A stretch of 63,989 bases of DNA, filler included, from Stramenopiles sp. TOSAG23-6 (Eukaryota): assembly GCA_900128565.1 (NCBI GenBank). It is 5 parts of 5 records of this genome, joined end to end, with 100 filler letters (N's around TTAATTAATTAA, not from the genome) between each part and the next. Parts side by side here need not be neighbours in the genome. Positions count along the whole stretch, not along the records: positions 25,772 to 38,532 come from LT636190.1; 4 more parts are not named here. The stretch is one strand, 5' to 3'. Under the pieces are notes generated by a model. The model made no database searches and had not been told where the DNA came from. It saw only the letters and a program-made list of their open reading frames with translations. Positions within the stretch are counted from its first letter, which is position 1. Each line of letters starts with the position of its first letter. Positions 1 to 63,989 of the stretch are shown in pieces. The position numbers and the translations under genes are program-made.

Positions 1-56
1 TTTTGTACCTAACAATTTTTTTTAGATTTTTTTTGAAATATTTTTCCAAAATACAG

Positions 57-1460
57 AGTATAATGCAAAATCAAAATATGCCATTACTGCCAGTAGAGGC
101 AGAATTCGTTATTCGTGCTCTTTTAGAGCAGTCTCGTAGTAATGCCAATATTGTACGTTTTCATCATGAATTTCAATTTTGTTTTCGTAGGAAATGTTGT
201 ACCTAAAAAATTTCGAATTTTTTTTTTATTATTTTTGTTTTTTTTTGAGTGTTTTGTGATATATTTTTATACTGATTTTCAATTTTTTTTTTTTTTTTTT
301 TAAACCTTTACTTGAATTTGTTTTGACCAATTTCAAATTTAATATATTTTTTCAAGTATATTGTGAAGATGCATTCCGCGACGTAGTATCAGCGGCAGAT
401 ATTTTATCGTCAATGACGAATGTAATAATGTATGTTTTCAAGATGAATTTCAAATTTATTTTTTAGTACGAAATTTCGTACCTAACGATTTTTTTTTTAA
501 ATTTTCCAAATTTATATTGTACGAAATACACAATTTTTTATTTATTTTTTTTTAAGTACGAAATTTGGTACCTAACGATTTTTTTTTAAAATCATTTGCA
601 CAATACATGTCTCCTACATGTAATGAAAGTGAAAACGATGTTTTTCGACCCCGTGAGAAAAATATTCGAAATTCGTTACATACAAAATTTGGTACAAAAT
701 TTGGTACAAAATTTGATACAAAACAAAAAAAAACAATTTCAAATGGAGCATTTTTTTCGACTCCGACGTCCGATAAGAATTTTTTTAAGACGGAATCTAC
801 AGGTCAATATTTTGTTTCTCCCGATATAAATTTGCTCAGTAGTGATAATATTCAACTTATTTTGAAAAAAAGCCAAAATATACAAAAAAAAATGGACATG
901 CAGAATGAAGTGTATGAAGAATTTAGTGAAAGAAATAACTACAAAAGTTTGTTACGAAGTTGTATTTTGATTGCAAAATGTACTATTCGTTGTAAGAAGA
1001 ATTTTGCAGATGGTAAGAGACCAATAATTCGGAATAATTTAAACCAAATATTTTACACAGAGAAAATATACGTTTTCATCATGAANTTNGAGTTTTTTTT
1101 TNCATACGAANTGTNGTACCTAATGTGTTTTTTTTTGTTTTTTTTTTGATTTTTTTTTGATATTTTTCATCATGAATTTCGATTTGGTTTTCATACGAAT
1201 TTTTGTACCTAGTGTTTTTTTTTGAAGTTTTATTCGAGACGTTTCGATCATTTATATTTTACGTAAATATCTATCTTTCGTACTAAATTTTGTACCTAAC
1301 GAAAAGTTTGACAAAAAAAAATATTGTTTCACCTTGCATTGTCAATAATACAATTTTACGTGTGTTTCACGAAATGATTGAAAAAAAAATAATTGATTTT
1401 GAATGTTCTCAATTACTACAGAGTTTCTGTCAGGTTCAAAAGAATAAAAAGAGATCCTGA
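57..1460 (+). CDS. 3' part of an unknown protein; inferred exons 57-152, 362-429, 609-1067, 1340-1460
   Basis: Removing family introns (<1-56 ending AG, 153-361 GT-AT, 430-608 GT-AT, 1068-1339 AT-AT) gives one open frame ...SNANI|CEDAFRD...NVI|MSPTCNE...TEK|IVNNTILRVFHEM...KRS*. No recognisable domain. Confidence 0.55.
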
Positions 1461-1592
1461 AACATCTAAAAACACGTTTAGTACGATGTTTATTTTGCTT
1501 AAAAATTAATAAATTTATGTTTTCATAAGGAATTTAATTTTCTTCTTACTACAAAATTTTAAATTTCATACGTTACAAAAAGTATTTTCACT

Positions 1593-2984
1593 TTACCATG
1601 CTTCTTTTGGTTTCCTTCTATGTTTCTTTCTTTCAACCTTTTCCCCTTCGCGCTGTCCTTTTTTTAATCCTTTCCGCCAAGTCATATATTTTAGAAAAAT
1701 ATTTCAAAAAAAAATCGTTAGGTAAAACATTTCGTACGAAAAAACAATTCGAAATTGAAAAAAAAATAAAACATAAATTTTCTTCAAATACGTTGGATCA
1801 TATGGATCTTTTTTAATATCTATTTTATCAAGTGGGTCTTCTTTATCAATTGCCTCAAATTGTTTTACCAAATCTCGCATACTTAATCTACCTTCCGCCT
1901 TTTTCAATAATGCTTCTTGCCGAATTTCTTCAGCACTCTTTCCGCTTCGTTTTCCTAATTTTTTGTCTTCAGCAGCTTGCAATCTTGCATCTTTTGCCAT
2001 TTGGCGTATATTTCTTGCTTTCAGTTTTCGTCTTTGCATTCGCATGGCCATATTTCCTTCAGGCATTCTCTCCCCAGATTTGTTTTTTGCGTTTTCCATT
2101 TCTGATTCAATTTCTAATTGCCTTTTTTCGTCACGTCGCTTTTCTTCCTCAGCTGGTGTTAGTTTTAATCTCTTCATTCGTCTACCATTTCTATTTTTAC
2201 GGGCTTTTGAAGAATTAGCCTTCATTATTTCGTTATGAACACCATATTTCTTTTCATCTTCATCTTGTTCACCTTCGAGGAGACCAATAAAATGATTTCC
2301 TTTAACGCTCGCAATCAAATAGTTTATGTCTACATTTTTGTCTTTGAAAGCCTCCTTTCTTTTCTTTGCCATATTTAACCAAAATTTCCTTCCCAGAACT
2401 TTTTTACGTATTACTGTCTGTAATTGATTTGCGGGGAAGAGTAATGCAGGATGTGTTCTAGCAAATCCCATGAAATCCTTTTTACTAACTTCTGTGAGCA
2501 TGACTGGGTCACAGAAGACTTTTATGTCTTTCATAATTTGTTTGGCACGTGAATTATTTTTCCATCCCGATCCATATACTTCCTTTACAATAAGTTCCAT
2601 TTCATTTTTATCTATTTCCCCACTGTTATCGAGATCATATAAGTCAAATGCAAACGACAACATTGACGGTGTGTCACAGGTACAATAATTCCAAAGTGCA
2701 ACTGCTAACTCTCGAAAATCAAGTTCTCCAGAAGAATCGGCATCAAACATTGAGAAACATCGCTTGGCAAATGCTGTACGTCGCATTTCAAGATATCCAA
2801 AAAACTCTTTGATGGAGATTTCTCCACTAGCATCGTCGTCCATTTCCAAAAATGCAGTGTGCATTTTTTCCAAGTCATCGTCATCAATTTTGAGTGCTTC
2901 GAAAGTATGTTTATATACGGATAGATTTGGATGTTTTGACCAGAAATCAACTCCCGATATTTTGCTACTTCCACAGATCCCCAT
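1593..2984 (-). CDS. Myristoylated EF-hand Ca2+-binding protein (calcineurin B-like N-terminus) with a charged tail; one intron 1684-1776
   Basis: MGICGSSK N-terminus; EF loops DDDASGEIS, DADSSGELD and DLDNSGEID. Removing the intron continues the frame ...LKKMTWRKGLKK...KEAW*. Confidence 0.8.
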
Positions 2985-3724
2985 CTGCTTTTATTTTATT
3001 TCCTCCCTTCACCAAAATAATACTTTCAACCCAAAGCCACACATTTACACAATCTTCTAGGTAACAAACAGAACAACAAAGTCTTCGACTAAGTACTGGT
3101 AACTACTCCTAGCTACTACAGTAGTACCGTGTTTTGCGTTACACCTGTATGTTCAAAATATACCCTGCAACGCCAGCGCAAATCTATCTCCCGTATAACG
3201 ATTGCTACAGTAGGACGGGTATCGCTTCAAGCTAGCACACGAAGTACTGTATTGTGCTATATTTACTATCACAGGTATACCCTACTGCGCTACTATAGCT
3301 AGTAGTAAATCTCAGGAAAGCTGGTTTAACAGTTACGCGCGTATATCGGTATATCGGTTGTAATTAGTGATACCGCTATATTGACTGCAGTACATGCAAA
3401 AAAACAAAAAACTAAACTTATTCGATAGAATCGTCACACTCAATACACACATAGAGTCATAGACTGCTAATAATCGGTCAAACCAATGAAATGAATGTAT
3501 GAACGGTTTTTGAGCCATACTAACTATTACGTACTAGAAGGTGTGCTAAACCTGTTGGAAAATGCTGGACTTGAAACGATTTGTTATATTTTCCCGAGCG
3601 AAGATATTTTTTTTAGTAGTATCCTAATATCACAAAACTGCCGCAATAACATTCATAACTTAAGCTGTATTCATATTTCTATCTAAACTCAGTTTATCAA
3701 TTTTATAAGTGAGTATTGTAGGTG

Positions 3725-4954
3725 ATGGCAAAAAAACGGGAAACGTTGGAGAAACCAAGCTTTCAGGAATTCCAAAAGTCAAATATAAAGGAAAAGACAA
3801 GTTGTTTCAATACACGTACAGCAATGGTTGCCCTAGAGGGAATGGAGATTATTCTTGGTATGCATACAGACAACGAGCTTGTGGTCTTGTGTGAAGAATT
3901 AGGCATCATAATGAAACCGTCAGTGAAGAAAAACAAACGAATTGAACACATATTGTCAATAGAACTCCAAGGTCTTGATGACTTTCGGAGGATTTTGGCA
4001 CATATTTGGGATGGTATAATTTTTGAATATTTGAAGAGTACGCTAAAACGTGGTAAAAGATTGAGGAATATTTTAGATCCTCATCGCTATTTATTAAGTA
4101 AATGGATGAGCGACTCAAGACACACCATTAGAAGCTTTGGTCGGTCAAATATTCCTATTACCACTAACCGTTCAGATATTCAAAAATGGAAGAAAATGGA
4201 TAAAATAATTTACGATTTTTTAACAAAGCTTCGGTGCAAAGAGAAATCAATGCGAACACTAGAAAAAAAAATGAACGAACAACGGAATGATTATCGAAAG
4301 TCACTTTTATTTTTTAAGGAGGTTGGCGAAATTCGTGTTTTAGAACACAATTTTCGCAACTACTTAATGACAGCACTTCTCCGAGGTCGCGAGACATGTT
4401 TAGAATTATCAGATAATCTAAAATCAACGCAAGACAAATATCACAGGGAACTTGGATCCCATTTGAATTGTACAAGTTCGCTTTTCCGAGGAGAAGAATT
4501 AAATCGAGTCTCACAGCAAATATTTTTTGAAATAAGTTTTGCAGCCGAAACTTGTGAATATTCTCAAAACCAACAACAACAACAACTAGCAATGGATGCA
4601 TTCATAGGGCAAATATCCATTGGTAGGAAAGCGGAAGACGTAGAATCTCAACTAAAAACAAATGAGCAATTTACCATGTTCGCAGAAGACGTTGGCCAAA
4701 AATTAAAGCGTATACGGAACTTTCGAATACAAAAATGGAGTGAAGTTGACAAATTTATTGGTGCAGAATCTTTCATGTCTCAATTAGAACTATCTGTTTT
4801 AATTCAATCACGTAAAGAGAAAATGTCTTCATTTAAGCATCGTAAAAACCTGATGAGGGAAAAGCTCGAACGTGCACGAATGGAACTTGAAGAATATCAT
4901 CAGCTATACGGGAAGAAAAGGCATGCTACCCGAAAAGTAAAATCTCGGCGTTAA
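3725..4954 (+). CDS. Unknown helical/coiled-coil protein
   Basis: Intact 410-aa ORF in AT-rich DNA; no motif recognised. Confidence 0.6.
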   Translation: MAKKRETLEKPSFQEFQKSNIKEKTSCFNTRTAMVALEGMEIILGMHTDNELVVLCEELGIIMKPSVKKNKRIEHILSIELQGLDDFRRILAHIWDGIIFEYLKSTLKRGKRLRNILDPHRYLLSKWMSDSRHTIRSFGRSNIPITTNRSDIQKWKKMDKIIYDFLTKLRCKEKSMRTLEKKMNEQRNDYRKSLLFFKEVGEIRVLEHNFRNYLMTALLRGRETCLELSDNLKSTQDKYHRELGSHLNCTSSLFRGEELNRVSQQIFFEISFAAETCEYSQNQQQQQLAMDAFIGQISIGRKAEDVESQLKTNEQFTMFAEDVGQKLKRIRNFRIQKWSEVDKFIGAESFMSQLELSVLIQSRKEKMSSFKHRKNLMREKLERARMELEEYHQLYGKKRHATRKVKSRR

Positions 4955-5328
4955 AAAGTCTTGACAAAACTTAATACCGATGACGCTTTGGAGAGGAAGG
5001 ACCAAACGAAACTACCCCAGTAAAAATACTAAAAACCAGAAAAAAAAATCAATGGTATAAATTAAACATGCAATGTATTCAATTTATGCTGAATCCAATT
5101 GCCAGTTGCGTGCCTCAATCAAGTCGAATTAATGTAAAGTCGTAATAAAAAAGATTTGTTTTCTTCCTTCTAAGTAAAATAAAAACAGAAACGATGAAAA
5201 TTTGTTTTATTATACACATATTATACAGAAAAAGAAAGTCAAGTGTTGTTAAACAGTTAATGCCTTAACAACATTTGATGCCTTGCTATGCCAAAATATT
5301 ACTTCAGAAAAACTACACACAATGGTTA

Positions 5329-7287
5329 TTAGAAGTATACTGTCTGAGTGGAGCAACTTTCACCCGTATGACCATCAAAGCAACTGCATACACCAGTCGA
5401 CCCATCACAGAGACCACGGTTGGAGCACTCAGCATTTTCCTCGTATACCTCATTTGCCCCGAGAGGGACTTCAGATACGAAACAATTGTTGACGAATGTG
5501 CTTTCTTTCGTTACTGCATTTGCTGCTCCCGCTTTCCAACTAAGTTGTTGTACTTGCTTTACTGCAGGATAATCACATTCTCCCTTCTCGGGTAGTAATG
5601 TAGCTGTGCTTGCGCCGTCTGCATGACAAATTATTCTGGAATAACCAAAACCACAATTAAAACTTGTGTCTACGCAAGCCGCGAATTTATCCGCTGAAAC
5701 ATAATCGGTGAGCGTTTTGCATTCAGATGCATCACTTGCGTGGTTAGTAAAGAGGTTCAGCTCTTCAAAGGTAATAATGCATTTCAATTGGTGGCAATCA
5801 TTTTTTTGATCAATGCCAGTAATTGTTACAGCAGCGGAGTCAATTGTTGCTTCACAAGTTCCACTCGCTGGAAGACTTGCTTGTGTTTTGCCATCAGGAT
5901 ATACTCCATTTGAAGTCGATGTGTAAATTGGAAACTCTGCATATGGGTCAACATTTAAAAATTTTGGTTGAGCACCAGCACAAGCATGTGCTGTATCATA
6001 GACACACTCAAGCATATTCTGCTTCCCTGATGTAGCGGCATCACCAAAGGTAATGTCGAACACATTACCCCATACATCACCGTCAACTGAACCTGCTGAT
6101 GGAACATAGTTTGTGACATTCACTGATGGAATAGCATAATTTGGTAAGTCTTGGAGAGCATCCCGAATACGATCGGCAGTGTACCTCATCATGTTACCAC
6201 GACCTGTTGAGGTCACACTTCCTCCGTCTGCATGGGAAAAACCCAAAAAATTCTGATCAGTAACAACGTTGGTTGGGGTCGAAGATTCATATGTTAGAGT
6301 CTTTGTGTTTTCCCATTGTTGGTCCGGACTTGTGTGGGCGTAAGTCATTCTACCAGCATTGGAAGTGTCAATAAGAATTGGTCGTGTGAAATATTCTCCA
6401 CCAAACATATCCGTGAATTTCAGTGAAACATAACCATAAAAGTTACCACGAGATAATGTAGGAGTAGACCAACTAGCACTGGCAGCAACGCAATCACGTT
6501 CATTAAGGGAAGTGTTGTCATCACACCCACCTAGCCCCAAACATTTTAAACCTGAAGTGGTACCGTCCATTCGTTTTGCAAGGAATTTGTTTGCTTCCCC
6601 AACTTTACGACTAACACCGTCGCCAAGTGCGCCATTATCAGTCAGCTCTAAGTCATTAGAGTCAGCATCACCCATACATCCAGAATCATCAGAACGTGCT
6701 GTTTCTACATAGAGTCGCTGAACCATATTGTGCGCAGCGCCAGAAATATTGTTCCCCGAGGAACAATCTGTAACTGGGTCATCCCCTTTAGGGCAGACCC
6801 GAGACGAGCAGTCACTACCTTCCCAACCACGAAAACAATCACATACACGAGTATTATTAGCATCCCAAGTTTGACTGACAAAACTAGCTTGACCACTACT
6901 CGTGTAACTAGAATTGACTTTGCTGTTAGGAACACAGCGTCCATGTCCACTACAAAGATTTGGGCATTGTTGGCGACGACATCCTACTCCTTCATATCCT
7001 GGGAAGCATGAACACTCTCCAGTACTAGTGTCACATTGACCCTTTGAAGAACATTCGGCATATGGACGCACCCCCCCCATACCAGCAAAAGGTGTCGAAC
7101 CACTACCCTGAGTAGTCCAAGAAACTCCATAAGGACACTTTCGAAGTGAGCAATCAGGACCTGACCAACGTGGCTGGCACTTGCAAGCATCTGCAGAACC
7201 ACACGTACCATGGCCATTACACCTATTAGGGCATGCGGCCATTGCCGTACCAATAGTAATTGCTGAAAATATAGTAAAAAAGCGCAT
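5329..7287 (-). CDS. Tubular mastigoneme protein, Sig1/Ocm1 family (secreted, EGF-like Cys-rich repeats)
   Basis: Signal peptide, then CPNRCNGHGTC...CSLRKCP..SW, AECSSKGQCD..GEC.CFPGYEG.GCRR, WDA...CPKGDDP, and C-terminal ECSNRGLCD..TGVC.CF.GHTG.SC..Q. This is the stramenopile mastigoneme architecture. Confidence 0.85.
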   Translation of the reverse strand: MRFFTIFSAITIGTAMAACPNRCNGHGTCGSADACKCQPRWSGPDCSLRKCPYGVSWTTQGSGSTPFAGMGGVRPYAECSSKGQCDTSTGECSCFPGYEGVGCRRQQCPNLCSGHGRCVPNSKVNSSYTSSGQASFVSQTWDANNTRVCDCFRGWEGSDCSSRVCPKGDDPVTDCSSGNNISGAAHNMVQRLYVETARSDDSGCMGDADSNDLELTDNGALGDGVSRKVGEANKFLAKRMDGTTSGLKCLGLGGCDDNTSLNERDCVAASASWSTPTLSRGNFYGYVSLKFTDMFGGEYFTRPILIDTSNAGRMTYAHTSPDQQWENTKTLTYESSTPTNVVTDQNFLGFSHADGGSVTSTGRGNMMRYTADRIRDALQDLPNYAIPSVNVTNYVPSAGSVDGDVWGNVFDITFGDAATSGKQNMLECVYDTAHACAGAQPKFLNVDPYAEFPIYTSTSNGVYPDGKTQASLPASGTCEATIDSAAVTITGIDQKNDCHQLKCIITFEELNLFTNHASDASECKTLTDYVSADKFAACVDTSFNCGFGYSRIICHADGASTATLLPEKGECDYPAVKQVQQLSWKAGAANAVTKESTFVNNCFVSEVPLGANEVYEENAECSNRGLCDGSTGVCSCFDGHTGESCSTQTVYF

Positions 7288-7418
7288 TCTTAAATTTCTC
7301 AGAAACGTAATGGAAGTTTACTTTTTGTTACAAATGATTTGTATTATGTAATTTTGCTTCAAAGAGACGTTGGAACGTTGTTGCAACGGCAATTTATTTT
7401 GATGTCCTACCTTTTTTT

Positions 7419-7543
7419 ACTCGGTCTTTTGAGTCACCCACTTTGGTACTATTTTTTGTAGTAAAAAAAAACCTTTTTTTTTGAGATACAATGACATAAT
7501 TACGTAAACGTTAGCGAACAAAAAGAAACCCAAAAGACCGAGT
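7419..7543. promoter_or_regulatory. Inverted 13-bp repeat (ACTCGGTCTTTTG / CAAAAGACCGAGT) in the bidirectional promoter of the two mastigoneme genes
   Basis: 7419-7431 is the exact reverse complement of 7531-7543 (15/16 when extended). Confidence 0.5.
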
Positions 7544-7657
7544 TAAATTTTTCTCCAACGGAAATGAAAAACAAAGTTACCGTTTACATTGGGACAATTC
7601 AATATCTATTCATCTTCAACTTTTAAAGATCTTCATTGCAACGAAACTCGTAATAAA

Positions 7658-10051
7658 ATGATGAAGTTAATTACTCTACTCATTGCAATTAATCTTTCAG
7701 CTGTATCAGCAGTATGTCCAAATCAATGCAGTAACAATGGTTCATGTGGAGAATCCAGCAAGTGCACGTGTTATCCAGGCTACACTGGTGCTGATTGCTC
7801 ATTACGTGAGTGTTCGTTTGGACTTTCTTGGACTGCTGAAGGTACTGGTGTTGTCCCAGCTGGCAATGGTTTAGGTGGACTTCATCCATACACCGAATGC
7901 TCGTCCAAAGGAATATGTAACCGAGACTCTGGAGAGTGTGAGTGCTTTGAAGGTTACACAGGTCAAGGTTGCCGCCGTCAACAATGCCCTGATGACTGCA
8001 GTGGACATGGCCGTTGCGTGAAACTCGTCAAAGATGAATCAACGTATTCGGCGGATGGAACAGCTCAATTTAGCACACAATTTTGGGATTCACAAAAGAC
8101 TCGTGTTTGCGAATGTAATCGTGGCTACGAAGGATACAACTGTAACCTTCGAATTTGTCCAAAAGGGGACGACCCTATCACAGATTGTGACTCCAACACA
8201 AGTGGTGATCATACCAACGCGGCTGCTCACAACATGGTCCAACGTCTTTGGGTCGCTACAACCGATGAAGTTGGGACTTGCAGTGATCCGCAACACACGA
8301 CCAAAGCGACATGTGTGGCACCAACTGCTGTAGGTTGCGTGCAAAACATATGTTATAATCAAAAATGCGACTCGGGAACGTGCTCCCTAGGTTCCTGCGA
8401 GAAAGGCGTATGTCAGACTGCCGCTATGAATAGTGGCAAGAGCCATGCTAATTGCGGTGATGCTGAGGGTACTGAACAATGGGCTTCAGCGCATAATTCT
8501 AAAAGTGCATGTAATGCAGATAACACATGCGGACGTTGTAGCGATCTCCAATATGATGATGCAACTGCTTGTGGAGATGCAGGAGAAACTTGGTCGGCAG
8601 ATCAAGCATGCAATTGGTTCCAAAATTGTACTGTAGCTAATTTGACAACCCAAGCTGATTGTGAAGCAGCTGATCCAGCTGGAACTTGGTCTGTCCCAGC
8701 TACCTATACAGACTGTAGACAAGCTCAAAGGGAATGGATTCCAAATCACAGTGATCCTGAAGATTGCATCGATGCTAATGGTGGTTTTGCTTCTCCCGGA
8801 AGTACTGCTTGTGATATCGCTACCGATGATTTTTATACAATACCGGTAATGGTATGCTCTAATGGTACTTCTACAACTAGAGTAGCTTGTGAAGCACTTG
8901 GTGAAACTTGGGCGGTAAAAACCACTGGTTGTACCACTGATGCTACAGTAAACACTTGGGTTGAACCACGAGGAGCTTATGTACATGGCACCCCAAACAC
9001 CGACGACTGTACTATTGTTGGAGATATGTACAGTGAAATGGCAGGCTATAAGCGTCTTGATCAGAGAGCTTTAGGATATTGTTCAAATACAGCTTATACA
9101 ACTAAAGCTACTTGTGAAACAGCTTCTGGAACTTGGTATACGAATACATGTGCAATTGGTCTAAAACAAACTGGAAGTTGCCTTGACGGCACCTCCCTTA
9201 CCGAAAAAGATTGTGTGACCAATTCATCAACTTGGACAAGAAGTGCTGACACAATCGACGAGTTCCAAACTACTTCTTCCGATGATCTTCTAGGTTACAT
9301 TGCATTGAAATACACAGACATGTTTGGTGGAGAATACTTCACACGACCAATTCTTATAGACGTTTCTAATTCAGCTACTCATTCTACATATACTCAGCTA
9401 GAAGCGAATCAAGATCAGGGTACACTATATGATGGTGCTTCTCGAACCTCGGATAAGCGAGGAAATATCGCGGACGGATCTTGTTCAATTTCTGGTAAGA
9501 ATCAAGACGAATGCTCAACTTCGGGTGGAACGTGGACGGAAGTAGTCAATGGTTTTTACCTGAAAGGTGAGTTGGCAAATGATAACCAAAAACAAGGTAC
9601 TCTACTTCAATATACAGCTGACCGTATTCGCGACGCTCTCCAGGATCTACCAAATTTCGCAATTCCTAAAGTGAACGTTACTAATTATATTGATAGCCAT
9701 TCGGGCATCCCATGGGGAAATGCATTCGATATAACGTTTACCGACAGTTCCACTTCTGGTAAGCAAAACTTGCTTGAATGTGTTTATCAAGGACATGAAT
9801 GTAATGGTTCTCAACCAAAAATGTCATCTTGGGCTGTAAGTGTTGAGAAAGGGAGTCATACAGAAGTGGACACTGTAGGTTCAACCCGTGTTACAAGATG
9901 TGCAGTTTGGGAAGTAGTGGAGACCGGCAAAACACTTGAAGAGAACGCTAGTTGTGGAAATCGTGGTCTGTGTGACACATCTACTGGTATTTGTCAATGT
10001 TTTGAAGGACACACTGGTGAAAATTGTGGTACTCAAACAATCTTTTTCTAG
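7658..10051 (+). CDS. Second Sig1/Ocm1-family mastigoneme protein, paralog with an expanded Cys/Trp-rich middle
   Basis: Signal peptide MMKLITLLIAINLSAVSA; same EGF blocks; shares AAHNMVQRL, TDMFGGEYFTRPILID and YTADRIRDALQDLPN with the divergent gene. Confidence 0.85.
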   Translation: MMKLITLLIAINLSAVSAVCPNQCSNNGSCGESSKCTCYPGYTGADCSLRECSFGLSWTAEGTGVVPAGNGLGGLHPYTECSSKGICNRDSGECECFEGYTGQGCRRQQCPDDCSGHGRCVKLVKDESTYSADGTAQFSTQFWDSQKTRVCECNRGYEGYNCNLRICPKGDDPITDCDSNTSGDHTNAAAHNMVQRLWVATTDEVGTCSDPQHTTKATCVAPTAVGCVQNICYNQKCDSGTCSLGSCEKGVCQTAAMNSGKSHANCGDAEGTEQWASAHNSKSACNADNTCGRCSDLQYDDATACGDAGETWSADQACNWFQNCTVANLTTQADCEAADPAGTWSVPATYTDCRQAQREWIPNHSDPEDCIDANGGFASPGSTACDIATDDFYTIPVMVCSNGTSTTRVACEALGETWAVKTTGCTTDATVNTWVEPRGAYVHGTPNTDDCTIVGDMYSEMAGYKRLDQRALGYCSNTAYTTKATCETASGTWYTNTCAIGLKQTGSCLDGTSLTEKDCVTNSSTWTRSADTIDEFQTTSSDDLLGYIALKYTDMFGGEYFTRPILIDVSNSATHSTYTQLEANQDQGTLYDGASRTSDKRGNIADGSCSISGKNQDECSTSGGTWTEVVNGFYLKGELANDNQKQGTLLQYTADRIRDALQDLPNFAIPKVNVTNYIDSHSGIPWGNAFDITFTDSSTSGKQNLLECVYQGHECNGSQPKMSSWAVSVEKGSHTEVDTVGSTRVTRCAVWEVVETGKTLEENASCGNRGLCDTSTGICQCFEGHTGENCGTQTIFF

Positions 10052-10425
10052 TTTCTTTTTTAAACCAGAGCAAAATTTCGTACTAAAAAATTAGTGCATC
10101 GTGTGTTTCGATTTGTACAATAAAAAAAATTCATTCATAATTAGTATACTAGCTAGTCTCCCTGCTAGAACTACTCCAATGTATTTTTAATCATTACAAT
10201 TTCATAGTCTTTACAGATATACTGGTGATGGGTGTTGTGTTGAATCTTTGTTTTTTCGCCTTTTCTGGAAGAAAAATATTGAAGTTTCGAAAAAAAAAAT
10301 GTACAAAATTTCGCACCAAAAAAAATACCTGATATACATGACTGAAAATGAGAATAACATGTTGATGATGATGCTAAATGTCATATGATGAAGGGTTGGC
10401 GCAAGTTTTATTTTTTCAAGACAGT

Positions 10426-10541
10426 TTGCCTCCTTATTTTGTACTATCAATATAAAAACTTTGTCTATAGATGCATCCTTATCTTTTGCCTCCTTATTTT
10501 GTACTATCAATATAAAAACTTTGTCTATGCATCCTTATCTT
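10426..10541. repeat. Local tandem duplication with a period of about 60 bp
   Basis: TTTGCCTCCTTATTTTGTACTATCAATATAAAAACTTTGTCTAT occurs twice. Confidence 0.8.
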
Positions 10542-11696
10542 TTGAATACTCGTTAAAGTTAGGGTTTTGTTTAATGTTCTCGACATTTTCCCACTCTTCT
10601 TGAGACAAATTCCTTTCTTCTACATTGTTTGCAGTCCTAAATGAGATAGGATCTGATGTGTGTTGACTTTCTTTTTTGCTTGCAGTCCTAAATGAGATAG
10701 CATCTGACGTGTGTTGACTTGCTTTAATATAAAAATTCTTAACCACAGCCCAGCTTCCGATAAGGAGGGGCGATATAAAGATGACTGATAGTACGATGCG
10801 TACCAGCCAAGGAGCTTTCTTCTGAGATTCAGAATCGTCCATTATCATTTTATATACATTGAGGACTAAAGGTGTGAAAAGGGTTACAGTAACTGCGCAT
10901 GTACTGTGAATAATATTTCAAAAAAAAATCTTAGGTACAAAATTTCGTATGAAAAAAATATAAATTTGAAATTCATGATGAAAAACATACATCTCATCCA
11001 GGTTGACATTCGTGAAAAATAGGGTTGAAACTTCGGGAAGCAAAATGGTAAATTGATGGCTAAGGGTAGTGTCACGGTTCCAAAAATATGATAATATAGG
11101 AGACTATTTTCTCCAGTGGTTGCATTCCAACCGAAATAAAATGAGCACAAAATATATAAAAAGTGAACGACGAACGAGACGTTGACGGAAATCCCGATTG
11201 CAACAGCAGCAACAAATCTATGTTGATCAATTGGTGTATATCCTGGTTGAATTATAGCAAGTTGATGGGGAGTTAGACCGTATCGATGTGCCCAAGTCTG
11301 AATTCTTGCCTTAATCTTTGGGTCTCTGAAAATGACGTCACTTAGGTAAGCTGTGTTATACTTTTCTTGGATAAGTTGAGCAAGCAATCGTCCATCCGTA
11401 TCCGTGTTAAGCATAATATGGGCTACTGCACATGGAACATCAAAGCGATCTATAAATACCGGATTTCTTTTCCCTGTTACGACGTCGTTAACTGGGAAAA
11501 TGCCTTTATTGATGTACTTTTTTAAAAAAAAGATTACTCGACTATCGGCAGTCGTGAGCAGTTGTAGCACGTACGTGAGATGAGTTTTAATTCTCGAAGT
11601 TTCTGAATCCCAAGCTGTTGGCTCTCGATGGCGTAAAGTGACAAATGAAGAATTTCCTATTATCGCATTGATGGGATCTATGCATTTGGGTTGCAT
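10525..11696 (-). CDS. Membrane protein with a bacterial-like uncharacterised N-terminal domain; intron 10899-10990 (GT-AT)
   Basis: Intron removal joins ORF 10884-11696 to ORF 10525-10848 in frame (WMR|CAVTVTLF...YKMIMDDSE). Several hydrophobic segments. Confidence 0.65.
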
Positions 11697-12109
11697 TATT
11701 TGTTGTTGTTGTTTTAATTAAATCAATCGTGCAAGAAATCGAAATCTCAGCAGGAAGGAGCCTTTTTAGACCGTTTTATTAATTAGGAGTAGTTAATTAC
11801 TAGGACCTAAATGACCGTTTTTTTTCGTTGAAAACCTATACCTATCCTAACACCGTAATACTAGCTAGAAAGGAACTTTTACAGTGTATCCTTATTGTTC
11901 AAACTTTAAAGGACAAGCACAAAGTAGACTCAAGTAACTATATATATTATACAGGCCAATATATTTATACATATATGAATACTGTTGCACATTGTGATAG
12001 TTACAGAGCTGTGACACAAAAGTATATTGGAGCATTTACTGTGTAAAATACTTGTTGTATGACGTTGTGTATAGTTTTGTAGCAAGTGAAGTTAAACGTT
12101 CTCTCATAA

Positions 12110-12731
12110 ATGAAGGACGTGTTTTCGTATTTCGTGTCCTGGATTGCATCAATTGGTTTCATTGTTACCTTTCTCATTATGGACCTTTTTTTAGCAGAAG
12201 TGAAAGTGAGTGTCAGCCATAAAAACATTAATAGTGTTCTCAATCTTTCTTGTTTGAGGATGGCGCTAGTATTACAGCCATATTTAGTTGATAGTCTTTT
12301 TGTTTTTTGGTTCTGTAGCATATGGTTTGTACTCTGTCTACATCGTGAGTTTGATTCGCTTGGCAAATCGTCCTCATTTAAGTCCTGGGGTTTCGTTGGT
12401 GTTGGTATAGCACTCTTTCAACTTTCAACGGACTCGGCCATTTTCCACCTGAAAGATGTATGTTTTCATTTTTTTTTGCCTATTTTTTTTTCGTACGAAA
12501 TTTTGTACCTAACGATTTTTTTTGAAATATTTTTTCACAATACATGATGTTCTCTATGGAGTTATAGTTTTTGTGTTTGGTTTATTTCTGTGGATTTTAT
12601 TTCTAATTTTATCCGTCACAACATCTAGTTATGACATTCGTGAAAATGTTCGGAGTTTTGATGTATTTAAAAAAATTATGAGAGAAAACTTTGTACTTTC
12701 TTCTGAAGTTGGTATAAAAAAGTCATTTGCA
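12110..12731 (+). CDS. Partial multi-pass membrane protein, cut by the scaffold end; intron 12458-12545 (GT-AT)
   Basis: Intron removal joins ORFs 12110 and 12522 in frame (HLKD|DVLYGVIVFVFGLFLWILFLIL). The 3' boundary is uncertain. Confidence 0.5.
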
Positions 12732-12786
12732 AGTACAAAAAAAAAAAAAAAAAAAAAAAATTCAAATTCAAATTGAAATTCCCAAT

Positions 12787-12886
12787 NNNNNNNNNNNNNN
12801 NNNNNNNNNNNNNNNNNNNNNNNNNNNNNNTTAATTAATTAANNNNNNNNNNNNNNNNNNNNNNNNNNNNNNNNNNNNNNNNNNNN
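12787..12886. other. Artificial scaffold linker
   Basis: N44-TTAATTAATTAA-N44, with stop codons in all six frames. Confidence 0.95.
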
Positions 12887-13307
12887 CACTTGCTATGTTT
12901 TTCACCGACATCGAAGCTATACTCTACTATTTAATGTATGCCGTGTGTGTGGTACATGAACTAAACTGGATATACTCAATCTGGGCCAAGAAAAGTATAA
13001 TGTGAAAAATATTGAATAGGACAAGCAAGAATAGTACGAAGAATACGAATGACTACTGGCGCGGCTGACTCAACGTCAACACGAAATCTTGGAATCTTCG
13101 ACCGTTAAAAAGAAATGAAACACTACGATCTTTTTTTTTGTAGACAACACAAATAGTATCTACTGTATATAGCTACTAGAAAAGACGTGTATGGCTACAG
13201 TAGTACTACGTATTACTCAGATACATACACTTCAAGTATTTCGTTTGAATACTCTTGATGCTATTTCTTAACATACGAGTAAATTGAACTTCGTTACACC
13301 CAAAAGA

Positions 13308-15314
13308 ATGCATAAAACTCTAAACATGCTTGGCCTTAATAAAGGAGGGAAGGCTGACTTTTCAATGAGTAAAAAAAACAGTACTGTGAACGCAAAAAAT
13401 AGCAACAAAGACAATATTGATGAAAACAAACAAATTGATGAACTTGACTCTCTTGTGAAACCAAATTCACCTATTCCACCTAAGAATATAGTAAAAAAAT
13501 CAAAGGATGTCAGGAACACTTTCAAACCCAACCGCCGACGAAGTCTTCGAATTTCTAATAGGAGTAAAAATAAATATTTTGCTCATATGCGCCCAGTAAG
13601 TAGCAGCACAGAAGAAACAACAGAAACAAATGCACTAACTCTAAGTTCACCGACTAATACTCTAGTTCATACTGTAGGTGCCACAACATATTGTAAGTTA
13701 ACTGATTTACTTTCTAACGAAAAATTGAGAAATAATGTGACTGTGTTAGATTTTCTTCGTAATGAACTCAAAGAGTTGAAGTATATAATATCAAATTGTA
13801 TTGTTGCAAGAAAAACTACGAAAAGAAAATTGAACGAATTACTTGGCCAAGAGATAGAAGACGCGAAAGAAATATTTAAACATATACAGCAATATTGCGA
13901 GTTGAAATCAAACAGAAATCTTAGCATTGTAAATCAATACATGAAAAAACTGCCAACTGTTGTGACGTTGTATAGGTTACTATATAAACCAGATACATTG
14001 GCAAGTATGCTAGCTCATCGATATAAGCAGTTAATAAATATAAGAAAAGAGCGCCAAAATATAATCAACACAAAAAAAGTTGAAGCAAAAAAAGAAACAG
14101 ATTCAAATAGTCAACCTATATGGGAATATACTGCTACAAGTGATATGACTACTTTTCTTAAGAGTAGTATAAAGGAAATAGAGTTGGATTTAAAAGACAT
14201 AAAAAATAATACATTGAAAACTACACCACATAGTAATACAAAAGGAAAAAAAACATTTTCCGGGCATTATGGTGAATTTCGTTTGGAATGTTTAGATGTA
14301 AAAAGAGTTGATATGTTGAAATACTTACGAAAGACTCAAAATAATCGATTATCCATTGAAGCTCATGAAGTAAGGATTCTAAAGAATGTATTCAATTGGA
14401 AACGTAAAAGGAACAAAATAAAATCTCAAGCAATTGATGCCTTATCCAAAGCTAAAAATGTTTCCAAGGTACAATTTGTAAAAGCTGTAAATGAATGTTG
14501 CAAAACCTTGGGTCGTATTTATCACTCTTCTGATGGAGAATGGATATCAGCTGAAGCAGCTGAAGATCATATTGTTCGGAAAGCAGTAACACAAATTAAA
14601 GCAGCACAACATCGCACCATTTTAGAAGAGAATGAAAAGGGTGAAAAACTTATTGCTCATCATAAAAAACAAGTAGAATTTGAATTGCGTGATTTTCGAG
14701 TTGGGCAGGCAGAAGAGTGTGCGATTATTTTGCAACGCGATGATACTCTTATTCGCGAAATACAAGCAAAAGACTTTGCAAAAGCAGCTGTATTGTGGAA
14801 TGGAAAGACTGAAACAAAAAATAGTGATATTCATGGATTAAGAGAAGAACTTATGAAATTAAATAATCATCTCGCTAATGTAGAAAAACGCTCTGCAAAA
14901 CTGTTTCGGGATAACCAAAGGCGAACTATTATTTCAAGTGATATTGAAGCACAGGCATGTAGACGTGAGTTGTTGCGGTTGCGTTTATTAGGGTTATTGA
15001 AAAGGCGAAATTGGTTGGTTAACAAATTAGATCATTTGAAGGATATTTATCAAAAACAATTGTATGGTGAAAGCATGGATGACAATATGTGTCTACATGA
15101 ATCAATTAGTGAGCTAGATGAAGTAAGAGACGAAATGGATGGAGAATTAAAGGTTTTAGATGATTTAATATATCGTTTGTGTCGACGTAAAATTTGGCTT
15201 CAAGATCAACTTCCATCAAAAGATAAACACGACTTCAGTAAAGCTGAATTATGTATGTATAGTGAGTTGTCATTGCTGGATCAATTAGATTTACCAGATG
15301 ATATGCTAGAATAA
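13308..15314 (+). CDS. Unknown coiled-coil protein
   Basis: Intron-free ORF of about 670 aa, rich in K/E/L. Confidence 0.7.
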   Translation: MHKTLNMLGLNKGGKADFSMSKKNSTVNAKNSNKDNIDENKQIDELDSLVKPNSPIPPKNIVKKSKDVRNTFKPNRRRSLRISNRSKNKYFAHMRPVSSSTEETTETNALTLSSPTNTLVHTVGATTYCKLTDLLSNEKLRNNVTVLDFLRNELKELKYIISNCIVARKTTKRKLNELLGQEIEDAKEIFKHIQQYCELKSNRNLSIVNQYMKKLPTVVTLYRLLYKPDTLASMLAHRYKQLINIRKERQNIINTKKVEAKKETDSNSQPIWEYTATSDMTTFLKSSIKEIELDLKDIKNNTLKTTPHSNTKGKKTFSGHYGEFRLECLDVKRVDMLKYLRKTQNNRLSIEAHEVRILKNVFNWKRKRNKIKSQAIDALSKAKNVSKVQFVKAVNECCKTLGRIYHSSDGEWISAEAAEDHIVRKAVTQIKAAQHRTILEENEKGEKLIAHHKKQVEFELRDFRVGQAEECAIILQRDDTLIREIQAKDFAKAAVLWNGKTETKNSDIHGLREELMKLNNHLANVEKRSAKLFRDNQRRTIISSDIEAQACRRELLRLRLLGLLKRRNWLVNKLDHLKDIYQKQLYGESMDDNMCLHESISELDEVRDEMDGELKVLDDLIYRLCRRKIWLQDQLPSKDKHDFSKAELCMYSELSLLDQLDLPDDMLE

Positions 15315-15356
15315 TAAATGTATTTTTATGTATTTATGCAACGTTTATTTATTTAC

Positions 15357-18300
15357 TCATTCACGCAACTCACACAATTGTAACAATGAGCGTGAAATAT
15401 CTTTGGTATCTTCATCACGGGCATACTCCATCTTGACAGCTAGTCGCAGTTTTCCTAAACTAAGCAACGATGATCTTTTCTCTGACGGAACGTGATTAGC
15501 AGCAGCTAACAACAACCGAAGTGTAGCATCACGCACCTCAATCTCAGGAGCATCTAGTGCAGCTGATAAATATTTGGATGTTTTCATTGCAGTATCATAA
15601 TCTTGTAATGCATCAGCCATTCCTTTCTGTACTGCGCCTTTGCTTAAACTATCTAGTTTTCTCAGACAATAGCTACCAAGAAGGCGCAATTCTTCTACGG
15701 TTGTTTTATCTCCTGATGAAGTAAAAGATAAAGCTATAAGAGACGATACACCACGACCTTGATACAATGGACGCCAACACTCATTTATGGGATTATCTGA
15801 TTCATTTGCTGTATCCAAAGACTTCTGTAGTAATACGAGAAGTAGTCCAGCAATACCAACATCAACACCAGTACAAATAGCGTTGACAAGAGGACTAATA
15901 AATGTATCACGCGTGCCTACCTCTGGAAGTAGATTAAGAATTGCTCGGATAGTGGCAAGTAATGCTCGGGAGAGTGGTGGATATTCTAGTTGAGAGGATA
16001 TATAATCTAACAAACCAATACCATTGTCGACCTCTGCTATGAGTAATGCTTCTGCAATGTTAGATTGAGAAGGTTTTCTGTTTGTCGAATTAATCGAATC
16101 GCATTGTAGTTCCATTAAACAGAAATTTTCTAGGGATCTCAGCGAATATTGTGGAACAGGTTTCGCTTCTTGTAGTAGAGCTGGAAATGCGGGAAGGAAA
16201 GACTCAACAGCTAGCTTTCGACGGTATTTGTTTACACTAGATGTAACAGATGAAGTCATATTTCGATTAATTGTGAGAAATCTTGTAAATAATCGCATGC
16301 ATACTTCAAGAATTTCCTGTCCATTACCTTCTTCTTGTTCATAAATATTTTCAGAATCGTTGAGGTTCACACATGCCCATGCAGTCCCCATTGCAAGTAT
16401 TGAAGGAAGTAAGTGTAACATTATTACTTCACACATTTTGTCATTTCCACTAAACATTCCAGGTTGTTGCGACAGACGTTCAAGTATTAGAAGAATTGTA
16501 TCTGTGGTAGATTGTATAGATTTGCGAGATAATACTCCTTCAGTGTTTCTAGCATGTTTGACCAACTCAAATACACATGCCCCTACGTCGGATAATAATT
16601 CAGATGTAAACATTTTAGTACGTACAACACCACACCCTGCAAAGTATAACAATGCACTTGCATCTGAAGTTGAACGCAATAGTGCCTCATTAAGTTTTGA
16701 TGTAGGTTGTAAGAGAATTTTTTTCATGTCAGTGACTGAACTTCTAACTGAAGAACAAACGACATCAAGAAGAATATTCATTGAGTTTTTTAAATATTTT
16801 GTCTCCCAAGTTATTTTTTGTTTCGATTTCTGTGGATGAATTCCTCGAGGTTCTAGAATTCTATTCATAACATTTTGAAGTTTATGATTACTTCCACCTT
16901 CTTTGCAGCAAAAGTTTAGTAATACTGTCCGGCGATGTGTCACAAAATTACTAATACAAAGTGCAGCTTTTGCTTGAATAACTTCAGTTTCCCCTTGAGC
17001 TAGAGCTCTAAGAATCAAAACTCGCAGTTTACCATCAGCAAGTAGTTTTTTACGTAGAGACGAAATACCTGATGACAAATTTGTACATTTCGAATTTGTA
17101 CTAGTTTGAGAAAAACACAAGTTCAATAAGTTAAGTGAACTTTGCTGAAGGAAACGATTCTTTCGCCCAATTGCATTCATAATAAATTTCAATCCTCCTC
17201 TACTTATTGTTAGTGTTATATGATTGTTATTGTGACGGAGAAGTTGACAAAGTGCACCTGCTGCTGTTATACGAAGATTGTCAGTATAAGAAACATGACA
17301 TAAACCAAGCAAAGCTTTTACTACATCATTTTCAATAAGTCTTGGGAATCTGAGTCGTTTCTTACCCAAAACATTTTCAACTGTCTTTGCTGCGTAATGC
17401 CGTACAATGAGATCATCATCGGATTTTAGGCATTGTACCAATCTTGTTAAATGCACAGCACCAACTGACCAATGTCCAACTTCCACTGGTTTCAGTGATG
17501 AATTATCCATTTGTATACTAACATAAAATATAAGTTCACCAGCCGCGGCAATGGCTGATCGACGAACATCAATACTATGATGACGAAGAAGATCAGTTAA
17601 TGCAGTCAGAAGACCATCAGCACAAAGTTCAGGGGTAATATATGCTGCTCGTCGGACAAGACCACCCAAAAGAAATAATATAGCACGCTTGAGAGTCACT
17701 GAATCATATTGTTTCAATAATTTGATAAAGAGAGTCATCAGCGATGAATTGACAATGAGATTAGCTATTTTAGAAGACGAGATTAGTGTTGATAGATATG
17801 ATAAAATGTTTTCTTTTGATGTCACGTGCAATTTACCTGCAAGAAGTTTATAGACTGTAGCAAAGAATGCTTCTAATTTACCATCAGTACTACTTAGTAA
17901 TTTCATTACCTGCTTTGATGAGAGTGGTTCAAATGGGAGGGTTGAAAGCCGTGCTTTAAATTTCGGGATGTTACCAATTAATCTATTTGCAAATATAGGT
18001 TTTACATTTGTGTCTGTCTTGCACCACAGTAATTGATCCATATCCATTGTTGTTTTTTCAATATTTTTATCAACTTCGGCTTTAATACTATTACGTCTAT
18101 TTACTTCTTCTCTATATTGCCTTTTCGCTTCTAGCCTATCTTGCACCTTTACTTTTGCCTCTGTAACTTGCTGTATCATATTTTGTGATTTGTGTAAAGT
18201 TGGACCATCATCTCGTTGATGAAGATTTGTAATATTTTTAGAACGTTTTCCTATCGAAGCAGGAGAAAAGTCTACTATTTGATCAGAGCCATTTAATATA

Positions 18301-19733
18301 ATATCTTTTGTGGTTTCTGAAACACCTGATTGTATCAAATTATTTGAATTATTAGAATTAAAACTATTAGAATTTGAATCATTAGAATTTGAACTATTAG
18401 AATTACTATGTCTAGCAATGAGAATTTCATTTGAATGAGTTTTTTGATCAGTCATATTCAAACGAGTAAATATTCCAGAATGCAATTCTTCATCCTCTTC
18501 AATTTCATTTGATGATATGTTTTCATCATCTTTTACTTTCTCAGTTCCACTAGAAGTAGTATTATCAATAGAATCAGATGACTTACTACTTGAATCAGTC
18601 GAAATTCCAATATTTAAATTTCTTTTGGCTGCCTTTGATAAGCCATTGACATCAATACTTTTTCTCATTGTATGTAATACCCTTGATATTTCAGATGGTA
18701 GAACACCAGTTAATGCAAGTGCATCATCTTCTTCACTACTTTCTTCTTTTTTTACATCAATATTATTTGATATATTTGTATCGATTTGTTTTGAACTATT
18801 TTCAAGTAATAAAAATTCTACAAATTTATCAAATAAAGGTTGATGTGGTAATTTACCACCACTTTCATCACTATCTGGATCAGGAATCAACTTAATACCA
18901 TTGCCTTCCCAAAATGGATGGGTTCGTAGTTGTGACCATGTTAGTCTACGAGAAGCATCCTTTTCGAGCATACCAACCATTAAATCTCGAAACTCACTAC
19001 TCACAACGTCAACTGTACTAGAGTTACCAGAAGAGTCAGAAGAGCCTTCCTCTGAAGAAATTGTAAAATCAGGAGTTTCGTTTGCAATTTTCCAAATAAG
19101 TTCCTTCAAACTAGATGACTCAAATGGCTTTCTTTTAAACCGTAACATGTACAGTAAAACACCAAAAGACCATATATCAGAGGCATAACTATGAATACCT
19201 TTAGTTAAATAGAGTTCAGGTGCCATGAAAGCTGGAGTGCCTTCTTTTCTCCTTTGACCAGAAGTTTCTGTATCATCCTCTAATGGGACATTCTGTGAAA
19301 GTGTAAATCCCGATATTTTAAGACAACCGTAACTATTAAAAAACACGTTTCCTGGTTTAATGTCGCAGTGAAGAACTGAAGAGCGATGAATATAATTAAT
19401 ACCAGCCATTAAGTCTAAACCAAGTGTTCTTGTCCATTTTTCAGTACAACCTCCATTATTCATATCTTGCTCACACATGATCTGATATGACCCACCTGTG
19501 CGATATTCTTCTACTACCCATATGTGATTTCGTGTTTCGTACCAATTATGAAACAGAAGAACATTTCGGTGTTTTAGTGTATGTTGTAGATGAACTGCGT
19601 TGCGGATCTTTGGTAATAACGATTTTGGATTGGACGTGACAGTGACGTAATCAAAACTTTTCTTCCGACGAGCTTTGTAGGATATAGAATCATCTGCCCG
19701 GGATAGCTCTTCATATACATGGTAGTTTTCCAT
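15357..19733 (-). CDS. ULK4: ULK4/RUNKEL-family pseudokinase with C-terminal HEAT/ARM repeats
   Basis: MENYHVYEEL..YKARRKK, FHNWYETRNHIW and HCDIKPGN; the VAIK lysine and DFG are absent, as in ULK4; long helical-repeat tail. Confidence 0.88.
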   Translation of the reverse strand: MENYHVYEELSRADDSISYKARRKKSFDYVTVTSNPKSLLPKIRNAVHLQHTLKHRNVLLFHNWYETRNHIWVVEEYRTGGSYQIMCEQDMNNGGCTEKWTRTLGLDLMAGINYIHRSSVLHCDIKPGNVFFNSYGCLKISGFTLSQNVPLEDDTETSGQRRKEGTPAFMAPELYLTKGIHSYASDIWSFGVLLYMLRFKRKPFESSSLKELIWKIANETPDFTISSEEGSSDSSGNSSTVDVVSSEFRDLMVGMLEKDASRRLTWSQLRTHPFWEGNGIKLIPDPDSDESGGKLPHQPLFDKFVEFLLLENSSKQIDTNISNNIDVKKEESSEEDDALALTGVLPSEISRVLHTMRKSIDVNGLSKAAKRNLNIGISTDSSSKSSDSIDNTTSSGTEKVKDDENISSNEIEEDEELHSGIFTRLNMTDQKTHSNEILIARHSNSNSSNSNDSNSNSFNSNNSNNLIQSGVSETTKDIILNGSDQIVDFSPASIGKRSKNITNLHQRDDGPTLHKSQNMIQQVTEAKVKVQDRLEAKRQYREEVNRRNSIKAEVDKNIEKTTMDMDQLLWCKTDTNVKPIFANRLIGNIPKFKARLSTLPFEPLSSKQVMKLLSSTDGKLEAFFATVYKLLAGKLHVTSKENILSYLSTLISSSKIANLIVNSSLMTLFIKLLKQYDSVTLKRAILFLLGGLVRRAAYITPELCADGLLTALTDLLRHHSIDVRRSAIAAAGELIFYVSIQMDNSSLKPVEVGHWSVGAVHLTRLVQCLKSDDDLIVRHYAAKTVENVLGKKRLRFPRLIENDVVKALLGLCHVSYTDNLRITAAGALCQLLRHNNNHITLTISRGGLKFIMNAIGRKNRFLQQSSLNLLNLCFSQTSTNSKCTNLSSGISSLRKKLLADGKLRVLILRALAQGETEVIQAKAALCISNFVTHRRTVLLNFCCKEGGSNHKLQNVMNRILEPRGIHPQKSKQKITWETKYLKNSMNILLDVVCSSVRSSVTDMKKILLQPTSKLNEALLRSTSDASALLYFAGCGVVRTKMFTSELLSDVGACVFELVKHARNTEGVLSRKSIQSTTDTILLILERLSQQPGMFSGNDKMCEVIMLHLLPSILAMGTAWACVNLNDSENIYEQEEGNGQEILEVCMRLFTRFLTINRNMTSSVTSSVNKYRRKLAVESFLPAFPALLQEAKPVPQYSLRSLENFCLMELQCDSINSTNRKPSQSNIAEALLIAEVDNGIGLLDYISSQLEYPPLSRALLATIRAILNLLPEVGTRDTFISPLVNAICTGVDVGIAGLLLVLLQKSLDTANESDNPINECWRPLYQGRGVSSLIALSFTSSGDKTTVEELRLLGSYCLRKLDSLSKGAVQKGMADALQDYDTAMKTSKYLSAALDAPEIEVRDATLRLLLAAANHVPSEKRSSLLSLGKLRLAVKMEYARDEDTKDISRSLLQLCELRE

Positions 19734-19959
19734 CAATCGTACACTAACAAATGAATTCAACCATGCATAAGACTTTTAGTAAAGAGTTTACTCTACTCTC
19801 TACCGTAGTTTCGATTTCGAATTTTGAGATTTGAATTTTCGTTTCAGAACACGAAATCCGGATTCGAAAAAGAATTCAGTTTTTTTTTGAGTTTGCGTTA
19901 AGACTACTTTACAAAGTTGTACTTTTTTAGACTACTATAAAATAAAATAATCTTTGGTC

Positions 19960-21864
19960 ATGTCAAAGTTTGATGATGAGATTCCACTAGACATTAACCT
20001 TGATCTTCTAGGTATTGATATCTCAGACAGCGATGATTCATCGTGCGCTGAAGACCAATCTGATGATGACTCTACTGTAGAAGCAGTTATTATTGATAGC
20101 AATACAGTCATCAGTAGTTGTGCTGATACCAATACTGTCATCAATAGTTGTGCTGATACTGAACCAAAACTGAGCGTTCAAGAATGTATTTCGTATCTTT
20201 CAATAACCTCTGATTTAGAGGTAAGTACAGCAGCTGCTAGGCGTTTGTGGATTCTCTCTGAAGAACATATTTATAACATGATAAAAGATATATCGCAGTG
20301 TGTGATCCTTCGAAAAGTGACGGGAACTGATGAGTTTGAGTGCCTTTCAAAAACTGGTCTTTTCCAAAACGATACAATAATGACCCCTTATGTACGTTCA
20401 GCGATGATTATTATATTCTGCAATTGGTGTAGCTTTTGGTGTACTAAGGATATCACAGATATCTCATTAGATTGTGATATTTTGGTTTCTTTGTCTGGTA
20501 TAATAAGTGCAATATCAGTTTATGAAGCAAAGTTAACTTCAACTATGTCGTCAAGTAATAATAGTATTACCGGTATAATAAGTGTAAAAAAATGTGCTAA
20601 AAAATTTAATGATGCTGTTTTTGCATTACAGAGACATCATTCTGTTTTATTCAAGCATTCTTCTATATTTCGTGCTATGGTCGCAAAAACTTCAGAGTCA
20701 CTTGAGAAAATAAAAGAAAGAGCAGAAATTACAAAAGATGTCTATAATAAGAATGATAATTTATCATTATCAGTAAGACTTGAACATGAAAACTATTTGC
20801 AAGGTCGTAGCGTGAAAGAACTCAGTTTTCGTACATTTTCTTTTCATGGAAAATGTAATGAAAATATTGAGATAAAGTTATACCAACAAGGAACTGGTTT
20901 ATGTTATGGTACAGTTGTATGGGATGCAGGTGTAGAATTAGCTAGATATATTATCTCAAATCCAGATATAGTCACTGGGAAAACAATACTTGAGTTAGGT
21001 GCTGGAACCGGTGTTGTAGGAATTGCATGTGCTTGTTTGAAGTCTCCATATGAAGTGAAACGAATCTTACTCACAGATTTAGAGCATGCATTGGAAAATC
21101 TTTGTATGAATTGTAATCTTAACATTAGGCATTCGAATATGAATTTTAGTGATATCCAAGAAAAGGTTAGTGTTTTGCCGTTTTCTTTAGGTGGACCTAT
21201 ACCAGAAAATGTTGATGAATTTATTAATAGTGCAAATGAATGTTTAGTTATAGATGAAAATTCAAAAATAATTGATGATTCTATTCATTCTTTTTCTCCA
21301 TTAGTAATTTTATGTGGTGGTATGATTTATGATGGTGGATTTGATCTAGCTGGAATTTTACTACAATCATTATTTGAAATATCTGTGAATATTTGTTATC
21401 GTAATCAAAAAAAATTTAGAAACTTTGAAAATAGGCATAGAAAATGTACACAAGAAAATACAGAAACTAACGCAAAGTGTAAAATAGCTACTGAAACATA
21501 TACTATGATTGATTCTGCTCCAATTATCTATATAAGTTATTCAATGAGAGATCAAAATACTGAGAATTTTTTTTACAAACGAGCTAGTGAAAATTTTCAT
21601 GTAGAAGAAGTCAATAGTGATAGCTCAGCTACTGCATCTGCAGTCGGTGGAGGTCGTATTATTATTATTCGTTTACGTCTTTTAGATTCTGCCTTACAAA
21701 TTGCATTAGCCAAAATTTCAACTAGTAAAAATACAAAATTATCAAAGGATATTACTATTAGAAATTTTGTACCAATTAAATCAATGCAAGTATGGTGTGA
21801 AAAGTGCAAGCAATGGAATCCTAAACATGATTTGAATCAATGTACTACTAAAATCATTCAATAA
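19960..21864 (+). CDS. Seven-beta-strand protein lysine methyltransferase (Methyltransf_16; METTL21/EEF2KMT-like)
   Basis: GTVVWDAGVELARYI, GKTILELGAGTGVVGIA and LLTDL motifs. Confidence 0.8.
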   Translation: MSKFDDEIPLDINLDLLGIDISDSDDSSCAEDQSDDDSTVEAVIIDSNTVISSCADTNTVINSCADTEPKLSVQECISYLSITSDLEVSTAAARRLWILSEEHIYNMIKDISQCVILRKVTGTDEFECLSKTGLFQNDTIMTPYVRSAMIIIFCNWCSFWCTKDITDISLDCDILVSLSGIISAISVYEAKLTSTMSSSNNSITGIISVKKCAKKFNDAVFALQRHHSVLFKHSSIFRAMVAKTSESLEKIKERAEITKDVYNKNDNLSLSVRLEHENYLQGRSVKELSFRTFSFHGKCNENIEIKLYQQGTGLCYGTVVWDAGVELARYIISNPDIVTGKTILELGAGTGVVGIACACLKSPYEVKRILLTDLEHALENLCMNCNLNIRHSNMNFSDIQEKVSVLPFSLGGPIPENVDEFINSANECLVIDENSKIIDDSIHSFSPLVILCGGMIYDGGFDLAGILLQSLFEISVNICYRNQKKFRNFENRHRKCTQENTETNAKCKIATETYTMIDSAPIIYISYSMRDQNTENFFYKRASENFHVEEVNSDSSATASAVGGGRIIIIRLRLLDSALQIALAKISTSKNTKLSKDITIRNFVPIKSMQVWCEKCKQWNPKHDLNQCTTKIIQ

Positions 21865-21934
21865 TAAATATCAAGTTTTATGAAAATTTCTTTATATCGT
21901 GTGCTTCATCAGCATTATATACTGATATATATAA

Positions 21935-24022
21935 TTACAAACCATATGCCGCTAAACGCGATGATGAAAGTACACCCTTCTCGGGTTTCTTTTTGTTCTT
22001 CTCAGGTTTCTTTTTGTTCTCAGACTTAGCATTAAGTTCAATATTTTTTTTACTACTCTTGCGCCTCCTTTTCTTCTTCTTCTTTTCGTCACTTTGAGTA
22101 TCTTTTGATTTAATAATTACATCTGTTGTAACGGAAGCATCTGTAGTTATAGTCACTGGGTCTACTGTAACAGAATTATCGACTGTTGAAGACAAATTAC
22201 TATCAATTTTCTTTTCTTTTTTCGCTTTGTTTTTTTTACCTCCACGACCACGCTTTCGTTTTTTACCTCCTCGTAATGCACGTTCAGCTGCAGCTTTTTC
22301 TGCGGCAGCTTTTTCTCTCTCAATAGCTCGTTCTTTTTCTGCTTCACGCCATTTTTTAAGGAATTTTCTACGTTGTTCACCATGTACAAATACACTTTCT
22401 GTTCTATAAGGTGCAAGTTTCTTCAAACTCACTAATTGTTTCATATCTTTTTCAGATATTTGNATAATTTGTTCAGATGAAAGTCCAAAACTTTGTTTTT
22501 CGACTTTGCGGTAATGGAAACGAACAGGCGTATCACCAATAATATCTTCATAATCTAGTTTGTAAAGTTCATCAAATTTATCACGTGCTTCGTTTTTCTT
22601 TGTTACAAGAGAACCAGTATCATAATGTTGATCTTCATTTTGTTCCGTTTCTGGCCAATCATTTCCAGCATTTTCCATTGGTGGATACGCCTCTTCTTCT
22701 TGATAATGCCATTCAGAATCGTCTGCGTTACCTTGTGCAGCAGCATTAGCGAATGCATTATCTTCACATTCATAGTATTCATCATTAAACATAGAATTCA
22801 TTTGTTTGTCATACGCTGCAGGATCCCAATCACCTTCCAAATCAATATTAGCCAAACCTGAACTATCCACAGTACCAGTAATGTTTTCAATTTCTTTTAG
22901 TTTTGATTCAATTTCCTTTCGTTTGAGATTCTTCAAACGTTTAATTTGTTCTCTTTTCTTTGCCTTTTCAGCTTCTTTACGTTGAGCTCTAACAGCTCTG
23001 TCTTTTTTACGCTTATCTTTTTTTCGACGTAATGATCCAACAACAGTTCTAGAATGACCAGTTATTTTAGCACCTCCATCTTGTTCAAAACGGAAGTTAT
23101 ACTGTCTTTCAAAATCATCTGTTGCATCTAAATGATTCATATCTTTATCATCGTCATCATCAGGGGTAATAATAGGAGAAGACTGAACAATTTGTTGATA
23201 GTTTGGAGTTTTAAGAGAATCCATTTCTTCCCATTGACGCTGAGATATAAAATTCTGAAGAAATTCTTCATCGAGAGCCTTCTTTGATTTTTTTTGTTCT
23301 TTGCGCATTTTTTTTCCCTTAGCACCCTTTGGCAGTGGAAGAGGTTCAGAAGATGAGACAGAATGTACAGAATCATTATTTGTTCCTACATTTTGTGAAT
23401 GTTTTACAGTGAATAAACCTCCAATGCTTTCCTCATTCACATCACTATTATCACATGAATCATCACTATCATCAGAAATACTACCACTCAACGCATCAGT
23501 AAACTGTTGCTTCAACATTGATTGTTCTTCCACATAAGATTTACCAGAACTAGAAGGAGGACGAACTGGTTCATTCATTCCCGAATTCTCCCCAGCATTT
23601 AATAATTGCGTACGTACCAAATCCTTTACATATACAGGTTTCTTTTCTTTATTTGTTAATTCGATACCTTTACCTTTCGCTTCATCGTCAGTGTCGCTAT
23701 CATCAGAGTAAAATTTCACTTCATCTTTATATATTCGTGGGTCCTTATTCTTGATCATTTGAATGACATTTTCAATACAACTGTCTTTTTTTTCGGATAA
23801 CTGCTCACCAATGTCATCTTCAGATTCACTAGTCTCATCAGACTCATTTGGATCAATTTTTTCATACATTTCTTTGCGCTTAACTTGTTGCAACTCTTCT
23901 CGACGTTTGCGGTCATCGTAACGCTTTGCAAACTTCTTGTTTATACTGAACCCCTTCACCTCAGGTATATTTGTAGAAGCCTCGCTTTCATTCTGAAATA
24001 ATGACTTTTCAACCACTGTCAT
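21935..24022 (-). CDS. KRI1: KRI1, 40S ribosome biogenesis factor
   Basis: INKKFAKRYD..KRREEL, FERQYNFRFEQ, DYEDIIGDTPVRFHYRKV..SFGLS and C-terminal SRLAAYGL. Confidence 0.9.
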   Translation of the reverse strand: MTVVEKSLFQNESEASTNIPEVKGFSINKKFAKRYDDRKRREELQQVKRKEMYEKIDPNESDETSESEDDIGEQLSEKKDSCIENVIQMIKNKDPRIYKDEVKFYSDDSDTDDEAKGKGIELTNKEKKPVYVKDLVRTQLLNAGENSGMNEPVRPPSSSGKSYVEEQSMLKQQFTDALSGSISDDSDDSCDNSDVNEESIGGLFTVKHSQNVGTNNDSVHSVSSSEPLPLPKGAKGKKMRKEQKKSKKALDEEFLQNFISQRQWEEMDSLKTPNYQQIVQSSPIITPDDDDDKDMNHLDATDDFERQYNFRFEQDGGAKITGHSRTVVGSLRRKKDKRKKDRAVRAQRKEAEKAKKREQIKRLKNLKRKEIESKLKEIENITGTVDSSGLANIDLEGDWDPAAYDKQMNSMFNDEYYECEDNAFANAAAQGNADDSEWHYQEEEAYPPMENAGNDWPETEQNEDQHYDTGSLVTKKNEARDKFDELYKLDYEDIIGDTPVRFHYRKVEKQSFGLSSEQIXQISEKDMKQLVSLKKLAPYRTESVFVHGEQRRKFLKKWREAEKERAIEREKAAAEKAAAERALRGGKKRKRGRGGKKNKAKKEKKIDSNLSSTVDNSVTVDPVTITTDASVTTDVIIKSKDTQSDEKKKKKRRRKSSKKNIELNAKSENKKKPEKNKKKPEKGVLSSSRLAAYGL

Positions 24023-24213
24023 TGTAGGCAAACCTTGTCGTGTGGCTTGTAGATAATATATATACACGGGTACTGTTTATACAGAAATTGCTGAAATAGT
24101 AACTAGATAAGGTAGTGTATGTTGGAAACTCGATAAGAAGAGTCAGTTTATGATGACATGAACGGCTTGGCTCTGGTACCGGGTAACGACCGAAACCGGT
24201 AAATTTAGGCCAG

Positions 24214-25671
24214 TGTAGTGGAGGTCAGCAGATTTGTGACAAACGCGTGACGTGTGATCAGATTTTCTGAGCGGTTCTCGGCGTTCTCAACGCCGATTAA
24301 CGCCTATACCTTATATAATCATAATAAAACTTGTTTAAAATTCAAAGTAAAGTTCTTATTCCGGTTTAATCCCGGTAATTACTACAATAATATTATTAGT
24401 GAACTAGTATAGCATGTCTGATCAACATGCATGATATAGGAACTATTAGGAGGCTGCGCAGCGGTGTAGCCAAAGCGGCGAAACCCGAGGACGCTCGGAA
24501 AGGTGAGCAAAAAAGATGCTCATTAAACGACCCCGAAAATGAGGTCAGCGATGGAAAAGACTTACGACCCTCAAAATTGGGCGGTAAGCAGGAAATAATA
24601 ACGGGACCCGTGAAAAGTTATGCGGGACTCAAGGAAATGTGTTATAATGACTCTAGCAAGGACGAAGTGGTCCAAAAGTTTAGCCTAGACTCAGATGGAA
24701 GGAGTGACTCGGAGAACTCCGAGAATGCGAGTGTTGAGGATGAATCGATAAGTTATGGTTCAGACTCTGGTGAGGATGAATCGATAAGTTATGGTTCAGA
24801 CTCTGGTGAAGATGCGGTAGTAAAATCCTCAATGGGATTGCGAAGACATTCGTTACATGTAGATAACGGTTTCCAAAGAAGATTTAAACTGGAGGGCGTC
24901 ATAAATGGAAATGAGAACTCCGAAGATGAGAACGCGGAAGATTTGGCGGAAGAAACTCAACCCCTAGACTCATCAAGTGACTATGGGGCAGCGAGAATGA
25001 TAAAGTCCTCGATGGGACTGCGACGACACTCGTTACATGGAAGTAATGGTGTTCAGAAAAGATTTACACTGGAATATTGCGAGGATAACCGTTCATTTGT
25101 ACGAATAATGAGCGGTGGTACTATGGGGCAGGGTATGCTCTTTATGGTGCAGCTGTTGTATTGGACTCGGTGTAGATGTGGAACAGTTATGGGGCAGCAC
25201 CTGTGAGGGCAACAACCAGTGGGTTATCCACTAAGTGTTTTAGCGCCGCGAGTGGGCGCTATATAAATACATTTCATTGCGAAATTCTATTCAAAACTTT
25301 CGAGGATGAAAGTGCAACGGGGGATTTAGCGCCGCAGGTGGGCGCTATACAAATACATTCTATCATGAGATTCTATTGCGAGCTTTCGAGGATGAAAGTG
25401 CAAAGGGGGATTAGACAATGCGGTGGAACCTCCTTCAACAATGTACAACACATATGCGGTTTGTTTAAGAAAATATTTCGAAGGGTTTGAAACTTTCGTT
25501 AGGTACAAAATTTCGTATGAAAAAATGGTTTTCTCGGAAAATATACTTGACTTAAGTTTTATTATTTCTTTTATTTCATAATATAACTATACAATGGGTA
25601 AGTGAATTATGAGGGGCAGTGTAGTGGAGGTCAGCAGATTTGTGACAAACGCGTGACGTGTGATCAGATTT
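24214..25671 (+). mobile_element. Small non-autonomous LTR-like element: left LTR 24214-24386 (TGTAGT...ACTACA); right LTR from 25620, truncated by the scaffold end
   Basis: 55-bp identical direct repeat at 24211-24265 and 25617-25671; TG...CA ends with a 6-bp terminal inverted repeat; purine-rich GAGGGGCAG just before the right copy. No RT or integrase seen. Confidence 0.55.
24427..25206 (+). CDS. Acidic, internally repetitive ORF inside the LTR-like element
   Basis: 259-aa ORF with duplicated EDESISYGSDSG and KSSMGLRRHSLH; GC-richer than its neighbours. Confidence 0.35.
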   Translation: MHDIGTIRRLRSGVAKAAKPEDARKGEQKRCSLNDPENEVSDGKDLRPSKLGGKQEIITGPVKSYAGLKEMCYNDSSKDEVVQKFSLDSDGRSDSENSENASVEDESISYGSDSGEDESISYGSDSGEDAVVKSSMGLRRHSLHVDNGFQRRFKLEGVINGNENSEDENAEDLAEETQPLDSSSDYGAARMIKSSMGLRRHSLHGSNGVQKRFTLEYCEDNRSFVRIMSGGTMGQGMLFMVQLLYWTRCRCGTVMGQHL

Positions 25672-25771
25672 NNNNNNNNNNNNNNNNNNNNNNNNNNNNN
25701 NNNNNNNNNNNNNNNTTAATTAATTAANNNNNNNNNNNNNNNNNNNNNNNNNNNNNNNNNNNNNNNNNNNN
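25672..25771. other. Artificial scaffold linker
   Basis: N44-TTAATTAATTAA-N44. Confidence 0.95.
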
Positions 25772-25865
25772 GAAAAATATTTCAAAAAAAAAAAACTAAA
25801 ATTTGTTAGGTACAAAATTTCGTACGAAAAAAATAAATTTGAAATTGAAAAAAAATAAAACATAC

Positions 25866-27833
25866 ATGACATCTAAAGTATCTTCAAGGATATCGAAAGT
25901 TTCATCGAAATTTTCACCAAATTTTAAGGCAGATGTTCGAAGCACCTTTAGGAGCATTGACGGCGAAGAAACTCCAGCCATTACAGCTGCCTCTTCACGA
26001 TTCAATATTGTAAAAATATATGTTTTTTTTGGTTTTGGTGTAAAAACAATTGTTAGTTACTAACATTTTGTCCAAAAAAAAAAAAAATTCGAAATTTGAA
26101 ATAAAAAAATCTTTTTTGTGTTTTGTGTAGGAAAAAAAATTTCAGAAGAAAACAAAATGATAAAAACGTACAAGAGCCTCTGTCGCACCTCCAGCACAAC
26201 TGATATTACCGGACCTCATTCCACCTGCTGCACCAGCTAACCCTTTCAACCATTGATTTAATCTATTTACTAAAACAACACAATTTTGACACTCTGCCTT
26301 TGTGACATTTTTTTTTGTTACATCGTCTCGTCGCAGCAATCGAAGATATCGAGCAGCAGCGTACATATATTGTGAAAAAATATTTTTTTTTTTTGAAATT
26401 TTTTTGTTTTTTTTGTTTTTTTGTTTTTTTGTTAGGTACAAAAAATTTTTTACAAAAAAAAAAAAATAAATTTGAAATTGGAAAAAAATAAAATACCAAT
26501 GAAGCTCTCTATAAGACGGAAACCTAAAAATTTGAGGAAGTTTTGTTCTATCTTCTAAATCTGAAATTGCTAATTGTTTGGGGAGTGCAAAAGCATGAAT
26601 ATAGTTACCTCCAAATACTAAAGAATCGGCTGGTGTAAATGTAGTTTGAAGAAATATTTTTTTTTGATTTGTTTTGGTTAGGTACAAAATTTCGTATGAA
26701 AAAAAAATTTTTTTGATTTGTTTTGGTTAGGTACAAAATTTCGTATGAAAAAAAAAATTGAAAAAAAAAATTGAAAAAAAAATCATGAAAACGTACATAC
26801 TGCATGAATCCAACCCGAAGGTAGAAATAATGTATTACCAACAGAGACATTTACTCGAAAACAATCATCACATAAATCTGCAAAAAATATCTCAGATTGT
26901 TTTTCATTTTGAACCCATTCTTCATACTTTTTGAGATTACTTTTTGTTGGTGGAATCATCAAAAATATTTTCTTTCCTCGAATGATACTGTGTTTGTACA
27001 ACAATATTTCAAAATTTTATTTTTTTTGTTAGCCTTATTTCCAAAAAAAAAACTTAAATTTGTTAGGTACGAAATTTCGTACAAAAAAAAATGAAATTGA
27101 AAAAAACGTACTGATACCACACACTAGAGCCTCCAAAGTCAATATGAAAATCAGTATAACTACCTGCAACTGACATTAAACAATATTTTTGTACTCTGGG
27201 AAAGTCACCTGAATGTATACGAGATTTTGGCCACGATGTGTACAAAAAACTAATATCACGAACGACACTTGGAGGTTCAATCAGTTGGCCCAGGGGAGAA
27301 TTTGATACTTCTAGAGATATAACATTAAGAATTCGATCACGTTTTTTTGAAGGGCAAAAGTCTCCATAATAAGAAGCCCAATCACCCAAAGTCCATCCTG
27401 TCAACTGTCTTTGACTTGCCACTTCAATGACCTCTACAGAGACAGCTCTACCCACTGCCTTTTCTACATCCTTCACAGAAAAAGGTTTATTTGGAACTCG
27501 AAGACCCAGTCCTTGTTTGCGTTTTACAATGAAAGGTTCAGCAAATGCATTTGTTGAAGAAATCCATTGTTTTGTGAGAGTGGATCCGTCATGAAGCTGA
27601 CGAACTGAATGTTTTGAAAAAGAACTTTCATTTAACAATATTTTACGAAATTTTTCAGAGTCAAAAATGGGAATACCACCATCAAGGTCTGTATAATTCA
27701 TTTTACCTTTGCTTTTAAGCCTTGCACTTCGTACAGGCCGATGGGTGTCAATAGTGGGTAACACACTAGACACAGATGTCGGTGGAGTATCTTGTGGGGG
27801 TGGCTTCGATTTCATCCATTCAGGCATAGACAT
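25866..27833 (-). CDS. JmjC histone demethylase, KDM2/KDM7/JHD1-like, 3' truncated; introns 26988-27111 (GT-AG), 26639-26796 (GT-AT), 26365-26496 (GT-AT), 26003-26171 (GT-TG) and one running from 25865 to the scaffold edge
   Basis: LNVISLEVS, PRVQKYCLMSVAGSYTDFHIDFGGSSVWY|HIIRGKKIF, LPSGWIHAV|FTPADSLVFGGNYIH and FRFPSYRELH|WYAA are all restored on intron removal. Confidence 0.9.
26365..26496 (-). other. GT-AT intron that fixes the splice register
   Basis: No AG anywhere in the intron; GT...AT removal gives the conserved HWYAA. Confidence 0.85.
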
Positions 27834-28085
27834 TATAACACTACTAATAATATTAACTTTATGACTTCTCAAAAATTATTTTTCTAGTACGTACCCTAGC
27901 CTACGTATTTTACCACGACTACAAACAAACTTTTTTCGCAAAATTGACTCATGACTCATGATGAGGCTAACCCTAACCCTAGTCTAGTCTAGCCGGAGGA
28001 TTTCAAGATTCAATTTTCAAAAGGCCTTTTCGCGTTTCCGATTAAATTTTTCTCTTACCTTTTTCGTTCTCATGTTCAACTAGTA

Positions 28086-30535
28086 ATGCGACGCTTTCAA
28101 GTTATAATAGTACTGCTTTCAGTTGCAACTATTAGCACAATAAATGCATTGAATGAAACAGCTTCGCCTATTTTGACTTCAAGAGAAGAAAAAAAACACT
28201 GGGAAGCTATCGCTGACAACTTATTTTTGGAAAGTCTACCTTCGGATTCTTTACATGAAGAGTTGCAGCGTGCAGCAACTACGTCATCTTTTGCTCTTCG
28301 AATCTTTGTCGATCGGATTTTATCCCAACGGCCTTTGTTGAAAGTGTCAGATCTTGCACATAATTTGCAGACAGCAACCACCGGCTGTGCTGGTCCATCA
28401 AACGAAGAAATAAAGACACATTCCCGATATTTGTGGGAAAGTGGTGATTTGAGTGAATTGAATATGGAAATTTTATATACACAAGCCAGAGAGTGGCCAT
28501 TTTGCGCAGCGCTACAAAATGATATTGCGGCGTTTGAACTTCGTTCTCAAAATTTCAAAGAAGCAGCCAAACGTTTATTACTTGCACTTCGGCTCTTACC
28601 GGATGGAACAAAAGGTAAAACTTACATTAAAAATATGTATCTTCTAATAGATAACCTTGAAGTCACTGTGAAGCAAAACCCAGCTCTTTGTAACAAATTG
28701 GTTGGCGATGGTATATATATCTTTAAAGCTTTCTCACATTTTTTTTTGAGCCGTCGTGAATTTTCAAAAGTTGTGTCAATACAAAAGAGAATTGATTCTT
28801 TTTATTGTACGTTCAAATTCGAATTAGTTTTTCTTCGCGGAAAAATCAATTTGAAATTATATCCAAAGAGCTTTTTTCATAAATTTTGAATATGACATAT
28901 TTTTTCACAATACATGTATAGGTGTTGACGGTCAAAAACGATCTTCGGGGACGTGCGCTAGTCCAAATGGGCAGAGACATTCAACTAATTTTTCTGATTC
29001 AGTTTCAACATTTCGACAAAAAAATATTTTGGATCAAAAATATATAAAAACGAATTTGACAACATTGACTGAAGAAAATAATAAACAACAAAATGATAGT
29101 TGTAAGACACAAGATAAAGAAATATGCAGAAATGTATGGAAAGAAAGTGATATCATGAAACTTCGAAGTCGAAGTCTGAAATGCCCAGTCATTAATTTCT
29201 CTGAAATTAATTCAATGGAATTTTATCACAAATACGTAGAAGGAAAAGATGGTTTTGGAACTCCTGTTGTTCTTCGAGGTGCAATAAACCATTGGCCTCT
29301 ATTTCATCTGGCATTGGATTCGAAAAGAGTAGAAAAAAATGAAAAAAATGAAGAAAAAATTGAAAACAATAAAATAAAAAATAAAAAAAATGAAAAAAAT
29401 GAAAAAAATAAAGAAGAAAGAAAACGTGTCGCTGCAAAACGTCTGTTACATTGGATGAGGGATAATTGGGGTGCGTCGTGGGTCAAAGTTAGTGTTGCTC
29501 CTGGAGGTAAGTTTGATTCTGTAGAACCATGGAATATGTACGTTTTCATCATCAATTTCAAATTTATTTTTGGTACGAAATTTTGTACCTAAACATTTTT
29601 TTTTTTTTTGACATTTATGGTCATTTATGGTTTCATCATTCATTTCAATTTTTCAATTTTTTTTTTTTCATACAAAGTTTTGTACCTGATGATTTTTTTT
29701 TTGTTTTTCATAATACATGTGGCAGAGAAAAGATGGTTCAAAGTGGACGAGTGAAAACAAAAAAGGAAGCTCTGGTGTTCTTGCTCTCCCTGCACAAACA
29801 TGCTCTTCTTATGAAACATTTGTAGAATTACTCATCAAAAGGGAGCATAAAAATAATATATCACATCATCAAAGTCCTATTTCATCTGAAAAAAAACAAG
29901 AAAACAAAAAAAACAAAAAAAACAAAAAAAACAAAAAAAACAAAAATTTAAATTTTCATTCATTTTATGATAAAAATCCAAGTTTTTATTTACAATATTT
30001 TGACACGTTGAGATTAGGAGGAGAAACATGTATCTTTTATTTTTTTTTTTTTGTATGAATTTTTTTTTCATAAAAATTTTGTACCTAACAAAAAACATTT
30101 TGAAATATTTTTCCAAAATACATTTCTCTCGGAATTAGCCCCTGAACTTAAAATTATTCGAAATTTAGGATCTACACCAGGATTGGTGTTAGATGCAACA
30201 AATATTTGGCTTGGTGAAGGGTGTACAGATGGCAAAATACATGTACATTTTAATCATTTATTTTTTTTTCATACAAAATTTTGTACTTGGCCATTTTTGT
30301 AACAACAAAATCAATTTTTTTTTAAGAATTTTTTCACATTACATTTTGATCCACACGAAAACATTTTAGGTCAAGTAGTCGGTCGAAAACTTGCTGTTTT
30401 GTATCACCCAGGAGCATCAGCTCAATTATATCATACAAGAAGTACAGGAGATGAAAAATATATACGTTTTCAAAATTATTTGTATTTTTTTTTTTTTTTT
30501 GGTATGAAATTTTTTACCTAACATTTTTTAAAACC

Positions 30536-30566
<31 letters not shown>

Positions 30567-31081
30567 ATAATTTTTCACAATATATTTATTTCAGGCTTGG
30601 TTAAACTATGAATATCCAAATACTTTTACAAGAATAGATGATTTTAAAAAGCTTCCTGTCACTAGTCATTTCTCCCCAGTTAACATTTTGAACCCTGATT
30701 ATGAAGCTCATCCTGATTATCGTGATGCTACTGCCATTTTGTGTGATATACAACCAGGGGATGCATGTATGTTTTTTTTTTTTTTTTTACAAAAAAATCG
30801 AATTTTTTTTTTTTTTATAATTTTTTTTTGAAATATTTTTCCAAAATACTTTATTCATCCCGTCGTTTTGGTGGCATGAAGTTTTTTCATGGCCACAATC
30901 TATTCAAGTGAACTTAGAAGATGAATCTAAAATCCATAATATACTAAACAAAAGTGAGATTCAAAAGAACGATTGTCCGATAGGTCATATAAAAAACAAT
31001 CCGAATGAAGCTGACGATGCAGGTTACAATTTTGCTGTGAATTTTTGGTATAAACCGTCTAAATCTTCAGTCTCATGTACG

Positions 31082-31119
<38 letters not shown>

Positions 31120-31140
31120 TAATTTTTTACCTAAAAAATT

Positions 31141-31177
<37 letters not shown>

Positions 31178-31319
31178 CGTAATTTTGTACCTAACAAATT
31201 TCAATTTTTTTTTTGATTTTTTTTTTGATTTTTTTCACAATACATGTAATCATGACAATCCACTCGATAATAGACAATGTGAAATATCAGGAACACCATT
31301 ATTTCCTACGATGAGGTAA
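28086..31319 (+). CDS. Signal-peptide, TPR-like plus JmjC (cupin_8-type) 2-oxoglutarate oxygenase; introns 28807-28915, 29538-29718, 30030-30123, 30243-30344, 30462-30585, 30767-30851, 31077-31245
   Basis: The spliced frame restores PVVLRGAINHWP, NIWLG...KIH|FDPHENILGQVVGRK, FSPVN..NPDYEAHP, IQPGDA|LFIPSFWWHEV and AVNFWY. Confidence 0.85.
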
Positions 31320-31639
31320 ATATATATATATAATAAACAAATCATAGTTAAATATATATGTAATAAACAAATAATAGAATTCAAAAAAAATAACAATGAA
31401 ACAAAAATGTTACAACAATGTCATTTAAAAGAATTTTGTATAATCAGTTTTCAAATATTGATTTATTCTTATCATTAATTTTTCACCTAAATTTGCTTTG
31501 TACCAAATTTCATACCAAATTTTGTATGTAACGAAAATAAATATCAAATTCAGAATTTCTTTTTGAAATATTGTTTCATTATTCAAGTATACTACCAACA
31601 ACACAATGATATCTCTACTCTTTCATAATTTATGACTAC

Positions 31640-33695
31640 TCAACTTGTGAATCCTGTTTGCATCGAATATGTATTTTGGAAAAATATTTCAAAAAAAAAA
31701 TCGTTAGGTACAAAATTACGTACGAAAATATTTTCGAATTTGAAAAAAAATAAAACATACATTTAAATTCTCCATTTCCTGGGGGTAAAGTCGCTAATTT
31801 TATATCTCCAATAATAGTTTGATTTGCAATACTTTTAGCCGAATCAGGAAGACCATGTATTTTGGAAAAATATTTCAAAAAAAACCCCTCAAATTTGTTA
31901 GGTACAAAATTTCGTATGAAAAAAAAATTCAATTTCAAATTGAAAAAAAATAAATAAAACATACATCCCATAAAACATCGAGGTAGTGTAACATTTCAGT
32001 AAAACCACGTGGCATTACATTTATTTGAGTAGATGCCATTGTATACAAGGAATGAAGCAGTAAACGAGACCCTAACGCAACCTTAATCGCTGCGTCATTC
32101 AAGTATTTTAAAAAATATTTGAAAAAAAAAAAAAAAAATTGTTAGGTACGAAATTTCGTACGAAAAAAAAAACTTCGAATTTGAAAAAAAATAAAACATA
32201 CAAAGCAACTGTTGAGGAATTTTTCCGGATTCCCATCTCTCGAATTTTTTGTTGCTGAGATAGAATAAGTCTCAACTCGTCATACTGAGCCCGAGCTTTA
32301 CTTAGTTCTTCCTGTGCATCTTTTGTCGTAGTCTCATTTTGCTGCTGTGAATGGCTCGCAAAACTTGTGTTGTTACCGGGAGTATTAGGGTTAGGGTTAC
32401 TTTTTGGCTCAACCGCGACATTCATTTTAATACCAGTCGTGCTTTTCTGTGGTAAAGTTTCAATACTAGTACCATCCTGAGATGCTGCATGATTCATTTG
32501 TGTTGGAGAGTAATTATGTAGTGTCCTTTATGATGAAACAAAATGTCAAAAAAAAAAAATTGTTAGGTACAGATCTTTTTTTGGGAAAAATAATTCGTTC
32601 TTACATTGATAAATAAATTAATAAATTCATGATGGAAATGTACATGGCTGGTTGTTGTGAGGGTGCTTGCGACATCTGTGACATCTGGAGAAACCCTGTT
32701 GGTGACATTGATACACTTGCTGAAGGAGATGAATTTTGTCGTTGCTGCTGCATCTGTGTTTGTTGTGCCATTACAGGTGACATCTGTGTTTGTTGTGCCA
32801 TTACAGGGGACATCATTTTATTCATTAGATCAACTTGAGCACTGTTCATCGGGTTCATCAACCCACCACCACCATTAACTCTATTCATCAATTGAGCAAT
32901 ATTCTGCATTTTGTGTTGCTGTTGCTGCATCTGTTGATAATATGTTCCAGCTGTAGGATTATTTCGCATTGCTTGGCGTTGGAAAATATTTTGGTCTCCA
33001 TTGGAAAGCTGAACGAGGTGATTTTGCGGTGGTAAAGTAGCATTTACAGTGACTGTTGAAGCTGATCTTGTTGGTGTTGGGGTTGGAGATGGACCCCTCC
33101 GAATTCTCTTACGTCTTGTGGTTGGGCGCCGTCCGCTATTGAATCGTCCGTCTTTGTGTGGTACACATTCTGTGCCCGCTGCGATACAAGATTTACATTG
33201 GGTAGCGCCTTCTTCGAATATGCATTTTTGATGACGTTTATGGCAGCGCTCACATGTTCTGGTACTACCTTTTCTCTTCTTTTTTGTACTCATGTTTCCC
33301 TGTTTTCCCGTGGTAATATTATTTACGATGATGTTTCCGCTTTGGTTGCTCGCGCAAGTACTCGCGCAGGCATTTACGCGGGTGCACGTCTTCTTTTCCG
33401 CGCTGTTGTTCGCGCTGCTTTCCTGTAATTTCTGTATTTCGGATTCCGTTACTTTGAGCGAATTCACTAATACGTGTTTTATATCATCGCCGTTGACTAC
33501 GGCACTCACGTTTAGAGCCGGGATAGGATTGCTGGTGGCGACGACAGGGAGAGGAGTAATAGTCGTATTAGGGGAATCTGAATCCACTTTTACATGTACC
33601 ACGGGGATTAAATTATTCCGCGGGGTGTTTGCAGATGCCTCGTTTTCTTTCATAGGACTTATAATATCATTTTCATCATGTACAATAACTTCCAT
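31640..33695 (-). CDS. Zn(II)2Cys6 binuclear-cluster transcription factor-like protein with a Q-rich region; introns 32526-32643, 32101-32201, 31855-31964, 31669-31760
   Basis: CERCHKRHQKCIFEEGATQCKSCIAAGTEC = C-x2-C-x6-C-x8-C-x2-C-x6-C, preceded by basic KKKRK; the frame is continuous after intron removal. Confidence 0.75.
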
Positions 33696-34007
33696 GATTT
33701 CAAGATGTGATTTCAAAATGATCTAGATAGATCAGTAATGCTGTATTAATTGTGCGTCTATCTTGCTTGCTCAAGGAGTCGCTCAAGGAGGAGAAAAAAA
33801 GTAAAGCACCGAAATATCCGATTGCTATTAGGTACAAACTTTTGTACGAAATATTGTGAGTCAGCATAAACCAGTAAAAATATAAGACTTGGTGAGAGAC
33901 ACGAAAACCAAGGAAAACAAACGCAAAACAAACGACGACACAAAAAAATATTTTTTACAGCTTTTTTACACTCTCTTTCTTTTTTTTTACTTATCAGTCC
34001 TTGTACA

Positions 34008-35248
34008 ATGAGATGTTTGAAGCATCTTACAATATTGTTATCATTTTTAGCGTGTCTCTCGACATTTGCAAAGCTATCAAAAGTAGTGACTGATGTGATG
34101 TGTCTAAACAATGTATATAAAACCTGTAATATTCGAGTCGCTGTAATATATGGTCTTGCAAAAGGGCAAAACGAAGATGCATTTGAGCAAGGTTTTCTTG
34201 CGGCAATGAGTGAGGTCTCCACTAGATATTCTTCAACTTGGATTAATCTGTTTAAATACGAAGGGAAGCAAATAGCAGACGTACTTGAAGTATTAACAGG
34301 TTTTGATTTATTACTTGTCAAAAGTAATTGGTACTGGAGTGTAGACACTTTTGTGAGGCAATATCTCAGAGGGGTAATGTGGGATACAATTCCCAAGATA
34401 CTTTTGATTTCAGGAAGTGCTTCCCCACCGCCTGGGTCTGAGATTTTATTTTATAATGTGTTACTCTATGAAACGGAATGGTATAAACCCGAAATAGAAA
34501 GACATCCTAGAATAGTGCATGCATTTGGAATCGATACAAGAAAAATGAAACCCCTACCTGTATGTTTAATTTTTTTCAAATTCTATTTTTTTTTCGTACG
34601 AAATTTTGTACCTAACAAATTTTTTAGATTTTTTTTTGAAATATTTTTCCAAAATACCTGAATTTATGGCCAAACACGGTAATATAAAAAAGTGGGACTA
34701 TTTATCTGCTGGAATGCTTGTAGGGTATAAAAGATGGCACAAACTTGCTCATGAACGTAAAGGTCGACGACTTCTCGTAGGTCGTGCTGATCAGCCTGAA
34801 AGTGAAGCGATTGTAAAAGAGTTAGAAGATGCGGGTATATGTTTTATTTTTGTTTCAATTTCGAATTTATTTTTCGTACCAAATTTTGTACCTAACGAAT
34901 TTTTTTTTTTTTTTCGGTAAAAAAAAAAATATATTTTTCACAATACTTGTTGTAGTTCTTCCAGAAGTTTCGTACGAAAAATTATGCGAGTTGATTAATC
35001 TATCACATCATGTATATGTACCCGCAGCCCTACATGGTGGGGGAGAAAGATTAGTTCTTGAAGCACGTGCAGTTGGGACTGATGTTATTGTCGAGAGTGA
35101 TAACCCAAAGTTGATTGGAATGGCAAACGGACCTATATACTCACATGATTATTATGCTGTACAAATATTAAGAGGTATAAAAATGTCCCTTGGTGTAAAT
35201 ATAAGCCCTATAACAGATACAAATGATAAGAATACCAAAGAGTTATAA
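34008..35248 (+). CDS. GT-B (GT4-like) glycosyltransferase with an N-terminal signal/anchor; introns 34560-34659 (GT-CT) and 34837-34948 (AT-TT)
   Basis: GYKRW..L and YVPAALHGGGERLVLEARAVG motifs; three ORFs fuse in frame (KPLP|EFMAKH; EDAG|VVVLPEV). Confidence 0.7.
34560..34659 (+). other. Type example of the non-AG intron family (GT...CT)
   Basis: GTATGTTT...TTCGTACGAAATTTTGTACCTAAC...TTGAAATATTTTTCCAAAATAC-CT; removal restores the glycosyltransferase frame. Confidence 0.8.
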
Positions 35249-35336
35249 AGATATGTAAATTTTAGCATTCAATATACAAACTCTAACCTGAGTCTATTAA
35301 ACAATGTCTCAACCAAAGGTATATAGAAGTTTGGTC

Positions 35337-35888
35337 TCACCTTCTTGAGAATTTCGACCTTTTCTTCCTTCTTTGTCCGTCACGTTTGACACGATCACCA
35401 AAGAAGTGTTTCTTCTGGAATGCTAACACTGCTTCAGGAATACCATCATTAGATGTACAAGAGTCTATGTCCGAAGACAACTTCTTGGAAGCTACAACAA
35501 GGTTGAAGTTACCCCGGCGAACTTTGAGATCTCCTGCCTCAAATTTCTTTCTTTTTTTCTTTTGCTTCCTACTCAGGTCTTGTTCGCCTTCATCATCTGA
35601 ATCAAAATATATCCGATTCTGATTAGATGTTTCATTGTCTACTATGTTTTGCTTTTCTGATTCTTTCTCTTGTACTTCCTGAACACTTTCCAGGAGACCC
35701 GTCGGGAGGGCATCCGCGTCAGAACTAACTCGGCGACGTTGACGAGTACGCTTCCTTGTGCTACTCCCTGATGCTAGTTTTTGTGACTTAATTTTTTCCA
35801 ACGCTGAACTACGGGAAGAAACATTACTTACCTCTTGTGGAGCTTCATCATCTGAATCACTGCTACTATATATAATAGGTTCGTCCAT
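35337..35888 (-). CDS. Small charged nucleolar-type protein (possibly NOL7/Bud21-like)
   Basis: SDDEAPQEVS motif and basic clusters; the family call is weak. Confidence 0.55.
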   Translation of the reverse strand: MDEPIIYSSSDSDDEAPQEVSNVSSRSSALEKIKSQKLASGSSTRKRTRQRRRVSSDADALPTGLLESVQEVQEKESEKQNIVDNETSNQNRIYFDSDDEGEQDLSRKQKKKRKKFEAGDLKVRRGNFNLVVASKKLSSDIDSCTSNDGIPEAVLAFQKKHFFGDRVKRDGQRRKKRSKFSRR

Positions 35889-36149
35889 TCTATTTTATAA
35901 TATGAAACTAAGCTAGACCTGTGTAGTACCTACTGGCAGCTATACGACTGTGGTACCTTTGATGTTGATCGAACTGACTTCACACAGGAGCATTTTTCCA
36001 TTTTTCGTGTTCGTGTTCCAGGTCAAAATCAAATCAATCACACACGCACTCTTTTTACCAGTAGGAGGGAGGCTTATAAATTATAATATAGTAGTCTAGC
36101 TAGAAAATTTTAGTCTCTTGTAATTAGTTATGCCATTCAGTAAAACACG

Positions 36150-38407
36150 ATGAAGATATTTGGATTGACCGCATCGTTTGTATTGCTAGTTTTTTGTATC
36201 TTAAATCAGTTATTTGCCAATGCGAATCAAAACTTTGATTCTTCAAGGGTTGCAAATGTCTTTATTGTACAGCTTCATGAATATTTGTTGCCCTCCAAGC
36301 TTACTGCTTTAATTGAGACTATTATTGGGTCTCCAATAGATGCAACAAATACCAGCCTACAAAATTTGAATTCAAACGATACTAGTGATGTAGTCAAAGG
36401 ATGGAAGATGGTTGAACGGCACAATAAAGTATTTCGTGAGGAAATCCCAACTGACTTTGCAGTAATTCATTGTAGCGGTAACACAAAAGAAGTTTCTGCT
36501 ATTATCAAAATCATTAAAAACTCAAGTGTTGTACGCAATGTTATACCCGAGCGCCGATACTTTGCGTCTTCAAAAGTTGCCGATATAGGGAAACAATTTA
36601 AACATTCACAGTGTCCAACTAACTCAAGTGAAAGTGAAAGTTTTTCTTCCAACACTCATGATAGTTACACATACTTTAATCCCAATATTCCCAATACAAA
36701 TCAACAAACCAGTAACCAAAATATGAATACGCGAAAGTTGCTGTCAAGTAGCTTAGGAAATTCTCGGTCTTCTGTTGATCCATTACATATTGGTAAAAGT
36801 CCCCCATACGTACCACATCTTTCCTATTATGAAAGACGATCAATGTATGTTTTTACTTTTTTGAATTTTTTATCTAAATTTTTTTCGTACGAAATTTTGT
36901 ACCTAACAAAAAAAAATCAAATTTCAAAAAAAAAAATATATTTTTTCAACAATACATGGTCGAGGAATTTGGAGCTCCTCTGTTGTGGAAGAATAATCTC
37001 ACGGGAAGTGGGGTCAAAGTTGGAGTGTTAGACACTGGAATTCGCGAAAAACATCCACATATTCTTCATCTAAAGGAACGTAGTAACTGGACGTACCAAA
37101 ACTCCGAGGCAGATGGAGTAGGACATGGTACGTTTTGCGCTGGTATGATTTCTAGCTCGTATCCAAAATGTGCTGGTTTTGCACCTAACTCTGAAATTTA
37201 CACATTTAAAGTGTTTACGGACAACCAAGCTTCGTTTTCGTCATGGTTTTTAGACGCTCTCAATTATGTCCTTTTTAAGGAAATTGAATTAGTGAATCTG
37301 AGCATTGGTGGACCAGATTGGCGAGATGCCCCATTTATTGATAAAATACGGGAATTGGGTGGACATGGTATCGTGTTTGTATCTGCTATTGGTAATGATG
37401 GTCCATTATATGGCACTTTAATGAACCCTGCGGATCATATGGAAGTTATTGGGGTCGGTGGAATAACCAATACTGGAGAAATTGCACAATTTTCATCAAG
37501 AGGTGCAACAGTTCATGAATTGCCGTATGGGTTTGGTAGGGTTAAACCAGATATTGTAGTATATGCTGAAGGACTTCTTGGTTCTACTATCTCTGGAGAT
37601 TGTCAAACTCTGAGTGGTACTTCAGTAGCTGCACCTGTAGTTACTGGTGCTCTTGCATTGTTGATGAGTATCCCTCGTTCAAATAAGTCAATTCCAATAA
37701 ATCCAATAAAATTTGATTTATCTCTGGATACATCAAATGATAAAAAAATAAAAAGTGAGAACCCTAACCCTAATAATGACAGAAATAACCCTAACCCTAA
37801 TGACAGAAATAAAGGAATAAAAAACAAACTTCGTTGGAATCCTGGAATAATGAAACAAGCTTTAATACATTCAGCAAAACCGATAAAAGGGATGTATGTT
37901 TTATTTTTTTTTTTTTACAAAAAAAACGATTTTTTTTTTCGTACGAAATTTCGTACCTAACAAATTTAAGTTTTTTTTTTGAAATATTTTTCCAAAATAC
38001 AAAAGTATTTTTGAACAAGGTGCAGGTGTGATGAATCTTCAAGGTGCCGCTGATTTTCTACAAACATATCCTCCAGAAGGCATGTACGTTTTTAACATCG
38101 AATGGTATACTTTTTTTTTTCGTACGAAATTTCGTACCTAACGAATATTTTTTACGAAAAAAAAAAAAAAAAAAAAAAAAAATATTTTTTTTCACAGTAC
38201 ATGGCAACATTATTTCCATCTTCACTTGACTTCACTGATTGTCCCTATATGAGTCCATTTTGTGAACAACCTACGTATTATTCTGCAATGCCAATTGTCG
38301 CAAATGTAACTATATTAAATGGAATGGGCTCTCATGGCTACATTGAAAAACAACCTATTTGGAAAGGGGGTGAAAATGGTGAACATATAAAAGTACAAAG
38401 TTCTTAT
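36150..38407 (+). CDS. MBTPS1: Site-1 protease (SKI-1/MBTPS1 subtilase), 3' truncated; introns 36845-36957, 37894-38002, 38084-38202 and one from 38408 to the scaffold end
   Basis: VGVLDTG, GHGTFCAG, NLSIGGPD, SAIGNDGPLYGTL.NPAD, ELPYGFGRVKPDIV, LSGTSVAAPVV, FEQGAG, DCPYM.PFC.QP.YY and NVTILNGMG; RKLL processing site. Confidence 0.92.
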
Positions 38408-38532
38408 GTATGTTTTATTTTTTTTTTTTTTTACCGAAAAAAAAAAAAATCGATTTTTTTTTCTTTTTTTTTTTTCGTACGAAATTTTGTACCTAACAAA
38501 TTTTTTTTTTTTGGTAAAAAAAATTTTGAAAT

Positions 38533-38632
38533 NNNNNNNNNNNNNNNNNNNNNNNNNNNNNNNNNNNNNNNNNNNNTTAATTAATTAANNNNNNNNNNNN
38601 NNNNNNNNNNNNNNNNNNNNNNNNNNNNNNNN
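38533..38632. other. Artificial scaffold linker
   Basis: N44-TTAATTAATTAA-N44. Confidence 0.95.
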
Positions 38633-38755
38633 CGTATGTAATAATAGGAAAAAATTAAAAAACTTAAAATTGTTAGGTACAAAATTTCGTACAAAAAAAA
38701 AACAAAAAAAAAAAAAATTTTAGGAAAAAAATTGAAAAAAAATAAAACATACATG

Positions 38756-40764
38756 TAATTCTTGTCTAGTTAACCCCACTTCCTCATTACATTGATCAAA
38801 ATGTATATTTCGTGTCCCTCCTGTTGGCTTCCAAGGATTTCGTGCTATATATGATTTTTGGTTGGGGTTAGGGTTACGTTTATTCTTTTCCAAATGTTCG
38901 AGAATATTCCTATGCCGTACTTCATCTGCAGCTACGCCACCATACATGTATTTTGGAAAAATATTTCAAAAANNNNNNNNNNNNNNNNNNNNNNNNNNNN
39001 NNNNNNNNNNNNNNNNNNNNNNNNNNNNNNNNNNNNNNNNNNNNNNNNNNNNNNNNNNNNNNNNNNNNNNNNNNNNNNNNNNNNNNNNNNNNNNNNNNNN
39101 NNNNNNNNNNNNNNNNNNNNNNNNNNNNNNNNNNNNNNNNNNNNNNNNNNNNNNNNNNNNNNNNNNNNNCAAAAAAAATTTTAGAAAAATTTGTTAGGTA
39201 CAAAATTTCGTACGAAAAAAAAAATATAGACAAAAAAAAAATTGAAAAAAAAATAAAATATACACGTAGGCACGTCCACTAACTTCTTTACCTATTTGAG
39301 ATGTCTTTATGTCCAATAATGTAGGTTTTATTTTACGTAATTTTGATTGAATTGTTTCTTCAAGTATTCTTGCATTATTACTGATTTTATCTATAATCTT
39401 TTTTTTGTTTTTAAATAAAGTTGAATCTATTGTATTACAACGAATACGACGATTTGTACATGATGTTGTTTGCATGAAATGCATACCAGAAATAAATCGC
39501 GGTAAAATTTTGCTTGGTGCTGTTTTAGGCCGTTGTTTGCTTTGTTGTTGTTGTTGTTTTTGTTGTTGTTTTTGTTGTTGTTTTGTTGTAACTGCTAGCT
39601 TTCTACTCCTACTAGCGGTAGTAGACGCCATTAATGAATAATTTGGCAGTTTTTTATGATTGCTTTTAGGGTTTTTAGGGTTTTTAGGGTTTACCATTGA
39701 ATGTCTTTTTTCATTAGGATAATTAGGATTTTTAGGATTTTTAGCATGTATAGGCGTATTATTCTTCTTGATAATGTTTGATTGTGTTTTTGTAGCATTT
39801 TTAGTTACAGAATATGTTTGATCTATTTGGTTTGGCGAATCTTTCTCTCTACTATTCAAAGAAAATTTATGTTGTTGTTGTTGAACATCTTTATTAGATT
39901 TAATTGAGTATATAAAGACTTCTTTTTGTTTGTTTTGTTTGTTTTGTTGATCTATTTGGTTTTGTTTGTTTTGTTGATCTATTTGGTTTTGTTTGTTTTG
40001 TTTGTTTTGTTTTTCACTGTCTATGTATATATAATCAATATTCATCAATGAAGCCAAACTTTTTGTATAATTCACTGTTTTTATATATTCTAATCTCTCA
40101 TTTGTATTTGTTACAATAGTAGTCTGTTTCTCAGTCACTTTGACTATATTAGGGTTAGGGTTTGTATTAGGGTTACTAAAATTTCCATGGCAAATTGAGG
40201 TCCAAATATAAATGTAATGAACTCTGTTATGTGTACTAATTCTAAACCTTCTGAAGCTAAACAAAGAAAAAGAAGCTTTTTTTCGCGGAAAGAAAATTCA
40301 GTTTTACATTGGCTATTTTTTTTTTCACGGAAAGAAAACTCAGTTTTACATTGGCTATTTTTGGAATTTGTGTCACCAACACCAAAAAGACACACTTCTA
40401 AAACATGTATAAATTGTGGAAAATGTAATGTATCAGACTCACTGGTGGATGTATTTCGAAAGAGGCGAAGAAAGTTTCGTTTCTTTCCAGTAAAAGTTAA
40501 TTTTTTTCCAATATTTTTACGTAAAACATCAATCTCCAAAGAAACACGGCGTTGCCTATCCTGGGCTTGTTGTATAAATATTTGTTGTACACTATCTCGC
40601 CTACAAAGAAAACCACGAATATAGGGCTGTAGCTTCTGCATTGAAACGACGTGTCTACTGGGAAAGTTGCGTAACCGCTCTCGAAACTTTTGTTGTTGGC
40701 TAATTTCGAAAAGCTTTTCGTCATGAAGTTCATACCAAGTCTCTAGGGCTGCTTCGTCAGTCAT
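38756..40764 (-). CDS. Left-arm mirror copy of the IQ-motif protein; lacks a segment near 40175 relative to the right arm
   Basis: Reverse complement of 49197-51257 except for the collapsed segment. Confidence 0.5.
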
Positions 40765-41177
40765 AACTTTTAATCTTTTATAAAATGATGAATATATGTT
40801 GCATATTATTTCATTATTTACTCTTACTCACTTGTATACATGGTATGCGTAGAAGTAATCTAGTAGTAGTTGGTACTACAGAAATAGTACTGCTACCGTA
40901 GTGTAGTCGTACTACGTACTACCCGTACTAATGCCAAATCTAAATATAGCAGAGTGAAAAAAAAACAACTGATGATGGTGTTGGATTCGGATTGCTTTGG
41001 CAGGTTTGTTCACAATATAATTTGGGAGACGAGGAGACACCAAAAAAACCAAAAAGAAAGACAAAACGAAAAGACAAAAACTTTGATTTGAAGTAGTATA
41101 GGTTGATACGTAGATTTGAATTCTCTTATAAAACTATTCATTATATTGATTGATCCTGCCTTTAAAAGGTGACTACA

Positions 41178-41807
41178 ATGACACTTTCATTAAGTTGGTT
41201 CTTGACTCTCTTTGTGGCTATTTTATGTGACACAAAACAATGCGCACAAGGCAAAAACATAACTGATAAAATTGCGACAGAGCAACTTATACCAGCTTTT
41301 GAACAGAAGCCAATAATGAAACGACTGAAGTGTACGGCGTGTCGTGCAATTTCTTTTGAAATGTACGAGGCTCTTGTAAATCTTGATAGGAAACGGGGCA
41401 ATAGCAACAAAGTCAAAGAATTCGAAAGGTCTGAAGTTTTGGAATTTATATGTGAAGAGCCACCATCAGTAGATTTCTCGCATAAGTCCCACAAGAAGCG
41501 AAAGGAAACTCAAATTCCTAACGTAGCTGAACAATATGGTTTACAGAAAAGAAATAACAGAGTCACAACTCTTTTTTCAAAGTCAAATGAAATCAGTCGT
41601 ACGCGAGGTGCTTGGATGTGGAATTTTTTTACAAATTTATGTGGCGATTTACTTGGAGATTACGAAGATGATATAAATATGCTATACACAAACGGTCAAG
41701 ATTTTTTAGAAACATTTTTGTGTGTAAAGGAGAACACTTGGTGTGTTGATATTGGTATGGACTTTGACCATTCTTTACAATTGGAAAACGAACTGCGTGA
41801 ATTATAA
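41178..41807 (+). CDS. Canopy/MSAP-like (DUF3456, saposin-like) ER protein, left copy
   Basis: Signal peptide, LKCTACRAI, EVLEFIC, CGDLL..YED, FLC....WC and C-terminal REL. Confidence 0.75.
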   Translation: MTLSLSWFLTLFVAILCDTKQCAQGKNITDKIATEQLIPAFEQKPIMKRLKCTACRAISFEMYEALVNLDRKRGNSNKVKEFERSEVLEFICEEPPSVDFSHKSHKKRKETQIPNVAEQYGLQKRNNRVTTLFSKSNEISRTRGAWMWNFFTNLCGDLLGDYEDDINMLYTNGQDFLETFLCVKENTWCVDIGMDFDHSLQLENELREL

Positions 41808-42362
41808 TTTTTAAAAGTTTGGACAACAACTCTTCATGGGCTTTCTTGGGCTTTCTCATGGGCTTTCATGACCTTTCATGACCTTTCATGGCCTTTCATG
41901 ATCTTTACTATAATATATATAGTGATAAATAGTGACATGGACTTGAAGTATTGAAAAATCACAACATTATTAATACAACTAGTATAATGATACTTGGTGG
42001 TATAGTTTAAGCCAATATTGAATATTGTAAGAAATATAAACACACAAATATGATTGATAGATGTAAGAACTATATACATAAAAAGAATAAAAAGAATGTA
42101 AAAATAAATTAAACATTTGAATAAAAAAACAAAACAAAATGAAATATTATTATTTTGGAAGTCAACGACAATTTATTTTCTCATCGCTTGCTAAGCCCGA
42201 ATAAATTGAATACATTCGAATCTTAGTCGTCAGATTAGTTCAAAGTACATCGTAATACGTTGTGTATACTATACTTGAATAATATGCAATATAATATATT
42301 ATATGTAATATATATATAAGCCATCATTACTATAGTAACACTAAAACATCATAATTGAGCAC

Positions 42363-42770
42363 TTATTCAGCTTCTTCAGCACGAAGACGTCCGTTCGCAT
42401 TGAGAACTGTAATTCGGAGTTCAGCAGCGCGATCAACAATCATCTTACGTTTTCTAGCGGAAACATTGTGGCAAATTTCAGCAGCAAATTTACGGTTCTG
42501 CATGATGAGCATCTCAAGTTCAGCAGTGTTGGAAACACGGAATTTTTTGAGACCACATGGCAAGACGTGACGAGTCTTTTTGTTGTTTCCGTAACCAATA
42601 TTTGCCATTTTGATGGCACCACGGAAGCGACGTCTAACGCGGCAATCAATACCACGAGGACGACGCCACGATTCTTTGACACGCATGAAGCGATTGGATT
42701 GGAAACGCTTGAATGCTTTCGTGCGTTTCTTGACCTTTTTCATGGTTTTGAGAGGAGCTGCGGCGACCAT
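42363..42770 (-). CDS. RPL32: 60S ribosomal protein eL32, left copy
   Basis: [33 protein letters not shown] and [13 protein letters not shown]. Confidence 0.97.
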
Positions 42771-43659
42771 CTTTATTGTAAGGGGAGATATGAATCAAGA
42801 GTATTTTGAGGGTTAGTCTACATGTTCCAAATATTATTATTTGAGTGAAACGAAAAATACACGATATACACGCCACTACTATGCACATATATGTATGTGT
42901 ACATGCATGTAAGTTCGTAGTGTGTAGTAGGAATAAAAATGTGAAAAACACACAAAGAAAAACCGATAAAAGAAGAGAAACCGATAAAAAGAAGAGAAAC
43001 CGATAAAAGTTATAATGAGCTCACTCTCTAGAGTGTCAATGAAAGAAGCATGGAGAAAGTTTGAGTATATCATTACTTCTATACTATCAACTCATCCATT
43101 CTCATAGATTCATTACTTGTACACTTTTGAGAGCGTACTTGTTGTACACATAGTATAATAAATCATTACTGTGTGGGAAACAGTAGAGGAAGAGGTCTCT
43201 CAAGCTCGTCGAGCGGCCATCACCGTACTTGTTGTTACATGAACAAATTTAGGAGAAGTATATCCTAAAGAAGACATGTACAGGTGCGCATTGCCTTGAA
43301 CTATAACAATACATGTATTAAATACCAAAAAATGAGGATTCAAGCATCGTTGGGAGAGATTTTACTTACCTTAATATCAATCTGACTTATGACTTTCGAC
43401 GCGAAACCCACAGACAGGCACAACACAAGCAAAAGTTGCGAAAATTGCGGACTGAAAGTATTTCTGACAAACCTGCTTTAATATTTTGATAGAAAAAAAT
43501 GTAGGGTACCCGGTTCTCTTCAGTTCAGCGCAAAAAATCGTCGACATGTATAGAAAATGATGACTCTTACTCATCGAAAGTTGTTGAACTTTTTCACTTT
43601 ATTCTATAGTTGTTTCTATAGTTTTATATCAGTTATATTGTTGATACGTGAAAGAAGAA

Positions 43660-44181
43660 ATGGTTAGATCAAGAAAAGCTATACGAAGAAAGGGTGGAAC
43701 TCGTGTTAAGCGAAAACAGAAAAGTCGGTTACACCATATTAGCAACTCTTTTGCAAACGAAAAGATTGCAAAGCGATGGAACCATGCCAAAACTCTACGA
43801 CAAAACTATGCTAAACTTGGCCTAGCCTTTGACTCTAATGGTAACTTGGCTGGTTCGAAACAAATATCGGAACATGCAATACATGCTACAAAAGCAGAAA
43901 CAGATATAGTGGAGTTATTTGACCTACCGTTAGGTGGCGTTGATCTTTCAGTTAGCGGTAAACCACGAGCTCATGTAAGCCCTGAGGATAAAATCTATCT
44001 CAACAAGTTGATGAACAAATACGGCGAAGACTACGGTGCCATGGCTAGGGATATTAAACTGAATTTTAAACAACACACTCGTGCGTTTCTCGCAAGACGT
44101 TGTAAGAGACTTTTAACATATCAAAAGGAACATAGTGCAGTGAAAGTATATGGACCTATGAATGAACAAAACGAAAATTGA
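43660..44181 (+). CDS. NOP16: Nucleolar protein 16, left copy
   Basis: W...KTLRQNYAKLGL and KYGEDYGAMARDIKLN..Q.T. Confidence 0.88.
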   Translation: MVRSRKAIRRKGGTRVKRKQKSRLHHISNSFANEKIAKRWNHAKTLRQNYAKLGLAFDSNGNLAGSKQISEHAIHATKAETDIVELFDLPLGGVDLSVSGKPRAHVSPEDKIYLNKLMNKYGEDYGAMARDIKLNFKQHTRAFLARRCKRLLTYQKEHSAVKVYGPMNEQNEN

Positions 44182-44403
44182 ATGAGAAAAATGAAAGAGA
44201 AAAATGAATTCCAGTCGAACGAATAATTTTGTCTAGGCTTTCATTATGTTTTACACTTAAGAATATAGTACACCTAAAATCATTATAGTAGGGATTATAC
44301 AACTAATATATACCACATTTGTTTTTTCAAATTTATGTACAGTTTTATAAAAATTGGTACAAAATGTAGAATTTTTCAGAATTTTTCAGGTTTTATTTTT
44401 CCC

Positions 44404-44936
44404 TCATTTTTTATCTTTCTGCATTTCCGAAATTCCCTCATCAGTCATAGTATGATTATTATGTTTATTAGCGGAACTATTTTTCTTTCGGATACATCGA
44501 ACAATTGGCATTACACAAATTGTTAAAAATAATACAAAAAATGTGATAAGTAGCGCTAAGATATAATCCGGGAAAAAATCTATTGTACAATCTGGATAGT
44601 GTGTTCCCATGGTAACGATGGCTTCTTCTGGAGTTTGTTTTGTTTCAGTTACATTTATTGTGAAAAAAAATTGCAAAATTTTTTTTTTTTGAAATTTGGA
44701 AATTTTTTTGGAATTTTTTTTTTGGACATTATATTTAAAATTCATGATGAAAAACATACCTGCCCTTCGTTAACAAATGGAGCACAGCTTTCCCAAGACA
44801 AAACAGGTTTGTTATCACTATAACCTGTCCATCGAATACAAGGTCTTTTAGATACATCTATAGATGAGCCACTAGTAGGACTATCATTAAATACTTCAAC
44901 AATTGCAAAATTATGATTTGGATAAAATTTATATGC
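44404..44936 (-). CDS. 3' exons of a single-pass membrane protein, left copy
   Basis: Mirror of 45025-45557. Confidence 0.5.
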
Positions 44937-45024
44937 AAATATTGTGAAAAAATATTTTTTTTTTTTTTTTTTTAAAAATTAATTTTTAAAAAAAAAAAAA
45001 AAAAAATATTTTTTCACAATATTT

Positions 45025-45557
45025 GCATATAAATTTTATCCAAATCATAATTTTGCAATTGTTGAAGTATTTAATGATAGTCCTACTAGTGGCTCATCTA
45101 TAGATGTATCTAAAAGACCTTGTATTCGATGGACAGGTTATAGTGATAACAAACCTGTTTTGTCTTGGGAAAGCTGTGCTCCATTTGTTAACGAAGGGCA
45201 GGTATGTTTTTCATCATGAATTTTAAATATAATGTCCAAAAAAAAAATTCCAAAAAAATTTCCAAATTTCAAAAAAAAAAAATTTTGCAATTTTTTTTCA
45301 CAATAAATGTAACTGAAACAAAACAAACTCCAGAAGAAGCCATCGTTACCATGGGAACACACTATCCAGATTGTACAATAGATTTTTTCCCGGATTATAT
45401 CTTAGCGCTACTTATCACATTTTTTGTATTATTTTTAACAATTTGTGTAATGCCAATTGTTCGATGTATCCGAAAGAAAAATAGTTCCGCTAATAAACAT
45501 AATAATCATACTATGACTGATGAGGGAATTTCGGAAATGCAGAAAGATAAAAAATGA
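45025..45557 (+). CDS. 3' exons of a single-pass membrane protein; intron 45202-45308 (GT-AT); 5' part missing at the palindrome centre
   Basis: Open frame AYKFYPNH...NEGQ|VTETKQ... followed by the TM segment YILALLITFFVLFLTICVMPIV. Confidence 0.55.
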
Positions 45558-45779
45558 GGGAAAAATAAAACCTGAAAAATTCTGAAAAATTCTACATTTT
45601 GTACCAATTTTTATAAAACTGTACATAAATTTGAAAAAACAAATGTGGTATATATTAGTTGTATAATCCCTACTATAATGATTTTAGGTGTACTATATTC
45701 TTAAGTGTAAAACATAATGAAAGCCTAGACAAAATTATTCGTTCGACTGGAATTCATTTTTCTCTTTCATTTTTCTCAT

Positions 45780-46301
45780 TCAATTTTCGTTTTGTTCATT
45801 CATAGGTCCATATACTTTCACTGCACTATGTTCCTTTTGATATGTTAAAAGTCTCTTACAACGTCTTGCGAGAAACGCACGAGTGTGTTGTTTAAAATTC
45901 AGTTTAATATCCCTAGCCATGGCACCGTAGTCTTCGCCGTATTTGTTCATCAACTTGTTGAGATAGATTTTATCCTCAGGGCTTACATGAGCTCGTGGTT
46001 TACCGCTAACTGAAAGATCAACGCCACCTAACGGTAGGTCAAATAACTCCACTATATCTGTTTCTGCTTTTGTAGCATGTATTGCATGTTCCGATATTTG
46101 TTTCGAACCAGCCAAGTTACCATTAGAGTCAAAGGCTAGGCCAAGTTTAGCATAGTTTTGTCGTAGAGTTTTGGCATGGTTCCATCGCTTTGCAATCTTT
46201 TCGTTTGCAAAAGAGTTGCTAATATGGTGTAACCGACTTTTCTGTTTTCGCTTAACACGAGTTCCACCCTTTCTTCGTATAGCTTTTCTTGATCTAACCA
46301 T
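45780..46301 (-). CDS. NOP16: Nucleolar protein 16, right copy
   Basis: Identical mirror of 43660-44181. Confidence 0.85.
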   Translation of the reverse strand: MVRSRKAIRRKGGTRVKRKQKSRLHHISNSFANEKIAKRWNHAKTLRQNYAKLGLAFDSNGNLAGSKQISEHAIHATKAETDIVELFDLPLGGVDLSVSGKPRAHVSPEDKIYLNKLMNKYGEDYGAMARDIKLNFKQHTRAFLARRCKRLLTYQKEHSAVKVYGPMNEQNEN

Positions 46302-46591
46302 TTCTTCTTTCACGTATCAACAATATAACTGATATAAAACTATAGAAACAACTATAGAATAAAGTGAAAAAGTTCAACAACTTTCGATGAGTAAGAGTCA
46401 TCATTTTCTATACATGTCGACGATTTTTTGCGCTGAACTGAAGAGAACCGGGTACCCTACATTTTTTTCTATCAAAATATTAAAGCAGGTTTGTCAGAAA
46501 TACTTTCAGTCCGCAATTTTCGCAACTTTTGCTTGTGTTGTGCCTGTCTGTGGGTTTCGCGTCGAAAGTCATAAGTCAGATTGATATTAAG

Positions 46592-47190
46592 GTAAGTAAA
46601 ATCTCTCCCAACGATGCTTGAATCCTCATTTTTTGGTATTTAATACATGTATTGTTATAGTTCAAGGCAATGCGCACCTGTACATGTCTTCTTTAGGATA
46701 TACTTCTCCTAAATTTGTTCATGTAACAACAAGTACGGTGATGGCCGCTCGACGAGCTTGAGAGACCTCTTCCTCTACTGTTTCCCACACAGTAATGATT
46801 TATTATACTATGTGTACAACAAGTACGCTCTCAAAAGTGTACAAGTAATGAATCTATGAGAATGGATGAGTTGATAGTATAGAAGTAATGATATACTCAA
46901 ACTTTCTCCATGCTTCTTTCATTGACACTCTAGAGAGTGAGCTCATTATAACTTTTATCGGTTTCTCTTCTTTTTATCGGTTTCTCTTCTTTTATCGGTT
47001 TTTCTTTGTGTGTTTTTCACATTTTTATTCCTACTACACACTACGAACTTACATGCATGTACACATACATATATGTGCATAGTAGTGGCGTGTATATCGT
47101 GTATTTTTCGTTTCACTCAAATAATAATATTTGGAACATGTAGACTAACCCTCAAAATACTCTTGATTCATATCTCCCCTTACAATAAAG
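46592..47190 (+). other. Canonical GT-AG 5'-UTR intron of RPL32 (mirror copy 42771-43369)
   Basis: AG|GTAAGT donor; GACTAAC branch point about 40 nt before TACAATAAAG|ATG. Confidence 0.65.
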
Positions 47191-47598
47191 ATGGTCGCCG
47201 CAGCTCCTCTCAAAACCATGAAAAAGGTCAAGAAACGCACGAAAGCATTCAAGCGTTTCCAATCCAATCGCTTCATGCGTGTCAAAGAATCGTGGCGTCG
47301 TCCTCGTGGTATTGATTGCCGCGTTAGACGTCGCTTCCGTGGTGCCATCAAAATGGCAAATATTGGTTACGGAAACAACAAAAAGACTCGTCACGTCTTG
47401 CCATGTGGTCTCAAAAAATTCCGTGTTTCCAACACTGCTGAACTTGAGATGCTCATCATGCAGAACCGTAAATTTGCTGCTGAAATTTGCCACAATGTTT
47501 CCGCTAGAAAACGTAAGATGATTGTTGATCGCGCTGCTGAACTCCGAATTACAGTTCTCAATGCGAACGGACGTCTTCGTGCTGAAGAAGCTGAATAA
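47191..47598 (+). CDS. RPL32: 60S ribosomal protein eL32, right copy
   Basis: Identical mirror of 42363-42770. Confidence 0.95.
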
Positions 47599-48153
47599 GT
47601 GCTCAATTATGATGTTTTAGTGTTACTATAGTAATGATGGCTTATATATATATTACATATAATATATTATATTGCATATTATTCAAGTATAGTATACACA
47701 ACGTATTACGATGTACTTTGAACTAATCTGACGACTAAGATTCGAATGTATTCAATTTATTCGGGCTTAGCAAGCGATGAGAAAATAAATTGTCGTTGAC
47801 TTCCAAAATAATAATATTTCATTTTGTTTTGTTTTTTTATTCAAATGTTTAATTTATTTTTACATTCTTTTTATTCTTTTTATGTATATAGTTCTTACAT
47901 CTATCAATCATATTTGTGTGTTTATATTTCTTACAATATTCAATATTGGCTTAAACTATACCACCAAGTATCATTATACTAGTTGTATTAATAATGTTGT
48001 GATTTTTCAATACTTCAAGTCCATGTCACTATTTATCACTATATATATTATAGTAAAGATCATGAAAGGCCATGAAAGGTCATGAAAGGTCATGAAAGCC
48101 CATGAGAAAGCCCAAGAAAGCCCATGAAGAGTTGTTGTCCAAACTTTTAAAAA

Positions 48154-48783
48154 TTATAATTCACGCAGTTCGTTTTCCAATTGTAAAGAATGGTCAAAGT
48201 CCATACCAATATCAACACACCAAGTGTTCTCCTTTACACACAAAAATGTTTCTAAAAAATCTTGACCGTTTGTGTATAGCATATTTATATCATCTTCGTA
48301 ATCTCCAAGTAAATCGCCACATAAATTTGTAAAAAAATTCCACATCCAAGCACCTCGCGTACGACTGATTTCATTTGACTTTGAAAAAAGAGTTGTGACT
48401 CTGTTATTTCTTTTCTGTAAACCATATTGTTCAGCTACGTTAGGAATTTGAGTTTCCTTTCGCTTCTTGTGGGACTTATGCGAGAAATCTACTGATGGTG
48501 GCTCTTCACATATAAATTCCAAAACTTCAGACCTTTCGAATTCTTTGACTTTGTTGCTATTGCCCCGTTTCCTATCAAGATTTACAAGAGCCTCGTACAT
48601 TTCAAAAGAAATTGCACGACACGCCGTACACTTCAGTCGTTTCATTATTGGCTTCTGTTCAAAAGCTGGTATAAGTTGCTCTGTCGCAATTTTATCAGTT
48701 ATGTTTTTGCCTTGTGCGCATTGTTTTGTGTCACATAAAATAGCCACAAAGAGAGTCAAGAACCAACTTAATGAAAGTGTCAT
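48154..48783 (-). CDS. Canopy/MSAP-like ER protein, right copy
   Basis: Identical mirror of 41178-41807. Confidence 0.72.
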   Translation of the reverse strand: MTLSLSWFLTLFVAILCDTKQCAQGKNITDKIATEQLIPAFEQKPIMKRLKCTACRAISFEMYEALVNLDRKRGNSNKVKEFERSEVLEFICEEPPSVDFSHKSHKKRKETQIPNVAEQYGLQKRNNRVTTLFSKSNEISRTRGAWMWNFFTNLCGDLLGDYEDDINMLYTNGQDFLETFLCVKENTWCVDIGMDFDHSLQLENELREL

Positions 48784-49196
48784 TGTAGTCACCTTTTAAA
48801 GGCAGGATCAATCAATATAATGAATAGTTTTATAAGAGAATTCAAATCTACGTATCAACCTATACTACTTCAAATCAAAGTTTTTGTCTTTTCGTTTTGT
48901 CTTTCTTTTTGGTTTTTTTGGTGTCTCCTCGTCTCCCAAATTATATTGTGAACAAACCTGCCAAAGCAATCCGAATCCAACACCATCATCAGTTGTTTTT
49001 TTTTCACTCTGCTATATTTAGATTTGGCATTAGTACGGGTAGTACGTAGTACGACTACACTACGGTAGCAGTACTATTTCTGTAGTACCAACTACTACTA
49101 GATTACTTCTACGCATACCATGTATACAAGTGAGTAAGAGTAAATAATGAAATAATATGCAACATATATTCATCATTTTATAAAAGATTAAAAGTT

Positions 49197-51257
49197 ATGA
49201 CTGACGAAGCAGCCCTAGAGACTTGGTATGAACTTCATGACGAAAAGCTTTTCGAAATTAGCCAACAACAAAAGTTTCGAGAGCGGTTACGCAACTTTCC
49301 CAGTAGACACGTCGTTTCAATGCAGAAGCTACAGCCCTATATTCGTGGTTTTCTTTGTAGGCGAGATAGTGTACAACAAATATTTATACAACAAGCCCAG
49401 GATAGGCAACGCCGTGTTTCTTTGGAGATTGATGTTTTACGTAAAAATATTGGAAAAAAATTAACTTTTACTGGAAAGAAACGAAACTTTCTTCGCCTCT
49501 TTCGAAATACATCCACCAGTGAGTCTGATACATTACATTTTCCACAATTTATACATGTTTTAGAAGTGTGTCTTTTTGGTGTTGGTGACACAAATTCCAA
49601 AAATAGCCAATGTAAAACTGAGTTTTCTTTCCGTGAAAAAAAAAATAGCCAATGTAAAACTGAATTTTCTTTCCGCGAAAAAAAGCTTCTTTTTCTTTGT
49701 TTAGCTTCAGAAGGTTTAGAATTAGTACACATAACAGAGTTCATTACATTTATATTTGGACCTCAATTTGCCATGGAAATTTTAGAAAACGAATCAATAC
49801 AAAGAGAAAATGAAAAATGGAATGAAACTCATAAAAAGAANNNNNNNNNNNNNNNNNNNNNNNNNNNNNNNNNNNNNNNNNNNNNNNNNNNNNNNNNNNN
49901 NNNNNNNNNNNNNNNNNNNNNNNNNNNNNNNNNNNNNNNNNNNNNNNNNNNNNNNNNNNNNNNNNNNNNNNNNNNNNNNNNNNNNNNNNNNNNNNNNNNN
50001 NNNNNNNNNNNNNNNNNNNNNNNNNNNNNNNNNNNNNTAACCCTAATACAAACCCTAACCCTAATATAGTCAAAGTGACTGAGAAACAGACTACTATTGT
50101 AACAAATACAAATGAGAGATTAGAATATATAAAAACAGTGAATTATACAAAAAGTTTGGCTTCATTGATGAATATTGATTATATATACATAGACAGTGAA
50201 AAACAAAACAAACAAAACAAACAAAACCAAATAGATCAACAAAACAAACAAAACCAAATAGATCAACAAAACAAACAAAACAAACAAAAAGAAGTCTTTA
50301 TATACTCAATTAAATCTAATAAAGATGTTCAACAACAACAACATAAATTTTCTTTGAATAGTAGAGAGAAAGATTCGCCAAACCAAATAGATCAAACATA
50401 TTCTGTAACTAAAAATGCTACAAAAACACAATCAAACATTATCAAGAAGAATAATACGCCTATACATGCTAAAAATCCTAAAAATCCTAATTATCCTAAT
50501 GAAAAAAGACATTCAATGGTAAACCCTAAAAACCCTAAAAACCCTAAAAGCAATCATAAAAAACTGCCAAATTATTCATTAATGGCGTCTACTACCGCTA
50601 GTAGGAGTAGAAAGCTAGCAGTTACAACAAAACAACAACAAAAACAACAACAAAAACAACAACAACAACAAAGCAAACAACGGCCTAAAACAGCACCAAG
50701 CAAAATTTTACCGCGATTTATTTCTGGTATGCATTTCATGCAAACAACATCATGTACAAATCGTCGTATTCGTTGTAATACAATAGATTCAACTTTATTT
50801 AAAAACAAAAAAAAGATTATAGATAAAATCAGTAATAATGCAAGAATACTTGAAGAAACAATTCAATCAAAATTACGTAAAATAAAACCTACATTATTGG
50901 ACATAAAGACATCTCAAATAGGTAAAGAAGTTAGTGGACGTGCCTACGTGTATATTTTATTTTTTTTTCAATTTTTTTTTTGTCTATATTTTTTTTTTCG
51001 TACGAAATTTTGTACCTAACAAATTTTTCTAAAATTTTTTTTGAAATATTTTTCCAAAATACATGTATGGTGGCGTAGCTGCAGATGAAGTACGGCATAG
51101 GAATATTCTCGAACATTTGGAAAAGAATAAACGTAACCCTAACCCCAACCAAAAATCATATATAGCACGAAATCCTTGGAAGCCAACAGGAGGGACACGA
51201 AATATACATTTTGATCAATGTAATGAGGAAGTGGGGTTAACTAGACAAGAATTACAT
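49197..51257 (+). CDS. IQ-motif protein with low-complexity Q/N/K tracts, 3' truncated; introns 50950-51064 and 51258-51374 (both GT-AT)
   Basis: MQKLQPYIRGFLCRR IQ motif; the frame joins GRAY|VYGGVAADEV. An N gap lies at 49841-50037. Confidence 0.6.
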
Positions 51258-51377
51258 GTATGTTTTATTTTTTTTCAATTTTTTTCCTAAAATTTTTTTT
51301 TTTTTTGTTTTTTTTTTGTACGAAATTTTGTACCTAACAATTTTAAGTTTTTTAATTTTTTCCTATTATTACATACG

Positions 51378-51477
51378 NNNNNNNNNNNNNNNNNNNNNNN
51401 NNNNNNNNNNNNNNNNNNNNNTTAATTAATTAANNNNNNNNNNNNNNNNNNNNNNNNNNNNNNNNNNNNNNNNNNNN
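51378..51477. other. Artificial scaffold linker
   Basis: N44-TTAATTAATTAA-N44. Confidence 0.95.
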
Positions 51478-51535
51478 GTACAAAATTTCGTACGAAAAAA
51501 AATAAATTCGAAATTGAAAAAAAAATAAAACACAC

Positions 51536-51969
51536 TCCATGGTGACAGTATGAATATTGGAAAGACTATTAGGGTTAGGGTTATTGAAATGACTATCGAG
51601 ATACGACTTTGATTTTTCATCATTTCTCTCGAATAAACTTTTATTATTTTCTGTCAAATGTTCAATTCTATTGTGCAGTGGTTCACATTCTATGTTTTTA
51701 GGTCTTATAATAAATCCCAAATCAAGGAAACATTTTTCCTCACAATTGCGCAGAGGTCTTCTTTGCTTCAAAGCTCTGTCAAAAAGTATAATGGCTTTAT
51801 CGAGGTCGCGAAGTATCGAAATACTTAACTTTAATTTCTTTTGTTCGACTTCGTTTGTATTATCTATCTTTATCTTCTCCGTAAGTATAGATATTCGCTC
51901 CACTAAGTTGTGCCGGAGTTTGTCGATGTTTTCCCTGTTCAAATGACGTCGAACATTTGTATCAACCAT
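51536..51969 (-). CDS. First exon of an unknown protein, followed by a family intron and the scaffold edge
   Basis: ORF MVDTNVRRHL... runs into GTGTGTTTTATTT...TTCGTACGAAATTTTGTAC. Confidence 0.45.
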
Positions 51970-52404
51970 TTTTCTTTTTTCTTTCATAAAAAAAAAGTGC
52001 CAACTGTATAATAACTTACTGGTGTAACCCAAGTTAAATTGTAACAGAAAATACTAATTAAATATCCCAAGAAAAAGTTTGATTTGAAAAACTCAAATAC
52101 GTAGAAAAGTCGAGAAAAAAAGTCACTCAACAAAAAAACGAGAGGAACGAGAGACTCGAGAAGAGAGGAGCCTTTTTCTTTGGAACAAACATGCCACATG
52201 CTGCGATTTCCAAAATTCAGTTTCACTTTTTTTTTCGGACATTATAGGAAATAAAAACGCCTATGTATACTAGCCTACGTATACATTGCTGTATGTTTGT
52301 TAAATGATTCAAGTTATTGAAAGCTCTTCGAAAGGATAAATTGCTAGTATGTTGAAAACATAAAAGTAATAAGTTTACTATAGTTGATATATTGTATAGA
52401 AGAA

Positions 52405-54758
52405 TGTATATAGGGTGGAAAAATGTAGAAGAAAGAACAGCACCTTCCCCAACTTCTTCAAGACAAAATCTTTTTTCAGTGAAGGGTGACATGTTTGATA
52501 AGGTTTTTAGTAGTGTGAGAAAACGAATTCAGAATGGTACAATTAGTAAACAATCAACTAACAGTATTACAAATGTTGTATTAGACAAATCAGTGAGTAA
52601 ATCTGTGGATATTGATAAATCGTATGAAATTTCAGGTGTAGAGATTCAATCAATACTTAATGGTTCTTATTTTCCATTTCGATATCGGGAAAAAGATAAA
52701 ATAATTCCGCCAGATCTAAAAGTAGAAGATCGTAGGGCATTGATTTTTGCAATGAAAATGCAAGCAAACCATAGAGATAGAAGTCGGAGAATCCAGAGAG
52801 AGAGAGAAAAACAATTAGAAGCGTTGAAAGAACGAGATAAAAAAAATGAGTACCAAAAAAAACTCCGAGAAGAAAAAGTTCAAAAACTAAAAGACATAAA
52901 ACGGCAAAAACTTTTAGACCAAAGGAAGATGAGGCTTAACCGTAAAGCACAACGTGATGCATTATTAGTAGCATCAGGCCTCAAAGAATTGAAAACTCCT
53001 TTTAAAAGAAAAACTGCGATGATTGGTCTTAAAGTACTTCAAGAATTTCAAACGTCGTTAGGGTTAGGGTTAGGCTCATATAAAACAATGAAAGGCTCAG
53101 AAAATCTCCTGTTAAAAAATGCAGAAGCTCCTCTCTTTTTACAAATGGAACATCGATATGATGAAGATTTTTTAATGCCTGAATTGCATCGAAGAAAAGA
53201 GAAATTACAAAATTTACATGTACGTTTCTTTTATTAGGGTTAGGTTTTTTTTTAACTTTTTATGACTATTTGTTTCTATTATATTTTATTGATTTTTTTT
53301 AAACTTTTTGTAAATAATTGTGGACCGAATTAACAAAATCAAATGTACTACAAAACAATATTTTCCTAAAATACATCAATTACGAGGAAAAACAGCAGGA
53401 CGAGATTTAAGAGATAAAATTCAAAAAGATGGAAAATATTACAAATTAGCCTTACAGAAATCCAAAATGGAATTGAAAAAGAGAAAATTAGAACGAATTG
53501 AGGCATTTAATAAGAAAAAACCACCGAAACCTCCACGACGGCTAACACGATTATATCAAATGGAGAAGAAGAGGAAAGCGTTCGTTTTTATAATGAATTT
53601 TAAATTATTTTTTTTTTTTCATAGAAAATTTAATACCTAACAATGTTTTACTAAAAAACAATATTTTTCACAATACGTTCTTGACCGTAAAAAGCAAGAG
53701 GAAAAGACAAAAAGACTGAAGATTGCTCGTGAGTATTCAAAGAAAGTAAGATTGAAACATAAACCTAAAAAATGTGCATCAAAAGTTGCAGAAATTTATC
53801 ACAGAAAGCAGGAATTACTAAATAGAAACAAAAAGCGAATATCTTCAAATTCAAATACAAAAACTTCTGATTTGAAACAATCGCGTGGATTTTCAAATAT
53901 ACCAAAGTATCGTAATATTATAGAAAGAAAGAAAAAAGATAAAATTTTAACTTTAAAAGATCTAAAAGAAGCACAAGAATTGCAGAAAACAAAGTTAGAA
54001 TCAAATCAATTGGATCTTTTACAAAAGAAAGAGAGAGAACGACAAGCCAGAATCGTTCAGAAAGCTTTATATAAAACGGAGCGTATTAAAAGATTACAAT
54101 CAAAAACGAGGTNTCCGTTTGAGCTTGATACTGATCAACTTGATGATGTAACTGAAACCTATATCGACGTTATGAAAGCTAAAATGGCAATGATCAAAGC
54201 AAAACTATCAAAATTGAAGGCTCTAGAGGAAGCAAAGGATACAGAAAGCAAGTCAATACAGAGTTCATTACATGTCTTGAGTAAATATCCTCGATTTAGT
54301 ACGTTTTAAAGATTAATTTCACTTTATTTTTTCACCTTGAAAATTTTGTACCTAACAAATTTCGAATGTAAAACTCTTTTCTCTGTACATGGGGTAATGT
54401 TGACGTTAATGGTAGACAATTTATGGTAAATGCTAGACAAATAAAACGTAAAGTTTTTGTGACTGTAGGAACTTCAGAGAGTTCTTCAGAGACAAAAAAT
54501 GGCATTAGGTATACAATAGAGAAACAACTTCAATCACCTGAAAATTTAAAAATGTCCGAGTTGAAATCTACCATTATTGGCATGTTGAAAGATAGAGACA
54601 CATCGCAAGAAGATGAAATCATTGAAGATGTTAGAGACACATCACAAGAAGAATTTTCAAATGAAATCATTGAAGATCTTAGAGACACATCACAAGAAGA
54701 ATTTTCAAATGAAATCATTGAAGATGTTAGTGACACATCACAAAACGTTTCAGGATAA
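52405..54758 (+). CDS. Basic coiled-coil protein with acidic C-terminal repeats; introns 53220-53376 (GT-AT), 53580-53678 (GT-GT), 54299-54390 (GT-AT)
   Basis: Four ORFs fuse in frame (NLH|QLRGK; KRK|ALDRKK; PRF|RGNVDVNGRQFMVNAR). C-terminal RDTSQEEFSNEIIED repeats. Start codon uncertain. Confidence 0.7.
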
Positions 54759-54878
54759 GGAGATTTCATCTTTATGACGAAATCACGGAAAATACCAAAA
54801 TACCAAAAAATAAAATATATAAACGAGAATATTTCTGTATTACATTTCCTTATTTGTGTTTATATTTTATTTCATTAA

Positions 54879-56651
54879 TTAATTTGACCAAACATTAAAC
54901 CATCGATCATTTGTATATCTTTTATTAGAAGCACTAAAATCTTCACAATTCTGAGAAGAACATTCAGTCATCTTATTTGAAAATTTCGGATTTTTAGAGC
55001 TTTTTGAAAGTCTTGAATCATTAAATTTTATATTTGCGGTATTATAAAATATATATCGTCCACGTTGGTTCAATTGATCAACATCATGTGTAGAATAATT
55101 ATGAAATGCGTTACCAATTTCCCCGACAGATTGATAATATGAAAGAGAGTCTTCCCAACTATGAACTTGTCTTATATAGTCAAAACCATAAAATTGGAAT
55201 AAATTGATCCAAAATTGATCAGGTTGCTCATTTACATGGTGAACATGATTGTATGCACAATCAAGCTTTCCTTTTTCACTTCTCGGTAATGATGATGACC
55301 ACCAAATGACATCTGCGTGTGTTACAAGAGAAAGAACTAATTGTGAAGAAAATGGCGGCTCCATGTGCTCAGCGACTTCTGTACAAATTGCGACATCAAA
55401 CTTTTTCCCAAGAGATAAAGGATTTCGGAGATCGTGTTTTCTTAATTTAGATTGAAGAATACCTCTCTTATGGCATGATTCTATCCCAAAAGAAGTTCCC
55501 TCAATAACCGCATAATCCGTACCATATTTTGTACCTAATGAATCCGAATGAGTTTCGTTTCTTAAAATATAATTTCTTGTAAGCTTTGAAAGATAAGATG
55601 TCGTATGACAACCACCCGCACCAAATTCAACAAATGAATTACACTTCCTTCCATGTAATGACTCACAGTACGCCATTACACTTGCAGCATACGGAATAGC
55701 CCATATAGGATTAAAATTTATTTCGTGACTTTCATATTTTGTCTTATACAATAATTCAATATTAAATATCCTAAATGAAAATGGATTAGTCTTATCAAAC
55801 CACCAATTATCTTTTTCAATACCAGACAGCCAACCAATTTCAATTTTCTTTCTATTCAAAGTACTATTCTTTGTAATATTTGTAGAAGTAAAATTCTTAC
55901 TATTGACGAACTCATTATTCAAAATATTTTGAAAATATGTCGTTTTTGGTATGTATTTCCAGCGGTGGGTGTCAATAATGACTTCATCTTTCTGATTGTT
56001 TTTAACTGGAAATAATTTTTCAATAAATGCATCATTTGGTATCTCAATCCAACTGTGTGAAGTGCAACACTGCCATTTTTTATTTGGTAGATTATCGACG
56101 GAGTTATCAAATGCATGTCCTTCTTGTAACCATGAAACTACAAATATCCGACCGTGAGGCCAAATTCCTTTAAGATGAATATATTCTGGTGGATAACGGA
56201 CTAAAATGCGAGGTGAAGGTTCACAGTGCGAAACGAGTGCATTATCATCAACTGTAACATTTGGTGTTTGACTCATAATGAAACAAAGATGAAGGTTCTG
56301 TGGCAATTGCTCCGCTTTTAATTTTGTTGGAAACAATTCAGTTGTTTCAGGAGTATTTATTGTAACATTGTTTTCGATACATTGAGAGGCAAAAACCCGT
56401 TCAAGCATAGTACTATCAGCTGTGTGTCTAACTTGAGGCATAAATTTTAACTGGTCTCTTGGCCCCCACCAAATAAATCCACTTGTAGCTTCTTGCCAAG
56501 GTGGACCACCAGGGTTTAAAATATGTAGTGTCATTCGAGATATAGCTTTTCTACAATCACCCGAGGTTGAATTTGACTTCTTCTCATCATCACTCTGACA
56601 TTCAACGAGGTATAGAAGAAAAATTGCCGCTATAGCTATAATTACATTCAT
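54879..56651 (-). CDS. Secretory-pathway class I SAM-dependent methyltransferase
   Basis: Signal/anchor; FVEFGAGG, HDLRNPL.LGKKFDVAICTEVAEHM and HHVNEQP..FW..LF. Confidence 0.75.
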   Translation of the reverse strand: MNVIIAIAAIFLLYLVECQSDDEKKSNSTSGDCRKAISRMTLHILNPGGPPWQEATSGFIWWGPRDQLKFMPQVRHTADSTMLERVFASQCIENNVTINTPETTELFPTKLKAEQLPQNLHLCFIMSQTPNVTVDDNALVSHCEPSPRILVRYPPEYIHLKGIWPHGRIFVVSWLQEGHAFDNSVDNLPNKKWQCCTSHSWIEIPNDAFIEKLFPVKNNQKDEVIIDTHRWKYIPKTTYFQNILNNEFVNSKNFTSTNITKNSTLNRKKIEIGWLSGIEKDNWWFDKTNPFSFRIFNIELLYKTKYESHEINFNPIWAIPYAASVMAYCESLHGRKCNSFVEFGAGGCHTTSYLSKLTRNYILRNETHSDSLGTKYGTDYAVIEGTSFGIESCHKRGILQSKLRKHDLRNPLSLGKKFDVAICTEVAEHMEPPFSSQLVLSLVTHADVIWWSSSLPRSEKGKLDCAYNHVHHVNEQPDQFWINLFQFYGFDYIRQVHSWEDSLSYYQSVGEIGNAFHNYSTHDVDQLNQRGRYIFYNTANIKFNDSRLSKSSKNPKFSNKMTECSSQNCEDFSASNKRYTNDRWFNVWSN

Positions 56652-56881
56652 CAGGGAAATGTTTGAAATAAACGAATGTGTTAGGTATTAAACAGGTAAA
56701 CCCCAGGGGTCACATTAAATTTTAAAATTTTAAAAAAATTTCGTTCAAAATAGCCCTAACCCTAATCCAAGGATTCGAATTTCGAAGCAGATCGCGCATG
56801 CAAGCCGCGCTGTAGGTACCGCAATATCTTGATTCCATCGAGGAGTTTGCTACAGCATTCTTCTGAAACTTCTGCAATCAA

Positions 56882-57724
56882 ATGGCAACAACAGAGTCTC
56901 AGCCATGGGCCAAAGATGGTAGTAGCTTTACGTTCATGGGAGAAGATGTCGGTCAGAAAAACGCCCCTCCCAAAAATTTGTACCCGTTTGGAATGAAACA
57001 AGCTCAAAAGTCGAGCAACGCCCTATTATCGTCAAAATTTGAAGCACGGGCTACACTAATGCCATCAGAAACAGGAATATTCCATGCAAAGGAAAAGGCT
57101 CATGATTTGACGGAGGAACAGGAAAAAGGAAGAGCGAAGCATCCGGATGTTCAAAAACTTGAAAGTCGGTCTCTCTTTGATCAGTTGAATCATCGAAAAC
57201 AAGTCGAGTTAGAACAAAGGGAAACTGAAGTTAAAGAATCCCGTTTACCAGCAGCATTGGATGATGAAGAAAAACAATTTTATGATGCATTGGAAGAGAA
57301 AAAGAGGGAAAAAGAGAAGATTCTAGAAGAAGAAAAAGATACTGACGTTGCTTCATATAAAATTGCCATGGCATCAAGAACACAAAAAGTAGAAGAACGT
57401 AAACACTCAATAGGAAAAATAGCCCCTAGGATTAGTAAAGGCAAACAGAAGTCCGTTTCAGAATTAGTTAAAAGGCGTATAAAAGTAAAAAAACGTAAAC
57501 TTCCTACTGAGATAGGAAGCGAACAGAAAAACAAAAACAGTAAAACAATGTTTGAAAAATGTATTACCCCTGAACCCCTTATGAAAACTTCACCAAATGT
57601 TGTAAAAGGTGTTAAAAAAAATAATATAGGTAATAAAAAAGTTGTGAAGTCTGCTACAACCCTAGGCTTGACTAATTATAGCAGTGATTCATCGGACTCT
57701 TCAGACGATTCTTCTAATGAATAA
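56882..57724 (+). CDS. FAM192A/PSME3IP1 (NIP30)-like nuclear protein
   Basis: RSLFDQL...K and LDDEEKQFYD motifs; GL.NYSSDSSD tail. Confidence 0.7.
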   Translation: MATTESQPWAKDGSSFTFMGEDVGQKNAPPKNLYPFGMKQAQKSSNALLSSKFEARATLMPSETGIFHAKEKAHDLTEEQEKGRAKHPDVQKLESRSLFDQLNHRKQVELEQRETEVKESRLPAALDDEEKQFYDALEEKKREKEKILEEEKDTDVASYKIAMASRTQKVEERKHSIGKIAPRISKGKQKSVSELVKRRIKVKKRKLPTEIGSEQKNKNSKTMFEKCITPEPLMKTSPNVVKGVKKNNIGNKKVVKSATTLGLTNYSSDSSDSSDDSSNE

Positions 57725-58098
57725 AATAAATAGCCTAAATTTGGTAGAATTCAAGTTCAAGTTGACCAGGTTAACTCTCAAGTGTTAATTTTTATAGTTG
57801 TAAAGAATAGCAAAAATTAGTTGCAACTCTTTCAATTGTTGTGAAATTTTATGAAATAAATATCTAGTTTTTATACACAATTTTTATTAAAATTTAATGG
57901 ATTGACATCCTGCTCATTAGGATTAGGATTTGAGATTAGGGTTCAGGACTTTTTGATTGAATTTTTTCGGGTCAAAAAACGAAAACATCAACCAACAAAA
58001 CACAAAAAGAAATAATAATTTTTAATGTAGCATAGGTAGTTCATATCATATGAATAGTACTCACTGGGTGCAAATAACTTATAAATTTAACTTGAAAC

Positions 58099-59026
58099 AT
58101 GAAATATTTGACGCCTCTACTGTCTAAAGTGGATATTATATGTTTATTGCAATATTTTGGAAGCTTTCTGTTTCTTTTTGTGTCGCTTAAAGTTTTAATT
58201 CACTTTACTAATAATCGCCTTGCACGAAACAGCTCACTTGGAGCCTACCTGGTTTTATGTTGTATGATTAACGGTTTCCAAGCATATCGTGGATGTATAT
58301 ACTATTATGAGGTACATTATTCTATTGGTTCGATGGATATTTATGCTACAAGTGAGGCGAGGGCAATGCTTCAAATTCCACTATTAAAACCTCTTCTATA
58401 TGCTGGATTAGCATATACCATAATAGGACTAATGTTGGATATTATAATTGGTCCTCCTGTGTTATCTTTCGAAATGGTATTACACCATATAGCCATGTTT
58501 GCTGCAATCTTCATATCTATCACATTTCCTGTAGTTCAATACCATGCTCCCTACTTTCTAGGTGTTGCTGAAATAAGTACAGTTCCGTTAAATGTAATGA
58601 ATATTTTCAAATATTTTCCAAGTATGAAGTTAGCATACCCAAGAGCATATAAGATATCTCGAATACTCTTTGCAATTTTATTTATACTTTTACGTGTTGT
58701 GTTTTGGGCATTTCATATTTCTCAATGGGCATCAGATTATATGACCTGTACGTTTTCATCATTAAGCTCAACTTTACTTTTTATCGAAAAATTTGTAGCT
58801 AATGATTTTTTTTCTCTACGATTTTTTTCTTCACAATACATACTTTCGCATAACGAGTGTAAAAGATAATACAAATGTTTCTTATGGAATGGCTATAGGT
58901 TTGTCCTTGGGATGTTTTTTGACACTCCTGCAATTGTTCTGGGGAGTTTTAGTCACTAAAGGCCTATATAGAGCTCTATTTGGAAATACTCGGGACAATA
59001 TTGAAAAAACAATTAAAGCAACATGA
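58099..59026 (+). CDS. TLC-domain (TRAM/LAG1/CLN8) membrane protein; intron 58748-58841 (GT-AT)
   Basis: MVLHH, AEISTVPLN, FAILFILLRV and LQLFW; the frame joins YMT|YFRITSV. Confidence 0.82.
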
Positions 59027-59043
59027 ATTTTTATTTATTTTCT

Positions 59044-63989: not shown

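Follow-up and report, generated by a model that had tools for sequence, protein, structure and literature searches.

The JmjC gene and its introns

The window, i.e., the whole 63,989-nucleotide stretch that was analysed, is made up of five parts of the assembly of Stramenopiles sp. TOSAG23-6 (GCA_900128565.1), the compact genome of a marine eukaryote. At positions 25866-27833, the minus strand codes for a KDM2/KDM7-type JmjC protein, of the histone-demethylase kind, and members of a repeat family lie between its exons. Exon 1 (27112-27833) starts with the ATG at 27833 and ends TGG TAT CA in phase 2; its residues 40-240 corresponded to residues 64-257 of PHF8 chain 3kv4_A in a search of solved structures (E = 3.8e-38), in agreement with the KDM2/7-like identity that an earlier note had given the gene. 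Exon 2 (26797-26987), which begins T ATC ATT and codes for IIRGKK...GWIHAV, aligned with PHF8 259-321, KDM7 204-265 and KDM2A 226-286 (E = 1.2e-17 for KDM7), and exon 3 (26497-26638; TPADSLVFGGNY...YRELH) with KDM2A 288-332 (E = 7.6e-13). Exon 4 (26172-26364; YAAARYLRLL...GGATEAL), from a lineage-specific part of the protein, had no homologue among solved structures in a PDB search and aligned with P0002, the closest relative. Exon 5 (25866-26002) codes for NREEAAVMAGV...LDVM; from 25865 onward, another intron of the family (AT followed by GTATGT) runs into the N gap at 25672-25771.

Similarity of the JmjC domain to solved KDM2A, KDM7A, PHF8 and PHF2 placed the protein in the KDM2/KDM7 (JHDM1-type) group. 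The HxD...H motif was present as TDFHIDFGG and GWIHAV, identical to the PHF8 and KDM7 columns of the alignment, and comprises residues that we take to be the iron ligands. In Pfam searches with single exons, the only matches were Cupin_8, which scored 26 bits against a cut-off of 27.4, and JHD, which scored 15.1 bits. No PHD, CXXC or F-box/LRR region was noted in the 461 residues recovered from the gene, which continues into the N gap. When the exons were joined by coordinate with a script, all tested joins were open across the 461 codons.

Each of the four introns, all on the minus strand, is a copy of the repeat element. Intron 1 (26988-27111, 124 nt, flanks CA/AG) reads GTACGT...TACCTAAC...AAACAC+AG, ending AAACACAG, and is thus a plain canonical GT-AG intron, which shows only that the element's own GT is used at that site. 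Intron 2 (26639-26796, 158 nt, flanks AT/AT) reads GTACGT...CTAC+AT and has a doubled core. Intron 3 (26365-26496, 132 nt, flanks TG/AT), a degenerate copy, reads GTATTT...CAATAT+AT, ending CAATATAT, and intron 4 (26003-26171, 169 nt, flanks TT/TG) reads GTACGT...CAATAT+TG, ending CAATATTG. A sequence scan found no AG after the first 6 nt of introns 2 and 3, which for intron 3 had been anticipated in the earlier note. Use of the next AG past intron 3 (in ...GCGACGAG, before ACG) would join CAT TG to A and create a TGA, again as predicted, and reading through this intron keeps the frame open.

Register of the splice junctions

Orthologues of the JmjC protein (n = 149) were aligned with hmmalign to a profile made in this analysis from the register-0 protein, i.e., the protein obtained when each intron runs from the GT of the element to two bases past its terminal YAY; the invariant columns that flank the junctions make mis-register in this alignment unlikely. 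At junction 1, register 0 gives SSVWY-H-IIRG and an end 2 nt upstream gives S; of 142 orthologues, 139 had H in this column and none had S. At junction 3, register 0 gives RELH-W-YAAA and register -2 gives M, with W in 114 of 128 orthologues and M in none. Both columns thus contained the residues that the earlier note had foreseen, and the alignment, which the note had suggested as a check, favours the GT...YAY+2 register at each of these two discriminating junctions. Since GTA is repeated at both borders of intron 3, this junction sets the register to 0 to +3 rather than to 0 alone.

The other two junctions were compatible with the same register. The flanks of intron 2 are AT/AT, so registers -2 to 0 yield an identical mRNA; its bridging residue is F, where the orthologues had Y (82), F (20), H (16) or L (11), together 129 of 131, and none had C. 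Insertions adjoining the columns of junctions 1, 2 and 3 were seen in 0/142, 0/131 and 1/128 orthologues, respectively, and exactly one residue bridges the exon ends at junctions 1 and 2 in solved homologues from the PDB. The alignment with P0002 extended over 421 columns, 239 of them identical (57%), and was free of gaps at all four junctions, the intron 4 join being TEAL-NREEAAVMAGV as opposed to TEAV-NRVEAAIMAGV in P0002. The proposal of a single register for the AG-, AT- and TG-ending members was supported by the H and W columns and by this gap-free join, whereas intron 4, the TG-ending member, did not discriminate, since registers 0 and -2 both give Leu.

Weaker support for the same predicted register came from the neighbouring site-1-protease gene (subtilase S8), in which an element intron with flanks AT/AA lies at 37894-38002 on the plus strand. 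Register 0 gives I at the junction, as in the closest relative P0273, and the alternative gives K; among 115 orthologues, aligned with hmmalign to a profile likewise made here from the register-0 protein, the column contained V (32), P (22), A (17), I (13), L (10) and no K. A canonical in-frame AG, 3 nt downstream of this intron, is used in the public model P0271 and would delete one residue. A PDB search with two short pieces of the site-1-protease gave no match. Other copies with unequal flanks lie at 34837-34948, 50950-51064 and 153-361, where the junction residue is G or V, V or M, and I or N, respectively. Judged by homology, the predicted GT...YAY+2 register gives conserved residues in the unequal-flank copies that were compared with orthologues.

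Anatomy of the repeat family

The core pattern of the family matched the window 43 times, compared with 0.01 matches expected by chance. Copies start with GTAYGT and continue through a palindromic core (CGTACGAAATTTYGTAC), TACCTAAC and a T-run to an end in ...AATAC; the consensus is GTAYGTTTT at the 5' end and YCAMAATAC at the 3' terminus. A curated set of 22 copies was drawn from the JmjC gene, the site-1-protease gene and at least four other sets of open reading frames, and several copies per gene were present in at least six genes. Such near-identical copies in many unrelated genes are characteristic of introners. A search of Rfam matched no family within the window.

At the 5' site, the 22 copies had G at +1 in 19, T at +2 in 22, A at +3 in 22, G at +5 in 20 and T at +6 and +7 in 22; GTAYGT, the consensus complementary to U1, was present in 19, and the first dinucleotide was GT in 19, AT in two and TT in one, i.e., three copies lack G at +1. 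The heptamer TACCTRA occurred in 21 copies, with the nearest box 29-155 nt from the 3' end; the distance of 155 belongs to a single 209-nt copy, and the other 20 fall at 29-75 nt. A T-tract was also evident, with T at positions -16 to -12 in 15 to 22 of the copies. By sequence, the predicted branch consensus and pyrimidine tract are those of U2-type introns. The 3' end was equally regular (-7 A in 22, -5 T in 21, -4 A in 22, -3 C in 17 or T in 5, -2 A in 18, -1 T in 19), and a terminal AG, as required of a canonical U2-type intron, was found in one of 22. In the GT...YAY+2 register, termini were GT-AT in 14 copies and GT-AG, GT-CT, GT-TT, GT-AA, GT-TG, AT-AT, AT-TT and TT-AT in one each. Half of the copies (11/22) had no AG after nt 6.

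The dinucleotides that flank the element were identical in 15 of 22 copies (13 AT/AT, one TT/TT and one CT/CT) and unequal in seven. This repetition looks like a 2-bp target-site duplication, for which the excess over the approximately 10.5 identical pairs expected from flank composition is statistically weak. The terminal inverted repeat, GTAT...ATAC, is only 4-8 nt long; in MFE folds, which were run with no control folds, at least three of the four terminal pairs formed in 9/22 copies.

Removal of the element plus 2 nt restored the reading frame: the joined frame was open in 19 of 22 copies, with at least 30 codons on each side, whereas moving the 3' end by -2, -1, +1 or +2 left 3, 1, 3 or 0 of 22 open. 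The copies sit in sense orientation within genes, the antisense strand being open in 3/22 as opposed to 19/22 for the sense strand. Left unspliced, one copy stayed open and 21 were closed on read-through.

Public gene models and transcript searches

The public model of the JmjC gene, P0001, deletes F-T-P at a site where orthologues have T in 130/131 and P in 119/131, inserts 44 low-complexity residues where 127/128 orthologues have no insertion, and stops within intron 4, whereas the exon beyond that intron has a counterpart in P0002. Four seawater metatranscriptome runs contained 0.05-0.22 of the sampled words, shares that are no evidence of expression. Searches for transcript-derived proteins of the same organism found none of 106-340 aa, and among transcript-derived proteins of 30-245 aa the best identity was 65% among the 120 matches listed, where very short fragments would rank lower. 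A spliced-junction probe and an exon-4 search of metagenome contigs gave no match.

Comparison with known non-canonical introns

Introns of the larvacean Fritillaria borealis and its relatives are non-canonical and derived from MITEs (Henriet et al., 2019, as cited in PMC13326754 and PMC11282704); in F. borealis, AG/AC accounts for 18% of introns, AG/AT for 16% and GT/AG for only 5%, and an exonic TAC precedes the intron (PMC13326754). As far as described in these sources, the present family resembles those introns in its miniature-transposon look, with terminal inverted repeats and, putatively in the present family, target duplications, in its 3' ends, most of which lack AG and many of which read AT, with a YAY triplet at the 3' end, in the attribution of removal to the U2-type spliceosome, and in a border ambiguity settled from unambiguous cases. 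YAY formed the last three intron bases in 16/22 copies in the GT register and in 22/22 at an end two bases upstream. The 5' ends set the two apart, being non-canonical in F. borealis but near-perfect GTAYGT here (19/22), with variation limited to the last two bases. Assignment to the Fritillaria-type class itself was rejected: 5' ends are of canonical type, no curated copy starts with AG, and YAY stood upstream of the 5' site in 5/22 copies. The host is probably not a tunicate.

In Amoebophrya, as described in PMC7789003, the direct repeats of introners measure 3-5 nt and their inverted repeats 8-20 nt, and over 60% of the termini are non-canonical; according to that account, neither end bears a clear dinucleotide signature, and U1 snRNA was not found there. 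Shared with the present family are repeated introns in a marine protist, inverted repeats at the ends, short direct repeats over the borders and, putatively in the present family, a splice position set relative to a hairpin rather than by dinucleotides. In contrast, a single family dominates in the window, and its copies combine a canonical-type 5' site with a branch box, a T-tract and a terminal inverted repeat of only 4-8 nt. According to PMC7789003 and PMC11282704, the introners found in Micromonas and in the stramenopile Aureococcus anophagefferens resemble the proposed element in being non-autonomous and similar to DNA transposons: they give rise to introns where they insert, bring some of the splicing signals with them and restore the frame through the target duplication; in those descriptions, unlike here, they are spliced at canonical sites. 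Nonconventional introns of euglenids, whose mechanism of removal is given as unknown, share variable borders, border repeats and, putatively in the present family, offset pairing of the ends; they are described as lacking the conserved 5' GT, branch and pyrimidine signals, all three of which the copies here possess (PMC11282704, PMC4770533). On these partial descriptions, the family appears to be a variant comparable to the Fritillaria and Amoebophrya introns.

Discussion

The elements are probably introner-like, transposon-derived spliceosomal introns that start at GT and have their 3' cut two bases past YAY. A small non-autonomous, transposon-like element would have made these introns, each copy opening directly with a strong 5' splice site (GTAYGTTTT) and further supplying a palindromic core (CGTACGAAATTTYGTAC) that leads into the branch-site-like TACCTAAC and then a T-rich tract, and the conserved 3' terminus YCAMAATAC, with AG not supplied. 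The excised intron would consist of the element and the next two bases, which mostly repeat the two preceding ones (AT/AT, TT/TT, CT/CT). Since the flank repeat would be kept once, splicing would restore an uninterrupted coding sequence, and the terminal dinucleotide would be that of the target, mostly AT. The U2-type spliceosome would remove the intron from the RNA, with GTAYGT used by U1 and the A of TACCTAAC as putative branch point; what places the 3' cut may be its distance from the conserved terminal motif and not the terminal dinucleotide, and the 5' GUAU of the intron perhaps pairs with its 3' AUAC to place it. For the 13 AT/AT-flanked copies, we infer this register by extension. To our knowledge, the first-G/last-T pair is not among the combinations of first and last bases known for the second catalytic step (G-G and A-C).

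Most copies can also be drawn as AT-AC introns (AT-GTA...TAC), as the earlier note had remarked, and for 13 of the 22 this drawing yields the same mRNA. It is unlikely, though the best placed of the alternatives, that registers are mixed, AT/AT copies being U2-type AT-AC introns and only unequal-flank copies using GT, with AG (intron 1) or another end. An AT-AC register would place YAY at the end of all copies as opposed to 16, and would satisfy the known compatibility of a first A with a last C. The TT/TT and CT/CT copies are incompatible with it, and homology rejects an AC end in the testable copies, i.e., intron 3 (M 0/128) and the site-1-protease intron (K 0/115). Moreover, the invariant GTAYGT at the first base of the element suits U1 while ATGTAY is no known 5' consensus, and mixed registers need two mechanisms for one element family, which is less economical. 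In U12-type AT-AC introns, the 5' box is (A/G)TATCCTT, and the branch box, TCCTTAAC, is found 10-20 nt before the 3' end. This class was rejected for the present copies: their 5' consensus is GTAYGTTTT, with no ATATCCTT box, and in the 21 copies that bear a branch-like box its shortest distance to the 3' end is 29 nt, with 20 of them falling at 29-75 nt.

Non-spliceosomal removal, whether by excision of DNA between 2-bp repeats, as in ciliate IESs, or by euglenid-like, structure-guided excision of RNA in which paired ends set the cuts, is highly improbable. The short GTAT...ATAC repeat, the 2-bp direct repeats, the terminal pairing in the uncontrolled folds of 9/22 copies and the paired ends with offset cuts described for euglenids and Amoebophrya (PMC11282704, PMC7789003) speak for it, but the set of spliceosomal signals in the copies is complete, the assembled DNA contains the elements, unequal-flank copies offer no repeat for recombination, and DNA excision needs no such bias as the sense orientation of all copies. 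We give very little credence to canonical splicing alone, by cryptic GT...AG pairs or read-through, with proteins that merely differ from those of relatives. Models of this kind exist in P0001 and P0271, intron 3 is open when read through and an in-frame AG lies close to the site-1-protease intron; against this stand the defects of P0001 at conserved sites, the 11 introns with no AG and the 21 closed on read-through. Least credible is that the elements are never removed, being recent mobile insertions that produced pseudogenes, or assembly artefacts. Expression is unsupported by the data here and the assembly is fragmented, with many N linkers, yet the exons between elements are intact and conserved (57% identity to P0002), the frame is restored in 19/22 copies compared with 0-3/22 for off-length removals, orientation is strictly sense, and at least six genes carry several copies.

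Under the preferred reading, in which the U2-type spliceosome removes the element and the next two bases, the splice point lies two bases past the repeat end and is usually AT, so ordinary annotation gets such genes wrong; errors at these introns are plain to see in both public gene models, P0001 and P0271. The phenomenon would thus be missed in the protein sets of such genomes and in introner surveys based on annotation. Introner surveys start from annotated introns, with families that have unfamiliar splice sites checked or discarded, as described in PMC12130899, and a family hidden behind canonical-only annotation would escape them.

Why introns end almost universally in AG is an open question, and natural exceptions are few (Fritillaria, Amoebophrya, euglenids). 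A family in which the 5' site, the branch box and the pyrimidine tract follow the textbook but the last two bases are set by the target would isolate the 3'-site step, and would exemplify a transposon turned intron without supplying an acceptor. More tentatively, and with doubt prevailing, an AG-independent rule may govern the splicing of most introns in this marine protist, which is uncultured and perhaps a stramenopile: a normal GTAYGT and branch box would be followed by a cut two bases past ...CAAAATAC, which can pair with the 5' GUAU, whichever those bases are. If that rule is true, one introner family has populated genes without AG, and the published gene sets are systematically wrong.

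Structure of the element family

The core of the introner-like repeat family, TTAGGTACRAAATTTCGTAYG, was matched 43 times in the window as opposed to 0.01 times expected by chance. A typical copy, read in the intron sense between two flanking dinucleotides (NN), began with GTAYGTTTTATTTTTTTTCAATTTC, continued through CGTACGAAATTTTGTACCTAAC and a T-run and ended in GAAATATTTTTCCAAAATAC. Twenty-two copies with both ends recognisable were curated, leaving out copies that entered N gaps and copies with degenerate cores (25865, 38408, 38752/51258, 1068, 25546 and others). Positions were numbered in register 0, in which the intron runs from the element's own GT to two bases past its terminal YAY. 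Thus numbered, position +1 was G in 19 copies, A in 2 and T in 1, while T at +2, A at +3, A at -7 and A at -4 were each present in 22/22; G at +5 was found in 20/22, T at -5 in 21/22, C or T at -3 in 17 and 5, respectively, A at -2 in 18/22, T at -1 in 19/22 and G as the first exon base past the intron in 15/22. A TACCTRA box was present in 21/22 copies, the nearest box lying 29–155 nt from the 3' end; in 20 copies the box lay at 29–75 nt, and only the 209-nt copy at 153-361 had the 155-nt distance. Copy lengths ranged from 88 to 209 nt.

Termini in this register were GT-AT in 14/22 copies and GT-AG, GT-CT, GT-TT, GT-AA, GT-TG, AT-AT, AT-TT and TT-AT in one copy each, and 11/22 copies contained no AG. 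The copies that began with A (two) or T (one) were the introns 30462-30585 (+), 34837-34948 (+) and 1684-1776 (-); the 34837 copy has a GT two bases upstream and could be read as GT...AC, which would separate a fixed GT from a fixed element end. The palindromic core and the TACCTAAC box were doubled or tripled in tandem within single introns at 26639-26796 (-), 430-608 (+), 29538-29718 (+) and approximately 1068-1300 (+).

Frame, strand and flank controls

Removal of each element plus the two bases after it left a joined frame that was open for at least 30 codons per side in 19/22 curated copies, as compared with 3, 1, 3 and 0 of 22 when the 3' border was moved by -2, -1, +1 and +2; the antisense strand was open in 3/22. 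Thus, the copies behave as introns of their own strand with the length of the element plus two bases. The dinucleotides before GTA and after YAY were identical in 15/22 copies (AT/AT 13, TT/TT 1, CT/CT 1), a modest excess over the approximately 10.5 expected from flank compositions. A 2-bp target duplication would yield identical flanks and so account for a frame restored once the element and one copy of the target are removed. A 3-bp duplication would fit as well, since G often follows the 3' flank; given this alternative and the modest excess, the target-site duplication is regarded as no more than likely.

The JmjC gene and its predicted introns

The window was AT-rich (GC approximately 0.24–0.44) and gene-dense, with long ORFs on either strand and eukaryotic products that included a ULK4-like kinase, teneurin-type EGF proteins, Kri1, a site-1-protease-type subtilase and EF-hand proteins. 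The KDM2/KDM7-type JmjC protein was encoded by five exons on the minus strand from 27833 to 25866. Exon 1 matched structures of PHF8, KDM7A, KDM2A and PHF2 (PHF8 chain 3kv4_A residues 64-257, E 3.8e-38), exon 2 resumed in the same chains at the next-but-one residue (PHF8 259-321, KDM7 204-265, KDM2A 226-286) and exon 3 aligned to KDM2A 288-332 and PHF8 323-365; a search of solved structures with exon 4 found no homologue. From the resumption of these matches, exactly one bridging residue is needed at each of junctions 1 and 2. Parts of the gene were contained in four metatranscriptome runs by shared sequence words, which are not evidence of expression, and a search for transcript-derived proteins or contigs of the same species found none.

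The four introns, all element copies on the minus strand, were 27111-26988 (intron 1, GTACGT...AAACAC-AG), 26796-26639 (intron 2, GTACGT...CTAC-AT), 26496-26365 (intron 3, GTATTT...CAATAT-AT) and 26171-26003 (intron 4, GTACGT...CAATAT-TG), and the coordinates and letters in the earlier note were correct throughout. When exons were joined by coordinate, the contrasts claimed there between register 0 and register -2 (both borders 2 nt upstream) were reproduced, with WY-H-II as opposed to WY-S-II at intron 1 and ELH-W-YAA as opposed to ELH-M-YAA at intron 3. Moving the borders of intron 1 by -1 gave R and by +1 gave Q, so that H arose from register 0 only. As also claimed, intron 3 had no AG after its first six bases, like intron 2, and use of the next AG past it led immediately to TGA. 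Registers 0 to +3 of intron 3 give identical mRNA because GTA is present at both junctions. Among the curated copies, intron 3 was the only one open in frame when unspliced (44 codons), and it was read as protein by the public model.

A search of a 1.84-billion-protein library with exon 1 gave 1710 relatives (E <= 0.001), and the best 150 of these, minus the public model of the same locus (P0001), were aligned to the register-0 protein profile, a weakness being that this alignment was fitted to our own joined protein. Among these best 149 relatives, the register-0 residue H at junction 1 was matched by H in 139 of 142 aligned orthologues (N in 3), F at junction 2 corresponded to Y 82, F 20, H 16, L 11, K 1 and V 1 of 131, and W at junction 3 was matched by W in 114 of 128 (F 7, seven others 1 each). 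At junctions 1 and 3, the register-0 residues were thus the conserved ones in the alignment that the earlier note had proposed, while S and M of register -2 were found in 0/142 and 0/128 and C, from further-shifted registers at junction 2, in none. Insertions adjoined the three junction columns in 0/142, 0/131 and 1/128 orthologues, and flanking columns in the same set were near-invariant (V 145/145, Y 142/143, G 139/140, V 131/131, T 130/131). The closest of the relatives listed, P0002 (EukProt record g2448.t1), shared 239 identities in a 421-column alignment that was gapless at all four junctions (SSVWYHIVRG, WIHAVYTPQDS, RELHWYAAAHY and TEAVNRVEAAIMAGV), which supports a predicted GT...TG intron 4. 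Register 0 was supported by orthologues at the AG-ended intron 1 and the AT-ended intron 3, whereas the TG-ended intron 4, although joined gaplessly to P0002, did not discriminate since Leu resulted from register 0 and from register -2.

A second gene and the public gene models

An element intron with unequal flanks (AT/AA) was present at 37894-38002 (+) in the site-1-protease homologue. Register 0 gave KG-I-SIFEQG whereas K resulted from registers -1 and -2 (registers 0 and -2 were computed and -1 was read by eye). Among 119 longer relatives, with P0271 (the public model of the locus) dropped, 115 had a residue in this column, including V 32, P 22, A 17, I 13, L 10, S 6, F 4 and K 0, and P0273, the closest relative, had I. 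This test is weaker than those in the JmjC gene: P0271 uses a canonical AG situated 3 nt downstream (KGIIFEQG), a join that loses one residue retained by 115/119 aligned relatives.

The public models at 25866-27833 (-) and 36144-38407 (+) are canonical-only mis-models: they lose conserved residues, treat element introns as coding or terminate within them. P0001 takes 18 residues out of exon 1, joins HAV to SDS at an AG within exon 3, continues through intron 3 and terminates within intron 4, and P0271 mis-splices or reads into element introns. Their EukProt names are GSMAST32.ASY1.ANO1.24.1 and.25.1, in which we take MAST to denote marine stramenopile.

Other features of the window

Telomere-like (TTAGGG)2/(CCCTAA)2 repeats occurred at 8 places (32385, 37762, 37789, 40149, 50053, 51569, 53058 and 56754), several of them inside ORFs, where they encoded NPNPN; an example was a site-1-protease exon insert of approximately 45 residues (37755-37800) that was absent in P0273 and spliced out by the public model. 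Segments 39170-44900 and 45000-49840, which adjoin 197-N gaps, repeated each other in inverted orientation (4685 40-mers in common), possibly as a genuine palindrome and possibly through an error of assembly. Gaps at 12787-12886, 25672-25771, 38533-38632 and 51378-51477 consisted of 44 N, TTAATTAATTAA and 44 N, the linker containing stops in six frames, and several such gaps interrupted element introns. Immediately past the N gap on the 3' side of the JmjC exons was a direct repeat of approximately 90 bp (approximately 25230-25400, +) that included AGCGCCGC.GGTGGGCGCTATA.AAATACATT and, further on, GAGGATGAAAGTGCAA.GGGGGATT.

Discussion

In PMC13326754, introns of the larvacean Fritillaria borealis are described as mostly non-canonical and MITE-derived (GT/AG 5%, AG/AC 18%, AG/AT 16%), with YAY as the last three bases and another YAY often just upstream of the 5' site, and AT-ended introns make up 44% in F. 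pellucida; a review notes exonic TAC before F. borealis introns (PMC11282704). Unlike these, the present family retains a canonical-type 5' site. PMC7789003 describes Amoebophrya introners with direct repeats of 3–5 nt, inverted repeats of 8–20 nt and variable cut positions, and canonical splicing of Micromonas and Aureococcus introners. Introner surveys, according to PMC12130899, start from annotated introns and check or drop families with unfamiliar sites. No paper describing GT...YAY+2 introns in marine stramenopiles was found in the main texts searched; that of PMC5778133 contains "intron" twice, neither on intron type, and neither "splice" nor "non-canonical", and that of PMC8163842 lacks "intron".

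The 13 AT/AT copies may alternatively be drawn as AT-AC introns, which would fit the known compatibility of a first A with a last C. Register 0 is supported by protein homology in two genes, at copies with unequal flanks. The 5' splice site would then be the element's own GT. As to the choice of 3' site, the A at -2 (18/22 copies) could keep the contact between intron terminus and branch adenosine known from spliceosome structures, and the conserved ...CAMAATAC terminus can pair with the 5' GUAU of the intron; at least 3 of 4 such pairs were present in the minimum-free-energy folds of 9/22 copies, a count with no control set.

Given a U1-type 5' site at the first base, a branch-type box, a pyrimidine tract, sense-only orientation and conserved proteins after removal of the element and two bases, the copies are, on sequence grounds, most likely spliceosomal introns that arose from an introner-like element. 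Their 3' cut would fall two bases beyond the terminal YAY, so that each intron would end in the dinucleotide copied from its insertion target, in most cases AT.

Follow-up and report, generated by a model that had tools for sequence, protein, structure and literature searches.

The introners of Micromonas pusilla and Aureococcus have been described as MITE-like DNA transposons turned introns (PMC11282704; mentioned in PMC7789003). In the tunicate Fritillaria borealis, MITE-derived non-canonical introns are reported in which AG-AC and AG-AT ends are prevalent (PMC11282704). Amoebophrya (Syndiniales) contains introner elements and non-canonical introns with no dominant terminal dinucleotide, direct repeats of 3-5 nt and inverted repeats of 8-20 nt; U1 was not found in this organism (PMC7789003). 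The nonconventional introns of euglenids have non-GT-AG borders with duplication-like junction repeats, their ends pair from +4 to +6 with -6 to -8 (a 2-nt 3' offset), they lack signals for the donor, the branch point and the pyrimidine tract, and they are believed to be removed in a non-classical way (PMC11282704). Rare GT-AT introns also occur in animals: four human and three mouse cases are U12-type, and one, in DGCR2, is U2-type; these are isolated, conserved, single introns, mostly of U12 consensus (PMC1557818).

In the window, the 63,989-nt stretch of five joined Stramenopiles sp. TOSAG23-6 records analyzed here, 31 complete related inserts of 85-209 nt were curated from about 15 unrelated host genes. 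Their closest counterparts are the non-canonical introns that arose from transposons in Fritillaria, Amoebophrya and euglenids. With the introners of Micromonas and Aureococcus the family shares many near-identical short introns in unrelated genes of a marine picoeukaryote, terminal inverted repeats, a short putative target-site duplication, one splice site supplied by the element, and a removed intron that would consist of the element plus one copy of the duplication. In M. pusilla, however, a 3-nt duplication gives AG and a canonical end (PMC11282704), whereas here the duplication would be 2 nt, mostly AT, without AG, and an explicit branch box is part of the element as well. With Fritillaria it would share a transposon origin, inverted repeats, duplication at the exon/intron borders, a 3' end taken from the duplicated target (exonic TAC in Fritillaria), terminal AT or AC and probable removal by a tolerant spliceosome; unlike in that animal, where chiefly the 5' end deviates (AG for GT), the copies in this protist have a strong GTAYGT and deviate only at the 3' end. 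Repeated introns, direct repeats of a few nucleotides over the exon/intron boundaries, inverted repeats at the ends and failure of classical annotation on the introns recur in Amoebophrya (PMC7789003), but here one GT..AT pattern dominates and the donor and branch signals are conventional. Euglenids and the family have in common non-GT-AG borders with duplication-like junction repeats and the same pairing register (here +1 to +4 with -3 to -6), but 5' and branch signals are present here and the helix is just 4 bp. Animal GT-AT introns have the same terminal dinucleotides as the family, so GT-AT can be productively spliced (PMC1557818); in contrast to them, GT-AT is here the majority class of a putatively mobile family whose donor and branch spacing are not of U12 type. 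The original prediction had not recognized this GT-AT type, for which comparable systems are in fact published (Fritillaria, Amoebophrya and the rare U12- and U2-type GT-AT introns).

The family exists where the original prediction had placed it, with corrections to the numbers. All 31 complete copies were oriented in the coding sense of the host frame, and no complete copy was found on scaffold 2 (12887-25671); orientation, the figure of about 15 unrelated genes and the exception of this scaffold thus agreed with what had been claimed, while the count of at least 35 complete inserts fell to 31. The predicted layout was likewise recovered: GTAYGTTTT is followed by a central TTCGTACGAAATTTYGTACCTAAC box (26/31 copies), T/A tracts and a TTTTYCAMAATAY 3' box. 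The central box is a yeast-like branch box, TACCTAAC adjoining a GTACGAAATTTCGTAC palindrome, and lies 29-67 nt from the 3' end (155 nt in one copy); five copies are without the CTAAC box. The first two bases were GT in 29 copies, AT in one (30462) and TT in one (1776). With two copies lacking GT and five lacking CTAAC, some copies may be unspliced or spliced differently. When each copy was ended 2 nt past its ATAY box (the box+2 rule), the last two bases were AT in 23 copies, TT in three, and CT, AA, GT, AG and TG in one each. The AT majority of the earlier tally (AT 25, AG 3, TT 3, and CT, TG, AA and GT 1 each) therefore stood, and its AT and AG counts dropped to 23 and 1. An independent metagenome contig (L001) contained one extra copy with the same ..CACAATAC AT end.

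Nine copies were of the form AT/GT..ATAC AT (the slash marks the 5' border): 430-608 (+, two central boxes), 12458-12545 (+), 29538-29718 (+), 31077-31245 (+), 31669-31760 (-), 31855-31964 (-), 36845-36957 (+, site-1-protease gene), 53220-53376 (+, with TTAGGGTTAGG) and 59887-59977 (-, SH3-domain gene). AT also stood on both sides at 10899-10990 (-, AT/GT..GTAC AT), 26639-26796 (-, AT/GT..CTAC AT, two central boxes), 30030-30123 (+, AT/GTATCT..ATAC AT), 30243-30344 (+, AT/GT..TTAC AT), 38084-38202 (+, AT/GT..GTAC AT) and the two copies without GT, 1684-1776 (-, AT/TT..ATAT AT, EF-hand gene) and 30462-30585 (+, AT/AT..ATAT AT). The flanking repeat was TT at 32101-32201 (-, TT/GT..ATAC TT) and CT at 34560-34659 (+, CT/GT..ATAC CT). 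The flanks differed at 26003-26171 (-, TT/GT..ATAT TG, KDM2-like JmjC gene), 26365-26496 (-, TG/GT..ATAT AT), 28807-28915 (+, TT/GT..ATAC AT), 30767-30851 (+, AT/GT..ATAC TT), 37894-38002 (+, AT/GT..ATAC AA), 45202-45308 (+, AG/GT..ATAA AT, CTAAC box absent), 50950-51064 (+, GT/GT..ATAC AT), 53580-53678 (+, GC/GTTCGT..ATAC GT), 54299-54390 (+, TA/GT..GTAC AT), 58748-58841 (+, CT/GT..ATAC AT, TLC-domain gene) and 63667-63765 (-, TT/GT..ATAT AG, canonical AG at +2). The remaining two copies, 153-361 and 34835-34955, are described with the frame tests.

Four further copies were interrupted by scaffold ends or N runs; scaffolds end inside copies, as expected for a high-copy repeat. Partial copies comprised a 3' part, ..CCAAAATAC AG, cut by the window start (1-56, +), and 5' parts with AT/GTATGT cut by scaffold ends at 25772-25865 (-), 38408-38532 (+) and 51258-51377 (+, mirror at 38633-38752). 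Scaffold 4 (38633-51377) is a perfect palindrome. Its copies at 45202 and 50950 therefore recur in mirror image at 44653-44759 and, interrupted by N, near 39150-39263, and each was counted once. Scattered N occur in the assembly.

Removal by the box+2 rule, from GT to 2 nt past the box, joined long reading frames clearly in 27/31 copies. At three copies (31077, 63765 and 31760) the frame test was non-discriminating, two of them (31077-31245 and 31669-31760) being near gene ends, and the rule failed at 34835 only, not in no case as had been predicted. There, in 34835-34955 (+, GG/GT..ATAC+9 = TAG), the only copy needing AG, an AG 9 nt downstream restored the frame. With a chance of 1/3 per case, 27 of 28 decisive cases corresponds to P ~2e-12 (hand calculation). 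At 153-361 (+, TT/GT..TATAT) the frame was restored, and both phases suit the 68-nt exon that leads to the next copy. If retained, 29/31 copies would lead to a stop codon within 3-62 codons; the introns 26365-26496 and 63667-63765 are open in frame, and retention of the former, at 132 nt, would not truncate the protein.

Exact removal was confirmed by homologues at six junctions. In the Cupin_8 gene, exon lengths chained correctly across seven consecutive introns, and the Cupin_8 profile was exactly colinear at 30767-30851, passing from position 221 through a split codon to position 223; both registers discussed below give GDALFIPSFWWHE there. At 30462-30585 the profile did not discriminate between acceptors. 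Junctions 36845 and 37894 of the site-1-protease gene aligned without gaps to 25 homologues, the 25 of at least 450 aa among 120 matches listed; junction 38084 had two residues more than the homologues. The KDM2-like junctions 26639-26796 (HAV/FTPADSLVFGG) and 26365-26496 were colinear with KDM2A (PDB) and with P0122, a relative (62% identical) without the inserts, whose alignment at 26365-26496 showed a gap of 44 residues, the size of the insert. P0121, a near-identical database protein of the KDM2-like locus, reflects an existing annotation that reads through or mis-splices the introns and ends reading into the copy at 26003-26171. Searches returned no near-identical spliced protein. Frame and homologue comparisons together support the conclusion that the inserts must be removed.

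Removal might nevertheless use ordinary nearby GT-AG sites, or the inserts might be retained, the box+2 rule then being an artefact of frame counting. An in-frame AG lay within 20 nt downstream in 10 of the first 27 copies, 34835 does need its downstream AG, the P0121 gene model was built with AG sites, and two introns are open in frame. The 10 of 27 is close to the ~32% expected by chance (our own estimate), however, and in 16/31 copies the 30 nt to each side of the rule acceptor contained no in-frame AG, in keeping with the prediction that most copies lack one nearby; in 19/26 copies the stretch from the branch box to the 3' end held not a single AG. The in-frame alternatives noted earlier at 28921 (for 28807-28915), 30594 (for 30462-30585) and 38005 do exist, but of the 22 homologues that cover 37894, 21 carry two residues ahead of [MI][FY]EQG, so AG use at 38005 would delete one residue. 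Similarly, the AG chosen by the annotation at 26796 (P0121) loses FTPA, present in P0122 and KDM2A, and no in-frame AG comes closer than 30 nt to the colinear Cupin_8 junction 30767-30851. Together with the stops met by retained copies, these results make ordinary AG use or retention quite improbable, and they support the view that most copies cannot end in AG. AG itself is apparently still usable by host splicing, given the AG-ending members and relatives 34835-34955, 63667-63765, 26988-27111 and 32526-32604. The last two stand besides the 31 complete copies: 26988-27111 (-, CA/GT..CAG, canonical) is a family-derived intron with a diverged 3' end, its junction SSVW/YHIIRGKK as in P0121 and P0122, and 32526-32604 (-) is a GT..AG intron with a CTGTACCTAAC branch box within an old family copy, with an alternative in-frame donor at 32640. 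Such ends suggest drift of older copies to canonical ends.

The dinucleotide before GT was identical to the last dinucleotide in 18/31 copies (16 AT/AT, one CT/CT and one TT/TT), a repeat missed by the original prediction. In these copies GT..AT, TG..CA and AT..AC all yield the same mRNA, and 'GT-AT' is therefore one reading. AT-AC introns are an established class, and most copies could be of that class, beginning 2 nt upstream (ATGTAYGT) and ending at the box (..ATAC) under the known A(+1)/C(-1) rule, by U2- or U12-type splicing, with no new 3' rule and with the misfits decaying or using other sites. The shifted reading was exactly AT..AC in 16/31 copies (AT before GT in 18, AC at the box end in 24), and the box ended in YAC in 24/31. 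This register, however, would place GTAYGT at +3 to +8, outside the U1/U6 pairing register; the 'donor' would be CT, TT, TG, GC, GT, TA, AG or GG in 13/31 copies, and the last base was not C in 7/31. U12-type splicing tolerates AT-AN and GT-AT ends (PMC1557818), but the 5' end is unlike the U12 consensus RTATCCTT, and the distance from the CTAAC box to the 3' end is 29-67 nt (155 nt in one copy) rather than 10-26 nt. At 26365-26496 the GT register rebuilds TG^G, a conserved Trp (ELHWYAAARYL, compared with RELHWYAAGRYL in P0122 and CWY in KDM2A), and AT..AC gives Met in its place. The NN..AC register produces a stop at 28807, and at 37894 GT..AA gives Ile whereas AT..AC gives Lys, found in 0/22 homologues; these three junctions make up the register evidence, 28807 having an AG alternative and 37894 resting on a variable residue. 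Where the flanks differ and the register can be read, in few copies, the GT donor is thus supported, as is the predicted cut 2 nt past the box; in the 18 copies with identical mRNA the registers are indistinguishable in principle. An AT-AC identity for the family is unlikely. Excision at the DNA level, as in ciliate internal eliminated sequences or excising MITEs with a 2-bp repeat, would also leave behind one copy of the 2-nt direct repeat and would suit the short terminal inverted repeats. It needs no orientation, yet 31/31 copies are in sense (2^-31 if orientation were free; own calculation); the copies come with a consensus donor and a branch box, the same genes also contain AG-ending relatives, the assembled DNA holds inserts in every gene examined, and nothing ciliate-like, such as an alternative genetic code, appears in the long open frames. 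We regard such excision as very improbable. The scattered N and the palindromic scaffold 4 could point to an artefact, either a miscalling of true AG ends or inserts created as chimeras during amplification, but AT occurs at the same position in 23 separate loci and the CT, TT or AA ends of other copies match their own upstream flank. We know of no error mode that miscalls G to T at one repeat position only. With the same end in contig L001, an artefact is scarcely credible.

The flanking repeat resembles the target-site duplication that a small, transposon-like introner would leave. Among the first 27 copies, the 17/27 observed flank matches were reached in ~1% of 10,000 shuffles, a modest signal (P about 0.01) that owes much to the high frequency of AT on either side; seven of the ten mismatched pairs in this set differed at a single base, and position -3 was C in 10 and +3 was G in 16. 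The termini were complementary in the register i with -(i+2), with 110/124 cells paired over the first four pairs; this 4-bp helix showed no significant covariation across copies and is common by descent. No autonomous element or transposase was seen within the window, and a 2-bp AT target-site duplication fits no transposon superfamily known to us. Rather than resembling an acceptor signal that has evolved as such, the dinucleotide at the 3' end probably represents the duplicated target site.

The reading we favor, at a probability of about 0.68, is that the inserts are spliceosomal introns that derive from transposons and form an introner family in a compact, AT-rich marine protist, cut by position without a 3' AG. 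Each copy brings its own GTAYGT donor, T-rich tracts and 3' box (TTTTYCAMAATAY), and the unit that must leave the mRNA is the element (GTA..TAY) plus two further nucleotides. These two would represent a 2-bp target-site duplication in its downstream copy. CT and TT occur as well, but the duplicated pair would mostly be AT, set in c-AT-g; with such a duplication the intron begins with canonical GT and ends with a dinucleotide supplied by the target, usually AT. Removal would take place at the RNA level by a U2-type spliceosome. In the weakest step of this scheme, the second-step cut would be placed by position from the 3' end of the element and not by reading AG; its position may be fixed by the 3' box or, alternatively, by the terminal helix, in which +1 to +4 paired with -3 to -6 would leave a 2-nt 3' overhang. 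From the genomic sequence, we infer an altered 3' splice rule in the host; the remodelled spliceosome and the box-defined acceptor of the original prediction were put too strongly and are best treated as candidate explanations.

If true, removal of GT..AT introns would amount to a relaxed splicing rule, set against the near-universal AG, and genes with such introns would be misread by gene finders.

Thirty-one complete copies of the insert family (85-209 nt) interrupted about 15 unrelated genes on five of the six scaffolds that, joined by N/linker runs, make up the window. Copies were curated by combining the donor, the central box and the 3' box; the central box alone, searched on both strands at no more than two mismatches, returned 58 matches, part of them chance. 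Beyond the complete set there were two diverged relatives ending in AG (26988-27111 and 32526-32604) and four copies truncated by scaffold ends; that scaffold ends fell repeatedly inside family copies is as expected of a high-copy repeat. The original prediction had placed at least 35 complete inserts in about 15 genes, all of them in sense orientation and none on scaffold 2. The family, the number of genes, the orientation (31/31 in the coding sense of the interrupted frame) and the absence from scaffold 2 were borne out, and the number of complete copies came to 31. Family density was about 0.6 copies per kb on the other scaffolds. Scaffold 2 (12887-25671) had zero complete copies and only a lone central-box fragment near 25509; its four long genes ran without interruption (680, 1472, 637, and 713 codons open).

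The window was AT-rich (GC 0.24-0.44 in 2-kb windows), with densely packed eukaryotic genes. These included a site-1-protease-type subtilase, a KDM2/PHF8-like JmjC demethylase, a second Cupin_8/JmjC protein, teneurin-like EGF proteins, a ULK4-like kinase, KRI1, Nop16, and TLC-domain, SH3 and EF-hand proteins. Window DNA recurred in seawater metagenomes, and RNA runs X6, X7 and X9-X11 contained 6-15% of the words of 28501-38500. Scaffold 4 (38633-51377) was a perfect palindrome centred at 44980/44981 (arms 40173-44980 and 44981-49788, 100% complementary with a 0-nt spacer; outer arms likewise), probably a chimera produced by amplification or by assembly. Its features are consequently present twice, and its two family copies were counted once. 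Isolated single N bases occurred at 1086-1115, 22463, and 54113, and are a sign of low-coverage or merged assembly.

Two other kinds of short repeat were observed. Interstitial telomere-like (TTAGGG)2 occurred 13 times in the window at one mismatch or fewer, versus 0.15 expected: 27971, 32385, 37762, 37789, 38862, 40149, 50053, 51137, 51569, 53058, 53064, 53234, and 56754. Some of these were mirror pairs on the palindromic scaffold, and the repeat was also present in L001, an independent metagenome contig. They lay between divergent genes, within coding sequence, inside one of the family introns, and in 3' regions. The coding occurrence in the site-1 protease encoded NPNPN, and low-complexity K/N-rich and NPN-rich insertions inside otherwise conserved proteins (29346-29420, 29886-29950, 37700-37840) were encoded by A-rich and telomere-like repeats. 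The second repeat, TTTGTACCAAATTTTGTATGTAACGAA, is kin to the family central box and stood alone, outside complete copies, at 672-698 (minus strand) and 31509-31535 (plus strand), the latter between two convergent genes. A remnant and a 3'-end signal are both possible explanations.

The 5' ends of the family read GTAYGTTTT; among the first 27 copies, position +5 was G in 22 and C in one (30030). The first two bases were GT in 29 of the 31 copies, the exceptions being AT (30462) and TT (1776). A branch box, TACCTAAC, adjoining the GTACGAAATTTCGTAC palindrome was carried by 26 copies and missing from five, and lay 29-67 nt from the 3' end (median 41.5 nt), apart from a single copy in which the distance was 155 nt. 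All 31 contained the 3' box and T-rich tracts. The family thus had the U1/U6-compatible GTAYGT donor (GT 29/31) and the CTAAC-type branch site (26/31) of canonical U2-type introns, as originally predicted. When introns were cut 2 nt past the 3' box, the last two bases were AT in 23 copies, TT in three, and CT, AA, GT, AG, and TG in one each (n = 31), and the hand tally in the original prediction had come close to this count. An AG occupied the frame-restoring 3' position in one of the 31 copies, 63667-63765, exactly at +2, and one more used an AG 9 nt downstream.

To assess removal, the longest open frame that stopped at a given donor was taken, and it was determined which of the three downstream frames continued past the cut 2 nt after the box. 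This cut clearly selected the long frame in 27 of 31 copies. The test was indecisive in three (31077, 31760, and 63765), where terminal exons were short or two frames were open, and failed in one (34835), where the AG at +9 restored the frame; the earlier claim had been that the frame is restored in every case. By hand estimate, with odds of one in three, the probability of success in 27 of the 28 decisive copies is ~2e-12. Homology confirmed exact removal, residue by residue, at six junctions. In the Cupin_8 gene, whose junctions were judged by Pfam profile coordinates, exon lengths chained correctly through seven introns; at 30767-30851 the upstream exon covered profile positions 183-221 and the downstream exon 223-250, the split codon being position 222. 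PDB searches with single small exons of this gene gave chance-level matches only. The site-1 protease junctions at 36845 and 37894 were gap-free against 25 homologues (those of at least 450 aa among the 120 matches listed). At a third junction of this gene, 38084-38202, removal left the protein two residues (M, A) longer than its homologues, which may be due to a genuine small insertion or to a cut placed slightly differently. The first KDM2-like exon, searched against longer proteins, found P0121, a near-identical public protein, and P0122, a 62%-identical relative. The KDM2-like junctions HAV|FTPADSLVFGG and ELHW|YAAARYL agreed with P0122 and with KDM2A in the PDB, and insert 26365-26496 corresponded to a 44-residue gap against P0122. 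Spliced proteins near-identical to these genes were not recovered: a search with the site-1-protease exon among proteins of 171-546 aa found none above 61% identity, and a search with the read-through frame across 26365-26496 among proteins of 106-340 aa found none at E <= 1e-8. Removal without an AG is well supported by reading frame and homology.

Removal through nearby AGs, or retention of the inserts, is improbable. An in-frame AG occurred within 20 nt downstream in 10 of the first 27 copies, roughly the chance level, and 16 of all 31 copies had none within 30 nt on either side of the cut. No AG lay between the branch box and the 3' end in 19 of the 26 box-bearing copies. At 37894 the AG would remove one of the two residues that precede [MI][FY]EQG in 21 of 22 covering homologues, and at 26796 the AG chosen by the public gene model loses FTPA, which is kept in P0122 and KDM2A. 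Judged by these protein comparisons, the nearby in-frame AG is wrong wherever it is testable (37894, 26796). Excision at the DNA level is still less probable, and the sense orientation of every copy argues against it. Least probable of all, to the point of being barely credible, is a sequence artefact: a 23-nt family motif had one match in metagenome contigs, and this independent contig, L001, contains a further copy of the family whose end is likewise ..CACAATAC AT. The motif had no match in the genome contigs and viral contigs searched.

The identity of the splice sites was complicated by a flanking repeat. The dinucleotide before GT was the same as the terminal dinucleotide in 18 of 31 copies (16 AT/AT, one CT/CT at 34560 and one TT/TT at 32201). 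In these copies GT..AT, TG..CA, and AT..AC yield the same mRNA; 'GT-AT' is there one of three readings, not an observation, and aligners would probably call AT-AC. The original interpretation had missed this repeat, and holds for AG-less removal and, where testable, for the GT..AT register. That the copies are AT-AC introns, read in a shifted register that starts and ends 2 nt upstream, would be mechanistically familiar and fits 16 of the 31. The register was judged from copies with unequal flanks because equal flanks make the readings indistinguishable. At 26365-26496 the GT register gives Trp (TG^G) and hence RELHWYAAARYL, to be compared with RELHWYAAGRYL in P0122 and CWY in KDM2A and PHF8, and the shifted register puts Met in place of Trp. 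At 28807, where an AG alternative is also present, a stop codon arises in the shifted register. At 37894, where homologues carry V, I, P, or A, the residue is Ile in the GT register and Lys, found in none of 22 homologues, in the shifted one. Both registers gave the same protein at 30767, 58748, and 26171. Terminal constancy was GT 29/31 and AT 23/31 in the GT register and AT 18/31 and AC 24/31 in the shifted one.

Since the informative junctions fit the GT register, a GT..AT cut is required for at least some members and, by parsimony, is assumed for the whole family; the register is supported where testable, on the basis of three junctions. AT-AC introns, contradicted at 26365-26496, 28807, and 37894 and by the features of the U12 class, are unlikely. 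A beginning in AT and an end in AC, with the A(+1)/C(-1) compatibility of U2-type AT-AC introns, was a possible reading in the 16 copies, and the same three junctions contradict it. The U12 5' splice site consensus is RTATCCTT, which the GTAYGTTTT ends did not match. A U12 branch site (TCCTTAAC 10-26 nt from the 3' end) was not found, the sole branch-like box, TACCTAAC, being farther off. TTTCCAAAAT in the 3' box was considered as a U12 branch site, being alike at 7 of 9 positions by eye, and was rejected because the branch would lie 5-7 nt from the cut, too short a spacing.

The flanks and termini bear on the origin of the family. AT stood directly before GT in 18 of 31 copies, versus a background AT frequency of 9.4%. 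When flank pairings were shuffled (first 27 copies, 10,000 trials), the 17 observed matches were reached in ~1% of trials (P about 0.01), and 7 of the 10 mismatched pairs in this set differed at a single base. C at -3 (10/27) and G at +3 (16/27) suggest a palindromic c-AT-g target. The element ends were complementary (GTAY..RTAC): with position i facing -(i+2), the first four pairs were formed in 110 of 124 cells, leaving the last 2 nt as an overhang. Covariation in this 4-bp helix, which is common by descent, was not significant (three C-G versus nine C-A at +4/-6). Like introners, the family had many similar intron copies in unrelated genes, and its precise removal restored coding sequence by frame and homology.

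A mobile-element origin is probable, and from a modest signal in the sequence we estimate a probability of roughly 0.6 that the family is a small non-autonomous mobile element (introner) with a 2-bp target-site duplication. A Pfam scan of 36 open frames and exons detected no transposase domain, and no empty site or autonomous element was seen in the window. We know of no nameable transposon superfamily that a 2-bp AT duplication fits. A Tc1/mariner-type TA duplication was dropped because the flanks are AT, not TA, and a Helitron-type insertion between A and T because the termini do not fit. Placing the AT on both sides within the element's inverted repeat was also dropped, as it leaves 2 extra nt in the mRNA.

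Comparable systems are described in the parts of the literature consulted. Introner duplications supply a splice site in Micromonas, and transposon-derived introns with non-canonical ends and border duplications occur in Fritillaria (AG-AC, AG-AT), Amoebophrya, Polarella and euglenids (PMC11282704; PMC7789003). In euglenid nonconventional introns, positions +4 to +6 pair with -6 to -8 (PMC11282704, in part), the same offset as in the terminal helix of this family, with its 2-nt overhang. GT-AT introns are a rare class, with four human and three mouse U12-type examples and a conserved U2-type example in DGCR2, and the machinery of U12 splicing is able to accept AT-AN as well as GT-AT ends (PMC1557818, in part). 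The words 'splice' and 'canonical' were absent from a paper on MAST single-cell genomes (PMC5778133). A literature search found no account of introners in MAST-3, and nothing on this family for Incisomonas introns, stramenopile introners or noncanonical splicing; species lists in survey supplements lay outside its reach.

If the family is an introner, the intron removed would be the element plus one copy of the target-site duplication. A U2-type spliceosome would recognise the donor and branch normally, and the second-step cut would be placed according to where the element's 3' end lies, any dinucleotide being tolerated there. The ruler could be the 3' box itself or the short helix of the termini, which leaves a 2-nt overhang; either would set the cut 2 nt past the element. 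We propose such an AG-independent rule, with an origin independent of Fritillaria, Amoebophrya and euglenids, tentatively and at less than even odds. A 'remodelled spliceosome' stays something that we infer; a scan of the window against Rfam at gathering scores found no snRNA. With the cut set by a ruler, any duplicated target dinucleotide could act as acceptor and, were this true, a mobile element could enter coding exons at will. AG is still usable, as AG ends are seen in the 34835 copy and in the relatives at 26988-27111 and 32526-32604, a pattern that suggests that older copies drift to canonical ends.

The gene model of P0121 (25866-27840, minus strand; source name 'GSMAST32.ASY1.ANO1.24.1 assembled CDS') contained at least four errors: it reads through 26365-26496, ends inside 26003-26171, mis-splices 26639-26796 with a false AG so that FTPA is lost, and splices out 18 true-exon residues (GRAVSVEVIEVASQRQLT) that are kept in P0122. 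Evidently, the family introns went unrecognised when P0121 was made. Because such introns are misread, catalogues of genes, estimates of completeness, and claims that genes are lost or are pseudogenes may be distorted for genomes of this kind. A recent introner survey, in the part available, retained families with mainly unfamiliar splice sites only given transcript support (PMC12130899), and surveys that start from annotated introns and favour familiar splice sites would miss this family. If RNA confirms these introns, a heterotrophic marine stramenopile lineage would join the small number of eukaryotes in which the spliceosome tolerates transposon-derived introns that were inserted en masse and have non-canonical ends. 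The arrangement is unusually clean, with a canonical donor and branch site and the acceptor alone relaxed, and, given that confirmation, would isolate the problem of how a 3' site is located in the second step without AG.

Follow-up and report, generated by a model that had tools for sequence, protein, structure and literature searches.

The window (the whole 63,989-nt stretch of DNA analysed, a 64-kb draft sequence with a G+C content of ~33%) holds 29 complete copies of a young, repeated intron family. Near-identical copies sit in unrelated genes, including JmjC, KDM2-like, site-1-protease, EF-hand, and other genes, and follow one layout: GTAYGTTTT at the 5′ end, an internal TACCTAAC-like motif, and a 3′ module of TTTTTC[AC]A[AC]AATAC followed by 2 nt. 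The donor consensus is highly uniform (T2 in 29/29 copies, A3 in 28/29, and G5 in 25/29) and complementary to U1 and U6, and a TACC[TA]A[AG] branch motif occurs in 23/29 copies. Canonical GT..AG termini are not characteristic of the family: 25 of the 29 copies start with GT, but only one ends with AG, leaving 28 without a terminal AG. The features discussed below are collected in Table 1.

Pairing between the two ends of the intron was dropped as evidence. A 6-bp ATGTAT..ATACAT stem is paired in the minimum-energy folds of two of five copies tested (the intron at 30462 is not one of them), and the fold z-scores of the five, from −0.01 to −1.27, are no better than those of shuffled sequences.

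Table 1. Positions of family introns, exons, and motifs in the window (a slash marks an exon junction or cut)
Feature	Position	Strand	Description
ATACGTTTTCATC element	1068..1353	+	Three branch-like motifs (nested or tandem copies); single N bases
Family intron, EF-hand gene	1684..1776	-	TTATGTTTT..AAAATAT-AT (TT..AT); last intron
Family intron, GT..AT	26365..26496	-	Unlike flanks, TG and AT; fixes register
Reference family intron, GT..AT	26639..26796	-	Flanking exon edges match adjacent KDM2A residues, 286 and 287 (chain 9phv_A)
JmjC/Cupin_8 exon 4	30345..30461	+	..FDPHENILGQVVGRK..DEKY; Cupin_8 profile positions 148-181, JMJD5 structures
Family intron, JmjC exons 4/5	30462..30585	+	ATACGTTTTCA start, ..CACAATAT-AT end (AT..AT); phase 0
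Branch-like motif TTACCTAAC of the 30462 intron	30514..30522	+	64 nt from 3′ end
JmjC exon 5, family register	30586..30766	+	LFQAWLNY..QPGDA; LPVTSHF onward is Cupin_8 positions 183-221
AG of TTATTTCAG/G	30593..30594	+	9 nt beyond family 3′ end, same phase; possible alternative acceptor
Family intron, GT..TT	30767..30851	+	Cupin_8 positions 221/222 meet across it, GDA/LFIP
Family intron	34837..34948	+	ATATGTTTT..CAATAC-TT (AT..TT); phase 0
Family intron, GT..AA, site-1-protease gene	37894..38002	+	Family end 6.5 bits above AG 3 nt downstream
Family intron, GT..AT, site-1-protease gene	38084..38202	+	4.2 bits above GT38088..AG38197 of deposited model

Register and 3′ ends of the family

Excision from the G of GTAYG to 2 nt beyond ..TAC leaves both flanking frames open in 24/29 copies. 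Compared with other offsets, the family register keeps the two flanking frames open the longest, again in 24/29 copies, with ties or near-ties at three (430, 31077, and 63765) and a superior alternative offset at two (1068 and 31760). The same cut produces gapless junctions against Cupin_8, KDM2A, and the site-1 protease. Together, the open frames and gapless junctions indicate that the majority of copies are introns of the GT..AT type that lack a terminal AG.

The register itself is fixed by the intron at 26496 on the minus strand, whose junction reads ..CWYVLERY against ..HWYAAARY of KDM2A: here, the TG of the 5′ flank and the G of the next exon form a Trp that is conserved in KDM2A, a requirement that excludes registers −1 and −2. 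Register +1 introduces a TGA stop at 30767, and use of the nearest downstream in-frame AG of that intron would remove the metal-binding His region. In the site-1-protease gene, the family ends give 661.4 bits against the site-1-protease HMM, versus 654.9 and 657.2 bits with the AG alternatives at 37894 and 38084; a third junction (36845) does not discriminate, since the family end exceeds the deposited GT..AG junction (660.8 bits) by just 0.6 bits. The deposited gene model contains GT..AG introns only and, at every family intron within its span (3/3), departs from the family ends; at two of these introns, homology prefers the family end.

First-base variants and the JmjC intron

Of the 29 copies, 25 begin with G, 3 with A, and 1 with T. 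An earlier note on this DNA had proposed that the first base of the donor is relaxed, citing variant donors at 30462, 1068, 34837, and 1776 on the minus strand; the strings that it quoted are present at all four sites, as is GTATCTTTT at 30030, its closest match to a U12 donor. Each of the four variant strings is followed by the family body, and they are therefore true family members and not chance matches. ATACGTTTTCA has only two matches in the window (30462 and 1068), against 0.16 expected, a count reached in 1 of 100 shuffles. The first..last combinations that the note had listed (G..T, A..T, G..A, and G..G) all occur in the full tally, which is G..T in 23 copies, A..T in 2, and A..A, G..A, G..G, and T..T in 1 each.

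The copy at 30462 lies in the JmjC gene, which, once its six internal family introns are removed, is an intact 548-aa open reading frame (ORF) with HxD and a later His and no other lesion across seven exons; if 30462–30585 is retained, the ORF stops at residue 408. Due to an ATAT repeat in the flanks, registers 0 to −4 yield identical mRNA at this site, and none of them starts with G. A CAG ending at 30594, in phase with the A-first donor, was missed by the earlier note; its use as the acceptor would make an AT..AG intron and an ORF of 545 aa, against 548 aa. Homology pins neither boundary of this intron because the loop at the junction is aligned by neither Pfam, which leaves 6 + 18 surrounding residues unaligned, nor any solved structure: alignment of exon 4 to the Protein Data Bank (PDB) ends 9 residues short of the junction, exon 5 has only chance-level PDB matches (E of 0.94 or more), and the first ~21 residues of exon 5 fall in a loop outside every profile. 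A protein search with exon 1 among 1.84 billion representatives returned 0 matches, and a comparison of exon 5 with longer proteins gave no match among 6 candidates.

That no nearby GT has the phase needed at 30462, as had been claimed, holds for the family 3′ end (exon restart at 30586) and for the CAG at 30594, but not for other acceptors. Our scan for in-frame GT/GC..AG pairs (donor ±45 nt, acceptor −45 to +70 nt) found six such pairs nearby, which use GC30420 or acceptors at 30632, 30637, or 30651. Since pairs of this kind turned up around 21/21 scanned introns (1 to 18 each), their existence says little either way. Read from the sequence, 30462 is the only one of the four sites that needs a non-G start, and the only one at which sequence alone forces that conclusion.

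At the other three sites, the case for a non-G start is weaker. Two bases upstream of 34837 is a GT (34835, GTATAT) that the earlier note did not mention and that can be joined in frame to any of three AGs (34955, 34964, and 34967); the resulting canonical alternative, GT34835..AG34955, is in frame and 9 nt longer than the family intron. The surrounding gene matched no Pfam family and no PDB entry, so the two junctions could not be ranked. At 1776, the GT that the note had placed 15 nt upstream is indeed there (at 1791) and in phase with the family 3′ end; only 30 codons separate this intron from the stop. A protein search with the EF-hand ORF gave 14 matches; the sole one from the same species is the unspliced read-through ORF of the window itself, and the rest share no more than 46% identity and have tails that do not align. 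Across these protein searches, neither a transcript nor a protein derived from cDNA turned up for the four variant-bearing genes. The element at 1068, a candidate coding intron and likewise in last position, has an uncertain 3′ end (..AATAC-AA, or ..AATACAAT one base further), with 9 codons before a stop when the exon restarts in the family register versus 35 with a 1-nt shift. Because 1776 and 1068 are last introns, failure to splice them would change the C-terminal tail alone. The case for a relaxed first base is thus firm at one locus, 30462, and open to other accounts at 34837 (a canonical GT..AG alternative) and 1776 (an available in-phase GT and a tail-only cost); the interpretation as a whole is partly supported.

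An A in first position is a likeness to AT-AC introns (U12-type and rare U2-type), but the intron at 30462 differs from both. U12-type branch sites (TCCTTAAC) lie about 10 to 20 nt from the 3′ end; in the family, the nearest motif is 32 to 155 nt away (126 and 155 nt being the distances in extended copies). The donor at 30462 reads ATACGTTTT and not ATATCCTT or the U12-type /RTATCCTT, a pattern that has 8 matches in the window against 4.37 expected (not an enrichment), none of them at family introns. Donor and branch-like motif distance (64 nt) speak against a U12-type intron, in support of the rejection already made in the earlier note. In U2-type AT-AC introns, A first and C last are isosteric with G-G, and in yeast, a G1-to-A change is reportedly suppressed by a 3′ G-to-C change. 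The 30462 intron does not fit this type: the only AC near its 3′ end (30577–30578) is out of phase, and its last base would be T (30585) or G (30594). An Rfam scan of the window found no RNA family and no snRNA genes.

Origin of the variants and rival explanations

Few nucleotides of eukaryotic genes are conserved as strongly as the first G of the intron, because it serves both catalytic steps. The premise of the earlier note, that step 2 of splicing pairs an intron's first base with its last, as G-G or A-C, is right and is restated in PMC13326754. The explanation we favor, to which as a whole we give an even chance, is that all four sites arose by point mutation within a transposon-like (“introner”) intron family of recent origin and high copy number in a heterotrophic stramenopile: G became A in three copies and T in one, G1 is weakly constrained, and the 30462 copy is still removed. 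Members of the family bring a yeast-like donor of their own (GTAYGTTTT) and a conserved 3′ module, in most cases together with a TACCTAAC branch-like motif, and would be cut out starting at the G of GTAYG and ending exactly 2 nt beyond ..TAC, mostly as GT..AT introns. Because the last base is not G, the usual step-2 contact between G1 and G(−1) cannot define these introns; G1 would consequently be weakly constrained and drift with AT-biased mutation at the rate of the element's other G/C positions.

The pattern of substitution is consistent with such drift. G1 (25/29) varies at the rate of the other G/C positions of the element (4 to 6 of 29; G5 is kept in 25/29, C(−3) in 23/29, and C(−10) in 24/29), which is what AT-biased decay under weak constraint predicts, and T2, T6, T7, T(−5), and A(−4) are each invariant (29/29). 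At G1, C(−3), C(−10), and two G5 sites, the consensus base has given way to A or T in all 18 cases; the remaining two G5 variants are one C and one 1-nt deletion. We also considered a compensatory change, in which G1 to A at 30462 is matched by C(−3) to T and the pair is restored, and rejected it, as 34837, 1068, and 1776 break the pattern. The 30462 intron most likely continues to be excised at the homologous position, A being its first base, and its 3′ cut would fall either at the family AT/ or 9 nt further on at the in-phase CAG; at 34837 and 1776, splicing may rely on a nearby GT instead. The sequence establishes family membership, the register, 3′ ends lacking AG, and the frame requirement at 30462; we infer that A-first and T-first copies would actually be spliced, that a U2-type spliceosome would be the agent removing the family, and that the absent terminal G would be the reason that G1 is dispensable.

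Two rivals dispute what the variant bases imply, and both appear unlikely. If G1 is still obligatory, other GT donors would rescue the variants with canonical or family-type acceptors, and there would be no A- or T-first introns. The GTs at 34835 and 1791 fit this account, as does GT30482 (GTATTTTTT), which resembles the working donor GTATTTTAT at 26496 and is in frame with AG30632, leaving a 539-aa ORF. Every GT option at 30462, however, skips the strong CAG at 30594, which is in phase with the A, in favor of a weak, purine-rich acceptor 38 to 43 nt further on, and has family intron sequence translated as exon; in-frame pairs, moreover, arise by chance around all of the scanned introns, and homology in three genes prefers the family ends to the nearest AG alternatives. 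The other account, to which we assign similarly low odds, regards the variants as splicing-defective or poorly spliced alleles, of recent deleterious or neutral origin in a wild cell and tolerated because the gene can be spared or the intron comes last, that say nothing about what the spliceosome accepts. The positions of 1776 and 1068 as last introns (30 and at most 35 downstream codons) suit this account, relaxed selection on such copies fitting as well as a tolerant spliceosome, and so does the fact that the only database protein of the EF-hand gene is the unspliced read-through form. The intron at 30462 has a further substitution, C to T at −3, and T replaces G before the branch-like motif in both 30462 and 1776. 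A compact genome would nevertheless be heavily burdened by four dead introns among 29 in 64 kb, the JmjC gene is otherwise free of lesions, and the 3′ modules of the three variants that could be scored (0.81 to 1.00) lie within the range of G-first copies (0.62 to 1.00), 1068 having no family-like match.

Two further rivals we regard as very improbable. In one, all boundaries shift by two bases to give an AT..AC family (AT/GTAYG ... ATAC/) with the known A-C terminal pair; the “first base” would then be the A of a 2-bp target-site duplication, and nothing would be relaxed. An AT exon flank in 18/29 copies and a core ending in AC in 23/29 agree with the shift, and since flank and final two intron bases are identical in 17/29 copies (15 AT/AT, plus CT/CT and TT/TT), mRNA cannot separate the registers in those 17. 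Marginal frequencies, however, predict ~13.5 such matches, a difference that is not significant and does not establish a target-site duplication. Register −2 (like −1) costs the 26496 junction its conserved Trp, on which ground we rejected the AT..AC register; it also scores slightly lower at 37894 (661.0 against 661.4 bits), places GUAUGU outside its usual U6 register, and finds no in-phase AC at 30462. The other rival, no less improbable than the shift, ascribes the first-position bases to errors of sequencing, amplification, or assembly. It draws on the draft state of the window, whose contigs are joined by N44-TTAATTAATTAA-N44 linkers and which contains a perfect 4.8-kb palindrome typical of artefact, and on the single N bases inside the 1068 element. 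Given the linkers and palindrome, the A at 30462 can be taken only provisionally as the base of the real population. Against error stand four substitutions at one homologous position in 29 introns, which are far above any plausible base-error rate, and like G/C-to-A/T changes at other positions of the element.

Relation to known introns and implications

Introners and other transposon-derived introns are known from Micromonas, Aureococcus, and dinoflagellates (10.1101/2022.06.06.494994, PMC12130899, PMC7789003). The family resembles those described there in being short, near-identical, high-copy, and spread over unrelated genes with its own splice signals, and perhaps in having short inverted repeats at its ends (ATGTAT/ATACAT) with short direct repeats along the borders. 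Aureococcus elements, as described in PMC7789003, keep canonical splicing motifs, whereas here, the terminal AG is absent from 28/29 copies and the initial G from 4/29. The same paper describes Amoebophrya introns and introners, also from a marine protist, with non-GT/AG ends, direct repeats over the borders, repeated families, and inverted repeats near the ends (although the terminal stems here are no better than shuffled controls). It reports no dinucleotide signature in the Amoebophrya introns and no detected U1; the family, by contrast, has a strong conventional GTAYGT donor and a fixed-motif 3′ end. A further likeness is to Fritillaria borealis, in which, according to PMC13326754, a U2-type system removes introns breaking the G-G/A-C rule on a large scale, an introner origin of the non-canonical introns is discussed, and duplicated U2AF subunits and snRNA m6A changes are documented. 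Fritillaria differs in being a tunicate lineage and in its intron ends, AG-A(N) (PMC7789003).

In the library covered, literature searches returned no match joining MAST-3 with non-canonical introns or introners with marine stramenopiles, and a search on GT-AT introns in protists gave nothing for this lineage. By titles and abstracts, 10 of the 11 papers matching Incisomonas with introns deal with subjects other than nuclear splice sites, and “splic” occurs 0 times in PMC5778133. The family is a variant of the known non-canonical, introner-type introns.

The A- and T-first copies hint at unusually tolerant splicing in a marine stramenopile. It is conceivable, though we consider it doubtful, that the spliceosome of this lineage finds both cut sites through internal signals (TAYGTTTT immediately within the donor and the ..TAC motif 2 nt before the acceptor) and needs neither a first nor a last G, in which case introner copies could shed G1 by AT-biased drift yet be removed accurately. 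Since the deposited model admits only GT..AG introns and conflicts with the family ends, the gene sets of such organisms are probably systematically wrong. If tolerant splicing is real, a family without a terminal AG, some copies of which also lack G1, would amount to a ready-made mutational series that reveals what the spliceosome really needs at intron ends. This stramenopile would then be the third independent lineage, after Fritillaria and Amoebophrya, with splicing independent of terminal bases, and its single sequence family would make the splicing rules readable.

An intron family without a terminal AG

Copies of the introner-like family run from GTAYGTTTT through CATCATGAATTTCAA or ATTTTTTTTTCAATTTCGAA, a T-run, CGTACGAAATTTTGTACCTAAC, and a 3′ module (GAAATATTTTTCCAAAATAC or TTTTTCACAATAC) to two further bases, and 29 of them have both ends definable (mirror copies within the palindrome being counted once). 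When the intron is taken to begin at the first base of GTAYG and to end 2 nt beyond ..TAC, 24 of the 29 copies have their longest open reading frames on both flanks, with ties or near-ties at three copies (430, 31077, and 63765; introns are named by their first donor base) and a better result from a different offset in two (1068 and 31760, the latter a last intron). The final two intron bases are AT in 21 copies, TT in three, AA in two, and CT, GT, and AG in one each.

In the JmjC gene, positions 221 and 222 of the Cupin_8 profile adjoin across intron 30767-30851 (GDA|LFIP); this intron contains no AG from the branch-like stretch to the exon, and use of the closest in-frame AG would remove a His-containing strand. 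In a KDM2-like gene, intron 26796-26639 is preceded by an exon ending at KDM2A position 286 and followed by one starting at 287 (alignment to chain 9phv_A). For a site-1-protease gene, an HMM built from 45 of the 119 listed non-self homologues gives the family ends 661.4 bits, versus 654.9 when intron 37894 uses the AG 3 nt downstream (a 6.5-bit gap) and 657.2 with the pair GT38088..AG38197 of the deposited model (a 4.2-bit gap); at intron 36845, the deposited junction 36774-36964 scores 660.8 bits, only 0.6 below the family end, and does not discriminate. Homology thus confirms the excision rule in the three genes that allow a test, and the family is excised without a terminal AG.

The deposited protein for the protease gene (P0001, eukprot:GSMAST32.ASY1.ANO1.25.1) aligns to the window in four blocks; three match it at 100% identity, and the fourth differs only by a 46-residue gap. 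Its model has GT..AG junctions exclusively, skips a 46-residue in-frame N/P-rich stretch, departs from the family ends at each of the three family introns within its span, and runs into an intron at a contig end. Elsewhere in the KDM2-like gene, an intron after ..GGSSVWY has a family donor without the family 3′ module; about 12 residues expected between VWY and IPPT from KDM2/7 structures are missing from the reading, and there may be a small exon or an odd junction there.

The motif TACC[TA]A[AG] is absent from six of the 29 copies, all of which keep frame, so it is not essential. Upstream of the 3′ module, in the stretch that follows the branch-like motif, some copies have A-runs about 30 nt long and others T-runs; the predicted fold of the 30462 copy has its A-run paired with the T-run upstream. 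Pairing between the two ends of the intron proved unsupported: a terminal 6-bp stem appeared in two of five folds (30462 not among them), and none was better than shuffled sequence.

In 17 of the 29 copies, the exon dinucleotide just before the donor is the same as the one that closes the intron, so that in these the mRNA is alike whether both cuts lie at the G of GTAYG and its counterpart (register 0) or are shifted by -1 or -2 nt; one equivalent register would read AT..AC. Which register applies is settled by two copies whose flanks are not alike. At 26496 (-), flanking TG and the initial G of the following exon make up the Trp codon in ..ELHWYAAARY, a segment gapless against KDM2A ..EMCWYVLERY; under registers -1 and -2, this Trp becomes Leu or Met. 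At 30767, register +1 creates a TGA. If one rule holds family-wide, the intron would start at the G of GTAYG. Since 17 of 29 is only a slight excess over the 13.5 expected from marginal frequencies, a 2-bp target-site duplication is at most possible.

Coordinates of features along the window
Feature	Position	Strand	Remark
A-first copy, JmjC gene	30462-30585		ATACGTTTTCA
A-first copy	1068		ATACGTTTTCA
A-first copy	34837		ATATGTTTT
T-first copy, EF-hand gene	1776	-	TTATGTTTT
String nearest a U12 donor	30030		GTATCTTTT
Copies without TACC[TA]A[AG]	30243, 30767, 45202, 58748	+	
Copies without TACC[TA]A[AG]	63765, 26496	-	
A-runs	30534-30566, 38150-38180, 36910-36940		
Deposited site-1-protease model	36150-38512	+	P0001
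KDM2-like gene, intron after VWY	26960-27111	-	
ORF upstream of JmjC gene	27993-28915	+	298 codons
EGF-like genes, divergent	5329-7317; 7568-10051	-; +	intron-free
Palindrome	40173-49788		arms 40173-44980 / 44981-49788
Further inverted pair	39170-40175 / 50038-51043		
Further inverted pair	38600-38972 / 51038-51410		
Linkers, read	12787-12886; 38533-38632		second on minus strand
Linkers, same N-run spacing	25672-25771; 51378-51477		

The first intron base

All strings quoted in the earlier note are present. ATACGTTTTCA has two matches in the whole window versus 0.16 expected (two were reached in one of 100 shuffles), and each quoted string continues into the body of the repeated element. The four variant sequences are real, and they are members of a genuine non-AG intron family, in which the first base is G in 25 of 29 copies, A in three, and T in one.

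The JmjC gene forms an intact 548-codon frame once its six internal family introns are removed, while a seventh 3′ end of the family sits immediately ahead of exon 1. The junction at 30243 completes the HxD motif, and the frame also includes the later His. Keeping the 30462 intron brings a stop at codon 408. The preceding exon is in phase 0 and, as previously claimed, nearby GTs do not fit: none within 45 nt has the phase of the family 3′ end (restart at 30586). A strong acceptor, TTATTTCAG|G ending at 30594, had been overlooked; it shares that phase and is likewise matched by no GT within this distance. Six in-frame GT/GC..AG pairs do exist, all using GC30420 or an acceptor at 30632, 30637, or 30651, and with these the CAG must be skipped and family intron sequence translated; such pairs weigh little, since they occur around all 21 introns scanned (1 to 18 each). 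Because both borders carry repeated ATAT, the mRNA is identical for registers 0 to -4, none of which gives a G start. By its reading frame, this copy must start with a base other than G if the gene is functional and the base correctly called.

At 34837, the GT of GTATATGTTTT, two bases upstream, shares a frame with the AGs at 34955, 34964, and 34967, which makes a canonical intron, 34835-34955, possible in place of the A-first one; no Pfam or PDB relative of the gene was found to rank the two products. At 1776 (-), the GT at 1791 is in phase with the family 3′ end, in agreement with the earlier note. This is a last intron followed by 30 basic codons, and the sole database entry for the EF-hand gene, whose relatives come from Bicosoecida and Globisporangium, is an unspliced read-through ORF. 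Three branch-like motifs and single N bases lie in the 1068 element; its 3′ end is uncertain, and no more than 35 codons follow it. The proposed relaxation of the first base is plausible; of the four loci, the frame forces it at one (30462) and leaves it optional at two (34837 and 1776). A U12 type, already set aside because the donor lacks ATCC, was again rejected: RTATCCTT occurs 8 times versus 4.37 expected and is not enriched, and the branch-like motif of the 30462 intron lies 64 nt from its 3′ end. An AT-AC intron was rejected as well, with no AC in phase.

Assembly and neighboring genes

The window is eukaryotic DNA with a G+C content of about 33%, and its identity to P0001 places it in the assembly from which that protein was predicted. 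Taken with the relatives of the EF-hand gene, the handle of P0001 points to a MAST-type heterotrophic stramenopile. Its contigs are joined by N44-TTAATTAATTAA-N44 linkers with a stop in all frames, so the order of neighboring segments may be arbitrary. The palindrome is a perfect inverted duplication (arms 100% complementary, zero spacer) with mirror-image doubling of genes and family introns; it looks like an amplification or assembly chimera, not biology. The EGF-like genes encode paralogous cysteine-rich surface proteins with a common central block (..YTADRIRDALQDLPN..). The ORF that precedes the JmjC gene terminates in a family-like donor, GTACGTTC, near 28806, with 28913 as the end of a family 3′ module; the JmjC protein may be extended at length on its N-terminal side and start with a signal-like stretch.

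Known systems and constraint on the first base

Our literature searches on non-canonical introns and introners found nothing on this stramenopile lineage, and splice sites go unmentioned in the searched passages of a paper on MAST single-cell genomes. A paper on diplonemids (PMC12621601) may also be relevant to protist non-GT/AG introns. The family looks like an introner, sharing high copy number, near-identical copies, splice signals of its own, and putative short inverted and direct terminal repeats. Passages of one study describe Aureococcus introners with canonical splicing motifs, whereas the family here lacks the terminal AG; the same passages give Amoebophrya more than 60% non-canonical introns with no dinucleotide signature (PMC7789003). 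Large-scale departures from GT/AG are described for Fritillaria borealis in passages of another (PMC13326754).

T2, T6, T7, T(-5), and A(-4) are invariant in all 29 copies, and G1 (25/29), G5 (25/29), C(-3) (23/29), and C(-10) (24/29) vary. A or T accounts for all 18 replacement bases at G1, C(-3), C(-10), and two of the G5 sites; of the other two variants at G5, one is a C and one a 1-nt deletion. G1 would thus be decaying at about the rate of other G/C positions of the element in an AT-rich genome, which fits the prediction of weak constraint. According to passages of PMC13326754, the first and last intron bases normally meet in step 2 as G-G or A-C. Here 26 of the 29 copies end in T, so the contact cannot be G-G in these, which agrees mechanistically with weak constraint on G1. 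First..last pairs are G..T in 23 copies, A..T in two, and A..A (1068, which becomes A..T if the intron ends one base later), G..A, G..G, and T..T in one each, counts too small for a test of association. We speculate that the step-2 contact may have been lost or replaced, with G-U and A-U both able to pair.

Follow-up and report, generated by a model that had tools for sequence, protein, structure and literature searches.

A dispersed family of introner-like sequences with mostly AT 3' ends and a plausible 2-bp target-site duplication in Stramenopiles sp. TOSAG23-6

Nearly all the introns of the window (the whole analysed stretch of 63,989 nucleotides, filler included, from assembly GCA_900128565.1) appear, from their sequences, to be copies of one short (about 100 bases) mobile-looking element; all those that we recognised belong to this family. 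We lean towards an introner family whose insertion duplicates 2 bp of the target and whose excision removes the element together with one copy of the repeat, an acceptor other than AG being tolerated. The 5' splice site would be carried on the element, and the position of the 3' cut would be fixed, irrespective of which dinucleotide is present there.

Architecture and dispersal of the element family

The family introns are 85-181 nt long and contain the 5' end RTAYGTTTT, the core GTACGAAATTTYGTAC-CTAAC, a T run and a 3' box (...TTTTTC(C/A)A(A/C)AATAC) ending in TAC and followed by 2 nt. Counting both strands, the palindromic core pattern occurs 84 times, where 1.15 are expected and the maximum among 100 shuffles was 5, and a search by nhmmer with a profile built from 11 copies gave 62 hits. 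The scored set is composed of 31 non-redundant copies with both boundaries fixed (35 had been counted in the original prediction). Left unscored were the partial copy at 1-56, four doubtful copies and the copies interrupted by N gaps, such as 25772..25865 (minus strand) and 38408..38532 (plus strand), both with the exon flank AT and the 3' end lost in the gap. G is found at position +5 in 22 of the 31 copies. Position +1 is A in two copies and T in one; copies devoid of G at +1 would be hard for the major spliceosome and might represent dead copies or sequence errors. The CTAAY box is localized 33-67 nt from the 3' cut and is missing in 6 of the 31 copies. The window itself is AT-rich.

The scored copies are spread over at least 14 genes. 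The best intron pairs, in unrelated genes, display 90-95% identity over 76-91 columns, with up to 95% over 80 columns and a median over the family of 72%; the copy closest to the others is 59887..59977 (minus strand; AT as both exon end and intron end, hereafter AT/AT). This dispersal supports an introner-like family. Every full copy is in sense orientation and all are in transcribed regions; no full copy that is antisense or clearly intergenic was found in the window. Between genes there are only core fragments, e.g. 25468-25528 and 33824..33857 (minus strand; GTAC...GTACCTAA, E=3.3e-4), the latter without recognisable ends and situated between divergent genes at 33700 and 34008. Since the genome is compact, this is a weak test for copies outside genes or in both orientations.

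It is improbable that these are old introns whose likeness is maintained by gene conversion or by selection acting on the signals for splicing, with the AT bias as the splice-site preference of the organism. The arrangement (C)AT|GT...(C)AT|G does parallel the classical (C)AG|GT...(C)AG|G with G replaced by T, and such a preference could in principle act on both junctions. However, the identity of 90-95% extends over 80-90 nt across unrelated genes and takes in parts for which a role in splicing is not obvious, and the intron phases are evenly distributed (10/9/12). Moreover, 18 copies are clustered in one 12.8-kb contig piece and none occurs in the adjacent 12.8-kb piece, and some copies contain internal tandem duplications or twin units. 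Examples are 26639..26796 (minus strand; 49-nt tandem duplication), 29538..29718 (plus strand; two tandem units, in a cupin gene; GT...AT, AT/AT) and 430..608 (plus strand; two core units, AT/AT).

Several searches for relatives of the element were negative. The core motif has 0 matches across bacterial and archaeal genomes, and no Rfam family, the minor-spliceosome snRNAs U11, U12, U4atac and U6atac included, exceeds the threshold in the window. The peptide encoded by reading through the element (ORF 31636-31995) gave five candidates in other organisms, none significant, and its signature was detected, among 229 proteins, only in the public protease model P0001.

Position of the excised segment in reading frames and homologues

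In 25 of 29 copies the downstream ORF is longest when the element is removed with the following 2 nt, where one third is expected, and one of the four exceptions fits once its 5' end is re-registered by the family alignment. At 32101..32201 (minus strand; GT...TT, phase 2) two ORFs, of 108 and 54 codons, become one when the 101 nt are removed. At 34560..34659 (plus strand; GT...CT, phase 0) a frame of 86 codons is kept only when the 2 nt past the element are removed; this junction, in a glycosyltransferase-like gene, lies in a variable-length loop of the homologues, which therefore cannot fix it. The test is marginal for 31077..31245 (plus strand; GT...AT, AT/AT), with 23 versus 22 codons. It is uninformative for 31669..31760 (minus strand; GT...AT, AT/AT; boundary-scored) because this is the last intron of its gene.

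Gap-free colinearity with homologues was observed at six junctions, three in a protease gene, two in a JmjC gene (compared against PHF8/KDM2A structures) and one in a glycosyltransferase-like gene, and all six fit the removal of the element and 2 nt. In the site-1-protease gene, 36845..36957 (plus strand; GT...AT, AT/AT) is colinear with P0003 and others, whereas model P0001 lacks 25 residues at this junction. For 37894..38002 (plus strand; GT...AA, flanks AT/AA) the element plus 2 nt restores the length of the homologues, and the AG used by P0001, 3 nt downstream, leaves one residue too few. For 38084..38202 (plus strand; GT...AT, AT/AT) the same cut matches the homologues and the inner GT...AG of P0001 yields three residues too many. 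This model, forced to GT-AG, thus fits the homologues worse at all three junctions. In the KDM7/PHF8-like JmjC gene, the exon ends around 26639..26796 (GT...AT, AT/AT) correspond to the consecutive PHF8 residues 321, 322 (junction codon) and 323, and at 26365..26496 (minus strand; GT...AT, flanks TG/AT) the element plus 2 nt rebuilds a conserved Trp-Tyr. Homologues were also sought for six more junctions in the cupin gene and none was found; PDB relatives were too distant or absent.

Two conserved residues, Trp at 26496 and Gly at 34836, place the 5' cut directly before RTAYG and not 2 nt upstream. For 34837..34948 (plus strand; flanks GT/TT), in the glycosyltransferase-like gene, the 112 nt removed match the length of 12 homologues, and this Gly favours the register ATATG...TACTT, with A at +1, over GT...AC or a 9-nt-longer GT...AG. 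An AT-AC register starting 2 nt upstream and ending with TAC was rejected, as it needs variable first dinucleotides in 11 of the 31 copies and abolishes the Trp at 26496. Two further rules for the 3' site were discarded: the first AG past the branch box is skipped in 6 of 25 cases, and a fixed distance from CTAAY is at odds with the 33-67 nt range and the missing boxes.

The public gene models raise the question whether the introns are removed at ordinary nearby GT-AG sites, the AT pattern being unrelated to splicing. In-frame GT/GC-AG options do exist within +/-30 nt of most copies, and AG is indeed the acceptor in 4-5 members of the family. We nevertheless regard this as very unlikely indeed, given the fit of the 25 frames mentioned above and the canonical sites at the six homologue-checked non-AG junctions, with which the protein would gain or lose 1-25 residues in comparison with all the homologues. 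Furthermore, three copies cut at element plus 2 nt have no canonical in-frame option within +/-30 nt, among them 34560..34659 and 30462..30585 (plus strand; ATACG...AT with A at +1, AT/AT).

At least four members (about 4-5) use an AG acceptor. For 26988..27111 (minus strand; GT...AG) this gives the exact PHF8 length around WYH, where a cut at element plus 2 nt would give two extra residues. At 32526..32643 (minus strand; GT...AG) the AG is located 6 nt past the element end, i.e. 4 nt past the usual position, and only a cut there preserves the frame without bringing in a TAA. In 63667..63765 (minus strand; flanks TT/AG) the AG is itself the 2 nt that follow the element, and in the copy truncated at the first position of the window (3' part at 1..56, plus strand) AG follows TAC.

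Flanking dinucleotides and origin of the 3' end

The dinucleotide that follows the element (n=31) is AT in 23 copies, TT in three, AA in two, and CT, GT and AG in one copy each. The change of acceptor from AG to AT formulated in the original prediction is borne out only in part, as at least four members keep AG. The last 2 nt of the exon are identical to the last 2 nt of the intron in 20 of the 31 copies: 18 AT/AT, one TT/TT (32101..32201) and one CT/CT (34560..34659). These are the same 20 matches as reported before, on a smaller number of copies. The exon ends with AT in 20 of 31 copies (previously 21 of 35) and, as claimed, in all three phases (7/10, 6/9 and 7/12). Outside the scored introns, GTAY is preceded by AT at 101 of 905 sites (11.2%).

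Besides the copies already described, AT/AT was found in 31855..31964 (minus strand; GT...AT, phase 0), 30030..30123 (plus strand; GTATC...AT), 30243..30344 (plus strand; GT...AT, the repeat extending to TACAT), 10899..10990 (minus strand), 12458..12545 (plus strand), 53220..53376 (plus strand; no core, TACAT repeat), 51258..51374 (plus strand; beside an N gap, mirrored at 38752) and 1684..1776 (minus strand; TTATG...ATAT ends, doubtful as a working intron). Exon and intron ends differ in 11 of the 31 copies, e.g. in 30767..30851 (plus strand; GT...TT without the central core, flanks AT/TT) and 53580..53678 (plus strand; GTTCG...GT, flanks GC/GT). In five of these 11 the intron ends with AT beside another exon end, namely GT in 50950..51064 (plus strand; mirror copy ending at 39263), TA in 54299..54390 (plus strand), CT in 58748..58841 (plus strand), TG in 26365..26496 and AG in 44653..44759 (minus strand; no core, mirror copy near 45202), so that the AT may belong to the element. 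Apart from 26365..26496 and 44653..44759, the copies named in this paragraph are both frame-tested and boundary-scored, as are 29538..29718, 430..608 and 63667..63765.

The association between flank and terminus exceeds what the AT bias produces. When the 3' dinucleotides were shuffled 100,000 times, identical pairs numbered 15.2 on average, versus 20 observed (P=0.003), and a Fisher test of AT or non-AT flank against terminus gave P=0.012. The identical non-AT pairs alone, which was the correlation originally suggested once AT is set aside and was computed here on the window copies, gave P=0.04 in the same shuffles, from the two copies TT/TT and CT/CT. After removal of four doubtful copies (N=27), the values are P=0.011 for all pairs, P=0.05 for the non-AT pairs and P=0.043 for the Fisher test.

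These values make a 2-bp target-site duplication plausible. A short non-autonomous element would bring its own 5' splice site (G, rarely A, followed by TAYGT) and, in most copies, a branch-like CTAAC box beside a small palindrome, a T tract and the 3' box ending with TAC. The logo of the flanks resembles a palindrome (A C A T | G T), and the simplest reading would be an insertion that favours (AC)AT|G(T) as its target and duplicates 2 bp. The RNA would be cut exactly 2 nt past TAC, whatever these 2 nt, and the excision of the element with one copy of the repeat would give the original coding sequence back. As the intron usually ends with AT in place of AG and often repeats the exon end, the usual acceptor signal is apparently not needed for removal. 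More tentatively, the 3' splice site could be set by its position relative to the box of the element rather than by AG, in which case whichever 2 bp are duplicated (AT, TT, CT...) would serve as the intron end, with a co-evolved spliceosome that is transformed, minor-like or permissive.

A rather unlikely alternative retains the introner and the non-AG splicing and dispenses with the duplication, the element's own 3' end being ...TACAT. The introns would have been gained preferentially at ACAT|GT-like sites by blunt insertion, by capture during microhomology repair, or by reverse splicing and reverse transcription, and the TT/TT and CT/CT pairs would be due to chance or later mutation. The 23 AT termini, five of them beside a non-AT exon flank, are consistent with it. 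The upstream exon also mimics the intron 3' end beyond 2 nt, with TAC before AT or CT in four copies (the repeat of 34560..34659 extends to TACCT) and TACGT in one, and the downstream exon often begins with GT(A), resembling the intron 5' end; junction-like target choice or variable microhomology fits this mimicry better than a strict 2-bp stagger. Domains of transposases, integrases and reverse transcriptases were sought in 45 ORFs of the window and none was found, and the transposase gene previously suggested as a partner of the family finds no candidate among them. Against this alternative, non-AT flanks are associated with non-AT termini in the Fisher test. The CT terminus, only one position (the first) away from AT, is the same as its own flank. 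Moreover, the non-AT pairs are identical and not complementary, which rules out RNA pairing, such as a helix between exon end and intron end, as their cause. The MITE-like insertion with its duplicated target as acceptor, as originally proposed, is supported in part by the dispersed family and the flank association, and is tempered by the differing pairs, by the two copies that carry the non-AT support, by the short inverted ends and by the negative search for transposase domains in the 45 ORFs.

Terminal inverted repeats of MITE and TIR transposons are usually at least 6-10 bp long. The inverted ends GTAT(G)TTTT and AAAATAC predicted earlier are present in the family and fall below this length, with 4 bp, a bulge and 3-4 bp (about 4+4 bp). 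No clear covariation of the inverted termini was observed when position 4 was compared by eye across copies. A stable RNA structure was also rejected: the z values of six folded copies range from -1.21 to +0.94 relative to shuffles, the intron ends pair in some folds that are no better than the shuffles, and the small central hairpin alone recurs.

Comparison with known systems and significance

The closest precedents are the introners of Chrysochromulina, Amoebophrya and Physarum. In the families of Chrysochromulina sp., Micromonas and Aureococcus described by Gozashti et al. 2022 (PMC9860276), the 5' splice site is carried on the element and the 3' site comes from the target-site duplication. 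The sequences studied here resemble them in being short, non-autonomous and in sense orientation within genes, with the 5' site on the element and, at the 3' terminus, nucleotides that directly repeat the end of the exon, and in a transcript length that splicing would restore. In contrast to the 3-9 bp duplications and GY-AG boundaries given in that account, the repeat is here of 2 nt, with AT as the main acceptor and AG rare. The canonical GY-AG or AT-AC boundaries required by published introner surveys are not those of the family.

According to Farhat et al. 2021 (PMC7789003), most introner elements of Amoebophrya A25 and A120 lack GT-AG, and a MITE-like origin was proposed for them. They are likewise repeated introns with inverted-repeat ends and direct repeats spanning the exon/intron boundaries. 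They have inverted repeats of 8-20 nt, direct repeats of 3-5 nt, no fixed end dinucleotides and RNA-seq support, whereas the present family, one dominant family known from DNA alone, keeps a 5' GT(A), is free only at its 3' end and has an inverted repeat of about 4+4 nt. The nonconventional introns of euglenids, as presented in PMC4770533, are similar in that their borders vary and depart from the canonical ones and in that the ends of the intron pair. The present family differs by its 5' site, which still looks conventional, and by a predicted pairing of the ends that is weak and non-significant.

For Physarum polycephalum, Larue, Elias and Roy (10.1101/2020.10.12.336362) describe an expansion of U12-type introns for which a TA-duplicating transposon was proposed. 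The short RTAT.../...ATAY inverted repeat, the flanking 2-nt direct repeat, the G or A at +1 and a transformed branch signal are points of likeness. However, the Physarum introns as reported there have the 5' motif RTATC(C/T)TT, a TTTGA lying 10-12 nt before the 3' end and a co-evolved U12 snRNA, and the family has mostly G at +5 and the U2-like CTAAC box further upstream (33-67 nt). The U12-type 5' motif RTATCCTT is not matched by the family consensus RTAYGTTTT, the resemblance being limited to R at +1 (A in two copies) and the T run, and the branch motif TTCCTTRAC is absent near the 3' end of the family introns. The occasional A at +1 is a hint of a permissive spliceosome, whether transformed, minor-like or of another kind.

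Our searches found no literature pairing "introner" with MAST-3, MAST-4, Incisomonas, Opalozoa or Nanomonadea. Splice sites are unmentioned in the main texts of the MAST single-cell paper and of the Incisomonas paper, and neither PMC9860276 nor PMC12130899, whose supplementary species lists may bear on novelty, has the words "stramenopile" or "MAST" in its main text. If the 3' splice site were indeed set by its position relative to the box of the element, one small transposon could have produced introns that are excised with precision from ordinary AT sites, and with them nearly a whole intron complement. GT...AT junctions confirmed by transcripts would represent a simple natural case of AG-free acceptor choice, in which one element family dominates, the conventional donor stays and the last two bases alone are free. 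A heterotrophic stramenopile lineage would then join the few cases (Amoebophrya, Physarum) that link transposon-like introns with relaxed splice rules, and the question of acceptors supplied by duplication would become directly countable genome-wide. Public gene models that force GT-AG would be wrong at family introns, as at the three junctions of P0001, and the protein sets and intron surveys that depend on them would miss or distort the family. The only near-identical public protein bears the EukProt label GSMAST32..., in agreement with the stramenopile assignment; we read this label as probably a MAST-3-type marine stramenopile.

The repeat family and its distribution

The DNA of the window is AT-rich and eukaryotic, and its contig pieces are linked by N stretches. 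The linkers consist of 44 N, TTAATTAATTAA and 44 N (12787-12886, 25672-25771, 38533-38632, 51378-51477 and others), so the order and adjacency of the pieces may be artificial. A palindromic core of 16 nt was detected 84 times in the window (both strands, at most 2 mismatches) against 1.15 matches expected, and a profile of 11 copies recovered 62 matches. In most copies CCTAAC comes after the core. The surrounding repeat, 85-181 nt long, opens with GTAYGTTTT and a T-rich left arm; on the other side of the core it has a T run and then a conserved 3' box, whose last bases are TAC. The copies display a median pairwise identity of 72% (465 pairs), and the identity between introns of unrelated genes reaches 95% over 80 columns. 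Old introns that became similar by convergence fit the data poorly and appear improbable; by their working definition, the copies qualify as introners. The core motif had no match in a genome collection limited to bacteria and archaea, two protein searches with window sequences returned no significant match, and no transposase-like domain was detected in the 45 ORFs scanned in the window.

Some copies (26639-26796, 29538-29718 and 430-608) contain an internal tandem duplication (49 nt) or two tandem element units, suggesting slippage during replication, or that a second element inserted beside or within one already in place. Downstream of the intron 430-608, three 12-nt units resembling GTACAAAATTTG, one half of the core, are repeated in tandem within an open frame (680-719). 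The stretch 10273-10331, downstream of a gene ending at 10528, derives from the element and resembles an intron; its flanks are entirely classical (CAG|GTATTT...TTCCAG|A).

Boundaries were set by curation in this single 64-kb window, and 31 non-redundant copies with both ends fixed were scored. Scoring excluded the copies interrupted by N gaps (25772-25865, 38408-38532, 51478-51534), the partial copy 1-56 and four whose ends were uncertain (near 150, 1071, 10300 and 26171). The region 38633-51377 is an inverted duplication, perfect at 99.99-100% identity and centred near 44980, whose arms are mirrored, N gaps included; it has the appearance of an artefact, either a palindromic assembly or a whole-genome-amplification chimera, more than of a biological feature, and its mirror copies were counted once. 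Intron phases are evenly represented (10, 9 and 12 copies). The copies are strongly clustered: 18 scored copies are localized in the 12,761-bp piece 25772-38532, with 4 to 7 per gene, and none in the neighbouring 12,785-bp piece 12887-25671, which contains long uninterrupted ORFs, including ORFs of 1472, 713, 680 and 637 codons. Elsewhere, 5332-7317 (-) and 7568-10048 (+) are divergent intronless paralogues encoding teneurin-like EGF repeat proteins.

Predicted position of the splice boundaries

In the reading-frame test, each intron was taken to start with the element's first base and to finish k bases beyond the terminal TAC. The longest downstream reading frame was obtained at k=2 in 25 of 29 copies, two of them marginal. 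The exceptions are the copy at 31760 (short last exon), the copy at 51258 (N gap), the copy 34837-34948, whose 5' end is ATATG, 2 nt later than initially set, and the copy 32526-32643, whose predicted acceptor is an AG that follows the k=2 position by 4 nt and the element end by 6 nt, since all shorter in-frame cuts leave a TAA stop.

Homologous proteins locate several junctions independently of this test. In the site-1-protease gene, three k=2 junctions are gap-free against eight homologues. The exon 36958-37893 matches the public protein P0001, a product of this gene whose exons were modelled differently; from its label (EukProt GSMAST32...), it may come from a MAST-3-type stramenopile. The GT-AG model of P0001 (36150-38407) lacks 25 residues at intron 1 and one at intron 2, adds 3 residues at intron 3 and reads through intron 4 into element-derived residues. 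For the junction 34560-34659 (CT/CT, last two exon and intron nucleotides), the k=2 position is the sole in-frame cut and no frame-keeping GT/GC-AG pair occurs within 30 nt; it falls in a loop that varies among homologues, which do not fix its position. A canonical AG is the predicted acceptor in the partial copy ending at 56 and in 63667-63765, 32526-32643 and 26988-27111; the last of these fits solely if cut at an AG that follows the k=2 position by 6 nt. As a general account of the family, ordinary GT-AG splicing nearby fits the data poorly and is very unlikely.

In the KDM7/PHF8-like JmjC gene, the exon ends around 26639-26796 correspond to consecutive PHF8 residues with a split codon between them, and the junction 26365-26496 restores a conserved Trp-Tyr. 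In the glycosyltransferase-like gene, removal of 112 nt (34837-34948) gives the length of 12 homologues, and the ATATG register is favoured by a conserved Gly. Since the conserved Trp and Gly place the 5' cut immediately before RTAYG, an AT...AC register was rejected. Position +1 is A in place of G in two copies (30462 and 34837) and T in one doubtful copy (1776).

At k=2, the last two intron nucleotides are AT (23 copies), TT (3), AA (2), CT, GT and AG (one each); 26988-27111 and 32526-32643 are tallied as AA and AT, respectively, because their AG cut lies further downstream. Of the 31 copies, 25 contain a CTAAY box, at 33-67 nt from the cut, and in 6 of these 25 an AG between box and cut is skipped; the other 6 copies lack the box. 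At the 3' cut, the 3' box stays constant, as does the offset of 2 nt. For six copies, the stability of the predicted RNA folds did not exceed that of shuffles (z from -1.21 to +0.94); a small central hairpin is their sole recurring element, and the ends pair in some folds.

Matching dinucleotides and origin of the copies

The last two exon nucleotides are identical to the last two intron nucleotides in 20 of the 31 copies: 18 AT/AT, TT/TT (32101-32201) and CT/CT. These are the same 20 copies that the original prediction, which proposed a 2-bp target-site duplication, had counted among 35. The exon end is AT in 20 of 31 copies and, as had been claimed, in all three phases (7/10, 6/9 and 7/12); in the rest of the window, 101 of 905 GTAY sites have AT before them. 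When the copies exchanged their 3' dinucleotides at random, the mean was 15.2 identical pairs (P=0.003), and Fisher's test of AT versus non-AT gave P=0.012. Among the window copies, non-AT identical pairs alone gave P=0.04. When four doubtful copies were dropped, the values became 0.011 (shuffle), 0.05 (non-AT pairs) and 0.043 (Fisher). From these P values, the match is real and extends somewhat beyond the AT bias, the part beyond AT being represented by two copies in the window.

Most simply, this identity would reflect a 2-bp duplication at insertion. The element would supply the donor and internal signals and would set the position of the acceptor, leaving its two bases free; splicing out the element with one repeat copy would restore the gene. 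On sequence grounds, we favour this duplication, with slightly better than even confidence. The main alternative, rather unlikely and otherwise the same, is that AT is the element's own end and that insertion takes place at sites resembling the junction, ACAT|GT, and duplicates nothing. In its favour, AT ends the intron in five copies whose exon does not end in AT, and the mimicry of the flanks is longer than 2 nt. The association test and the CT/CT pair argue against insertion without duplication. In the flank logo (n=30 copies), the positions upstream of the element are A (17), C (12), A (20) and T (25), and the position following the cut is G (16), a palindrome-like ACAT|GT. In four copies (30243, 51258, 53220 and 34560), TAC immediately precedes the AT or CT flank and the direct repeat therefore reaches 5-6 nt, which is above composition expectation, the expected number being a rough estimate; target preference, microhomology or chance may account for it.

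Comparison with known introners

No paper linking introners with MAST-3 or its relatives was found in the library searched, and the words "stramenopile" and "MAST" are both missing from the main texts of two large introner surveys (PMC9860276 and PMC12130899). In the relevant passages of Gozashti et al. (2022, PMC9860276), Chrysochromulina families carry the 5' site, rely on a duplication of 4 bp for the 3' site and are always GY-AG. Those of Farhat et al. (2021, PMC7789003) describe Amoebophrya introners as non-canonical, with inverted repeats of 8-20 nt, direct repeats of 3-5 nt and boundary dinucleotides that are not fixed. For the U12-type introns of Physarum, a TA-duplicating transposon is proposed, and GT-AT and AT-AT boundaries occur, according to the sections concerned in Larue et al. 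(2020, 10.1101/2020.10.12.336362). As far as these passages go, the present family differs from all three by combining a conventional donor, a free acceptor and a 2-nt repeat. With GTAYGT and CTAAC, the copies look like major-type introns. They also recall minor-type introns, those of Physarum above all: the first base is A or G, a T run follows the donor, the 3' dinucleotide is free and the short 3' box is fixed. The defining U12 motifs do not match, however.
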